DNA of 62,652 nt, counting the filler, from Sphacelaria rigidula (Eukaryota), in assembly GCA_964200075.2 (NCBI GenBank). It is 10 parts of 10 records of this genome, joined end to end, with 100 filler letters (N's around TTAATTAATTAA, not from the genome) between each part and the next. Parts side by side here need not be neighbours in the genome. Positions count along the whole stretch, not along the records: positions 1 to 6,176 come from CAXNAA020021728.1; 9 more parts are not named here. The stretch is one strand, 5' to 3'. Position 1 is the first letter of the stretch. The number at the start of each line of letters is the position of its first letter. Below, one piece after another: positions 1-62,652 of the stretch. Under the pieces are notes generated by a model. That model was not told the DNA's origin and did not search any database. It saw only the letters and a program-made list of their open reading frames with translations. The position numbers and the translations under genes were made by a program.

Positions 1-697
1 GACACACTTATGAGCCTCGTCTTTCGTGCAACCAAATACCCCCCCCCCTATCGTAGGATGACTCCATGTGTGCACCACGGTCTTCAGGGGCTTCTTGCAC
101 AAGCCACACTGTGACATCATCAACCTTACTCTCCCACGACGCTTGTGATACGAACTGTGGTTCGTTTGACTATTAATACTCTCGTAAGCTACCTTTCATC
201 CGGTAAGGATGGGGGGAGAAGAGAGAGATAACGGAACGTCTCCTGTTTATGCGACTGCCTCCGCCTCGACTAGTACTCAGGCCCAACATGTTTGCTGCTG
301 CTACCGCAAGGGTCCACGGTTCGGACAAATCATCGCCGATTCCTTTCACCAAATCCACGATTGATCGAAAGAGAGAAAAAAGTCGACCGCTGGCCAAACA
401 GGTCTCCAAGCAACGTTCGCGCCATTCCACGTGCCTGAGCTTCGCGTACCTGGGTTGCAACGCTGAAAAACAAAGCGTAAGGCTTGATTCGTGCCGTACG
501 AATCAATCACACTAGAATCAACTAATTTCCGGACGAATCACTAATTCGTCCGACCCTTGCAAGGGTCACAACGCGGTCTCTTGTTGAAAAAAAAAGCGCT
601 GAATTTCACCCCTAAAATGCGGTCAACATCGCTGGTGGCAATCGGCCTTGCTGGAAGCAAAAGTAATTGCACGATGCAGTACAAGTAGTAGCAGTAT

Positions 698-735
<38 letters not shown>

Positions 736-1153
736 AAAATACTACTAGTAGTAATGAAGGGTCACACCATGCTTGGGGATCCTACCAGCCTAGCAAACCT
801 GCCGCACTGTGGTCCGGACCCTTGCAGTGCGGTACCTAACGATGTGCGGGGGGATACATGGCCCATCACGCGTACGACCCGCCTCAGTTTCCCGTTTCCC
901 TCTTGTGACATATTCAATCCCCCGCCCTCCTCGGGAAGAGCACGTAGCCCCAGTACAACGCGGATTATGTAGCACTTCAGGCGCGCTCTCGGCAGGAATC
1001 CTTCTCCATCGTAGACGCGTAAAATCCCAACAAATCTACGCGTACACTAAAAGCAACATGATCAAAAGCGTGCACTCTCGCATAAAAGCGCACAAAAAGC
1101 CTATCGAGGATGGTCCAAGGTCATGACAAACCGACTCGCAACACACTCCGTAC

Positions 1154-3405
1154 CTGAGCCCCCAGAAGTCTCAGCGTGTTGGCGCAAAGCTCCTTTCGAC
1201 CGCTCTTGCGTGCTAGGCTCGCTAATTTTAACCATGTTCCGAGATCCTGCGCATGCGCGTGTGGGGCCAAAATATGAAAAAGGGCAAAACAAACGCGAGT
1301 CAGAGTGGGACGGGGGGGGGGGGTGCGGGGTGTACTAATGATCTTGTTGGCATAGTCATGAGACCGTTGACCTCGCATCCCTACAAAGCCGGGATGGAGC
1401 ACGCTGCGTGTTCGTCGGACCAGGCTTGCAACAAATCACCGAGCGCGAAGCGCCGTGGTGTGTTCGGCGAGTCGCATGAAGGGTGAGTTGCATCATGCTA
1501 AGAGTGTCCGGCCCGAAGCGTACTGATTATCTTGAATTAGGATGACAGCCTACAATGAGTTCCTTCATTTCCTGGTATTGCCGCTTCCAGAGACAGCCAC
1601 GGCTTATACACTGTCCCATGGGTGTCTCACCATTTTAACACTATATGATACGATCATCTCCTTTGCGCAAAGTTGAGGTTCTCCCACGCCGCACAGTATG
1701 ATCTACTTCTATCACTATCACGGTTTCCGCGAAAAAGACGCCAGCGCGCAAAAACAAAAATGGTAACCTGGTTGCCTAGGTTACGCAGTTTTACAGCGTC
1801 CTTGCCAACCGACGCCAACCTTACAGGGAGTCCGCCGCTACAAAGCCGGGACGAAGCACGCCGGGTTTTCGCCGGACCAGGCTACTGCGAGGCGAAACGG
1901 GAGGGACGGGGGTTGACAAGGCACCACAAACTCACACAGACTAAATACGCACGATATTATTTACAGTGAAGAACAAAAAATCGAGGAGGATAAAAAAGAA
2001 GCAACGTCAAACCGAAAGAAAAGAGAGAAATCGCGCGGCGGAAAATGCGGTTCATCCAAAGATCATGCGTAAGAACGAAATAATAAACCTCTCGAATGAC
2101 GAGACTCTCTCCACTCCACTCCTCGCCCAAGTCATCAAGCATTACACAATTCAAGAAGCAACATCCTGACATTAAGCCATGCCCCAGGCCTCAGCTACCT
2201 CTCGTCTCGTATGGGTGTATGCAAGTTTTCTCTACTTTACTTCGTCGATTAAAAAACCCCCCGGATATTTCGAGAGGAAGTGATTTCTGACATGAAAAAA
2301 AAAATAGTAATAGCAAAAAAAATCTTCACCGCTGAAAACAAAATGTTCACATGAAAAAAACGCAGTTCTTTGCGTGGATAAAGGGAAACATCTTCATATA
2401 AGAGGCAATTTCTCCACACACGAGTCACGATATATGCCAGGCGATACACTACAGTATCAATGTATCGGCTCCTTTTTCCCGTGAGTACTACATTTTGTTT
2501 TTCGACCAAGGGGAGACATTTTCTCGAAGGACGAACCTCGCGAGGCTTGAGCACCAGGGACCGTACCGCGAGGATTCCCCTCCAAACATCCACATCCTTC
2601 GGTACCCACTGTAGCCTTGCCGACCACTTTGCGCGGAGGTTGCTCTGCAAAAGTATCCAGGAACACCGACGCGAAGGCAGAATGAGAAAAGAGCCAGGGA
2701 ATACGGTGCGAGGAGGAGGGTCAGGCGGTGAGCAGTGCTATGGTAGATGTGCACTTCTAGCGCAAAATCTCGTCTGGTTCACGGGCGCCTAACAATTTTA
2801 GAGGCACAAGAAAATGGGTCAGGGCATCCCCGTTTGCGAATTCACTCGGGATATCCCTAGCACATTGGAATAGTAATCCTGGCTTACTCTCACATAATAT
2901 ATTAGGAAGTGCGACAAGTAAAAAACAATAATGAAAATAATGAAGAAACAGTATCGTTAGTGCTAGTACTAGTATCACTATTAGTATCAGTACCAACGTA
3001 AGTATTGGTATTGGTGGTAGTATTAGTATTGGTATTAAAAAGAGTAATAGTATTACTAACCCTAACCCTAATCCCGACCCAAGGCGCACGAGACCCTCCC
3101 TCGGGCAGGGGGGGGCGTACTCATTTGTTGCTTGCCTTAGTCATTTGGTCCTCGGGCAGGGGGGGTGCGTAGATTCCCCTGGGCAGAGTGGGCGTTGGTA
3201 GACCTCAAATCGACCCCGCAGGCGCCGATTTTGACAAAAACACGTTTTGGACGAGCTGGGTTCACTGCTCACTTGCCCCGAACCATGAAGTTTCTCAGAA
3301 CTTTCTTGAGTCTAAAATCAAGTAGCCATCCCTGTCAACTATTTTGTACGAACATTTCTTTAGGTCTACTGAGTGGTGGTTGTAGTGGTGATGATGGTGG
3401 TGGCT

Positions 3406-3469
<64 letters not shown>

Positions 3470-5224
3470 TAGTAGTAGTGGTAGTAGTAATAGAAGTAAT
3501 AGAAGTAATAGTAGTAGGGTTAGTGTTAATTTGTAATATTCCATGATATTTCCCATCAACCATTGTGTACCAATATTTCTCTAGGTCCCCTCCCAACACC
3601 ACCAGCACCACCACTACCACTCCAACCACCACCATCACCACCACTGCTGCTGCACTCACCCGATGCTCCGCTACTTCGGACCAGCGTCTGTCCAGCTCCC
3701 CACCTTCCGCTCCCTGGCCTTTGCTCGGGGGTGGACCTAGCGCGCCGGCGTCCTTCACCAGCCTGACTCACACAAACAACACAATATATCTCAAACGGTG
3801 AAATCCAACGTTCCAAGCGTCGGAAGTTCGTTCACAAGCATAACATTCTGGCATCGGAATTGGAAACCCGTGAACTTCCTCGCGTAATGTTCGTTGCCGG
3901 ACTTTACGCCGCAGAGCAACGAAACATGAGACGAGATGGCTCTCTAGGTATTCCTCATACACGCATCGCGGGTCGGCAGGATGGCTCAGTTGGTAACCTC
4001 GGGACCCTCTGACGGTTGGGAAATGTGTTCGAATCTCGATGGAGTCACACGATCTGGGATGTTTTCTCACACCATAAAATTCGACTTCACGGTCGACGAG
4101 GGAAAGGCACCACTGAACCCCTCTCACGAATAAAATGTAAGCCAAGCGCCACAGGAGGAAGGTGGGGAGTGCTCAAACAGAAGAAAGAAAAAGAACGCTC
4201 CTGTGTTGGCCTTGCTCCTTTCCTCCTGTGCGACCCCGGCTGATGCTCCTACATATGCTGAAGGAAGTATAGTGATTTGCGCATCATCATAGACGACACA
4301 CAAACATACCCCCCCCTGTCTTTTTTCCCTTTTCCCTGTTTTTTCTCTGTTAATCGCTGTTATATTCTCCATTTTTTTCTCTATTTTTTCCTTCTTTGCT
4401 TGCATGGTCCTATTTTCCGTCTTTTCTCCCTTTTTTCTATTTCACTTGTTTCCTCTTCTTTTTTCATCCCTTATTTCTTCACGTATATTTTTTCTCTTCA
4501 GCGATACTCCATTCGCTTTCTTCCTCCCTTTATCCTCCTTGACTTTCCCCTCCTCTCAAGTTTCCTTGAACCAGCATTTCCATCCATCAACCTCGGGTAC
4601 ATCTGTCTAATGACCACGGCTATATTCGTAGTGGATTCGTGAAAGCTTTTGCGTAGTAATCACCCAACAATTATACCAATCTACCGATCAAGCCACCATT
4701 CAATCAATGTTCAGCCTTTCAAGATTGGCACCACACGCACCCGCCTCACACTAAAACCAAGTGAACGCTTGATTTTATATCAACAAAAGAAACATCACCC
4801 CTCTCGTTTTCAATAGGGACATCAAAATCTGAACAGACTGTACGGTACAATGAACTCGCAACTCCAGGGGAAGCTGCGCCGATCTCGGACGATACGAGGG
4901 AGCCCTATTCACATGTATACGTGCACAGGTACACAGATGCATAGGTACATAGATACATAGGTACATATATACATAAGTACGTACATGTATAGATACGTAC
5001 GTACATGAACACGCAGATACGTGAATACGCCCGCCTGTACGTACATACACACATAAATACATAGATTCATATATACATGCGCATACAGCACTATCAATTT
5101 TGGATTATGACGATTGATCAGAGTAAAAACAGGACGCTGCAGGCGCGCGTCGGGCACTTGAAAAAAGAGTAAATCGATCACCGCAAAGTAGAGGGCCGAT
5201 TCATCTCAAGGGACGATGGGGGGG

Positions 5225-5282
<58 letters not shown>

Positions 5283-6005
5283 GGAAGAGAAGGGGAGGCA
5301 GGTAGGTACGCCGATTTTATCTTCCAAGTATTTTTACGAGATCAGCACTGGTGACTTGGAATGCCTCGAGGTGATATCACATGGCACCATTAAAGAGAGG
5401 GATCCGCTACCTCCAACTTTTTTCACCACGTGGTGGTGTGAATGTCATCCATCACATAACAGGGGGAAACTCCCACGAGGGTCCGTCGAGGTTCCATCGC
5501 CTATTCTTCACAGTGATTCTTGGGGGGGGAAATAATAAATAACATATCGCAAGCGCCAGAAGACGATCCGCATCCGGAAAAAAAATAAGGGCGTAAAATC
5601 GTATCCCAGCATTTGCTGGACGCCCGTTCCCCGAGACACACCGAGTCAAGAACAAACGAAAATATGAAAATATGTGTTATACATCACTCTTACACTTAAT
5701 GCGCGATGATCAACCAACCTACCGATCGATGCATCAATTGGATCAAGACAAAATATATAATTGAAGGTGGCCTGGAGTGAGGGGTGAATGGATGAAGTGC
5801 AGTAATTGTGCAAGCGTTTTCGTTCTGCTGTGAGAGGAAAAGACAGGATTTTTTCGGCTCACTTTTTGTACTCCACGACCTCTTCAAGCTCGGCGAGGGA
5901 CATGACCGTAAGGAGGCGTTGATAGGATCGAGTGTAGCTTTCACCGAGGAGCACGGTTAGCCCGGGTGCCAGCACGCTCCTCGCTTCCTCGATCAAGGAC
6001 AGAGC
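1154..6005 (-). CDS. TOR: Target of rapamycin (TOR) kinase, internal FAT-domain fragment; exons 5863-6005, 3660-3762, 2537-2644, 1154-1246
   Basis: Four GT-AG exons join in frame: ALSLIEEARSVLAPGLTVLLGESYTRSYQRLLTVMSLAELEEVVEYKK-LVKDAG...EHR-SNLRAKWSARLQWVPKDVDVWRGILAVRSLVLKPRE-DLGTWLKLASLARKSGRKELCANTLRLLGAQ. These match the TOR FAT motifs GESY.RAY..LSELEEVI.YK, W..RL....W..IL.VRSLV and TWLK.ASL..KSGR. Confidence 0.93.
1327..1883 (-). mobile_element. Longest copy of a G/C-tract-associated interspersed repeat (subfamily A); other copies ~10428-10530, 31440-31760, 38817-39283, 41232-41312, 42392-42493, 43768-43822, 48461-48640, 56552-56657
   Basis: Shared sequence GGGGTGTACTCATGATCTTGCATG...CCCTACAAAGCCGGGACGGAGCACGCCGGGTTTTCGCCGGACCAGG... 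across five contigs. The strand is assigned by treating the fixed end as 3'. Confidence 0.8.
3405..3490. repeat. Microsatellites: (AGT)n here; also (AGC)n 697-730, (ACT)n 9763-9815, (AC)n 15318-15365, (GT)n/(GGGTGT)n 24377-24500, (TTA)n 31204-31265, (CAG)n 48031-48070
   Basis: Directly visible simple repeats. Confidence 0.95.
3974..4265 (+). mobile_element. tRNA-derived SINE (~340 bp family)
   Basis: Box A TGGCTCAGTTGG and box B GTTCGAATCTC, followed by a body (...TTCCTCCTGTG(T/C)GACCCCGGCTG...) shared with copies at 25177, 32010-32165, 61160-61514 and 62579. Confidence 0.85.
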
Positions 6006-6105
6006 CTGAAAAAAATAGAGAAAGAGATAAACATGAGAAAAAATAGACAAGGAATAGAAAAAAGAAGAGGGAAAACAAGAGAAAAAGGTGGGGGGGGGGG
6101 GGGGG

Positions 6106-6171
<66 letters not shown>

Positions 6172-6176
6172 AAAAA

Positions 6177-6276
6177 NNNNNNNNNNNNNNNNNNNNNNNN
6201 NNNNNNNNNNNNNNNNNNNNTTAATTAATTAANNNNNNNNNNNNNNNNNNNNNNNNNNNNNNNNNNNNNNNNNNNN
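6177..6276. other. Artificial contig linker N44-TTAATTAATTAA-N44; also 12453-12552, 18729-18828, 25004-25103, 31279-31378, 37554-37653, 43829-43928, 50104-50203, 56379-56478
   Basis: Identical 100-nt spacer with stops in all frames between segments of 6176, 6175 and 6174 bp (length-sorted contigs). Confidence 0.99.
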
Positions 6277-6859
6277 TCTACGAGTCTTGAGCTGAGATTT
6301 TGGGAAGACCTTCTGCACCCAAGGATCTGATACTTCACGACTCCAGCTGAAAATTCTCTTTTTTTCCTGCACTTATGGCATATCTAGTTTTCCCCCGAAA
6401 TTTCGAGTCCGCATAACTTCCTTATTTTTTATCTTTTTATTTGCTGGACCCGTGATCTTCTGCATTTTGATCATAAAAAGCTGCTGTCAAAATTTTAACG
6501 TCCAACTCCCAATATCGCGCCGTGCGTCGCGTGAGCGAGGTTCACGCCTACTCTTGGCTGGCCCAGCTCGTACCCCTGGGGAGTGCGGCTGTGGTGGCAC
6601 GACACGCGTATTGTACCCAAGGTCAACGGAGCGGAACACACTCGCTTGTTGTTGTTGTCGTTGTTGTTGTTGTTTGTCTTGACATAAAAAAAAACGTTCC
6701 CATCTCTGTGCAGTACCTGTGTTCGTATCTGATGCGGACGCCTTCCGTGGTCACAGGCGAGAACAACCCCTGACTAGGTAACGCATAAGGATATCAAGGG
6801 GCGCGCTTGCGAAAACAAATACGTACTGAGGCCACGTCTCATGTGTAAAAAAAGAAAAG

Positions 6860-7290
6860 GTTTTTGAAAACTGCCGTTTGGGCCCTTTCTTCTCCCTCGT
6901 TTTGAGCCCGACAAGAGGGCTACTACAGTAGGCGGATGTTGGCAGCTCGGAATGACTTGCTCTACTCGTTGAGACCGTTCCAAAGTAACTTGGCGTTTTC
7001 CGGTGGCCGCACTCTTTGCGCCAAACTCGCATTTTCAATAAGAAACGGTTGAGTTATACGAAAACTGGCAATTGTCCCCTTGTTTTTTTATAACTTGATC
7101 GTTCGATATTGAAAATGCAAGTTTGGTCACGAACAAAACTGCGATCACCGGAATCCCGCAGAGGTGCCCTGGATCGGTCTCAACGAGTAGAGCAGGTCAT
7201 TCCAAGGTGTCAACATCCCATCCGCCGAGCCCTCTTTTCAGGCGTAAAACGATGGAGAAGGGCCTTTAAACAATAGTTAGCTTTCAACAA
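6860..7290. repeat. Inverted repeat pair within a repetitive element
   Basis: 6949-6982 GGAATGACTTGCTCTACTCGTTGAGACCGTTCCA is the near-exact reverse complement of 7170-7203. Weaker pairing extends outward. Confidence 0.7.
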
Positions 7291-7754
7291 GATTTGTTCT
7301 TGACACATAAGAGATGGTCTCAGTGAAGAAATGGAGACAGCAGAAGAACCGCGGGAAGAAAAATTGACCCGTACAGTAAAGGAAAGCACTTGCAAGGTGA
7401 ACCTTTCAGTTATCATCACTGCACTTGTATCTTGGCCGATGGCGTAAATATTTCCGAAGGTATGATATCGTGAAGCTTTACGATCATGCTGGACGGGTGG
7501 ACGCACGCACTCGAACGCCCCGGATCAATGGTTGATGCCTCTTCAATACCAAGCATGAACGGATTGTCGACGGCCAAGCGCAAGCATCACAATTCTACAA
7601 AAAAACAAAACGCACAGAGATACATATACTTGCGGCAGAATTTTACACTACAATATTATATGTAGAAGGGCTAGAGCGATTCACGTTAATAATATAGTGG
7701 CCGGTTCACACTTATCACTCGAAATATCTTCGAGTCTTTTGACGATAGTCCCGC

Positions 7755-7957
7755 CCCCAAACCAGCCCAAAATTGTCGCTAAGAAAAGGGTCATAAGGCG
7801 CCTGATGTTTGCTTTCAGGCTGCATGAAACACCTCGTATCGGCGACATTGGCAAGAACGAACCCAAGCGCGGGAATTTCCAGCTGCTCGTTGTGCTCGGC
7901 TCTCTTCCATTTCAATTTTATGTGTTGATTTTGTCTCCTCAAACCAGCCACGTTTTC
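7755..7957. repeat. Interspersed repeat, also at 12000-12240 with fragments at 26225-26310 and 50204-50290
   Basis: Shared GCGCCTGATGTTTG...GGCGACATTGGC...GAACCCAAGCG...CCAGCTGCTCGTTGTGCT...GATTTTGTCTCCTCAAA. Confidence 0.8.
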
Positions 7958-7970
7958 GGGGGGAGGGGGG

Positions 7971-8037
7971 CGTACTCATTTGTTGCTTGCCTTAGTCGTT
8001 TGACCATTGACCACGCATCCCTTTCGAGACGGAGCAT
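7971..8037 (-). mobile_element. Subfamily B of the G/C-tract-associated repeat; other copies 3116-3149, ~10545-10612, 12553-12608
   Basis: GGGGCGTACTCATTTGTTGCTTGCCTTAGTC(A/G)TTTGACCATTGACCACGCATCCC aligns colinearly with the subfamily A end. Confidence 0.8.
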
Positions 8038-9175
8038 GGGGGGGGCTATCATAAAAATACTCTTTCATGGACAAAACTTGACGTTGCTTTTTGGAGTTAG
8101 CGCTGAAAATCTGCACACATGTATTATGGGTAAATTCAAAACATTCGATGGACGGGGATGCCATTTTTTTTCATATTTTTTTACCAGTTTCCGGGGATCC
8201 CAGGGTTGCCGGGGGTCCAGTGCCCCACTTTCCCCCCCTGAAAACGGTGGAAAAAATCTCGTACATCGAAAGTTTCTTTAATGACCCATAGTGCACATGT
8301 ACAACGTTTGAGAGTCTGACCCCAGAAACCGGCGTGGAGCTTTGCGCCTTTGTGCGACGACGTTCTCCGTGCCCAGTGCAAGTTCCTAACTACTTGATTT
8401 CAGTATGAAAACGTTAAAGCGACGAAAAACTGCATCAGTTTCTCGAGTTAAGCAGCGAAACTCTGCACAAATGTTCCTTGAACTATTCCGGAACGTGTAA
8501 TTTTATCTTGTCCATTTTGGGGCATTCTGAACCGACTTCTGGGGGTCTTTACGCTGGGACTGCCGTGATCGGTAAAAGGCGGAAAAAAACTATATTTTTT
8601 TGCCTGTTTGCGATATCACTAGTGCCGTTCATGTTTTGTGCATCAAACAACTGTCCTTCTGCTATGCCGCACGACAAAAAAAATAAAGTACTGGAAGATG
8701 ACCCACGGAAACAAGGAAAAAAGGGGATGGCGAGACAGCAGTTTGTAGGTTAAAGTAAGACTAACTGGCACATCTGATCCCCTCGAGCATTAGGACGGGC
8801 GTGAGCTAAGTGGCCATTACTCGAGGATTTTTCAAAATGTGGAGATGAACAAAATTTATATTTTGGACAAGGGAAAGACAATGTAAACTATATTAATAAA
8901 TTAATTAATTGGTTGGTTGGTTGGGATTGGGATTGTTGGTTGGATGTTTGGTTCATGGATGATATAAATTATATTTTTGGGCAAGGGAAAGACAATATGT
9001 AGAGAAGATAGATAAAAACAGAGATAACAGAAACAGATAGAGAGAGACAGAGATAGACAGAGACAGGGAGAGACAGGGAGACAGAGAGACAGAAAGGCAG
9101 CTAGAGAAACAGAGAGAGAGAGAGCCAGGCAGGCAGACAGAGAGTAACGGGCCGACAAGAACGTTGCTTGCTGAC

Positions 9176-9762
9176 CTGTTCCATCACGGCATCTTGGCGA
9201 ATATCGTCCGAACCCTTCACCAACTGCCGGAACGTAGATCCCGTGCTGTCGGTACAGTGGACAATCTTCGGACGGTGGATGCCGCTGCATACACACACGC
9301 ACACACACACACACACACGCACGAGCATCGGACGAAGGCACATAGATGTTACACACACGCGCACGCGCATACACACACATTCACAAACCGCATACAGGAA
9401 ACGATGATTCAGCCAGCGGGTGAAGCGGGGTAGAGCGCAAATGGCGAGGGGATGCGGTGAGGCATCGAACGGGGCTTGATGTCGCCGCTGCCGTGTCATG
9501 TTCGCCTCACTTGCGATTGCTGTTGTGCAGTGCACGAGATAGCCACCGGTCATTTTAGCCAACTTGAGTTTAGTGACGGCCATACTGGCTCCGACAGAGC
9601 ACTACATTCGGGATGGTGCAACCCCTCCGCTTTCCGTTTCGGTGTACAGTAGAGCATGACTTTCGGAGTGAGGTGGAAATATATGTGTGGCGCCTCGCGT
9701 GTTGTGTTGCGTTGTATCTCGGCAAAAGTTGGGGTGGATCAGAAGATACGCTCCTTCTACTT

Positions 9763-9816
<54 letters not shown>

Positions 9817-11331
9817 TTCTTCTTCCTCCTCCTCCTCCTCTTCCTCCTCCTCCTCGACAGGCGTGCGCCACATTTCCGCAGTTGCTATAACAAACCCATA
9901 AACGCAAAAGGTGAAGATGCATCGTAGTAAAAGCTTTCATATCTTTCGAGACCATCGCATTTCTCTTGCTTCTTCTTTTCAAGCGTACCACAGGCAACAG
10001 CAGTAGCAGCAGCAGCGGCAGCGGCAGCGGCAGCATCGCCAGCACTACTACCACCACTACCACTATCGCCATCACTCCCACCGCTATCAGCAAGTTTCGG
10101 ACCGTCGCACCTGTCTGTAATGGAAAACGAGTCCTTGAAACTTCGTATTGTGGGCGTGCCTCGGTAGTCTGCATCTGGCCTAACCGCCGGCGGTCGCGTG
10201 GTAACTCCCGGCATCACCCGCCCACCGCGACCTCTCCCTCCCAGACCAGATGCTCGGTCCCAGAGACACTTGTCCAACGTGGGTTGCCCCTTCGCAACCG
10301 CCGCAAACTTGATGCCGGCGGATTTTCGGCCGTGGAACTCGGCAGTGCTTGCCTATGGTCAAACGCCGCAGGATTTCAAGATTGCGCAACGGTGCATGCA
10401 GGGAAATCGCGGGGGGGGGGGGGGGGAGGGTGTACTCATGATCATGCATTCCATAGTCATAAGACCATTGACCTGCGGGGGGGGAGGTGGACTCATGATC
10501 ATGCATGCCATAGTCATCTGACCATTGAAGGGAAGGGGGGGGGGCGTATTTATTCGTTGCTTGCCTTAGTCGTTTGGCCATGGACCACGCATCCCTCCCG
10601 AGACAGTGCACTCAGGGGAAAGCGGGGGGGGCAACGAGAATATTCATTCGGCGACGTCCTTTACTCTGCACGGAGGAGGCATTCATGAATCGTGCCCTGA
10701 AAAAGGAGTAGACTACGCGCCATCCCGCCGCTAATAATCCTATTAGGCAACGCTTGCAGGTCCATGTTTCGGGATTGAAAAGTTGGTTCAAGCTGCTGTC
10801 GAGGGCGCGTGAGGCTACTGTTGTATTAACCCGCTACACTCGGGACATGATGCTGTGGTATTGACTCCACTCGGCCACAGAAACGAAAGCCGAAGGGACC
10901 CTCTTCGTCATCCGATAGACACCCTCTCATCTCTTGGGTTACAAAATAATCAGCGAGCCAATAAAAAAGACGTCCCTAGAATTCAAGTAGTGAGTGACAC
11001 ATAATGAGACCGAACGGGTTTGGTTGTTCTGAGCTCCTTCCCCTGCCTCAAGAGTAGCCTGCGAATCTGACTCCATACAATTACTTGAAAAATAAAGTTT
11101 CGCGTCAATTGCCCTGTAGCTTTACAGACAACGCACCATGGCCAGCGCGATGTACGCCTCCACGAGGCGTTCGAGGGCAACGACCAAAGCGGGTATATCC
11201 TCGGCGACGGACGTGGTACCCGAAATCGCGGATGCCGCTTGCTCCACCGGTAGCGGGCTCCGCGCGCGCTTGAGTTCGTTCAGAAGCCCTTTGGCGGCGT
11301 GTATTTTTTCCGTGGAGATGTTCTGCCTGAA
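9176..11331 (-). CDS. ATM: ATM serine/threonine kinase fragment (end of FAT region to start of PI3K-like catalytic domain); exons ~11137-11331, 10111-10352, 9176-9284
   Basis: Phase-compatible exons give ...[14 protein letters not shown]...[19 protein letters not shown]...[74 protein letters not shown] is the ATM-type signature. The upstream acceptor of the first exon is uncertain by a few nt. Confidence 0.9.
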
Positions 11332-13894
11332 CTGTGTATACCCTCGACAAGAAAAAAGTGCGAAAATAGGGGTATCGAGAGAGGCAGGCGGCAGTGGGGG
11401 GGCAAACTAGAGGCGATAAGATCTTCGACGAGAACACTGAAAAATATATACAATTTGAATCGTAACATGAAAAAAAAGAAAAGGAAATTGAGACAGAACC
11501 TGAACCTCAATGTGAATGCTGACATTAAAAATATCCTTGCGATGATGTGATCGAGATATCAGTGGGTTGTCCAGAACTCTACACCTGAAGCGGTTGAAGC
11601 TCGAAGGCCCACTATACTTCGTCAGACCCAACACGGTTTCAGGCTTGTTGTATAGTACGAAGACAAGGAGCATCCGGTGACTACAATAACACCAGTCGAA
11701 AAATGATTGGAAAAGAAAAAAAAAAGCCCTCCCAACAAACATCAACATCGATTTTCCAAGTTTGACGACGGGTTCTTTCATACCGATAGTGCGGTGGATT
11801 CATCTATTTTACTCATTTGTCGCATTTCGAATCCCTCCCCCGACGAGTCTGTGGCCTCTAGGGATCAACCCATCTCTCCCCAGTACACGCCTTGCATTTT
11901 GGTCAAACGTGGGGTAAATGAAGGTGGTGGTGCTACATGAATAACTACAGAACAGTTCCAACACATTTTCCCTTATTTGGCGCTTTGTACGCCAGCTCCC
12001 TCCCAAAACCAGCCCGAAAGTGTCACAAAAAAAACATTCATACAGCGCCTGATGTTTGGGTTTAGGCTGTGCATAAAGCGCCTCATTTGGGCGACATTGG
12101 CGAGATGAACCCAAGCGTCGGAATTCCCAGCTGCTCGTTGTGCTTCGCTTTTCGCATTTCAATTCACGTGAAGATTTTGTCTCCTCAAATCAGGCACTTA
12201 TTGGGGAGGGGGCTATCGTAAAAAGTGTCATTTATTTAGGACATATGCTTCGAAAGATTGTTCCGAAGAAAAAAAACGTTCATATGGTTCGGTGCCAGCC
12301 AAGAGAGCCACGCGGGTGTGGCGCGCGCCCTGCTACGATTAGAAATTCGACCATGAACAAGAATAGGATATATTGTACCCCCCCCCCCCCCCCCCACCAC
12401 CACCAAAACCATCCACCCCCCCCTCCCACCCCCCGCCAGGCCGGCTCCCCACNNNNNNNNNNNNNNNNNNNNNNNNNNNNNNNNNNNNNNNNNNNNTTAA
12501 TTAATTAANNNNNNNNNNNNNNNNNNNNNNNNNNNNNNNNNNNNNNNNNNNNCGAAAGGGATGCGCGGTCAATGGTCAAATGACTAAGGCAAGCAACAAA
12601 TGAGTACGCCCCCCTGTACTACTACACTCCATATACCATTCCACAGGATCATAACATAATCTTGGACGCCCGATGTCGTCAGGATCACCCCTAGGAACAG
12701 CTCAAACAGCTCAAACAGCTCGAACATATCAACAGCGTAGTGCACTCGTGATGCGTGATTGATTGCTTGATTGATTGATTATCTCACATGAGCTGATTGC
12801 AACAATCTAGCCCTTGGTCAGGAGCAGCAAAAAAATAAGAGAATAATAAAAGAAGAAAGAAAGAAAGGAACAGAAAAAGACAGAAGCAACGGTCTCGAAA
12901 AGGAAACAAGAAAGGAAGCAGCGATAGCAACAAAAACAACAACAACACCAACAAAAACAAACAACAACAACAGCAATAACAACAAAATAACGACAAACAA
13001 ACACATTCACAAACAACACAAAAATATGATGATCTCGCATTACGTAGCTGATTGCAACACTCCAGCTCGTGATGAGAAAAAAAAAAAAGGCGAAAAATGA
13101 AATGAATAAAAAACGAAAGAATAGAACGTAAAGAAAGGAGTACACTCGTGATGCGTGCAATATTGTGTGGAAAGGATACGACAAGCACAAGCAAAGGTGC
13201 TGATTTTCGGGGGGTGCAATTTTTCCAAGTCGAAGACGCAGCAGTTGACACTTGCATCACCTTGGGAACAGAAGTCGTGCAACTTTGAAATGAAGAAAAA
13301 AGGGAAACATACACGAAATATGCATCGAACGCCTAGAAGATACTTGAGAAAGCTGGGGGAAAACTACAACGCACCCGTTGGGATAATGTACATCCATCCC
13401 ATTGTTCACACGAACGCGTGAGAGCGGAAGCATTCAAGACCCCGTACACACAAGAAGGGTAGTACCGACTGCTGCACACCCACGCGATTTCTGTCTGTAC
13501 AACGGTGACAACAAGGAATCATCTCCTCTCTGCAGGGGGACGTTTGAGTACCGAATGGAAAAGCTGCGTGTCACTCTCTACTTCGATACCGTGTATGCAG
13601 CGACAAGATTGGAGGCGAGTTATTATTTCCCAATTTGCCACGATCGGAGTGTTTCCGGTTTCGAACGACCCAGTAATAAGCGAGGGAAGCGCCAGGAAAA
13701 ATACACGGTTGTCAGGATGTCTCACGGCGTTGACGAGAGCAAATAACGTGAGCAATGCAAGCTTGCTCGCCTAGTCGGGGAGAGTCTGTAGGACGGTGTA
13801 ACCATGCCGACAGTGAATAAAATTATATAATCTTGTGCTGCCTCGTTCGATGGACTGCAGTCTGATACAACCTATAGTAGCCCTGTGTGCTCAC

Positions 13895-15332
13895 CCCCCG
13901 TCGTAAAGGCACTCCTCGTGATTCAGAGCGCTATCGCACCAGCCATCGCCAACCCACTTATAGTAGTTCTCGAACTGGCATCCCGCTCTCTGCATCATAG
14001 GTGTGTGTGTGCACGACCGTGACGCCAAGAAGAGAGGGGCGACAACATCAACACGATAAGACGATACGCCACGCAACAACAGAGAGGCACGAGTGTTCTT
14101 TTCTCAATCCAGTTTCTTCTACCGCTTGTGTCTTTTCGTCGATCTACACGGCGTTTGCTGCACTGTGCGGACAGCATGTTTCATCCGAACAAACGTACAC
14201 TAGTGACAGCAAAAATTGAAACACATCCACGTTGCCAGCAATGCATGGCTTGTGTCGTTCGCATTCGATGATAGAGGAAATCTAGGTCTACACGACAGTA
14301 TATCGAGAGTCTGCCGGCTTTCCCTCCAAAACTCTCACCTCTCCCATCCTTTGACCGGATAGATGCGCACACGCTTTTCAGATGCCCTTAGTTTTACGGG
14401 ATAGACTAAGACGTGCTGTAGAGTATCGGGACACAATATAACACTCTTGTTCGCTGCAGCTCGCTTATTGCTACCACCACTACTGTCACTATCTTACTGC
14501 TGTCGTTGCATCTCCGTACTCTCACATCAAGATCGAGGTGAATCTGGGGTATCGGCGTTGGGGCCGGTGTCGGCAACGGTGTCTTGCCGTAAAAGTAGTC
14601 GTCGCTGGTATTTTTCACGGTGACCGAGAGAACGTCCAGCTTGTTCCCAGAAATCACCAAAGAGTACGCCTGCAGACACACACGTTTCCGCCAATTTCGT
14701 AACCAGCCTCCTTTCCGACCGTGCAGGCGACGCAAGAGGCGAAATTGCAGGACGCCGTCTTTTCTTGGGACGTCGTCTTCGCTGCTACTAATAACGTAAA
14801 ACATGGCCCCCCTTTTTCACCTCCATGTGATATCAAACGCCTTGTGCTTTGGCTATGAACGACTGATGATCGCTACCAGTTGATAGTCCGGTGGCCTTCG
14901 AGACTCCCCGCGCGTATGCTCGCTATCCTGCTGCACCCACCTGGTGCTCGGAGTCGATGAGCTTGAAAGCCATGACCCTCACCAAGTATTTCTTGGGGGA
15001 GATGGCATCCTTGGCGACAGCGGGTACTACCACCCGCTCCACGTTGTTGAGCAGGTCGCAGCACTCAACCCGGCCGTTGGAGAAGATCGGTTGACCCTCC
15101 TCTGAAGAGCAGCAACCGAAGACGGGTGCCAGATTCACGGTGTGGGAGGCATCTAGCGCGTTATGAAACCTAAAATGGTTCTACGCCCTCACGAAAGCTC
15201 GCGTTGGCTCTGATAAAAGAAGGCACCCAACCAACGATGCTCCGCTACAGATGAGCTTAATGATTTTCTTCATATCTATATTGAGCACACATTGTTGGTA
15301 CTCAACGCTCGTGCATACCACACACACACACA

Positions 15333-15365
<33 letters not shown>

Positions 15366-17014
15366 GCGCGCGCGCGCGAGCAGTATCGCCTTGGAAGCAT
15401 TCCTATTGTTTATCTGGACTGGCGGGGCAACCATCAACCCCACTTCAGCAGACCTGCCGTGCACCACAATGGGAGGAACGGATGCACTGGAGGCGGCCTT
15501 TCCTCTCAGTGCACTTATCTCGGACATTGCAGAGTTCCAGCAGGATTGTCGGCTACCAAATACCATAATAGAACAGGATGGACAACACTCGAACGCTAAT
15601 ATTGAAATATGTCATGTTACACACCCAGCGTTATCTACGGGGGGTAGCGACTGTATTCGATTTATTTCCCATTTTCAACATTGCTCCTACGCAGCTAGTT
15701 CTGCGTTGCGTCCCTCTACACTCGTCACTCGCCTTCACCCTGGATGGGAAGGACTACTAGATCCAGATCATGCAGCAGCTGCCGCCCGGCAAAGTTGAGA
15801 ACTGGAGGGTCCATCCACACCAGAGTTGCCCTCATTTCCACGGTTGCATCGACCACCTGTGCATATTAGTCACACAACATCCCGAGAAAAAAAAGAGAAA
15901 CGTTTTAACTTGATTAGTTGCTTTCTGTAGGTGAATGGCGGGGATTCGTCAGGCTAGGTGTTGCTGTTTGTTCCCCTCAAGCAAGCGAGAGATCGACACA
16001 GCTTTTCAGTAACGGTGCTGGCAGGCAGGCAGGTTCGAGGCCAAGGCTCATCACGGGCGCAGGTCAGCGGTTCGCAGGAAGGTTCGTTTCCCCCTCCATC
16101 CAGTTGATGAAGCAACACCACTCTGATGAAGCAACACCATTCTGAGAAGAGCACTCAGTGAAAGCAACTGTCCGAATATGAATATCGCGGCATGACTGTG
16201 AGCTCTCACCCCCTCTGGACCAGCCTGTGCTCACCGTGATAACATAGTCAGTCGTCTTCCCTGATTTCACCATGGCCCTGTCGTTGAAGAACATAGTGAT
16301 GTCACCCTCGCCCTTGGTCGGCAAAACGTTTTGTAGCAGCACTCTACCCCAGCCCTTCACTCCGTCAGGAGCCGTCGACCCGCCCATAGCATCCGCCCCA
16401 TGCACCAATACTGCCTAGCGATGTGTTCGCGTTTTTGCATGTTTGGCTTCAAATTGTCTCTTTTGTTGCGTAGACGTCTACTTCATGTGCGAACTACGAT
16501 CGTAACGACTTGCTTCATTGGTGTGGTTAGCACCGTGATACAATACACACATGGGCATACACGGCGGTGTGCAACAGTGTTGGCGGTGATGCCGTAGTAC
16601 GGTTGGCATCGCAACATGTTCGGGAGTACAAAGACACCGCGCCGCATGTAAAGATAAAGCGGTCCACAGCTCTGTCTACTGTAGTATCGCCATTACAACA
16701 TGACACAACGGCAGGCCGTGGCGTAAAAACGGCATACTATACGCGCTTCACCACTCCCGACTCTCTCCACATATGCAAGTTACGCCGGACAAAAGTGTCC
16801 CGTTGGTCAATGCGCACGTGATTATCTACCCTTTTCGCGCGCGGAGCACGGCGGGACAATTCGTGAGAGTAGACTGCAACGGGCGTGAAGAACATGATGG
16901 TGGAGAAACTACCTTGAGCAGAGCCCCACTTGGCATGATGTTTCCCGTGGGGCTGCAGTTGAACAAGCTACCGGTAGTGCACATGCCCCTAGCCTTCACA
17001 TCCTCAACGTACCA
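13895..17014 (-). CDS. Subtilisin-like S8 protease of KP-43/TagC type (C-terminal part) followed by a Pro/Thr linker and an LNR (Lin-12/Notch) repeat; exons 16913-17014, 16235-16414, 15739-15856, 14941-15101, 14526-14669, 13895-13989
   Basis: Six exons splice in frame: PSGALLK-AVLVHGA...GWGRVLL, ATLVWMDPP...LLHDLDLVV, DLLNNVERV...YLVRV, Q-AYSLVISG (typical of the KP-43 end and its beta-barrel). These are followed by PLPTPAPTP and C...WVGDGWCDSALNHEECLYDGG (LNR consensus GDG.CD...N...C.YDGGDC). Confidence 0.85.
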
Positions 17015-17067
17015 CTGCCATGCGGATTGCAAGCACACGAATGGAGAACAGCGACAGAAACACCTTT

Positions 17068-17320
17068 GGAGTCATCCTACGATAGGGGGGGGGGGTATTT
17101 GGTTGCACGAAAAAAGAGGCTCATCATTGTGTCAGACATCCTTCCACACTTGTGTTGCGCTTGTATTTGGTTCCAAACGGTGTCAGGGGGTATGGATGAG
17201 CGTTATTGATCCACAACAAGCTTGTTCGAACAATCGTTGCTGCTTTCAACGACGATCTGACTCGAAATTTCGAGCAACAAATGGCCCAAAATACCCCCCC
17301 CCATATCGTAGGATGACTCA
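17068..17320. mobile_element. ~250-bp MITE with GAGTCATCCTACGATA(G)n TIRs; partial copies at 1-65 and 25104-25177
   Basis: GAGTCATCCTACGATAGGGGGGG... and ...CCCCCCATATCGTAGGATGACTC are inverted ends. No clear TSD. Confidence 0.8.
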
Positions 17321-17337
17321 CAATTCATTTATCCCAC

Positions 17338-18728
17338 CATAACACAGTCCGGATAAAGACATGAAATACATGAACTAACGCTCGTTTATACTTATCCTAC
17401 TCTAACACAGCCCGGAGATAGACATGAAATAGAGCAGCTAACCGTCCTTTTTATTGAACCTACTCTAACACAGCCCGGACATAAACATGAAATAGAGAGG
17501 CTAACCCTCCTTTTACTAAACCTACTCTGAAACAGCACGGAAATAGACATGACATAGAGCAGCTAACCCTCCGTTTGATTTAGCCTACTCTAACACAGCA
17601 CGGATGAAGACATGGAATAGAGCAGCTAATCCTCCGTTTTATTTAACCTACTATAACACAGCCCGGACATAAACATGAAATAGAGCAGCTAACCCTCCGC
17701 TTTATTAACCTACTATAACACAGCCCGGACATAAGCATGAAATAGAGCAGCTAACTCTCCTTTTTATTTGACCTACTCTAACACAGCCCGGATATAGATA
17801 TGAAATAGAGCAGCTAACCCTCCGTTTTATTTAACCTACTATAACACAGCCCGGACATAAACATGAAATAGAGCAGCTAACCCTCCTTTTTATTTAACCT
17901 ACTCTAACACAGCCCGGACATCGACATAAAATAGAGCAGCTAGCCCTCCGTTTTATTTTACCCTGCTATAACACAGCCCGGATACAAACATGAAATAGAG
18001 CAGCTAACGCTCCTTTTCATTTAACCTACTATAACACAGCCCGGACATAAACATGAAATAGAGAAGCTAACCCTCTTTTTCTTTAACCTACTATAACACA
18101 GCCCGGATATAGATATGAAATAGAGCAGCTAACCCTCCGTTTTATTTAACCTACTCTAACACAGCCCGGATATAGATATGAAATAGAGCAGCTAGCCCTC
18201 CGTTGAATTTAACCTACTACTATAACACAGCCAGGACATAAACATGAAATAGAGCAGCTAACCCTCCTTTTTATTCAACCTACTATAACACAGCCCGGAC
18301 ATCGACATGAAATAGAGCAGCTAACCCTCTCTTCTTTTTAACCTACTCTAACACAGCCCGGATATCGACATAATAAAACGGAGCGGCTGACCCTCCGTTT
18401 TATTTTTACCTGCTATAACACAGCCCGGATACAAACATGAAATAGAGAAGCTAACGCTCCTTTTTATTTTACCCTACTATAACACAGCCCGGACATAGAC
18501 ATGGAATAGAGCAGCTGACCCCCCTTTTTATTTAACCTGCTCTAACACAGCCCGTACATAGACATGAAATAGAGAAGCTAACCCCCCTTTTTATTTAACC
18601 GACCATAACACAGCCCGGGTATAGGCATGAAAAGGAGAAGCTAGCCCTCCATTTTATTTAACCTACTATAACACAGCCCGGCAATAGACATGAAATAGAG
18701 CAGCTAACCCTCCTTTTTATTCAACCTA
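17338..18728. repeat. 63-bp tandem satellite, about 22 copies, running off the contig end
   Basis: Unit AACACAGCCCGGACATAAACATGAAATAGAGCAGCTAACCCTCCGTTTTATTTAACCTACTAT repeated head to tail with substitutions. Confidence 0.97.
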
Positions 18729-19030
18729 NNNNNNNNNNNNNNNNNNNNNNNNNNNNNNNNNNNNNNNNNNNNTTAATTAATTAANNNNNNNNNNNNNNNN
18801 NNNNNNNNNNNNNNNNNNNNNNNNNNNNGGTATGTATAACACGGGTGCCGCCAACACCCGCTCTCCACAATTGAGAGCAGGGCGATGGTAGTGTAGCGGA
18901 GAGTGAAGGAACGAAACGTGCATTGCGAGCTTAAGAAAACACAAAACAAGCAAAAAACGCAATGTGAATCACGGGAAAAGGCGTCCACACGGAATAAGAT
19001 CGTACCATCACCATGTCTGCCGTCTCTCAC

Positions 19031-21077
19031 CCGCAATCTTTCGCGCCAGCAGCCAGCGCAACGGCGGAAAACCTGCAAGAACAGTCGTGGAGCGTGATAC
19101 AAGAAAAATACAGAGGGTTGGTCGGTGTTATGCTTAAAAATCAGACCTGAGGACAAGTGTTGCGGCACAGCACCGGACTACATTTATAGTCTTCATCCAG
19201 GCGTGGAAAAACAAAGACATGGTTCGAACGGCGTACGAAGAACTAGGGACGAAGATTTGTCACGAGCAGGGTCTTACGCCAGCCACCGAGTCCCTAATAT
19301 CCATCACTGCCCGCCAAGGTTCGCAAAGAACGTGTCCATCAAGACTTGCATATTCTCGACCAAGCACTACTAGCAAGGGCGCATGTCCTATTTACGTGTG
19401 GGGTGCCCGTCTCGTCAAACGTATGCCCCGCTCTCGTCTTCTAGATTGCTACCCAGCTACGAGAAAAGTGCCTTGGTCGCATGTTTCAGTGATCGATGCG
19501 CGGTGTGCTCACGCAACATGAACGCCATACCATGAGACCGGCCGGGTCATGATCAAACCCTTGTCGTTGCTACTATTTCGCAGAACCTCTAACAGTGCAT
19601 TAACAACCCCTGGAGCACTTCAAGTGAGGATTCGCTGGTCTATTTCAGTCCATGTATGCGCGCCAACTGTATCGCTACTGCGCACAAGCTCGCTTTCTAA
19701 ATAAGCGAACGCTCCCGCGGTGGAGTAGAAATGACCCCCTGAATGCCTCGCGGTAACAGTCAGAGCGGTACTTCATCTTTTGACAGTTGCTTTGTTGGAG
19801 ATGGGGACAACATCATTTCTCCTTAGGTAACAATTATCGGTCAACCAGGGTCACGGTCGATTTCAAAGTGGTGGTCGAATAGGTCAAATAGCTAACCGTA
19901 CGTCATAGGGTATAACAACCTGTGTTCACAACATTTTCGGCTTAGATTTGTCAAAAATCGCGGCGGCCACGCGCTTGGCTTTGTCGCTTCTGAAATACAT
20001 CATCGAGAGACTTTTCCGCAAAAACTCGACAAACCCGCGACAATAATAGGCGCAAGTTTCGTCGTCCGGAAGATCTCGTCGAGTACGACGTTCCGTCAAA
20101 AGTACTTTTGGCAATGTAAAGGGTTGTTTCTTGACGATTTGGAGTTGGATGATCACATCAATAGCAGCCGCGCCCTGATGACATCTAAAGTAAGTCAGGG
20201 TGGGGGGTTGACAGTTCAAGTCTCAACAGATGCAATGTTTTAGAGCAAAATCCGGCGTTCGCCGTTGAATGCGTCACGACGCGAGAAGCAAAAGGACAAA
20301 TCAACGACAGGTGATGGGTTGCGGGAGTAGTCGTTATATAATCCTCGGCAACAAAATGTAAGGCAGGTACCGGGGTAGATATGGGCTTACTCCTTGAGGC
20401 TACGGTCTTGTCCCGAGGAGGGGGGGGTCACTTATTCACTGCACCGTGTATCGACACTTCTACACACACATAGGTTAGTTTCTCGCACAAGTCATACTCT
20501 ACCGTGACCTCACCAACCCCTCTCATACGAGAAAGCAATACGCATCATGACCCTGATTCGTTCCATCACTCTCGGACCTAACCCTTGCTCTTTTAGTGGG
20601 GGGGAGGGAGGAGGGAAGTATGACGGGAAAATAAAAATCCGGTTGCGGGAAATTCTTCAGGCGGAAATCTCACAACCCCTGAAGCACCCACCCGTGCTCA
20701 TGGACGTGTTCCAAGGCAGCATCGAGAATCGCCACCCTGGGGTCGTCGAAATCATCCTCCTCATCTTTATCCTTATCCTCGGATGTTCGGCTACTGTCTT
20801 CAGCAGTCTCGCCGTCTGTTCCTACCGCACCGGGAGCATTGAACGCTGCCGATGTGGAGAGGACGCCTGCCAAGCCAAAGCGGCATTTTTTCGCACGGGA
20901 TAAACGACCGGGTGTCTGGTACATCGAAGGCTCCGTTTTGTTGCGGGAACCCTTGTCGTTAATTGTGGTGGAGCCAAATAGGGCTTGCGAAGCATCCGAT
21001 ATGTCTGTTCCACGATCGCACCCTCGTACAGTACTGCTCTGCATAGTTTCCGCCCTTTTACTGGCCAACTTATTCAT
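19031..21077 (-). CDS. COQ9: Ubiquinone biosynthesis protein COQ9, N-terminal part; exons 20692-~21077 and 19031-19072
   Basis: An acidic linker is followed by DPRVAILDAALEHVHEHG, which splices (GG|G) to FSAVALAAGAKDCG. This matches COQ9 IL.AAL..V..HGW...A...GA...G. The start codon is not certain. Confidence 0.8.
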
Positions 21078-22540
21078 GATTTTGCTGCCTCCTGTAGCCT
21101 CCCCGTCCCCATCGTTTTGACGGTGGAAGGACCAACTTCTGGACTGTATGGCACAGAAGAAATCGGTGGAATTCGGTGCAGAAAGGGCACAGCATGGTAC
21201 TGCGTTTACTGAGTGCCGAAGTGCTGGATTCAGGGTGATGCATTGGAGCCAAAATCTGACGCGAACAGTGCAGAACTATGATGAAGCCATGCAGCCACAG
21301 ATCCAACTCGTATCACAAGAGGGTCGTTGCTTTGCAAACTCAGCTGGTCCTCTTTCAAATGCACGACCCGAAGACGTCCCTCTCGCAACATCCGCACAAG
21401 GAACCTGATTTACACTCAAGTATAAACTGCTGTACCCATCGCCTTCCAGAAGAAAATACTGGCTAATCCAGTGCAGTGCAGTATAGCTGATGTGGCAATT
21501 TCGCTGTGGAGTATCCAACTTCAGTACTCGTACAGCATACCGGGTTTGCCAAGTGACGGCAATGCACAACCATGGCACACTAAGGCCGTTTCTGCTACAC
21601 ATAGCCATGCGTATAGAGCAAGAGGCACAGGATCATTGTTTTACAGTTTTTCACATTTGTTTTATCAAGCGGTGAACAGCAAGCTCTTGGCGTTCTCCCA
21701 CTTACCACTACTACTTGTATCATACGATCATAGTTCACTGACAACACGTCAATCAAATGAGGGGTGGTATTCACCGTCAGTAGGCGCTGTGTACTACTGT
21801 ACTACCGTTGTACAGTGTGTTCACGGTCGCCCACTACCATTATAGCACGCCAGCAGAGCCGACGACGACTCATGCAGCAGGTACAGATACCGAGTAAATC
21901 AGCATATCAGGAGCTATATTGTGGTGCACTCACGCCTGGGCTGTGTTCGCACGATTCCAGGGAGCCCGTTTGTTCCACGCACTCGACCAAATGGCGGCGA
22001 GATAGAGCCGGTGCCGTTGCAGGTTGATTCGTGCAATTGTTTATAGATTACTGGTATCGCTGACCGGACACTCCTTCCCCGCGCTCCCGCCGACACTGTT
22101 CTACAACATGATCGCATGAGCGCTACTTGCCGACTTGAAGCTCTCGACGATACTAGGAACGGAGCCATCGGGTATACTTTGTGACGGTACAATGTTATAT
22201 TCTTCAACGCTGCGGTACTACCTCGTAGTACTGCGGGTCTGAGATCTTTGATATACTCGAGTGAGTTTTTGCTGTCGCTTCAGTCGCTTCGCCCCCTCTT
22301 CATCACAACCTCGCAACAACTACACTGGACACACTCAACACATCGCTTTGAAGTCCCAAACAACTTATTTCCGGAAGAAGAAGCTGAAATAGCAAGCACA
22401 GACAACTATCCCGACATCCACACTCACAAGTCGGCGTGGTTGTGTTTTCGCGGCTCTCTTTTCCCTCAAATTACAGTATCGCCTTTTTTTTTTTGCAGTC
22501 CTGGTGTAGGAAGGAGCACGAAACATTGGACAGTAGATCG

Positions 22541-22714
22541 ATGAGTCAAAAACGCAGGAATCCATGGCTGGGCGACCCAGATGATATAGATGAGTCCGCT
22601 AGATGGTGGCTTCCAAATGTTGTGTACAATAATGCGTGCACCAGGCCGGCGAAAGCTGCTAGGTGCACATATGGGAGCACCACGGATGATGCAGGATTGG
22701 CCACTGCCCGTGAG
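22541..22714 (+). CDS. Possible first exon of an uncharacterised gene divergent from COQ9
   Basis: ATG-started 58-codon frame (MSQKRRNPWLGDPDDIDESARWWLPNVVYNN...ARE) ending at a good donor GAG|GTGCG. No family recognised. Confidence 0.3.
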
Positions 22715-23409
22715 GTGCGACGTGGAAATACAGGGTAAAATACAGAGTGGATCAAAGTATGATGGAACGCGAACGTTTTCTATTTCCAGTACTGTACGAC
22801 ATTACAGACGGTACCATATCTGTGTGGGCAATACTCGTCGCAAATTTTAATCTGTGCAGAGACCGTGCACGGAGACGGCGAGGTTTGGAGAATCGAAGTT
22901 CGTTTTTACATAACCCGGCTTTGTGTGCATCTGCCGAAATGGTATGAAAAGCTGTGAGTCCCATCCCGTTTGATGTCCATGCTGGATTTGAGGATTCCTG
23001 TTTGATTTTTCAGGAAAATTGTTGGATCAGAGGACGACTCTCTTGTCTGTGGTCTCCGCCCTTTTTGTATCGGATTTTACTAACTGTAGGGCACAGACAA
23101 TCTATCTACCCCATCAGTAAGATAATATACACTGTTTGTGCGCAGTTTAGTACGTGGGTGTGATATTCGAGCATTTCGAAGCACAAGGGTGTGTACTCTA
23201 GTGTGACGCCTGGCTTTTGTTTCGACGACGTTCACTACACCAATATCGAGGCGGGGTGAAATCAACGAGCGCTGATAAGCACTTCATGTAGAGTACACAA
23301 AGCTCTAGCGATTGCCTCTGTAGACCCGCGTTCGAAGAACCTCGGCTTGATTCTACCACCACAGCGAATTCATGTGTTTCACGTACGAGTATATTATTTT
23401 CTTCCCGCC

Positions 23410-23632
23410 TGTAATGCGTGAGAGGACCGCGTGCTTAGAGGACCGCGCCGTAGTTCAAAATACCTCACGATCGACGTTTTTCAAAACCAATCGGGTCAGT
23501 CCCTGCAGGTACCACGCCCCTAACCCCAACACTAACCCTAACCCTAACCCTAACCCTAACCCTAACCCTAACCATTGAGGTGTTCAAATTCCGATGCGGT
23601 CCCCGAAGCACGCGGTCCTCTCACGCGTTACA
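23410..23632. mobile_element. 223-bp MITE with TG...CA ends, 5-bp TSD and internal (CCCTAA)n
   Basis: CCGCC|TGTAATGCGTGAGAGGACCGCGTGCTT...AAGCACGCGGTCCTCTCACGCGTTACA|CCGCC. A second terminus lies at 53280-53335. Confidence 0.88.
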
Positions 23633-24374
23633 CCGCCGTCCGAAAAACCCACAAAAGCAGAAAACAAGAAAAATACCTTTTGTGATTTGGTGCTTTGTTG
23701 TGACTGCGACGGCTGTATTTATACAAAAGAGCATCAGATCACCAATGTGCATGTGTGTTGTCACCGCATCTATTCTGGACGACAGTCGACACCTTTCGGT
23801 ATCTGTTGACAATGTGCAAGGATCAATCCCTCGATCAATCGTGTACTGTAGTCATATTTCGGCGTGATCCTTGGAAACGCGATAGCATACGCGAGGCTGA
23901 CGATGCACGAGAAGATCGCGCGCGAACTATTGCGGCTGTCACCTACCTCAGCCTAGAAAGATCGTGTGGTCACAGTCAGTCTGTAGCCTTCCAATATCCT
24001 TACTCGATGATGCTAGTTTGTACTGGTCGTTTTCAACCAGTCCCGGTACATTTCTCAAGCAACGTTGACCATGTCCCGTGGAATGCAATGTACCTTGCAT
24101 TGCGAAGGGCGAAGGTCAGCCATGTGGCACGCCAAGGTATGTTATCTGGCTGTGGGTCGCAACCGTTGCACCATCATTGTTCTCGTGAACATGATCCCGA
24201 CTCAACGGGTGAACGATCCTGGCGGTCGAAGGGTTACGCGGTCCGCAAAAGTAGTAAGATATTCCTACAGACGGAGTAACGGTTACATTATACATTGGGG
24301 ATCAGTTCATGTGCGACAACCCATCGATCAATCAAATCACCCACAGTGACTCAACCTCCACTGCCGTAGGTAGC

Positions 24375-24418
<44 letters not shown>

Positions 24419-25176
24419 TGTTTCTCTCTATCTGTGTGTGTTTGAGTGCGTGTTTGGGTGTGGGTGTGGGTGTGGGTGTGGGTGTGGGTGTGGGTGTGGG
24501 TATTCTAGTCATGCTTCTCTCCATTTCCCTGGGGCAAGACATGACTCTATCTGATATTGAGCCAACCCCCCGCCCCCCGTATATGGCCGATGTTTTGGTA
24601 TTGCGGAGTGCATCAGCACTCCTGCACCAGGTCGTCTTGCCTTCATTTGCCCACCACGTTGTCACGTTTCCGACCGGAAATGAGATACTCCGCGGAAACA
24701 ATAACGTGTCTACCGGGATTCAAATCCCCAACCTCAGCCTGGCTGCATAATAGATGCAGTATGGGTAGATTTTACAGTTGAATAGTGTCAATATCAATTG
24801 GACCACCGGGGCCAGGCGGTGAATGATTCCTGCCAGCAATACAACATGTATGTGCTGATCGGCGGTTCGAGTGTACCCTAGATTGTTGATTCAACGCACG
24901 GGGGCATCTATCTCGTCAGGACTTTGAAAGAAGTGTTCCATGTATACTTCCTCTGTCCCATAAGTCTGTATCGCTATGTTTGTACGAGCCCTTAACGATG
25001 TCCNNNNNNNNNNNNNNNNNNNNNNNNNNNNNNNNNNNNNNNNNNNNTTAATTAATTAANNNNNNNNNNNNNNNNNNNNNNNNNNNNNNNNNNNNNNNNN
25101 NNNAGGATATCTGACACACTTATGAGCCTCTTTTTTCGTGCGACCGAATACCCCCCCCCCTATCGTAGGATGACTC

Positions 25177-25515
25177 CTCAGTTGATAACCTCGAAACCTT
25201 GTGACGGTTGGGTCGTGGGTTCGAATCTCGGTGCAGTCACACGACCTGATATTTTTTCATCACACAATGCCCGACAGTGGAGAGCGACTCTGTCGTGGGT
25301 ACACAAATTCGACTCAACGGTCGTCGACGGAAAGGGACTGCTGAACCCCTCTTGCGATAAAAAAAGGCGAGCACCGCAGAAGGTGAAGTACTGAAATAAA
25401 CGTGAAAAGAAAAACTCCCATGTTGGCCTTCCTCCTGTGTGACCCCGGCTGATGCGCCCACATATACCGAAAGGTGTAGACTGGCGTCAAGAATAGATGG
25501 GATTACTACACAGAC
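25177..25515 (+). mobile_element. tRNA-derived SINE, 5' end interrupted by a MITE
   Basis: CTCAGTTGATAACCTCGAAACC...GGTTCGAATCTCGG plus the same body. The MITE end (…GGATGACTC) abuts box A. Confidence 0.85.
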
Positions 25516-27739
25516 ACACCCCAGGTACGCGAAATAGCGCAAAACTTGCCCAGAATATTTTTGCCCGCGATCAACCTACCGTTTCTCCCTTTCGAGGAAT
25601 TAGGCCTCAGAAGTCGTCGATTTGGTTATTTGAACCAGCGATGATTAGTCGGACCCTTGTGAGAGTGGTCCTTTTCACTACATGCTGCTACGGAAAACCC
25701 ACACACTACATGCTGGCTTTCACAAGAATGAGCATAAAAGTTGTGTTGAACATTCCCATCCGACCACATGTGTCGACGACCTTCGATCCCGTTGCCCCCC
25801 CCCCCCCCGGTTTTCCACGCCTTGCATACAAAGTTGCTTGACCATGCAATCGTTCGCTTTTTTTGTGGTGTCGTTTGTTTCGCCTTCACCCCCTCCCACG
25901 ACTGCTTCTATTCGTCATCATGTTTTGCTGCCCTGGGATAGCTGGCTGTGGGAATGGTTGAAGCCTTCCTGTGCATCTCCCAAGGGGGTGAGTCTGTTTG
26001 CGGAGCGTGCTTTGGTATCCTATCACGTGTTGCGCCCCCCCCTCACACCCTCGTACTGATGGAAGATGGATTCCGCGATAGCCCCCCCTCTAAACCAGCC
26101 CCCAAAATGCCGGGAAGAAAATGGACATGCGCATGATAGCTGGTTGCAGACTGCATGGAGCACCTCATATGAGCGACGGTGATGGCATACCCTCAAGCAT
26201 GGGATTTCCCAGCCGCTCGGTGTGCTCAGCTTTTGTCATTTCGATTCGCATGTACATCTTGCCTCCTCAAAACCTGCCACTTCGGGGAGGGGGGGGGGAG
26301 CTATCGCAGCATAAGTCGGGAGCACAGTAGTACCTTGGGTTCACTTCGGTAATGATGCCATGCAGTATCAAAGAATGCGGTGCCTCTCCCTTCCAACCCT
26401 TCCTCCTTGCCTCTGGTACATCAGGAGCGCCCGCGGTAACCTCGACTCCGGTCCTTCAACGCCGGCAAATCAGACTCTTGTCCTTCAACCGCAGTAACCC
26501 CGACGCTGTAGCTGAGCACCTCCTTTCTGCGAGAATTGCTCCCAACGATACCATGTAACCTATCCCGTGGTCCTCAAGTTCTGATGATGTATTTGTTTAT
26601 CCGTAGCAGCGATCTCTCGCATGTTTCTAGTGGTTGATGACGGGGCGAACTGTGACATGTGGCGTCGCGCCAAATGTAGCATTGCAATGTCGCAACCCTG
26701 TACATAAAAACCATGTTCATGTATAAAAGAATCCGCAAGTGATAGCAGCACCCCGCGCCGAAATTCTGTCCAAACTGATTTGCTCGAGGTTGCAATACCT
26801 GCATTTCTGAACGATCCATTACCACCGCATGGCGTGGCCGGACGGCGCGGCCATCACCTTTCCCGCAAAACTCACCGCTGAAGATGCTGTCATCTGAGAG
26901 TGTCGTACTCCTTCGCCCACGATAACATGAAAGGGCTTCAGGGCAGTCAGCACTTGACTACGGGCAAGATTCATATTTTGTGCAATCGCAACCGAATACG
27001 AAAAATATAACACAAAGGTCGCCTACGAAAACGAACCCACCCTTCACCTGCATCGTGCATGCACTTTCCAGCAATAGGCCTACGGCGCACTCTACCCCAG
27101 CAGCAGCGGGTCAAACCCCGACTAAGATATTCCACTGTGAAGATCGCGGGTCGTGGCGATACAATGTGCGGAGATGCATTGTGCAGGGGAGGCTCACGTA
27201 ACCGTGCAAGTTGGTGGAAGCAACGGGGTCGGCGTACACGTTTGGAGCCGTTGGGGACAACTGCGGAGTCTATGTCCTCGCCGGTGACGGCCCAAGGGAA
27301 CTCTACGGTGTCTGCAAAGGTGATGAGTTCGGGCAAAACCGTGTTTGAGGTTTCCCATTGAGCATCAATCAGCGTGTACTATGTTGTGAAGTACTGTCAA
27401 CAAGGTTCGCACGGCGTTTGTTGCGATGAGAAAAGTCTACCTTTCGTGCTAGGATTGCAGCTCTTGCGGACTAGACGACTTCTGAAAATCGGCCCTTGTG
27501 GAGGAAGATACTCTGACTACAATGTAAGGGCCGTATAATCGGCGATGACGCTTGATCGACCCAGGATGTTTCCACGTTGTCCGTTACATCTAGTTTTAGC
27601 AACATCAAGCACAGGATTGTCGTAGATGGCGAACTATCTCTTGAGAAAAAGTGAATCGTACGTACTCACCCAAACAATTCTGCACCCGAAGATGGTCGAG
27701 CGCGAGGATATGGTCAAGTGTGTAGATTTTGAGCGATTG

Positions 27740-30103
27740 CGAGCTGGGCTCGCCAACATACGTGTGTCGGGAAGAAGGGTGACGCGGGGCTGATGTGGGG
27801 AGTTAAGCGCTTGCATTTTGTCGCGACGTTTTGGTCATCAAGTGCGAAGCATAGTACGGGATACGAAGAAAAGAAAAAATGAAAGTTACGGCAATTCGAA
27901 ATTCTAGCATAAAACAAAAAACAGCCGTATGCCGCAACACCAATCTTTACTTGCGCACAGAAGATCCTGGTGAAGTGTTGGCTAAAAACTCGTGAAATTG
28001 GGCCGCGCGTGGAACTTTTTGTGCGACACTGCTGCACCCCGGTGGTCCAACTGATGAAGGATCCTCCAGTTACACATGTCACGAGTCCGAATGCCGAATG
28101 CCCACACGACCATTTTTCCCCCATCATTTGGAAGATTTTTTTTTCCTAACTGTCAGAATGAACGGTCACCGATTGGATCGAGGAAAATTGTTGCAACCCA
28201 GTCCGTGTTGGGTACTTGTGCCTGTGCTCGTTCTATGTGTCAGTTGGCTCGGAAATCCTCTCCCATGATGGAGTTGCTGACGAGCGTAATGCCATCTCGC
28301 AGCATTCCCAGTGCACTGTTGACTGTGTATCAAAGTTGTCATACCTAATTCCGCCGCGTTTCATAGGAGAAGAAACTCAGAACACGATATCACGCCACAA
28401 TATGAGACGTACCCGGTACTCACTGCAGCGTGATCGCCAAAACTGCGCCAATCGAGCAACGGCGGAGTCGTATGTTACCAGGTAGGTCTGCAGTTTACTG
28501 CGATGTGCTTGAATCGAGCCGATTTACAGGCTGGTCCACGGAAAAGACGAAAAAAAACTCATCGGCAAAACTTTACGCCGTTTTGAGGAGTTAGACCCTG
28601 ATCTTTTGCATAAGCGTTCTAAGGATCATTACGCAACTTTCCAAGGTCGAGGTGTTTTTACTCTTCGACTTTTTTCACCGTTTTTCGGGGGTCCTAGATT
28701 TTTCGGGGAAGCTTCGATCCAGTCGAACCCCCATAAAACGGTAACAAGAAAAATCGAAAAACCTCGTTCATCTACAGTTGCGTAATTACCCATAGAACAC
28801 CTGTGCAAAATTTCAGGGTCTAACCCCTTGGAACGGCGCGAAGTTTTCCGCGCTTGTGCGATGAATCTTGCCGTGCCACGGTGAAACCGCAAACTAGTAG
28901 GTTTTACTATACAGACAGCGTTTTTAGGCCTCCTTTGACGGAAACATGGAAATTCGAGCATTAGGCTATCGAGTTTGTCCACGAAACTGTGTGGGGCTCT
29001 TCCTTGGGTTTCGCGGCGACAGGACACTTGCAAAAAAATTGAAAAAAATGATTGTAGTGCCGGTTTTTCGGGGTCCCAAAATGGACGACTTTCGAAAAAA
29101 CGACTTGGATCCTGTCGGACCCCCGAAAAACGGCAAAAACATCAAGAAGTAGAAAAACCTTGTTGATCGAAACTTGTGTCATGATTCATAGCACATTTGT
29201 GCAAAGTTTCAGGATCTAACTCCTGATAACTGCGTTAAGGTTTGCGCGTTTGTGCGAGGATGTGAGCTTAAAACGTGCAAATTCCTAACTACCTGGTTTT
29301 AGTATGAACACTTTTTTGGGTGAATTTTACCTCATGGCAAGGAAAGCTGTATGAGATTTCCGAGTTTTTCCATCAAACTGTGTACATGTGTTCCCTGAAC
29401 TATCCCGAGACGCATCATGTTCCTCTTTCTTTTGAGGCATTCTGTACCGCCTTCCGGGGGTCTTCGTACTGGGACCCCAGGAAGCCGGTAGAGACCGGAG
29501 AAAATTTGTAATCTTGACAAGAACGCAACTTTTCTATTTGGAGCATCAATATCTGCGGAACTGCCAAGTTTGAGGATGGTTTGAGCTTTTCTACAACATT
29601 TGTAAGGGAAATCGTCACGAGGCTCTCTGAGTCTTTTGTACGTATCATGAGTGGAAATTAGACGAGGCCAAAGTCCACATCACCGAAACATTACGGTTTT
29701 GGGTATAATTCGACCCCGTTGGAATGGTTTTCAAACCTGTTTCTCCCGGTAGATTCCTGAAATGATGGCAGTCACTACGATGTGAAGCACGTGGAGATTC
29801 GGTGGAAATTGGGCTTGGAATTCGTATTTTTAATTTCAGAACAGTTTGAACGGCGCTGATCGATCGAGACATATTTTTGTCCATAGCGCTACCGCTATAG
29901 CCTTGAACAAAAATCCGGCTATGCCACCCTCTTCGTCTGTCCACTGCGGTCAGTATGATACCATGTATGCGACTACTGGGTGCGTATTGCAGAAGACATA
30001 TGCTGATGACAGAATTTGGATCATCTGCGTGAACCAGCCTGTAGGAAAGTGAAGAAGTTGTGGTATGCCCACGGTCTCGACATTTTTCGGCCGGCCCAGC
30101 TCG
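27740..30103. mobile_element. Older TIR element family with CGAGCTGGGCC termini, hosting the 1.5-kb element; other termini at 6570, 46489 and 53340
   Basis: Left end CGAGCTGGGCTCGCC, right end GGCCGGCCCAGCTCG|TA. The same TA-flanked terminus occurs in three other contigs. Internal part 27930-28120 is homologous (inverted) to 45485-45650. Confidence 0.65.
28527..30041. mobile_element. 1.5-kb non-autonomous Tc1/mariner-type element
   Basis: TA|CAGGCTGGTCCACG ... CGTGAACCAGCCTG|TA (TIRs plus TA duplication). Colinear with 43929-45412. Internal inverted sub-repeats, no transposase ORF. Confidence 0.88.
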
Positions 30104-30397
30104 TAGTCGTGCAGGAAATATGTCCCGCCGAATGCAATCACGGCAAGGCAAATCGGTTGGTGATCAATATAGGGAACTGTATCCGATGATACCCAGGGGT
30201 TCCGTTATTTTTTCTGGGTATCCCAGGGTATGTCAGACATGGACTCGATGAAAATCGGAAATACGGGGTATCTTGGTTCACGTGGAATATTCCGACGTGC
30301 TCATACCCGTATCTCTCTGCACCCTGGCCATGTTTGCGATGCTATCATCCCTGGATCAATTGACTTTGAGAAGGTTTCGTTGACCACGGGGGATCAG

Positions 30398-30584
30398 GAA
30401 ATATCTGTGGCGGGTTCGATGAAGGGGACTGGGCCGAGCGACGACGGCGGCAGCAGCAGCGGGGAGGTAGGCGCCAGGCGGAGGCAAAGCTTGCTGAAAA
30501 CGCTGTGGCAGTTTTCGAGGCCGCACACAATGATTGGGACGGCGATAGCAATCCCGGCCATGGGTGCCTTCGCTGCTCCACCAG
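30398..30584 (+). CDS. HPT: Homogentisate phytyltransferase-like (UbiA family, tocopherol synthesis) exon; possible upstream transit-peptide exon at ~27078-27319
   Basis: LLKTLWQFSRPHTMIGTAIAIP matches the HPT/VTE2 motif FSRPHT.IGT (HST has FLRPHTIRGT). Donor CAG|GTGTGT at 30584. The acceptor and the upstream exon are inferred from phase only. Confidence 0.8.
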
Positions 30585-31202
30585 GTGTGTGCATGTAGAT
30601 ACTGTATACGTCTCATGTGTGTGTTCCTCATGTATCGCGTGTGTTCGTTGTGTTTTTGCTGCGTCATGCGTGTCGTGTGCTTGTTTGCGAGTATCCTCGT
30701 GTGTTGGTTGGCGTCGCCTGAGTATATCGCTTGGTAGCGTTCGTACGTTCCGCGTTAGCATGTTCCAAGACTCCATTGTGTGTTTCCGTGTGCGCAACAC
30801 TAGCTTTTTTGTGATGCTGGTGGCCCGACTTGCGGCGTCCGGCACGCGAGTTCCCCGGGGGGTGGTCTTACTCAAATTGCTCAGTCATGGTGCGTGTGTT
30901 GGTATTGTAAGTGCGTCCATGCAGTCGCTCGCCTCTCTTGAGCTGTTGGTCGCCTTCATGGGTTGGCGTGTTACGCGACGTATGAGCAGTAGGGGGTAGT
31001 GTATCGCGACATAGTCCATCACACGTGAGCGTATTTGCGCACTCGTTTCGGTGGTACCCCGCTGTGTGTCTGTGTGTCTGTGTGTGTCTGTATGTGTGAC
31101 ACTTGCCTCTCGCGACGCTGCTGTCCGTAGGCCTTGACCTTCCTTGCACCTAAAATCATGTACAATATGCGCTCATACACGAATCAAGATAAGGCGGTGC
31201 TA

Positions 31203-31266
<64 letters not shown>

Positions 31267-31415
31267 TCCGCACATTAGNNNNNNNNNNNNNNNNNNNNNN
31301 NNNNNNNNNNNNNNNNNNNNNNTTAATTAATTAANNNNNNNNNNNNNNNNNNNNNNNNNNNNNNNNNNNNNNNNNNNNCAAGCAGAGAGGGGGGGAGAGG
31401 GTGGGCGAACAGGGT

Positions 31416-31447
<32 letters not shown>

Positions 31448-32329
31448 GTACTCATATTATGCATGCCATTACATTTATTTGACCAGCAGCTTCGCACCCC
31501 TACAAAGCCGGGACGAGCACACCGGGTTCTCGCCGGATCAGGCTCGCACTTAATCACCAAGCGCGAAGCGCTGTGGTGTGTTCGGCGAGTCGCATGAAGG
31601 GTGGGCTGCATCCTGCCGACATTGTTTGGCCCGAAGCCTACTGAATATCTTGCATTTGAAACCGAGTACTTTGCATTTGGATGACAGCCTCTAATGAGTT
31701 GCTTCATTTTCTGGGATTGTCACTTCCAGAGACAGCCACGGCTCACCACATGAACACTGGGAATATGATCGGTCGGTGAACAGATCAGATGATGCTCGGA
31801 TATTTTTGTACACGCATCCAATCCACACACAACACTAGATTCAGACCGTTTGTCACCTCCCTCACCCATCGCCCCACCCCCCCACACATTCCGCCTAAGG
31901 TCTCCTACACTACATCGCAGCAGGAACACGATCGTACAACTCCCACAACCATACTTCAAATCAAGGTAAAAGTCAATATAGCAAGAAAATCAAATACCCT
32001 CCCTACCTAGAAGAGGCAAGCACCGCAGAAGAAAGGTGGAGAACCAAAACAAACTCGAGAAAAAATCTCGTGCGTTACCCCTCCTGCCGTGTGACCCCGG
32101 CTGGTTCGCCCAGATATACCGAAAGGTGTGGATCGGCATCCAGAAAAGATGGAACGACAACCAACACATACCTTAATCCGATTTCTTCTGTTGTAAGCCT
32201 TTTCCCCTGTGCTATTTGGTGGGAACGTGAAGTTTGGGATCTATTTGGAGTCTTTTTTTATACTCATCGAGATTTACGAACAATACTTACAGATTACGGT
32301 TACCTACCCCTAAAATCTTCTCCGCTCAC

Positions 32330-35300
32330 CTCGGTCAACACAGCCTCGAGCCCGTCGCCGCTCCATGGGATGGACGGCACCTTGGCGGTCTGCGCCAGGA
32401 TGTTAGCAGCGATCTTATCGCCCAGCACGGCCATCACAGGAGCAGTGGGACCGATGAACTTGATCCCCTCAGCCGTCAGGCGTGTGGGCAACTGAGGGTT
32501 CTCGGATGCGTGACCCCACCCCGGCCAAACTGCGTCCACGCCCTGTCGTGAAGATGCCATGGTGGAGGGAGGCAAGAGCGGCGAGTGGAGAAGGGAGGAG
32601 AAAAGAAAATGGGTTAATCCAGGAATCACGGATTTTCCAACACAGGTGGTGACGAAACACACTTCTCATATGCGACATTCGGCGACAACAGCAGGGATTC
32701 TTGTAACATCCGTCAGAACCACCACACCGCGTCCACGGCCTCTCATGTCGAAAGACACCACGATGGAAGTACAGTAAGGGATAACAACCGTGGTCATCAT
32801 CTACATGATGAACGTACCCGAGAAAAAACAGACCTTAAGCACTCTCTGAAGAAAAACGAAGAAATAGATGAGGAAAAAGAAAAAATACGAGCAATAGAGT
32901 GGACCAAGACACAAAAAAATGCCTGGCCTCCCCCGCATGGCTTCGGTGGAAAAGGTTTTGCGCAGAACCAGACTCGAACCCAGTCGCGAAAAAAACAAGA
33001 GGCCGTGGGGAAAAGATCGCGGCTTTCTACTTTGTACGACCGCACGATTTGGATATGAAACTTACCGCGTGAAGTATAGGCTTATTGCAACTAATGTCCG
33101 ATTACTATCTTAACCTTTGACTACACACTGTCCAGGGTGTGTAATCCGACAATAGTTGCGATAGTCTTATACATTACGCAGCACATTTTTCTACTTCAGC
33201 TTTTGACCACGTATTGTACCAAAAAAGGTGTTGTTGAGTCACTATGACAGTAGTGCATCTCACTGAAACAAAGGACGACATCGCCCGCCCCGATCTGCTC
33301 ACACCACAGACATGGCGTACAGCAGGGATCAAGGACCTCCTTCAAGACAGGGAGTGCATACTCATTGGACACTGACTAATACAGCAAATGGCATGACTGC
33401 AGGCACATCACCGTGGCCATAACAGGAACAATTCTCAAGCGCAAAGTATTTTTCGGGTACAGTAGTAACCCCAAAGGTCAAAACGAAGTCATACCTCTCG
33501 GTGACCGACAACTGATCTTCAATACATGGGCGTAGTACCACACCGATGAAGACATTCAACACAACGGAAAACGGACGCCACATCCCGCTTCCCTCCAACA
33601 CTAAACATGTTCTCTCGACTACATAACAAAGGATTTCCCACGGTCACTTACTTTTACCTCAACTTCAGATTCCTCACACTGTGCGCGCATCATATTTTCC
33701 CCACCTTCTCAGAGGGACTAGAGAGGCACCGTAGGTAAGGTACCGTGCCGAGCGTACCCCCGGTATTTACCGGGGTATCCCATACCGCGGTATGCGTAAG
33801 TATCGTAGGTGTGTGCTTCGAAAATACCGGATTGAGCAGGTACGGTAGGTATTGAAATCTCGAAATACCGTTGTATGCGTAGGTGTCGTAGGTATGAGTT
33901 TTGAAAATACCGGATTGGACCGGTATCGGTACGGTATGTGATGTCCCAAATACCGGTACCGGGTGCCTACCTTACCTATCGTAGGCACAAGTGCGCTGTC
34001 GTGTTAGTGGCATGCTAGTTTTTTGCAAGGAGTACGAGCAAAAGCTCAACACGAGTATCCTGTACCTGCTTAATAGCGGTTTCAACGATGAGGTCCACGT
34101 TGGCGTAGTTGTTGCGGTTGGATCCCCCCGGAACCTGCAGTCAAACATCACCACCAAAATGGGCGGCAAAAAAAAAGCAAATAAGGACACAAAAAACCAC
34201 ACACAAAAAGAGCAAGACAAAGCGAAGACAGATCGCACAGTTACCACAGAATAAGCATCAAGCAATTCGAAAAGAAAAACATCAAGAATCATTGCGGGTC
34301 GATTTGAAAATCTCCGAATTTCAACCAACTACAGCGGACCACAACGCACAACATTTAGCACATACAAGAAAATGAAGATCGACATCCTCGCACGGAGAAA
34401 ATGAGACTTCCGAGTACGCCGACCAAAAATAGAGCAGGGTGCATCGACTTACCTCAACAATGGCATCAGCTAGGCGGATGAACTCCGCGTTGGCAAGAAG
34501 ATCCTGGATCATGACAAAACGAACAGGGTGAGAAGACGAGAAATAAAAAGCACCACGAACAAAACCGTGAGCAGGAGTCAACTCGAACGAGTATGACGAA
34601 AAGCGACTCGCACAGCGAATATGCTGATCGCATGCTCAATAACAACGTGCAAGGGACGTGGCGAGGGGCAGAGATGGGTTAATCTCTTCAGGCTTCGGGG
34701 TCATGCCGAACAGAGAGGGTGGGGTGTAAAAATAATGAATAATGGCAAAAATAAGTCGTAGGACTACGACCACCACGGGAGTCTCGAAAAAGGTCTTACT
34801 TTATCCTTGCCTTCCCAGGGGTAAAGGTTAGAGCAGGAACAGAGACTTGCTTTCTGAAGAAATATATCAAGGAGCGCGACATAGGCGAGAGGGGATAGTT
34901 CGAGTAAAATTACGGGAAAATTCCGACGGTACATCCCGGTACAGTGCAATGGACGAACCTCAGGAGTTGCCATGGCCACGAACTCGACAGCTTTTTCGTC
35001 GCCCAGCTCCAGGTAGGACCACTGCCGCATGGAGAGGATGGCTTTGGTGCCGGCCATACCGTTGTTAGCGATCAGAATCTGCACGCCGTTAGCAAGAACA
35101 GGAAAATATATCGACGCGAAATCAAGACAGCACTTGACGAATCAACAAAATAAATACAAGATAATTTCATTGATTGCACCAGCAACTGATGCCCTGCGAG
35201 TTCAGCCGCTGTCGCGACATAGACGGTACGCAAGGTCAGCATGAGATAGACACAAACCGAGACAGACCAAGAGGGACAGAGACCCTACTGTATATATCAA

Positions 35301-37307
35301 AAACAAGCACACATCGGACAGCTCACGAGCTACCCAAAATGACTAAACATGTGACAGTCGGGTCCGAGAAGTCAAAGCGCTACCTTTGTGCTACTCCCCG
35401 TGCTTCGGCGTCCAGCGCTGTAGGGAGCAAATGTGGAAAAAAGTGGTCAAGTGAGCTAGCTCATGATCTCCAGATCTGTACTCGAGTGAGGACTGATAGT
35501 CAGGTAGAGCTCGTGAGGTGCCCGATGAGCTATACCACAAAATATCACTAATGTTGGACGGCCGTTTCTAAACTTCGAATATAGCAGTCGGAATTGAATA
35601 AAAAATAGTACATACACGGAACAAAGCATGAACCGGAAAAGCTTGAAAAAAGTCTTCATTGATCGACACGGACGCGATTCAGCCCGTAAAAGACAACCCT
35701 CCATTTGCAGAGACTCACTCAAAAACCTGTTTTTCAGGTCGGGGGGTAACGTCAAGTGTTCAAGTCACCAAGGACGACAATTACGAGTAGTAGTAGTGAC
35801 GGACGTGTTCGCATACCCATACCCGAACAACCCAGCAACCCCCCAATCTTCTTGACTTTCTTTCGACAGGCCGGTGGCACCACAAGTAACCAGGGCACAC
35901 AGAAATCTTGGAGGAAAACCTCTATCCTGACTTACCCCCATGAAAATCAGTACTTCTGGAGGGTGTGTTGGGTATGGTATTTCCTACATTATTGAGATCG
36001 TACTCGACAGTAAGAATGGATGTTATGGCAAACATTTTTTTGGCCCACGGATTGTTCTCTGTTGGGACATTTGAGTCACTTGTTGACCCCCAAACAGGGA
36101 AAATCGCCAACACACGTTCTGGACACTTTGCATCACCCCACAGAGAGGAGCCTGGTCTGCTTTTCAGATTCGCTTGGTTCCGAGGTTTCGAGTTGGCCGC
36201 TGAACAAAAATTCGTGCGCAAAAATCTGTGCTTGCCAACCCCCGCCAGTTTGGCCAAACGAACACGAATTTTTGTTCAGCGGCCAACTCGAAACCTCGGA
36301 GCGAAGCGAATCTGAAAAGCAGACTAGGCTCCTCTCTGTGGGGTGATGCAAAGTGTCCAACACGTGTGTTGGCGATTTTCCCTGTTTGAGTGTAAAACAG
36401 TGGCTCAAATGCCTCAAAAGTGAATAATCTGTGGGCCAAAAACCTGTTTGCCGTAACATCAGACCCTAGGACGACTATTACGAGTACAGTTGTAGTAGTG
36501 AAGGATATGTTTGCATACCCATACCCGTACAACCCAGCAAACCCCCAATCTTCTGGACTTTTCTTCGACAGGCAGGTGACACCACAAGTTTCCAGAGCAC
36601 ACGAAAATCTTGGAGGGAAATTGGTACGCTGACTTACCCCATGATAATCAGTACTTTTCAAGGGTGTGTTGGATGGAGTATTTCCTACATTCGAATATTT
36701 TGAAAAATCATACTCTCGAGTACCTAAAGCTTGAGTAATTTTTCGAGATCGTACTCAACAACAGTGATACCCAGATATTGAGCAGCGTATCGCGATCGCA
36801 GTTTACATCACCCAATATTTTGGTCAAGAGTTTGGAGATCGAACCATGGCAACACAAGATGAGAGAGTAAATACCCGGGTATTTTACTACACATCCAACA
36901 CATCCTTGGTACTTTTTCGCGCAGCAACTGCAGGTACCGACGGAATACTCGGTACCTTGGGGGCGGACAAAAAATCTTTTGTGTACCTGGTGGGGCGTTG
37001 TATCCTATGCTCGGGGCATCATTGCTATGCTTCCTTACCTTCCGGATGGGCCGAGACCCGCCCCGGCTCTTGATGTACTCCCCCATCTTATCCTGCTTGG
37101 AAGTGCCCACCACTCCGGCGGTCTCAGCCATCGCCACCGACTTGAGCCCTTGCACTCCATCCGTGCGAGTCTTCTCGCTAGCTCGAGCGGGAAAAGCAGC
37201 AGTGGGAGTCGAGACGGAGGACGAGGGCGTCGCGGCAAAGTCCGACGCTTGAGAAGCTCCCCTCACCCTGGAAGATGCACCCTTGATGAACGCGCTCGGC
37301 ACAAACG
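32330..37307 (-). CDS. ACC1: Plastid homomeric acetyl-CoA carboxylase, transit peptide plus biotin carboxylase N-terminus; exons 37039-37307, 34959-35078, 34453-34503, 34066-34134, 32330-32542
   Basis: Five GT-AG exons in frame: FVPSAF...[36 protein letters not shown]...[52 protein letters not shown]...[23 protein letters not shown]. Confidence 0.96.
33719..33985. mobile_element. Small GGTA/TACC-rich MITE-like element in an ACC intron
   Basis: Inverted ends GTAGGTAAGGTA / TACCTTACCTAT, many internal TACCG/CGGTA motifs and an internal duplication of GAAAATACCGGATTG. Confidence 0.55.
36019..36460. repeat. 442-bp near-perfect palindrome (foldback/MITE-like) between two ~240-290 bp direct repeats (35771-36008, 36468-36757)
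   Basis: Arms 36019-36216 and 36263-36460 are reverse complements. The ORF track shows near-identical translations on opposite strands. Confidence 0.9.
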
Positions 37308-39340
37308 CTGTTGCCCGTTTTTCATTCGACGGCGGGAAAGGGAGTAGGGTGGGCGGGAGGCGAAGGGCGCAGAGTCTCGAGTCAGAATTATGATATGCTG
37401 GAGGGGACCAATACCCCATCTCTGGATGAGTTGACAAAAACATACACAAGTTCGGAAGGTGCTTTGTGATGGAGGCATCGTGCCATCAATGTTTCAAGGG
37501 TCGGACAAATAATGATTCATCTGAAAATTACTTGGTTTTAGAATGATGAGTCGNNNNNNNNNNNNNNNNNNNNNNNNNNNNNNNNNNNNNNNNNNNNTTA
37601 ATTAATTAANNNNNNNNNNNNNNNNNNNNNNNNNNNNNNNNNNNNNNNNNNNNACACGTCATTCCTAACCAACCTCATTGGTCGTTCTGGAGACCCGGCC
37701 CAAAAAGGGTTAAAAACCGTTCCGATATCTACGCAGTACTCTGTGCTGGGCATCTGGCGCGGACGTCTTCCGTGGTCACAGGCTAACTACCACAGGCTAG
37801 GGTAAAAGATAATCATACAAGAAAATCGGACCCAGAAACAAATCACACAAACGCGATACAAAAGGAATATAAACAAACATGAAATGAAAATACTGGAAAA
37901 GAATAAAAAGAGGAAGGAAAAAGGACTACTGCAAGCCCTCTCTGAGTTCCGATGCCATATGCGATCATTCGGGCTTCTCGAGGCAGGGTCCATTGGTCCA
38001 TTCAACACTTGAGGCTAAACAGGAAGGGAGCCAAACTCGAGAGCCACGATCACCAGCCAAGGCTATAAGAATCGCAGGGTTCCAACCTTGTTCCTCTGGA
38101 GGGACAGCTATGCGTACGAATATACTAGACATAACAGGAAAAGCACCACATGACAACACACGCCACCTCGGGGGGGAGGGGTGCGTTGGAGCCAGCAGTT
38201 GGTAGAAAACGAATACAAGGGGGGACAATGGGGGTCCTGCCACTTCCGCCATTTTCAGTTCGGTACAAGCTGGTTACGCATTCTTCCATCTCCTCCTTCC
38301 TCTCCTAAAAGTAGTGCTGTGCAAAATATGTGTGTGCACGAGTAGGCGATTGACTATGCGGTGGAGCCGTTTGGGGTAATGGGTTGTGGTCGTGAGGAAT
38401 GCAGAACACCGACAATTTACTGGCGAACAATGATGTAGTATCACGTGTCTTGCGGGGATGGCGTCGCGCGGGGGAAGGCAGTCGCGGCATGCTGTGTTCT
38501 TCGACGTATCTCGGTGTGTGGCGTTGGGCGGGTCACCCCATGAGTGAGGTTTAAAACTGTATTGAACTCTTCCAGAACCCTCTCAGCACGGTTTATCCTA
38601 GTAAAAGGCGAGCGTAAAGTTCGGGATGCGAAAGGATCGGAGTGACTGCCAGACGAGACGGAATCTCGGCGTATACCACCCAACTCCGAAAAAGCCCGTC
38701 GTCCAGAGTCCACAAACAAGAATTTGTTCGCGTCTAACCACACCCCGGACAATACGTGGTCACTAGTTGCAATGTAAGTAACATGTACCGTACGTTTAGG
38801 CCTATTGCAATTTCAACCTCGCATCCCTACGAAGCCGGGACGGAGCCCGCGGGTTTTCCTAGGACCAGGCTCACAATCACCACGCGCGAAGCGCCGTAAC
38901 GTGTTCGGCGAGTCGCCTGAGGGGTGAACTACAACCTGAAAAAATTATTCGACCGAAACGTGCCACGAGTGTTACTGCATAAGCATCTTGCACATGGATG
39001 ACAGCCTCCAATGAGTTTCTTCGTTCTCTAGTATTGCCACTTCCATAGACAGAGCCACTCAATACACTGCCTCATGGATGCCCCCCTATTTCAACACTGC
39101 GCGGTACGATGATCCCCTCTGCGCGGAGTTGAGCTTCTCCCACCCCGCATAATATGATCGATGACCATCATGGTTACCGCAAAAAACGCAAAGGGGGGGG
39201 GCGGGGCGGGGGGCGGTGATCTGGTTGCCCAGCTCACGCGGTGAGTGGCGTGTTTTACAGCGTCATTGCCAACCGACGCCGACCGTTGAAGGGATGAGGA
39301 TAAGGGGGAGGGGGGGAATCCAAACCGTTGTCTACACTAA

Positions 39341-41835
39341 ACGAGTCATTTGATCTCAGAGTGAAAAGGCAGGTTACTTGAATTGAGTATGAATGAACAA
39401 AGTCGCTTCATCCAAGACTACCTGAGGCAAATTACTTGATCAAAGTATGGGTGAAACAACGTCACTTGAGGTAAGACTACCTTAGGCGAGTTGCTTCTAC
39501 TGGGTACGGGTGAAGTACGTCACTTGATTTCAGACTAGCTGAGGCAAGTTACTTGAACTGAGTAAAGGTGAACCATGTCACTTGATTATAGAGTGCCTGA
39601 GACAATTTACTTGATGAGAGTGTAGGTGAAACAGGTCGCTGTATTTTAAATTAGCTGGGGCGAGTTACTTGAACAGAGGACAGGTTAACCCTGTGACTTG
39701 ATTCGACGCAAGTTGGGGCAAGTTACTAGAGCCGAGTACAGGGGGAAAACGTCACCTGATACCAGGTTGGGGGAGGCAAGTTACTTGATAAGAGTACATG
39801 TGAAACAGGTCGCTTGATGTAGAGGAGCTGAGGCGAGTTACTTGAACTGAGTACGGGTGTACCACGGCAACTGATACCAGATTAGGTTAGACAAGTTACT
39901 AGATAAGAAAGCATAGGTGAAACACGTCACTTGCTATTAGAGTACTGAGTGGGGTTATTTGATCGTTTGGTTTACACCTCGTTGGTGAGACAAGATACTT
40001 GAACTATACACAGCTGCTGCGATAGGCTGTGGCGACAGTCTCACACCTGCGGCATGCTAAAAGGTCGAAAACGTGGGGAGGTTTTCAGTTTTTTCAACTT
40101 TCACTGGTGTATGTTGTCACGATAGATTGAACCACCGAAACAAACTGTCAAGTCGTCAAATTCGTACAGGTAATATAGATAATTGTAGAAAAAAAGGCAA
40201 AACCGAAAATATTATCAGCCAGGGGTGGGGGGGGGGGGGGGGGGGGGGGTTTTTGGGCCCACAGCCCATTGTTTCCAGTGTTGGCAGAAAACTTTTTNNN
40301 NNNNNNNAAAAAAATAGGAAAAAAAGGGAGAGCGAGAGTGGTGGGGGGGTTTTGGGTCGTGCAGGGGGGGGGTTGGTTTGGTGCTGAGGTTTTTGGGCCC
40401 ACAGCCCATTGTTTCCATTGTTTGCATAATACTATTTCTGCACTAATTCATATGCAAAGGAGTCACTTGATTCAAGTAGAGGAAACAAGCTACATGAAAC
40501 GAGTATAGGTGAAACGAGTAACTTGATATTAGGCTATTAACTGAGGCACATTACTTGGACTGAGTATGGGCGAACCAAGTCACTTTATTTTAGAACAGCT
40601 GAGGAAATTTACATGAACCAAGTATGGTGGACCCAAGTTACTTTTTCTCAGTGTGAATAAACAAATGCACTTGATCTTGGACCAGCTGAGGCAAGTTACT
40701 TTAACCAAGTACGGGTGAACCGATTCACTTGATGTGAGATCAGCTGAGGCGGGTTACTTGATTCAAGAGTAGAAAGGTCAAGATACAAGAACACGGTATG
40801 GGGGCAACCAAGTGACTTGCTCTTAGACTAGTTGAGGCAAGTTGCTTGAACTGAGCATAGGTGGACCAAGTGACTTGATCCTAATATTGTTGCTTTGATA
40901 ATGAGGCACGCTAATTGAAATGAGCACAGCTGCTGCAGCGAAACAGACCAAAATTTGACACTCCCGATTGCTGCGATCTGCTACATCAACTATTATACAT
41001 GCAGAAAACGACGATAGCAACCCTGTTCTCGGCCTGATTCCCTCTGCATTCCCGCAAGCGCGCAAGCGAGTCACGTTACAAAACCATTTAGCACTCTATC
41101 GTGGATGCTGTGATGTGATTTCTCACCATTGAGCGGCCACGGCACTTTTCCATCTTGTCGCGATAGAGCTACGAAAACAAACTGTCAACAACTTCTCCAA
41201 CTTGTCCACCAACAATAGATGTTTTTTAGGGAGGGGGGTGTACTCGTGATCTTGTGTGCCGTGGTCACAAGACCATTGACCTTGCCTCCCTACAAAGCCG
41301 GGACGGAGCACGATCATTATCGATGGGGGGGGGTTCGACACCATCGTTTCCATTTCCGTCGCTCCATAGAGGTATACTGAATCATACAGGAAGCTAGTTC
41401 CACACTAATCTCCAAATGACACGAGTTACTGGATTTGAGTGTGGCCAACGCAAGTTAATTGAACTCAGCGTAGGTTCACCAAGTGACTTGATCTTGGACT
41501 ACCTAACGCGAGTTATTTTAACTGGTGAACGGTTGATCCTGCGTTTGGTGTTTGGCTCGTAAGGCGGGATATTTGAACTGAGTAACTGAGTACGGCTGCT
41601 TAAGCAAAAAAGACTGAAATTTGACACTCTTGATTGTCGTGATCAGCTACATCAACCACACTAGTTCCTACACGAAACGAGTTACTTAACTTGAGAGCAA
41701 CTGAGGTAAGTTACTTGAATTGAGTATGAGTGAAAAATTCACTTCATCTTAGACTAGCTGAGGCAAAAGTTACTTGCCTTTAGGCAAGCCGAGGCAAGTC
41801 ACTTGCAATGAGTAGAGGTGAAACAAGTCGCTTGA
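39341..41835. repeat. Degenerate ~58-bp satellite (two ~29-bp subunits) in blocks 39341-39960, 40458-40880 and 41420-41835
   Basis: Consensus approx. GAGGCAAGTTACTTGAACTGAGTATGGGTGAAACAAGTCACTTGATCTTAGACTAGCT, with a 58-59 nt period. Confidence 0.88.
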
Positions 41836-43003
41836 TGTTGCTGGAGGTGTCGAATTCCGGCCAAGTGTACATTTCGGAGCCAGACATTTTGACGTAGATG
41901 AGGCCCGGAGTCCGCACACGACAGAGGCGACAGGTGGGCTTTATTTCAGTATTGCTCGGCATTGCTGGCATTGGCTTGATGGACCGGTTCCATGAATCTG
42001 AGAAGAAGTTCTACCTTCGAGGTCGTATATATTGCGATTCTCATCATCAGCTACATCAGGCATAAAACATATAGTGCGCACAATAACTACGATAGCAACC
42101 ATATTTCGGCCTGGTTCTCCCTGCAGTCGTGCAAACAATTTGAAAATCTAAAATTTTTAATTTTACTGTGCCACACTATCGTGGATGCCGAAATGCAGTG
42201 TAGTGCAGTACAATCGAATGGCCACAGTCCGTTGCATCTTGTTACGATATATAGTCCACCGAAAGTGGTTGAGTCGGCGAATGCGTCCAAAAGCAAGAGG
42301 AAATTAAAGGGGAAAACACGACGACCAAAACATTTTTTTTAAGCCCGCCAAAGGGGAGGAGCGGGAGGTTGGGCGTTGGGGGGTGGGAGGATGGGGTTAC
42401 TCATAATCTTGCATGTTGTAGTGATGAGACCACTAACCTCGCATCCCTACAAAGCCGGGACGGAACACGCCGTGTTTTCGCCGGACCAAGCTCAGGGGGT
42501 GTTAGGGTTCGACAGGAAATTTCGTTTGCTACCCTTGCCGCCAGGGGGGCACACTAACAGCAGTACAGGCTGGGCCGCCTAAAAAGCGGACTTTCCTTCA
42601 GCCGGTTCTAACCGACGATCTATCGCGAGTTGTGTCTACTATGACACTTCGTGGTAATCTGCAAATCAACGCGCGTCCTTCACTTCACGTAGCACTGCGA
42701 TCTGACAAATTCCCATCAAACGAAATACCAAACTGTCAACTACGAAGTGTAGAGAGTTGAGGGTGGAATGTGGGGCGGAATTAGGGGGGGGAAACGGCTG
42801 AAATCGCACTCACGGTTACAATCGGTTGTGCCGCGGCCGCAAAGTGATGGTGCTGCACTAGTTGTGCTTGTACAACAATGCATGTCCTACTGTAGGTGCG
42901 CAGGGTCTGAGACGGCACGCAGACGAGACCTCCAGCGCCCCAAGGCGTCAGGCTTGTAGGAAACGTCAAAGTTCCGGCTGAGGTCGTTGTACACTAAAAG
43001 CAA

Positions 43004-43690
43004 GTGAACCGGTTCTCGACAGAAAAACGCGATTTAACTGCTCAATTTCAAGTCGTTTTCCATGAAATTTTGACACGATATATATTGGGTATATCTGAAG
43101 CCCCTACAGTTTGCCCCCCTTCGATTATTTTTTTTCCTCGTGAGTTTTTGGTGATATGAATTTCGGAACAATCTTTCCGGATACAAAAGCGTCGAAAACT
43201 CATTGAAAAAACAAAAGATGTCAAGGGGAGGGGGGGGGGGGGGGGGGGGGGGCAATAGGGACTTCACAACATATCTCATGCGCATCGTGTCGATATTTTG
43301 TGGAAAATACGTGAAATTAAACAGCATGATCGTGTTTCATTTTCTCGTGTCTGGTCCATCTCCACACAGGAACCGGTCTTTGACCCGAACACACGATGTA
43401 GCAACTCAATTTTGGATCGTTTTCTATGAGATTTTGACACGATGTACAGGATGCATCTGCGAAGACTCCACCTTATGCCCCCTACATTTCGTTTTTTTTT
43501 TCTCCGTGAGTTATCGGCGACCAAACATTTCACAACAGTTTATTTCGCAACACAACCGTGAATAACTTCCGAAAAAACTGAAAAAATGTAGGGGGCAGAA
43601 AAGGAGTCTTCGTACATACGTTTTGTACATCGTGTCAAAATTTCATAGAGAACGGCCCAAAATCGAGCTGCTGAATCGCGTGTTCACATC
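43004..43690. repeat. Element built from ~150-bp units in direct and inverted arrangement
   Basis: 43006-43145 and 43370-43510 are direct repeats. 43570-43685 is the inverted copy (TGAAATTTTGACACGAT / ATCGTGTCAAAATTTCA). Confidence 0.7.
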
Positions 43691-43928
43691 CCTGTCCGCG
43701 TCTTGGGCGGCCCAGTCTGTACATCATATCATATTCAAAACCGATCACTTCATCCACCCACTGACGATGCCGTGGCTGTCTCTGGAAGTGGCGATACCAC
43801 AGAATAAAGCAACTCATTGTTGGCTGCCNNNNNNNNNNNNNNNNNNNNNNNNNNNNNNNNNNNNNNNNNNNNTTAATTAATTAANNNNNNNNNNNNNNNN
43901 NNNNNNNNNNNNNNNNNNNNNNNNNNNN

Positions 43929-45412
43929 AATACTCATTGGCGAAACTTCACGCCGTTTTCAGGAGTTCGATCCTCAAAAATTGCACAGGTGTTGTATGGG
44001 TTATTACGCAACTTTGTATGGACGAGGTTATTCTACTTCTGGAGTTTTCACCGTTTTTCCGGGGTCCTAGTTATTTCGGGGAAACTTCGATCCAGTCGGA
44101 CCCCGTGAAACGGTAAAGAACAAAATAAAAAATAAAACTTCGTCCATACGAGGTTGCGTAATGACCCATGGAACACCTGTGCGAAATTTCAGGGTCTAAC
44201 TCCTAAAAACGGCGTGAAGGTTTTCGCGTTTGTGCGATGAACCTTGCCGTGCCAAGGTGAAACGGCAAACTACTAGAGCTTAGTATAAAAATGGCGTTTT
44301 TCCGTCTTTTTCGACGTGAACATGAAAACCCAAGCACTAGTTAATCGAATGTGGCCACGAAATTTTGTGACATTTTTCCTTGGGCTTTGCGGCGGCAGAG
44401 CTTCCGCGAATAAAATGAAAAAAAGACTGTAGTGTCGGTTTTCCGGGGTCCCAGAATAGATGACTTCGAAAAACGACTTGGATCCCGTCGGACCCCCGAA
44501 AAACGGTAAAAATTCAAGAACTAGAAAAACCTCGTTGATCGAAACTTGCGTAGTGATCCATAGCACATTTGTATAAAGTTTCAGGGTCTAACTCCTAATA
44601 AATGCGTGAAGATTTGCGCGTTTGTGCCAGGATGTGAGCTTAAAACGTGCAAACTCCTAACTACTTGGTGTGAGTATTAAAACATATTTAGGGTGAATTT
44701 TACGTCAAGGCAGGAGAACTTGTGTGAGACTTTCGAGTTTATCCACCAAAAATTCTACATGTGATCCTTGGACCATCCTGGGACGCATCATGTTCTTATT
44801 TTTCTTTCGAGGTATTTTGTACCGCCTTCCGGGGATCTTTGTACTGAGACCGGTAGAGAATGGAATTACTTTGAACCCTTGCCAACAACACAATTTTTCC
44901 ATTTGGAGCATCAATACGTACGGAACTGCCAAGTTTGAGGATGATCTGGGCTTTTCTACGATAGACGTAAGGGAAATCGTCGCGAGGCTCCCTGGGTCTT
45001 TCCTGCGTACCATGAGTGGATATTAGACAACGCCAAACTCCACATCACCGAAACATTACGGTTTCGGGTATAATTCGACCCCTTCGGAACCGTTTTTAAA
45101 TCCGTTTCTCCCGTTAGATTCTTGAGGTGATGACGGTCACTACGATTTGAAGCATGCGGAAATTCGGTGGAAATTGGGCTTGGAATTCGTATTTTCAATT
45201 TCGGAACAGCTTGAAGGGCGCTGATTGATCGAGACACATTTTTGTCCATAGCGCCACCGCTGTACTGTAGCCTTCAAAACAAATCCGGCTATGTCACCCT
45301 CTTCGTCTGGTCATTGCGGTCAGTATGATACCATGTGTACGACTATTGGGTGCGTATTGCAGAAGGCATTTGCTGATGACAGAATTTGGGTTTTCTTCCG
45401 TGAACCAGCCTG
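43929..45412. mobile_element. Second copy of the 1.5-kb Tc1/mariner-type element (left end cut by contig start)
   Basis: Aligns along its length with 28555-30041 and ends TTCCGTGAACCAGCCTG|TA. Confidence 0.88.
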
Positions 45413-48013
45413 TACCGTCACCAAAATATCGGGACTCTTTGCAACTCGGGAGGAAGCGGGAATTATGCGAGATTAGATTATGCACAAAAAAATGGCCATG
45501 TCGGGATTGCAACTCGTGACTTGTGTAACGGCAGGCTTTTTCATCAGTTCGACCATCGGGGCGCAGCCGCGTCACACGAAAAGTGCCCGGCTGCGCCTAA
45601 TTTACAGAGTTTTTGGTCGAAGTTTCACTCATATCTGCTGCACGCAAGCACGCACAACACTTTTGGGGATGCCGCCGTATTCCTTTAGTTTTCACGGAGT
45701 TACAAGGGTCTGTGTCAAAAACAAATCGGGACAAGTAGGCCTCAAGATCGAAAATTCGAGTTTTCCAGTGGGGGGGGTACCCAGCTCGCTGTCCCCTAGT
45801 TTATTGCCGAGGCGTTGGCAGATGCGGTCAGCAGCCGTGTACAGAGGGCCTTGCCATGGAGACCGCTGATATGACGGACACACCACCCCTCTAAGGTCAT
45901 CACCTACGATAATTACATTTATGGGATCATGTTCCGTGTCGTATGCCTCGACTTCCTCCCACTAGTCAAGGCGAATTCGGCGAGGCATGAGAGAATGTTG
46001 CTACTTTCGCTAGAGGCTGTCGCTGCCGTGCGCTCGTGTATTGTACAAAGGTGTATGTGAGCGTTGCCGGCATCCGAGGTCATCGGGGCAAAGCGGGCAA
46101 GACGCAGAAGCAAATATACGAACCTCGCAAAGCCCGGTAGACCTTTCGGTTTTTGTCAGTGTTTGATCAATTTCTTTCAACAATATAAAAAAAAAAAATT
46201 AAAAAATCATACCAATTTGAAAAAAAACCTCTGCCAGAGGCGGGGGGATGGGGAGTGGGGGGGGACTCCGTGTCCTAAAAATTTCCCTCGACAGACCCTT
46301 GGAAGTTATGGCATTTTTCCAGCTTTTGCTGAAACTTCAAATAGCTCTAACGGTCTGCTGTTGTTTTTTTCCCTTGGCATCCCCCGACATATTGCGCGTG
46401 TTGATGATCAAAACGTCGTGTCAAATTCAGCGCATTACTCCACGAATTACCCACAGTCGGGTCCGGAAACATTCAGCTGGCCCAGCTCGTAGCCCATCTC
46501 AGTCCATCTGACGGGGGATTCGCAGTCGAAGGGTCAAGGCATATTTCGTATTTCGGATAAGACAGGAAAACCGGCCTTGTATCCAAAGAAAGAGTCACAA
46601 GGGAATCTAGGCGGCCATATATCTCAACCGGCGTTATTGAAAGCGGCCTTATATGGGGTCACCTGCTGTAGGGTGTTGTGGAGCATGCGACATGGCCAAG
46701 TGAGGCGCACTCAAGGTTGCTTGTAGGCACAGAACGGCATCATTCAGACAACAACGATGTGGTCCATGAAAACCAATCGTATTCAAGCGCAGCCATTCCT
46801 GCTGCTGTATCAGGCCGCATCTGCCACTTCCCGCAACAGACGTTACTGCCCTGCCCTGCACTGCTGTTCCTGTCACGTGTGGAACACGTTATGTGGTACG
46901 AAACCACAGGTGACGGGGTATATCACCCCCCTGCAGCGGCGATGATCCCCATCCTTGTTTTTCTCGAGGGGGGGGTCTTACATTACACTACGGCCATGTT
47001 TTATCAAAGTCAACCGACCAAATATCTACAGTATCTCGTATTCCCATGATATGGTCATTGATCCTAGTCAAGAAATACCAGGCAGTTCATAGCACGCGCG
47101 TGATATTGTCCGCCCGCTAGACCACCCCACAGGGACGTGCTTCAATCCGTCTCACCTGTGTACCTAGTGAGTCAAGATGGGATGGTGATGTTATCTTTGC
47201 TTGCTCTCAAAAATCAATCCAACGCCAATATCAGATCTATCTCCCCTGTCGCCTCTACCCATTCCCTGCGCCTCCGCTTCGCCGAGGCCGAAGTCGTAGT
47301 TGGGTTCCCGGCCAGTAGGGACAGAACAGTGTAATGTATAATCTCCGTGTTGAATTCAGGCAATCCCATTGAATTAAATTATACATACCAGAAGTCATTT
47401 TCTGCATCACGAGCTGCAAAGATGTGAACCCATGGAACCAGGAACTTTCGCCCACCTAGGTTTTCGTGCAGCACCAAGAGAGTGGCGTTCCAACCGCTTC
47501 ATTTTTTACATAATTCACCATAGATTTCATTACACTTGACTCGCATACCGTTTATGTTGTTCCAGTAGAGCCCAGCCAGATCCGCGCAGTCAGCTGATAA
47601 AGTGAGCTAAGTGTCATACCCTTTGGCACTTACTGTGGGGTAGATTGTGGATCTTCCTCCAATTCATCTTGTTTTTGCTGTGTTCCATCGGCGGTCAAGG
47701 GTTGCGACAGTTGACCCGATCAGCACTGCTATGACAGCTTGGCGACATCGCACTATCTGCTCAGGGATGATTCGAGCGATATAAAATCATACTGAGTTAT
47801 TGTGATGCGCACTCCTGCTCTGCTCCAGAGTGGGAACAGCTTTCACTGAACGCTGGATATTATACGGCATACACTACACTATGATGTACTTTCCCGCCCG
47901 TCCCGTACAACAAGTCCAGCTGCGCTTTTGTATGGTCTAGAATCGTGCCCATACTTCGTCAACACCTCGTGTTTGCATAGCACTAGGTTGGGAAAAGGTC
48001 TAAAAAGCACAGC

Positions 48014-48033
48014 ATGGTGAAACGCGGGGTGCA

Positions 48034-48073
<40 letters not shown>

Positions 48074-48397
48074 CACAGTCAAGTTCTTCTCGGCGATCTA
48101 ACTTGGGTCATAGAAGTATCCCTCGTGATAGCCTTCGCTACAGCGATTCACCTCCTCAGACACAGAAGCATCACGGTAGCGACCCTGGCGCACGCTCTGT
48201 CATTGATATTTCTGGTGGTCACAGCCGGCCACTTCATCGAGGTTCACATCATGGGTATTGACGCTGTGGAAGAGTTGGTGCGGGGGTACCCAACTGCCCA
48301 TCTTCGGAATGGAAAGATTGCGGCGGACTGGTCTAAGGCGGCGATACTATCCATCGCGGCATTTGCGGCTCTAGGTGAAGTTGCCCTGTCAGGATAG
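48014..48397 (+). CDS. Possible exon of a membrane protein with N-terminal polyQ
   Basis: ATG, then (CAG)n, then three hydrophobic segments in a 127-codon open frame. No family recognised. Confidence 0.3.
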
Positions 48398-50289
48398 TGT
48401 AGCAAGTACGGCAAGAGTACCGTGGTCACAAAATAAGTACGGAGTGATCCAACGATACAAGGGGTGTACTCAGTATCTTGCATGCTGCAGTCATATGATC
48501 ATTGACCTCGCGTCCCCACAAAGCCGGGACGGAGCACGCCGGGTTTCCGCCGGACCGCTCGCATTCAATCACCAAGCGCGAAGCGCCGTGATGATGTGTT
48601 CGGCGAGTCGCATGAAGGGTGACGTATATCCTGCGAAGATTTGGGAGGAGGGTTGAGTGCACGAAAGTCAGGGGCCAATGGGTGTGTCAGACCACTCAAC
48701 ACACTCACGGTACGTTTAATTTGGTTGAAACGATGTCGAGTAGTATGAATGAATTTGTCTTGCTAATAAAAAGAAGGTCAATATACAAAAAAGGGCACAC
48801 CCTGGTGCTTTTGTAGCAAAAAAGGGTAGCGCATTTTTCGCTTTGGGGCGCGGCACTGCACGCTGGCTGAACACCTCGAAAACACATTCCAGCGCCCCAG
48901 CCCCACGCCCAAGGTCCCTGGGCAGCATACCCGATCATTTTGTTTCACTTTCACAAGTGTTACTGGGCTGAACTACTGCGCCGAAAATGAGAGCCTGTGA
49001 GAGTACCCTGTTTTGTAAACAAAACAGGAGGGTACACCCTGCCCTCTGCTAAAAAGTTATATCTACCCTTTTTGTATTACTGTTGCCCCTTTTCTGTCAA
49101 GTGGTGACCCTTTTTTGTGAAGTGGTGGCCGCACCGCCGTCTCAGCGCAAGTTACGCCGAGCAGTCACAACCATAGCCATTTTCGGTAAAACTGCACCCC
49201 GCCCAAAAAGGCCGAAACCCGACGACCAGAAGAGTGTAGCCCCCTGTTGATTGGCCCGAAGACCCGGAAGAACCAACGATGCAAACAAAGGCCCCTTGTG
49301 TGCCGGACCTCACGAAGATCCAACGAACAGGGGTGAACATCTTGCCGACACACCAATCCGAACGGCATCATGCGGGGGCGGCAGCGTCAGACCGTTGCCG
49401 GAGCTGCAATTTGCCGCTCGGAAACGGAGATAGACACCAACCGGATTTCGGATTGGAGCAAGAACGCCTGAGTCCAACACCGTAGACTGTACGAGCAGCT
49501 GTCTTCCTCTCATCGCAAAACACGCTCCCTCCGACCACAACTCGGAATACCCAGAGGTGTGAGACCGACGCGCCACAACTCAAGCAACACTTTCAGAAAA
49601 CCTTCAGATTATCATGAGCAGCAAATATCAACACGCTACACCGCCGCGGAGTAATGACAATGCCCCCCACGAATGGTGTTACGCTGTCAGGCGGCGCCGA
49701 TCATTCCCTTGGCAGTAAATTGTTCACCTGGGCCCACCCCCAGAGAAACGGAGATTCACCGGCTCTGAGTATCGATTCATTATGGAAGGGTCGAAGACGT
49801 GGGCCAGATCTGCGTAGTCGCATGCACCGCCTTGTGGACACAGTCAAACGTCGACTATTCCGTTGTTCGTGTATGTTGTATTTTCGAACCCGATTTACCC
49901 TGTGCGCATTCTGCATCCGGTTATGCAGGACTAAGTCCAGTGAAAGTACCGTATGCACAAGTTTGACTCTTGTCAACACAGACGTGCCTCGCGTAGGGTC
50001 AGATGGACGATGCTGCATCTGGGTTTCATAAAAGCCGTTTCATCACTGCACAGATAACAGCCGATTTTATATTTTGGGGTTCATACAAAATATGGGGCTG
50101 AAGNNNNNNNNNNNNNNNNNNNNNNNNNNNNNNNNNNNNNNNNNNNNTTAATTAATTAANNNNNNNNNNNNNNNNNNNNNNNNNNNNNNNNNNNNNNNNN
50201 NNNGGCTTTCCACATTTCGATTTACGTGAACATTTTGCCTCCCGAAACCATGCACTTTTGGGGGGGGGGGCTATCGTAGAAAATGTCAC

Positions 50290-53000
50290 ACATGGGCCCA
50301 GGAGCATCGGGACAAAGATGAGGATGGGTTCATCACCTAGCAAGCGGGCATGTCGACTTGTAGGCTCCCCCCTGGGGAGGGCTGCTGTGGGCCGGCGAAC
50401 TAGCAGAACTACATCATCATCATCCGTATGCAGCATACCTTTCCGCGAAAGTTCAATTACTTCATCCTGTGTGGGGGCTTTGAGGTTCCCGACGGTCAAA
50501 AGGAATTCGGTTTCTGAGAATGGACATGGGCAACCTCTGGATAGATAATGGATAGATGATTTACAAGCAGGTTCTGCCTGTCGTTCCCGGGCCCAATCGG
50601 CGTGGGAGAAGAGGGTCAAACGTTCCTTGGATATGCCATCTATTGAAGCGTGTACTTCGCGTTGGGTTGGGTCGGGATGGGGGTGACACGAAGCGGTGAT
50701 GTTGTAATCAAGGGTGAGCTTACCAGGTGGTGTATGCTCAGGCGGAACGTTGACGTCTACTCCTGCGTCGATTAGCGTGGTGGGTGTTGTGGTAGTGTTG
50801 TTAATATCGTTACCAAGGGAGGGGGGCATGGCCGTGGTTTCGGCTATGAATGGCAAGGGAGCCACCGTCGGCGTCGATTTTCTGAGGGCCTTGCGTCGTG
50901 GAGATTGAGGAGGCGTAGGGCAACTATCGGGGACCGGGGTGGGGGAAGGGAGGGGAAGGTAAGGACCAGATACGGCTAATTTGGTGGCCTTTTCGGCGGT
51001 CCGCCGTCCTCGAGTCCTACTCGAAATCTAACCTCGAACTTGAGCACGTAAGATGGAGTCAGCAAAGGACGGTTCTACACCTGCTGCGAAAACCATGCGC
51101 TGGCCAGTTGCACGGAAATAATCATAGCCAACAGTATTCGTTGACAGTCCATTCCAAACTGAGTACAACGTTTGAGGTCGCAAGCTGCCCAGAACTGATG
51201 CGTGGGCTGTGGTCGTCAGCCCACCTATACCTGAAGCCGGCGTTTTTCTCGGGGAAAGTGGTGTGTACAGACCTCTATGTCCATTCCTGCTTATAAAATA
51301 TACAATGTCTTCGGTGGGATCGGTGATACGTCTCATGGGGGATTCATCGATAGGTTGAGCCGGTGTGGGCAAGCGTGATAGAAAGTCGGCGTTTGCATTT
51401 TGCGGGCCTGTGCGATATTTCAACTGGAAGTTGAAAAACGACAGGATTTCGGACCAGCGTTGTACGCTAGCTTTGTGTTCCGCCATTTTGGCTAGGTTTT
51501 CCAAAGACTTATGATCCGTATGAGTCACAAACGGGATGTCACACAAATACTGACGCAGACGTCGCAAGCCCCAAACAACTGCGCCGGCCTCTTGTTCCAT
51601 GACAGACCAATTCTGTTCATTTGGAAAAGTGGTGCGACTCAGATATACAATGGGACGATCAGTAGCATCGTCTTGCTCCTGTTTGAATGTGCAGCCAAAC
51701 CCAATTTTGAAAGAATCTGTGTGGAGACGGAAAGGGCGGGAACCCTGCTCCGCGGCCGACCAGCCGGGGAAGACGAGAATCGGCGGGCGCGGCGGTGTCA
51801 AGAAGACGGCGGACGTTTTTTTCCGTTTCCGATGTGACCAAAAAATTCACCCCTTTTTTGAGGAGGGTGGTGAGGGGTTTTAGCGTTTGGGCAAGGTTTG
51901 GCAAGTACAGTCTGCAGCAGCTGAGACCTCCCAACAAGGAACGCAGTTGAGAAATGTCCCATGGCATGGGCATGTCGGAGAGTGCGGCGACCTTGTCGAG
52001 GTTTGGGCTACGATTTTCGGGGGTGATGCAATGACCCAAGAACTCAATCTTCGTGGCGCCAATGCGGGATTTGGAGGGGGCGAGTTTCAAGTTGTGTTGT
52101 TCAAACCGGCTGAAGAATGATGCCAATTATTCGACGTGTTCGGCCGGTGTGCAGTCGTGGCACACCGCATCATCAAGGTACATATGGCATTTGGGCAATC
52201 CATCAGTCACACGGAACATTACACGTTGAAACGCACCTGGAGTTCTGGCGGCACCTTGTGGTGTAGCCATCCACTCGTACAAACCTGATGGCGTGCAAAC
52301 CGCCGCCAGTTTAATGGAATTCGGATTCATCACGAGTTGGTGGTAGCCGGACTGCATGTCAAAGTTATAAAATACCTTACCCCCGCCAAGAGAGTCAATA
52401 ATTTCATAAATTCGTGGAAGTGGCGGCCTGGCGAGTTTGGGAACAGCGCTCAATCGTTGATAATTGACCGTTAGTCTGATGTTTCCATTTTTCTTATGGA
52501 CGACTACCAAAGGCGAGGTCCGCGGAGACGTCGAGTGCCGAATTAAACCGGAGGATAAGTAACCATCGAGAAATACATGGATCTCATCCGCTAAGAGGGG
52601 GTTCGTACGGTACGGTCGCATAGCAATATGTGGAGTGCTATCAGGGATCTTGATCTTGAACGGTGTTGTGGTACGTCGACCTAAATCCAAGGGTGCAGTA
52701 GACAACTGTCCAGAATATCTAACCAAAATGGATCTCAACCTATCGATTATAATGGGTGTCCAACCATCACCGGATAGATGAAAAACAAAATGCCGCAAAT
52801 GAGGGGGGATGTCATCCCACAACTTTTGAAAACTGGCGCGTTGTTCTGGGGAAAATCTGTTCAGTAATGTAGTTGGGGGTTTAGGTTCAGGCGCATCTGG
52901 TGGATTTGTCACCACCATGGGATCAGGCATGTGTAGCGGAGGGGGCCCCGTAGTTTTCGGGGGGTCGGTTGACCAGTTGTTGTCCGCAGGGGGGTACACA
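50290..53000 (-). mobile_element. Decayed Ty3/Gypsy LTR-retrotransposon pol (RT, RNase H and downstream linker)
   Basis: RT motifs PYR, SP..SPLVVV.KK.G..RL.VNY..L, QSGYHQL, YEW..TPQG, YLDD and EFLGH.I. RNase H motifs LHTD...GFG, RPIVYLSR, E.EAGAVVW and TDHKSL. In-frame stop at 52127-52129 and a frameshift near 51800. No LTR seen in the contig. Confidence 0.93.
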
Positions 53001-56000
53001 TCTGACAGAGCGGTTCGTAGGAGAGGCGCTAAGCAAAATCTAATAACTGCCCGTTGAGTATATCGTATACCATCACATGTGTATATCCGGGCTGTGTTCT
53101 GGTATTATAGGTTGAAGAAGGAGTAGGGTCAGCTTCTATATTTCATGTCTATGTCCAGGCTGTGTTATGGTAGGTTAAAGAAAAAGGAGGGTCAGCTTCG
53201 TCATTCCAGTCTATGTCAGGGCCATTGCTCCCCCGCCCCGAGGTTGATTGAGAGTAAGAATTTCCCACGGCAGTGTGCTTGTAATATGTGAGAGGATCGC
53301 GTGCTTCGAGGACTGCATATCTGAATATGAACATGGCTACGAGCTGGGCCGGCCATCAGTGATGTTTTAACGAAGAGTGAAGATGCTTTTGGCAATTCGA
53401 AGAGTTAGGCGCTGAAATTTTGACACGACACCTTTATCATCAATTCGGGCAACCCTGTGAGGGGTGCAGAGGAAACCCTCCCCCCGGAAGTTAGTGCGAG
53501 TTGAAGGTTCAGCAAGAACGGGGAAATGCTATCACTTCCTCAAAATTTGATAAAAACGATGACAGCTGCGGCACATACGGGCACTCGCGTCAACCACATC
53601 CTTGTAAATGTTCAGGCAAAAATACGTATAATTGGGCTTCGCGTCGCACTTTTTGTGTGACCCCGGTGGTCAAACTGACACATCAGCCTCAAATTACACA
53701 GATCAGTAGTTCGAATCCCGACACGACAAAAACAAATTTGTGCACACTAGTCGTGCATAATCTCTCGTACCTCTGGGTTGCAAAGGGTCTCGATGTTGTG
53801 GTGATGGTCTTGCTTTTGGGGGGGGTATAGCGCAGTTTTACTCATGGCATCTCTCGAACAATGTGTTCAAGGCGATTGCACTGGCATCTATTTGGATGGT
53901 GCAGTTGTCCTTTTTCTTTTCAACATACGGCGGAAATATTTTGGTTCTTCTACGGTGTAGACTCTAGATAATCTAATCTTTTATTCAGGTTGTGAACATT
54001 ATGCCCTCAGCAAATACTCAATAGTTGGTCTACAATAATATTGGAAGTGATGTCCGAGGTCTTCGAATTTTCCATGTTTTGGATTTCTCACGTGAGGTTC
54101 GAGACATAGGGCCTGTTTTCCGAAGGCTTTTCACATCACCAGCAAATACAAGTTTCTGACTCGTGCGCCAATGTTATTAAGACCCGTTCAAAGATAGCCA
54201 TATGAGGTTTTCACTTCTGCCGCCCGGCTCAAGGATGACCATTTGGGACTCGTACCCCGTTCATGACTGGTCCTATGATATTTCCACGTTTACCGTCTAC
54301 TCCACAGATGGTGCAGTCACATGAGTATGGTGCCCGGTTAATAGATCGCGCGTGGAACTGTTTTTGACACTGTCGATCATGAGTAGTATGTCGAGTGACG
54401 TTCATGTGTGTTTCCCCACGACCGGGTTGGCAATTCCCGTCTCTTAAAGTATCGGGTTTCGGCTAATGCCCACCCACAGCGAGGGCCCTAGCGCTAGCTT
54501 GTTCTTCTTCATGGCAAACAGCCCACAAACGTCTTGGCGCAAACAGCTTTGAGGTGTCGGAATTATCTTCTAGAAGAAAAGTTAGCGAGCAGGGAACAAT
54601 CCGATCGATTTATCGTATCGGTGTGATATTGCGACAACCAAACATCGCACCGCCAGGGATAAATGTATGTACTTTTCAATTGCGCCGGAGAACTTCCGTT
54701 CAATAAGTCGATGAATTTCACCCGACTTTCCAATGATTGGTTCTGTAGGCATTAGCATGATGAACATGGATAGCATGTTTCAATTTCCAGAAAAAAACTG
54801 TCGTGCTATTGTGATGTTGAACGAGCAGTGTTGAAATCGCCCCCCCCCCCCCCCCCCCCCCCCACCAGCCACAGACACCACAACCCACCCCCCACCGCAC
54901 TCCCCGCAGCCCCCCTCCANNNNNNNNNNATAAAATGATAAATTTTTTTATCTTACAAAAAAAACATCGCGGGCTATTGGGGTTTTTAAACAGGAGGTTT
55001 GAAACCCCCCCCCCCCCCCCCCCCCCAAATATGCTGCATAGCTCCAACACCCCAAATGCCTCTGTTTTTCGCATGCAGTGCAACGAACTCTCAGGTTTCA
55101 TCAAATTAGAGCCTCAGCAATCGTTCATTGACAAATCTGGTATCGATTCAAACTAAAGCGATATCTCGGGAGTCAAAATTCATGGAGGAGTTGAACCCGG
55201 ACCCCGCAATATCGGCAAACCCAGAAGCCGCTCAAATTTGATCGAAAACGCATATTTTTTCAAGATATGCATTCAAGAGCCGATCCTCAAAAATGGGGTC
55301 CAACGCCAAAATGAGATTCAGCTCGCCTTCGCAAAATCGAGATTATATGCCAAACAGTATCACTACAGGAAAGCATTTTCGCAACCAGAGTTTCTGCTGC
55401 AGTTACGCTGGTATGATTAGGTGCACCAAATGAGTGCGGTGCACACGCGTGTCGATGACAATATCACCAGAGAAGCAACGGCGGAGAGGAAGCTGCTCGC
55501 CGGTATCCTTTGTGTCTCCTCGTTCAGCGATTCTCAATCGCTGCAGAGATTGGCATCACATTTCAGTAGTACCAGCACAAAACCAGGTCGCCTAGTGTGT
55601 GCAGGCGGGTTATTGTAGCACAGCCCCAGAAACAAAATCGCGGGATGCTCCGGTTGCCGTCTCCTGTCTGTGGCGCTGACCAATGCCGATATCGATTCCT
55701 CTCTGCCTTTCTGCTTGGACAATAAGTGCCTCTGTGCGAAGTAGAACATGTCGTCGAAAAGCAGAGTAATGTTCCACTCACCGCTACTGCCCTCACATGC
55801 ACATGCAAGCAAGGAAGGTTGCGCCCTTGTGGCAAATCTATTAGTCGAAAGCTGGGGGGTGTCTTTTTTTGGAGTCGTTGATTTCACCCGACATCTTCAA
55901 AACAAGGACAACAGGAGTATGCCACATCCCAGTTGGGGGATGTATGTATGAGAGGTCAAACACTCTTGTAGACCTTTTCTTTGCGGAGTGACAAGAGATA

Positions 56001-59000
56001 CCTCGTGCGGGTGACTTAACTATTACTGACGTGACCGAGATGGGGGCTGATATCCTGCAATTGAGTTTCTCTCCTGTACAACCGGTCGCATCGTGTGTGT
56101 GGGTGTGGGTGTCTGTCGCAAAGAATTGCTATGTGAGGGAGCCATCCCAACCTGAGGCGAGAAATGGTTAGGAACAGTGATGTATCATGATTAACCACCT
56201 GCCATTGCGTTCGTGACCCGCGCCGTGAAGCGCTGATCAAGTAAATCTTGCCTGAGAATAGCTTTCGAGCAACGACAGTAGTAGTAGGCAGCAGGTGAGC
56301 AATGCTACGGTAGGGGTGCGCTTTTTTCGCGAAATTTTGTCTGGTTCAAGGGCTCCTAACGATTCTAGACGCACAAGANNNNNNNNNNNNNNNNNNNNNN
56401 NNNNNNNNNNNNNNNNNNNNNNTTAATTAATTAANNNNNNNNNNNNNNNNNNNNNNNNNNNNNNNNNNNNNNNNNNNNGCCGGGATCGGGCTCGAGGCGT
56501 TTGCTCTAACGATCAACGCGGGCATACCTATCCCCGCGTCCCCCCCCCCCCTCGAGCCTGGTCCGACGAAAACCCGGCGTGCTTCGTCCCGGCAGTGTAG
56601 GGATGCAAGGTCAATGGTTTCATGACTTCGGTATGCAAGATCATGAGTACACCCCCCTCCCGTACCCCATCTCATGCCTCGTCTTTTTCCTTTCTTTGCG
56701 GCCGTACTGCGCTTGTCACCAAATAAAAAAATACACCGGAACGGAACCAATCAGCAACCCAATACGCTTGGTGTTCCGAGTATGTGCGCTTGGACTGGGA
56801 GTATTAATGGTGATGAGCTCTGTCGTTGAGGTGGGCCGTTGATATTGCTGCGCTTGTTGATCAAAATAATGTTGCAAATTTTGTTGATGTGAACGATGCT
56901 CCTGAAAGTGGCGAATGTGCAGCGTCGCCTTTCATGTACTGTTGCTATTGCTGTTGCCCTGTATGTTCGTTTTCCCAAAGCATGCTTTGCTCTTGTTTCA
57001 CGTCTTGCGCAGCTCGAGATAGCTCTAATATCATACCTATCATACCTCGTCCGGGGAGACCTATGCATGTGTGCGGTAGGGGAGATGATATTGCTGAACA
57101 TACTGGGTGTAAAATGTCGTACAGGATGGTGGATCGAGTATTTCCATCTCTGGACTCATCTTTCAGCAGTCGATTCATTCAAAGTTTACCGCGTGCTTGT
57201 GTTTTTTTTAATATCACTGTTCGCCGCTTCCGGCATTACTTGTGCACGCCACGCGAGGTGTGCAGGAATTCTTGTTTTACAAACGTCAGTGCCGTTTCCA
57301 GTATGTTCCCTACATGGTCCTGTGTCGTGTGTCTCCTGTCGCGTGTTCCACTCACAAATGCCTTTCTACCCTTTGGTTTACTCGGTGCGGTAGTACACTT
57401 GGAGCGCACTTGCTTGGACTTGATAGTGTAGATACTCACCCGTCAAAATGTAGCACTGTCACGTGCCACATGCTCTGAGATATGACTGCTTGACTAGTAG
57501 CTCAAGAAAGCGTGTTCCGCCCCCCTTTCTATGTCGTTTTGTTTTGCCCGCGACCCGCCTCAATGACGACGGCATCACGCGGGAAACATGGAAACATGGA
57601 CACTGGTGGGCAACGTACGCTCATGGGACGGTGGACTGCACACTGATGTTCACTTCGTGAACTGTTGAAACTCTTGGATTATTCAATTGGCCATGTTACG
57701 TGGGTCAGTTGTTCAATGTGTCATCCTTCACACGCTTGTGCATCGCCATGTACAACTTGCTCTTCGCAGCGGTGCTGATGCTGCATGAAAGTCAGGTGAC
57801 GCACACATTCATCAATGTCGCTGACACTACACACACCATACAAGCCGTGCCGTCCGGTGAAGGTGCTTTACGCTTGTCTTGGTCGATTTTTTAGTTTTAT
57901 CTACCGTTCCAACCCACGCACGATAGTTTTGTGTAGTGTAGTGTAGTGTAGTGTACCGTGCACTGTGAACGAAGGCACGTTCAAGATACCTGTTGCACGC
58001 AAGTGTACTGACTGTGCCCTTATCGTCAACGAACAAAGCGAAATTCGTCGAATTGTCTGTACACTCCACTTGTAGTCTTGGTCCGCTTCGAACAGTGGGC
58101 GTGTCTCACATGGTAAGGGGTTTCAATGTGCACTGTCAAATACCACGATGTACAAGCTTGGTCAAGCTACATACATGGGGTGATGCAGATCCGCATCAGC
58201 TATTAATAGTTGTCAATACCTTGCGTTGGCACCCTACGATTCTCACACCCATTATAAGCTCGTTTCAACTAGTGTAGGTAGCACCTTCATTTAATTTTGG
58301 TGATGTTGACCCCTGAGGTTGCATGTGCACATCCATCGTGCATTTTGATTTGCATGTATGTCGTATGTTATGATATGTTCAGGGTTTTGTGACGTGCGAT
58401 GAAGTGGACTGGACTATGAGGAGATATTTCGGTTTGCTGTATGGTCACATGGGCAGGTGAGGTGGTGTGTTTGCCGCCTCAACTGTGTCGACGTTGCATC
58501 TCGTTATCGTTCCTTCGTGGATGAGTCATTATTCATAGGAGTAGTCAACGTTGATCGTTCGTTGATCGTCGCGCACCTGCTTTGTGGGAAGAAGGTGATC
58601 GTTTGTTTGTGGTCGTGTCGTCTTGTACAATCAAGGAGGCACTAGTGCGTGTAAATGTTTTCCGTTGGTATTATGCCTTGTCAAGCAATGAGAACAGCTC
58701 CGTAAGAGTGTAGAGTTGGGGAATTGCCTCCCCCTGCATTCGAATGTTGAGATGCGTGGGCGATGAAGCCATGATCTAGCAGTGCTTGGCTGGATTGTGT
58801 TGGTGACTACTGAGCATTGATGGTCTCACAACCCAACATGATGTGTGTTCTACGTTGGTCATGACGTGTCCTGTTGACCCTGGGTCTTCGGTATTGATGG
58901 CAATTTTACTGGTACTGCTGTAGTCCTGTAACAATCTGCGCTCCCTCCCGTGTACTGTACATACACCACATCGTCGGAAATGGTACTGTACTGCAGGGCT

Positions 59001-61159
59001 ATATTCATCATCTTCATTGCCTTCCTCAACTTCGCCTTAACCGATGCTGCCTGGTGGGGGACAATCACGGGACTGCTCCTGCTGTAAGTGCTGCACACGA
59101 ATTAAAGTAGCGTGTGAAATCGTCTCTATGTATTGCACGTTCCTCCAACTGATTAGCGTTAGCGCTCTTCGAACTGCTGGTGTTGCAACTGTGTTGTGTG
59201 TTGGATTGGGTTGCGTCGTCTAGCTTCCATTTCACAATTTCACGTTTTCCCATGATGTAAGGTCAGGAGGGCTACGGGACTGCTTGGTGGGCTCTAGAAG
59301 TGCACCATTCAGTTATCCCTTCATTTCTCCGTCGCAGTGATGTGATATTGTATCCTGTAGCGGTCTCCGGTGGCCGTTGGACGCCCCAAGTTGTTGTTGA
59401 ATGTCGCTGCTCCTGTGTGTATTGTTTTAGTATGGACGTGAAACTTTTAGGTCTACGATGCGAAATATACCACGTTGAACTTATCATGTCTCATGTTGAA
59501 CTTGCTCTGTCACTATTGGATCATTCGTTCACAATTGTTGATGTGCCGTGCTGAACGCCTTGTACAGGGCATTAGGCGTATCGATGGTGCTGATTTATAT
59601 GAAATATCCGCATCTTTTGGACGAGGCGCCTGGACTTGGAGACTTGAAGACGCCGGCGCCTAGGCCACAAGGATACGTAAGTCAAGCGTGAAAGAAACGC
59701 CTCATCTTGTCCTCTTGTTAACATAGCTTAACCGTACGTTGTAGAGTAAGCGCCAGAAGTTGAGTAGCGCACGCAGTCGAGCAGACAAATACTACTCTTT
59801 TGCGCTATGCTCTGTCCCCTGCATGATGCTGACCCATGACCTATGCTGTTGGGTGTGAAGTTGTAGGTGATCACGGACGGCGAGCGTCATGTACACCATG
59901 TACACCGCGTTGACCATGAGTACGCTGACGCTTTCGTGGAAAAACTGTCTGAGACATCATTCTAGTGTGATTTGTGTTATTCAAATTCTCGCTTCCCAAG
60001 AGCTACAAAGTGTTCAAAAGAACATCTGTTTGTGACTGCCATACAGCCCATACCTTAGCTGTTGAGCCCCCCGAGGCGATAGCAGTCGTTTTTACCATCT
60101 TCATCGCACTCTTTCGTCAAACCAAATCTAGGAACTGATGACAATCTTCACGTTGATGAACGATTTTAACAGCCGACGGTCAGCCATCCTGTTCGCCCAC
60201 GATTATGATGCCAACGACATAGGCCATCGATGCTCGTTCGTGAAGCCGATTCGTCATGTTGATGATGACCAATAGTGTGGATACGTTGCTTTGATTGATT
60301 TTGATGCAGGCGCCTCCTCCAGCGATGCCATCGACAGCCCTGTAGTGCACCCGCGGTAGGGTAGACGGTTATTCCTGTACATGATATGCGAACGGCGGAG
60401 CGGGTCGCGCGCTTGCGACGCGTGTCCTACAGTCATCTCGTCGCTGCAATGCAAGAACTCTGCACCGTGATTTATTCGAAGATTATTGCAAATAAACGCG
60501 GTAGGGAGGGTCGGGGCGATGGGGATGTATGATGGAAATGTGGGAACGGCTGGTTGGGTCGAACGACAAGTATTATAGATGTTTGTACGCCCTTGTGTTT
60601 TTGCTCGCGGTGCGTAAAATGTGAAGGCAAACACATGGTGTGGTCGGACCATTGTACACTGTAAAGAGGGAAATGTGTGGCGCCATTTACGTTGCGCTCT
60701 CAGCACTGCTTGTGGGCGCAAACGCACCTCTATTCGTCCATGGCGCGAATGTCTTCTACTGTAGTATTAGCACGTTCAGCGCAGTGACACGTCGTGCTTA
60801 CGCTACAGCTGTAGAGCGAGTAGCGTAGATGCCCAGAGGCAGGGACGAGGCTTGGGTTGGGCACCCAGGCGACGATGGCATCCTACCCGCCTTGTCGTAC
60901 TGGCGTTTTCGCTAGAGGTCCCTATTTTGGGTGTACAGTAGGTGAATGGGTGTCCTGCTTGCTCATGGATGTGAAGTCGTGCTCACGAAACATGGGGAGC
61001 AGGTGAATGCGAGGATTCGCTCGCCTCTTGTTCATGGTACGGTGGCATGCTTCACCTGCAGGGACCCCTTGACAACGCTACAGTTATGGGAAATCTATCC
61101 CGTTCTATCATGTAGAGCAAGCACCCACGTCAGAATGTAACGTTGAGTGCGTGAGACTC

Positions 61160-61514
61160 TTGTGTGTTTCGTCATTGTGTTAACCCATCCATTCTGGGCA
61201 CCGGTCTACACCTTTCGGGATGTGTGGGCGCACCAGCCGGGGTCATACAGGAGGACGTCCAACACAGGAGTTTTTTTCTTGTTTGTCTTAGTTCTCCACC
61301 TTCCTTCTGCTGTGCTTGCCTTTATTTTTTGTCGCGAGGGCGGTTCAGCAGTCCCTTTCCCTCGTCGACCATTAAGTCGAATTTCGTGTACCCACGACAT
61401 GGTCGCTCTCCACTGGTGTGCAGTGCGTGAGAAAAAATCCCAGATGGCTCCGAGATTCGAACCCGCGACCCAACTGTCAGGAGGTTTCGACGTTACCAAC
61501 TGAGCCACCGGGGC
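61160..61514 (-). mobile_element. tRNA-derived SINE, near full length
   Basis: The reverse strand reads GCCCCGGTGGCTCAGTTGGTAACGTCGAAACC...GGGTTCGAATCTCGG plus the shared body. Confidence 0.88.
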
Positions 61515-62578
61515 AACCGGCAGAGACTGCTACTACATCACCTAGGCAATAACGCGTCGATGTCAGTCTTGTGTTTGCATGACTCGCGATGGTTGTTTGT
61601 AGGATTGGCAAGTGTGTGTGTGTCGTGACATGTGGTGGGTTGAACGTTTCGTCCTTGAGCGTCGAGAGGCATCGTGCGGCTTTCTCGCCGGTACATGTAG
61701 CGTTTAGCTGATTGCAGTCCACAGCTGACGCGCTAAGGACGAATTCAGGCAGCGGGCCACAAGATACACTGTACTGTACATCAGTTGCCTTCATACATAC
61801 ATTAGTATTATTTTGCGGTGCTTGCTATTTGATCAGCTTTATTAAAGGCAACCGCTTCCAAGTTCCGCTGTTTTGCCACGTACATGTGCACCAAGTATGC
61901 ATAGACGGGAGTTATCACGTTGCACCTTAGCCTGCATGTGGTTGTTTTTGCATATAGGTAGTCATGAAGAACGTTTGGACTTGTGCTGAAGCAAAACGAT
62001 GTGGTTCATTTGCGCCACGCTGCCACGTGTAGTGTATATAGTTCAAGTCCACCACGGGCGCAGTCCGGTCGATACACATGTGCTGTACTGTACTGCTCTG
62101 GGACGGCATGCACTGTTACACACATATTCACACACATGAACGGTGCGTTGGTGCATGATGAGTGATGATTGGCATGGGAGGAATGGCAAATGAGCTAGTG
62201 CTAGAGTTCCATAACCGATTCTGATGTGACGCTCCTCCCAAAGGCAGCAAAAAGAAGATAGTGACGCTGTAGGGGTCTCGATTGATGAAATGGGTAACTG
62301 GGAGGGACAGACCAAAAGGGATGTGGCCCACTGTCGACCAAGCTATGTGCTCCTTCGTGGGGAAAGAAAAGTAAAACGCCACTCGATGCGGTGACGTCAC
62401 GTTTTGTTGCGCTAATGAATGTGCTAGATATTCCCCAAAAACGTCTGACTAAAACACCAATATCCACCGCGTGACGCCAGCCATGCCCTAGAGTCCCTCC
62501 GTTCCGAAGGGCGGCGAATGGTCTCGAACAACATTTGAATCAGATTCAGTGTCTGGCATATGATTGTGTATTGTAACC

Positions 62579-62652
62579 GCCCCGGTGGCTCAGTTGGTAA
62601 CCTCGTAACCTTCTGATGGTTGAGTAGGGGGGTTCGATTCCCGGAGTGATCT
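62579..62652 (+). mobile_element. tRNA-derived SINE head (cut by window end)
   Basis: GCCCCGGTGGCTCAGTTGGTAACCTCG...GGTTCGATTCCCGG, the same head as the other copies. Confidence 0.75.

Follow-up and report, generated by a model that had tools for sequence, protein, structure and literature searches.

C-tailed LINE 3' ends and a 555-bp non-coding companion with a preference for pre-existing G runs in the genome of Sphacelaria rigidula

The window analyzed here, a stretch of 62,652 nucleotides, consists of 10 contigs of the Sphacelaria rigidula assembly GCA_964200075.2 (244 Mb in 27,214 contigs), separated by spacers of the form N-TTAATTAATTAA-N. Profiles built from 24 full-length copies of one sequence type (A) and 15 LINE 3' ends detected 14 copies or fragments in seven of the ten contigs (contigs 1, 2, 3, 6, 7, 8, and 10; Table 1), and the reversed window, used as a control, gave no profile match. 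A sequence-only reading of this DNA had counted at least 12 copies in seven contigs and proposed a single family with one shared exact end and the other end variably cut. The count and the shared end were confirmed: the end G(n)-Y-GTACTCAT is kept in 12 of the 14 copies, the exceptions being the copy at 38815, from which it is absent, and the copy at 43766, which is interrupted by a contig end. Truncated copies are also present, but they do not form a single family. Two sequence types, A (GTACTCATGATC...) and B (GTACTCATTTGTTG...), have the fixed end in common and are approximately 78% alike over 59 bases, and we therefore treat them as two types. Across the genome, a B 26-mer has 2955 exact matches and an A 27-mer has 1725, against none for the reversed-pattern controls; both counts are lower bounds because the copies have diverged. 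Judged from the window only, there is approximately one retroposon 3' end per 5 kb. The pair is one of the commonest repeats of the S. rigidula genome, and its presence accounts for the clustering of both G runs and contig breaks.

Table 1 Retroposon copies and associated features in the window (positions along the whole stretch).
Feature	Position	Strand	Basis or detail
Family A, full-length non-autonomous copy, ~555 bp	1332..1883	-	3' end 1332, 5' end 1883; profile positions 1-562, E 5e-175
(C)n tail and 3' target copy (G-rich when read on the + strand)	1307..1331	-	Sequence
5' copy of the target, G-rich run at end, duplication decayed	1884..1912	-	Sequence; statistics over other copies
46-bp repeat R, inner copy beside the tail; many short A copies stop at its border	1381..1426	-	
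46-bp repeat R, 5'-terminal copy of full-length A; 87% identity with the inner one	1838..1883	-	
Box common to A and the first ~50 bases of the full-length LINE	1788..1826	-	87% over 39 bp to L364, E 4e-7
Type B LINE 3' end, ~32-38 bp, clear target duplication with terminal G run	3117..3154	-	
Type B LINE 3' end, typical 65-bp piece	7972..8036	-	
A 3' piece, 43 bp, first of a three-insertion stack	10432..10474	-	Profile search
A 3' piece, 40 bp, second of the stack	10489..10528	-	Profile search
B piece, 66 bp, third of the stack	10546..10611	-	Profile search
B piece, interrupted by contig start	12553..12607	+	Profile search
A, 5'-truncated, profile 1-276	31448..31745	-	Profile search
A without its 3' 38 bases, profile 39-502	38815..39286	-	Profile search
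A 3' piece, 73 bp	41240..41312	-	Profile search
A piece, 97 bp, stops at R border	42397..42493	-	Profile search
A fragment, interrupted by contig end	43766..43828	+	Profile search
A 3' piece, 175 bp	48466..48641	-	Profile search
A piece, 98 bp, stops at R border	56553..56650	+	Profile search
63-bp monomer array, 22 copies, reaches contig end; matches LINE 5' UTR monomers	17327..18728	+	77% to L364 over 550-620 bp
Short stretch of 63-bp monomer	53071..53222	-	
Empty target: end of an unrelated inverted-repeat element with a 10-base G run; filled at other loci	30..65	-	

Family A is a non-coding element of approximately 555–565 bp with fixed ends. Among 29 other copies selected by score, 24 of these best-scoring copies span both ends (559–567 bases), and the mean pairwise identity is 84%. 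The sense strand runs from a fixed 5' end to ...ATGAGTAC and then into a C run, which constitutes a (C)n tail; the element is thus C-tailed, and its earlier description as tail-less is not borne out. A 46-bp segment (R) at the 5' end is repeated directly before the tail, and a head-to-tail dimer of A at locus L022, with a period of 462, ends at the R border. ORFs of at least 100 aa are absent from the window copy. An Rfam scan of seven A loci (E up to 5) detected no tRNA, 5S, 7SL, or ribozyme family inside A. The tRNA, 5S, or 7SL head of a SINE in the strict sense was accordingly not seen in these seven loci, where a very diverged head may still be present, nor was the hammerhead ribozyme that a retrozyme carries in its monomer. 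Inspection by eye revealed no convincing HDV-like or hammerhead motif in A or B.

The B pieces are the 3' end of an approximately 6-kb LINE with an APE-type endonuclease and a reverse transcriptase (RT) in a single frame. Among the 30 best RVT_1 loci, the tail was present within 1.5 kb only at L078, where the RT runs straight into the B tail. As for the other best RVT_1 loci as a source of B, L071 belongs to the same family as L078 and the rest belong to different families. A search with a related RT gave 30 best loci, six of which were too short downstream and 24 of which were usable (at least 1080 bases downstream). The B tail lies 0.9–1.3 kb past the RT match in 20 of the 24 usable loci and is followed by a C run in 19 of those 20. 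Pfam searches identified RVT_1 (E 4e-28 and 4e-20) and Exo_endo_phos_2 (E 3e-7, above the cut-off in one of two pieces); PF14529 was above the cut-off in L262 and weak in L267, and the endonuclease is located upstream of the RT. An RT/endonuclease frame, which the sequence-only reading had proposed to look for by extending the consensus, is thus present, with both domains upstream of the B tail. The stop codon of the frame lies six bases ahead of the C run, and hence the tail shared with A is coding sequence in the LINE. An intact relative, P0001 (1360 aa, 72% identical), carries the endonuclease (PF14529 and PF03372) and RT in one frame, and its C-terminal peptide is the peptide encoded by the B tail. 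The best named protein relatives are from Ectocarpus sp. CCAP 1310/34 (59% identity), and the solved structures nearest to the intact homologue are those of L1 ORF2p and R2. Other samples supplied four contigs extending to the 3' end, and the B tail and the C run are present in every one of them. No intact driver was seen in this assembly: among the 30 best RT loci, which are 80–88% alike, almost every one contains stops or only short frames. In a quick phylogenetic tree, six LINE copies of this genome, all on long end branches, fall together with the intact relatives and with proteins of Ectocarpus sp. CCAP 1310/34 (SH-aLRT 99), separately from eight other LINE RTs of this genome; the Ectocarpus proteins carry no clade label. 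The LINE-type RT, the N-terminal APE-type endonuclease, the fixed 3' end, 5' truncation, target site duplications (TSDs) of variable length, and the lack of an LTR or TIR are those of a non-LTR retrotransposon. RT relatives comprising P0018 and the clusters of P0009, P0012, P0015, and P0016 form a high-copy sister clade with approximately 50% identity, and P0018 keeps a similar motif close to its C-terminus.

The full-length LINE is estimated from coordinates at approximately 5.7–6.1 kb. Five of ten LINE 5' regions start with a common motif after a C-rich stretch, and a 41-bp box located there is followed by 63-bp monomers that match the window arrays at 17327–18728 and 53071–53222. The first of these arrays contains 22 monomers, as against at most approximately 10 in the LINE 5' UTR stretches that were read. 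This array may have arisen by expansion of a promoter array, or it may represent a satellite derived from the LINE 5' UTR. Family A resembles the LINE at both of its ends. Its tail is 78% identical to the LINE tail over 59 bp, and near its 5' end it matches the 41-bp box (80–90%) in five of the ten LINE 5' regions. Judged from sequence, the box common to A and the LINE 5' end is a candidate internal promoter. No LINE with an A-type tail was found among 30 loci read of 2971 candidates. Given this result and the difference of approximately 22% between the tails, the real driver of A may be a sister family of the B LINE.

The flanks of the insertions were analyzed in 70 B and 70 A copies, taken as the first 30 loci of each pattern list and 40 from the next 70, with loci near contig ends skipped; this choice of loci biases the sample toward large contigs and young copies. 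After removal of nine B and six A copies that were cut off, 61 B and 64 A copies remained. Duplications with at least five matching non-G bases were present in 19/61 B and 14/64 A copies, compared with 0.7% and 1.3% of shuffled flank pairs, respectively. They are 10–20 bp long including the G run, and are clear in only a quarter to a third of the copies, the rest being all-G, decayed, or absent. A run of at least four G's occurs within 30 bases of the truncated end in 47/61 B and 49/64 A copies, compared with 8.6% of background windows. The reappearance of a G tract beyond the truncated end, which had been noted from individual tracts in the window, all of them present, is thus frequent among these insertions. 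In several copies (e.g., L036, L040, L111, and L156), the G run extends further beside the tail than at the opposite end, which shows that the element adds C's of its own; tail and target are generally inseparable where both are G. The next copy begins within 60 bases in 4/61 B and 9/64 A copies, as exemplified by the stack at 10432–10611 in the window.

The G runs could in principle be nothing more than element tail, slippage, or assembly noise, with no targeting at all. Run lengths do vary widely, many contigs break at G runs, and the inseparability of tail and target would be expected on such a reading. It was examined at empty sites, using an unrelated element of approximately 250 bp with inverted ends that hold a G run, 1485 ends of which occur genome-wide. 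Thirty distinct ends of this repeat were read: 24 are empty and have 7–19 G's, five are filled, and one is unclear. One such empty paralogous site lies within the window itself. Fixed retroposon ends follow within 20 bases at 94 of the 1485 ends, always via a G-rich spacer of variable length, whereas approximately five would be expected (an estimate from the window density of one end per 5 kb and from random 7-mers). This corresponds to a target preference of at least 15-fold at this one site class. Moreover, the G run recurs at the truncated end, which bears no tail. The empty-site test refutes the absence of targeting in substance, and we regard that reading as having next to no chance of being correct. 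The G tracts are not merely element sequence, a point on which the sequence-only reading had made its own proposal depend: the runs pre-exist and are preferred, and both A and B sit preferentially in pre-existing G runs. Its wider proposal, a retroposon inserted by target-primed reverse transcription (TPRT) with a preference for G/C runs and variable target duplications, is supported by the duplications, the excess of G runs, and the RT partner.

Several further observations concern the insertion sites. The MITE-like element of approximately 250 bp with inverted ends is located at 17069–17320 in the window, with additional ends at 1–65 and 25113–25177, and approximately 6% of its ends hold an insertion of the retroposon pair. 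A second recurring flank (...CCCGAGGA followed by a G-rich run) was struck independently at L024, L025, L058, L189, and L235, and is probably another repeat serving as a target. On contig C35 near 4150 (L096/L310), telomere-like CCCTAA units separate a B copy, at its truncated end, from the target duplication; similar units occur at 3057–3075 in the window, just before the copy at 3117, and an array of them at 23518–23573. Polymorphic empty alleles were sought in contigs of four public runs over window positions 700–5000, where no joint skipping either insertion was present among the best-supported joints, contigs being of a kind that cannot show absence. Contigs from the public runs X1, X3, and X4 pass from the flank into the window A copy, and the A insertion is therefore common to them.

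The sequence-only reading knew of no described family with this target, but such families are on record. According to the accessible part of a study of Ectocarpus repeats and its supplement (PMC12477816), RTEX-1, RTEX-2, RTEX-N1, and RTEX-N2 have C-rich TSDs, and RTEX-1a and RTEX-2 also have (C)n ends; RTEX-1a_Ec32 has a single EN-RT frame, a (C)n 3' end, and a C-rich TSD in 5867 bp. The non-autonomous RTEX-N1_Ec32 of Ectocarpus sp. 7 (approximately 600 bp; 607 and 604 bp) has a C-rich TSD and may be present in tandem, its 60-bp 3' end is 83% like that of RTEX-1/2, and it has weak homology to the 5' region of RTEX-2 (PMC12477816, accessible part). The main text of that study ranks RTEX-N1 first among the families in abundance (more than 6000 copies) and uses neither the term "C-rich" nor "homopolymer". 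From its size (2.48 Mb), RTEX-N1 would correspond to the Ectocarpus "Sower" repeat, given as approximately 2.5 Mb in the portion of PMC3145265 available to us. Among the texts that could be searched, the combination of a C tail and a C-rich duplication is in print only as a supplementary-table note, which the empty-site test converts into a measured target preference.

Compared by description, A has all of the listed features of RTEX-N1: it is non-coding, of similar length (~555–565 bp, against ~600 bp), and has C-rich TSDs, a 59-bp tail that is 78% like that of its LINE (matching the shared 3' 60 bp), homology to a LINE 5' end through the 41-bp box, a tandem dimer, and thousands of copies. 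It differs in residing in another genome (244 Mb) and in the greater age of its full-length copies (84% mean pairwise identity); its 46-bp terminal repeat and its truncation peaks are absent from the RTEX-N1 rows of the supplement. The LINE likewise resembles RTEX-1a/1b/2_Ec32 (5.5–5.9 kb) as described, with EN and RT in a single frame, a (C)n end, a C-rich TSD, and a length of approximately 5.7–6.1 kb, the single frame being known from the intact relative since the copies in this genome are broken. These broken copies and the 63-bp monomer array in the 5' UTR, which the RTEX-1a/1b/2 rows do not mention, set it apart. The LINE and A together likely correspond to the Ectocarpus families RTEX-1/2 and RTEX-N1; because the match rests on described features, neither sequence identity nor the RTEX label is implied. 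This kind of system is thus already catalogued in Ectocarpus, and the present additions are the measured targeting of G runs and a truncation peak at 65 bases. No paper on the mechanism of a poly(C)-tailed LINE was found in the literature searched, which mostly excluded subscription journals. For comparison, the tails of green-algal RTEX elements are given as (CA)n, (CAA)n, (CCAT)n, (ACAATG)n, and (CTTGTAA)n in the accessible part of PMC3747384.

Penelope-like elements of the Chlamys type offer another precedent for this target. They insert at (C)n repeats, have pseudo-LTRs, and include head-to-tail non-autonomous copies with the 3' ends of autonomous elements (PMC8557442, as far as accessible), and Chlamys families are present in Ectocarpus. 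If A were a non-autonomous element of this type, its (C)n targets, its 46-bp terminal direct repeat, and its one tandem dimer (L022) would all be accounted for. The insertion at (C)n is indeed the same, but both the tail and the 5' box of A match the APE/RT LINE. Chlamys elements combine a GIY-YIG endonuclease with a telomerase-related RT, as opposed to the APE endonuclease and LINE RT of the present pair, and no GIY-YIG domain was detected in seven scanned pieces of the tail-sharing LINE. In addition, the accessible annotation gives Ectocarpus Chlamys-1 an (A)n end, while it is RTEX-N1 that is C-rich and "can be present in tandem" (PMC12477816). A Chlamys origin of A is therefore very improbable. 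The sequence-only reading had left a LINE, a SINE, and a Penelope-like element open; the RT partner and the shared tail uphold its LINE/SINE guess, and the APE-type endonuclease and LINE-type RT of the partner leave the Penelope-like part unsupported.

We propose that the copies are LINE 3' ends and a 555-bp hitchhiker, both C-tailed and preferring pre-existing G runs, likely inserted by TPRT with pairing between a nicked G run and the C tail of the RNA, and likely equivalent to the Ectocarpus families RTEX-1/2 and RTEX-N1. We give this reading a probability of approximately 90%. The shared tail, the protein domains, the duplications ending in G runs, the G runs at empty sites, and the enrichment of insertions there are direct observations. 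In SINE/LINE pairs, the LINE protein recognizes a specific 3' sequence (PMC3747384, accessible part), and the anatomy of the pair fits TPRT with the same kind of 3'-end recognition. As in stringent-type SINE/LINE pairs, the non-autonomous element borrows the LINE 3' sequence (PMC3747384, accessible part), but here the shared tail is coding in the LINE and no tRNA, 5S, or 7SL head was found. The LINE protein would copy RNA by TPRT after recognizing its last ~65 bases, which are coding in the LINE, and A would be copied for the same reason. Its endonuclease may nick the G-rich strand within or just past the G run, and the nicked run would then pair with the C tail of the RNA and prime copying. 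L1 nicks T runs for its poly(A), and the presumed nick at a G run would be the mirror image of that chemistry. As with L1, a homopolymer tail has its complement in the run at the target, but here the tail consists of C's and the target of G's. The C tail probably arises by transcription of the C run in the source copy and not by later addition. Each insertion would duplicate the G run and thereby create a new target, leading to stacked copies. With P0001 available in public data, a LINE that would prime on oligo-G/oligo-C and not on T/A is open to direct assay.

The other end of the short copies had been described as cut at different points. Short copies of this kind do occur, but their ends are clustered, not smoothly distributed, and full-length A has a fixed end. 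B ends pile up at 59–71 bases: 41 of 61 copies stop there, as do 15 of 36 copies from loci chosen without a B query. A ends cluster at 27–55, 90–101 (the inner R border), 291–308, and 543–563, with three at 497–511 near the shared box. Under the proposed mechanism, these peaks may represent stops of copying or RNA protected by the protein, and the 65-base peak provides a ready prediction for the minimal RNA of the LINE. Folding of five 3' or 5' pieces gave no result better than shuffles (z -1.4 to +1.5), and a role of RNA structure is therefore not supported. A short hairpin common to A and B near the B truncation peak was noted by eye. No description of a sharp truncation peak near 65 bases was found in the searchable literature, mostly without subscription journals; a short tail-only family may perhaps already be present in Ectocarpus consensus sets or in Repbase.

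The B peak also raises the question of whether the 65-base pieces are a self-propagating micro-element: a bare coding tail and C run, cut from read-through RNA and passed on between short copies once the insertion of long ones had waned. Such an element would explain the 41 of 61 ends at 59–71 bases, and an 18-mer inside the B border occurs 3967 times, compared with 722 for one just outside (5.5 times), whereas in long copies the two are similarly frequent (2 and 3 of 15). There are also at least 22 identical 72-mers. However, the ends are spread over approximately 12 bases instead of falling at one point, no letter is private to the short class in the copies read, no promoter was identified within the 65 bases, and A has comparable peaks at 90–101 and 291–308. 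The age comparison between short and long B copies is mixed. Among copies not chosen with a B query, short copies differ from the commonest letters of the family at 3.2/58 positions (n = 15) and long copies at 7.7/58 (n = 9; p = 0.008), but two long rows look mis-anchored, which inflates the difference count of the long copies. The gap is gone in a pattern-selected sample (p = 0.31) and relative to RT-bearing copies (p = 0.15), and young long copies may be collapsed in this fragmented assembly. We consider the micro-element unlikely, though clearly less so than a Chlamys origin of A or the absence of targeting. If it did exist, the family would build its own targets, each duplicated G run seeding the next insertion, and the pieces would mark the minimal RNA substrate of the enzyme.

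Other repeats lie outside the system of A and the LINE. A 1.5-kb repeat with internal inverted segments is present at 28554–30043 and 43929–45414 of the window, with 81% identity between the two contigs, and a 58-bp tandem array occupies 39367–39866. At L015:175–274, a near-perfect hairpin of approximately 100 bases gave weak scores to microRNA precursor models, below their cut-offs, and is probably a small inverted-repeat element.
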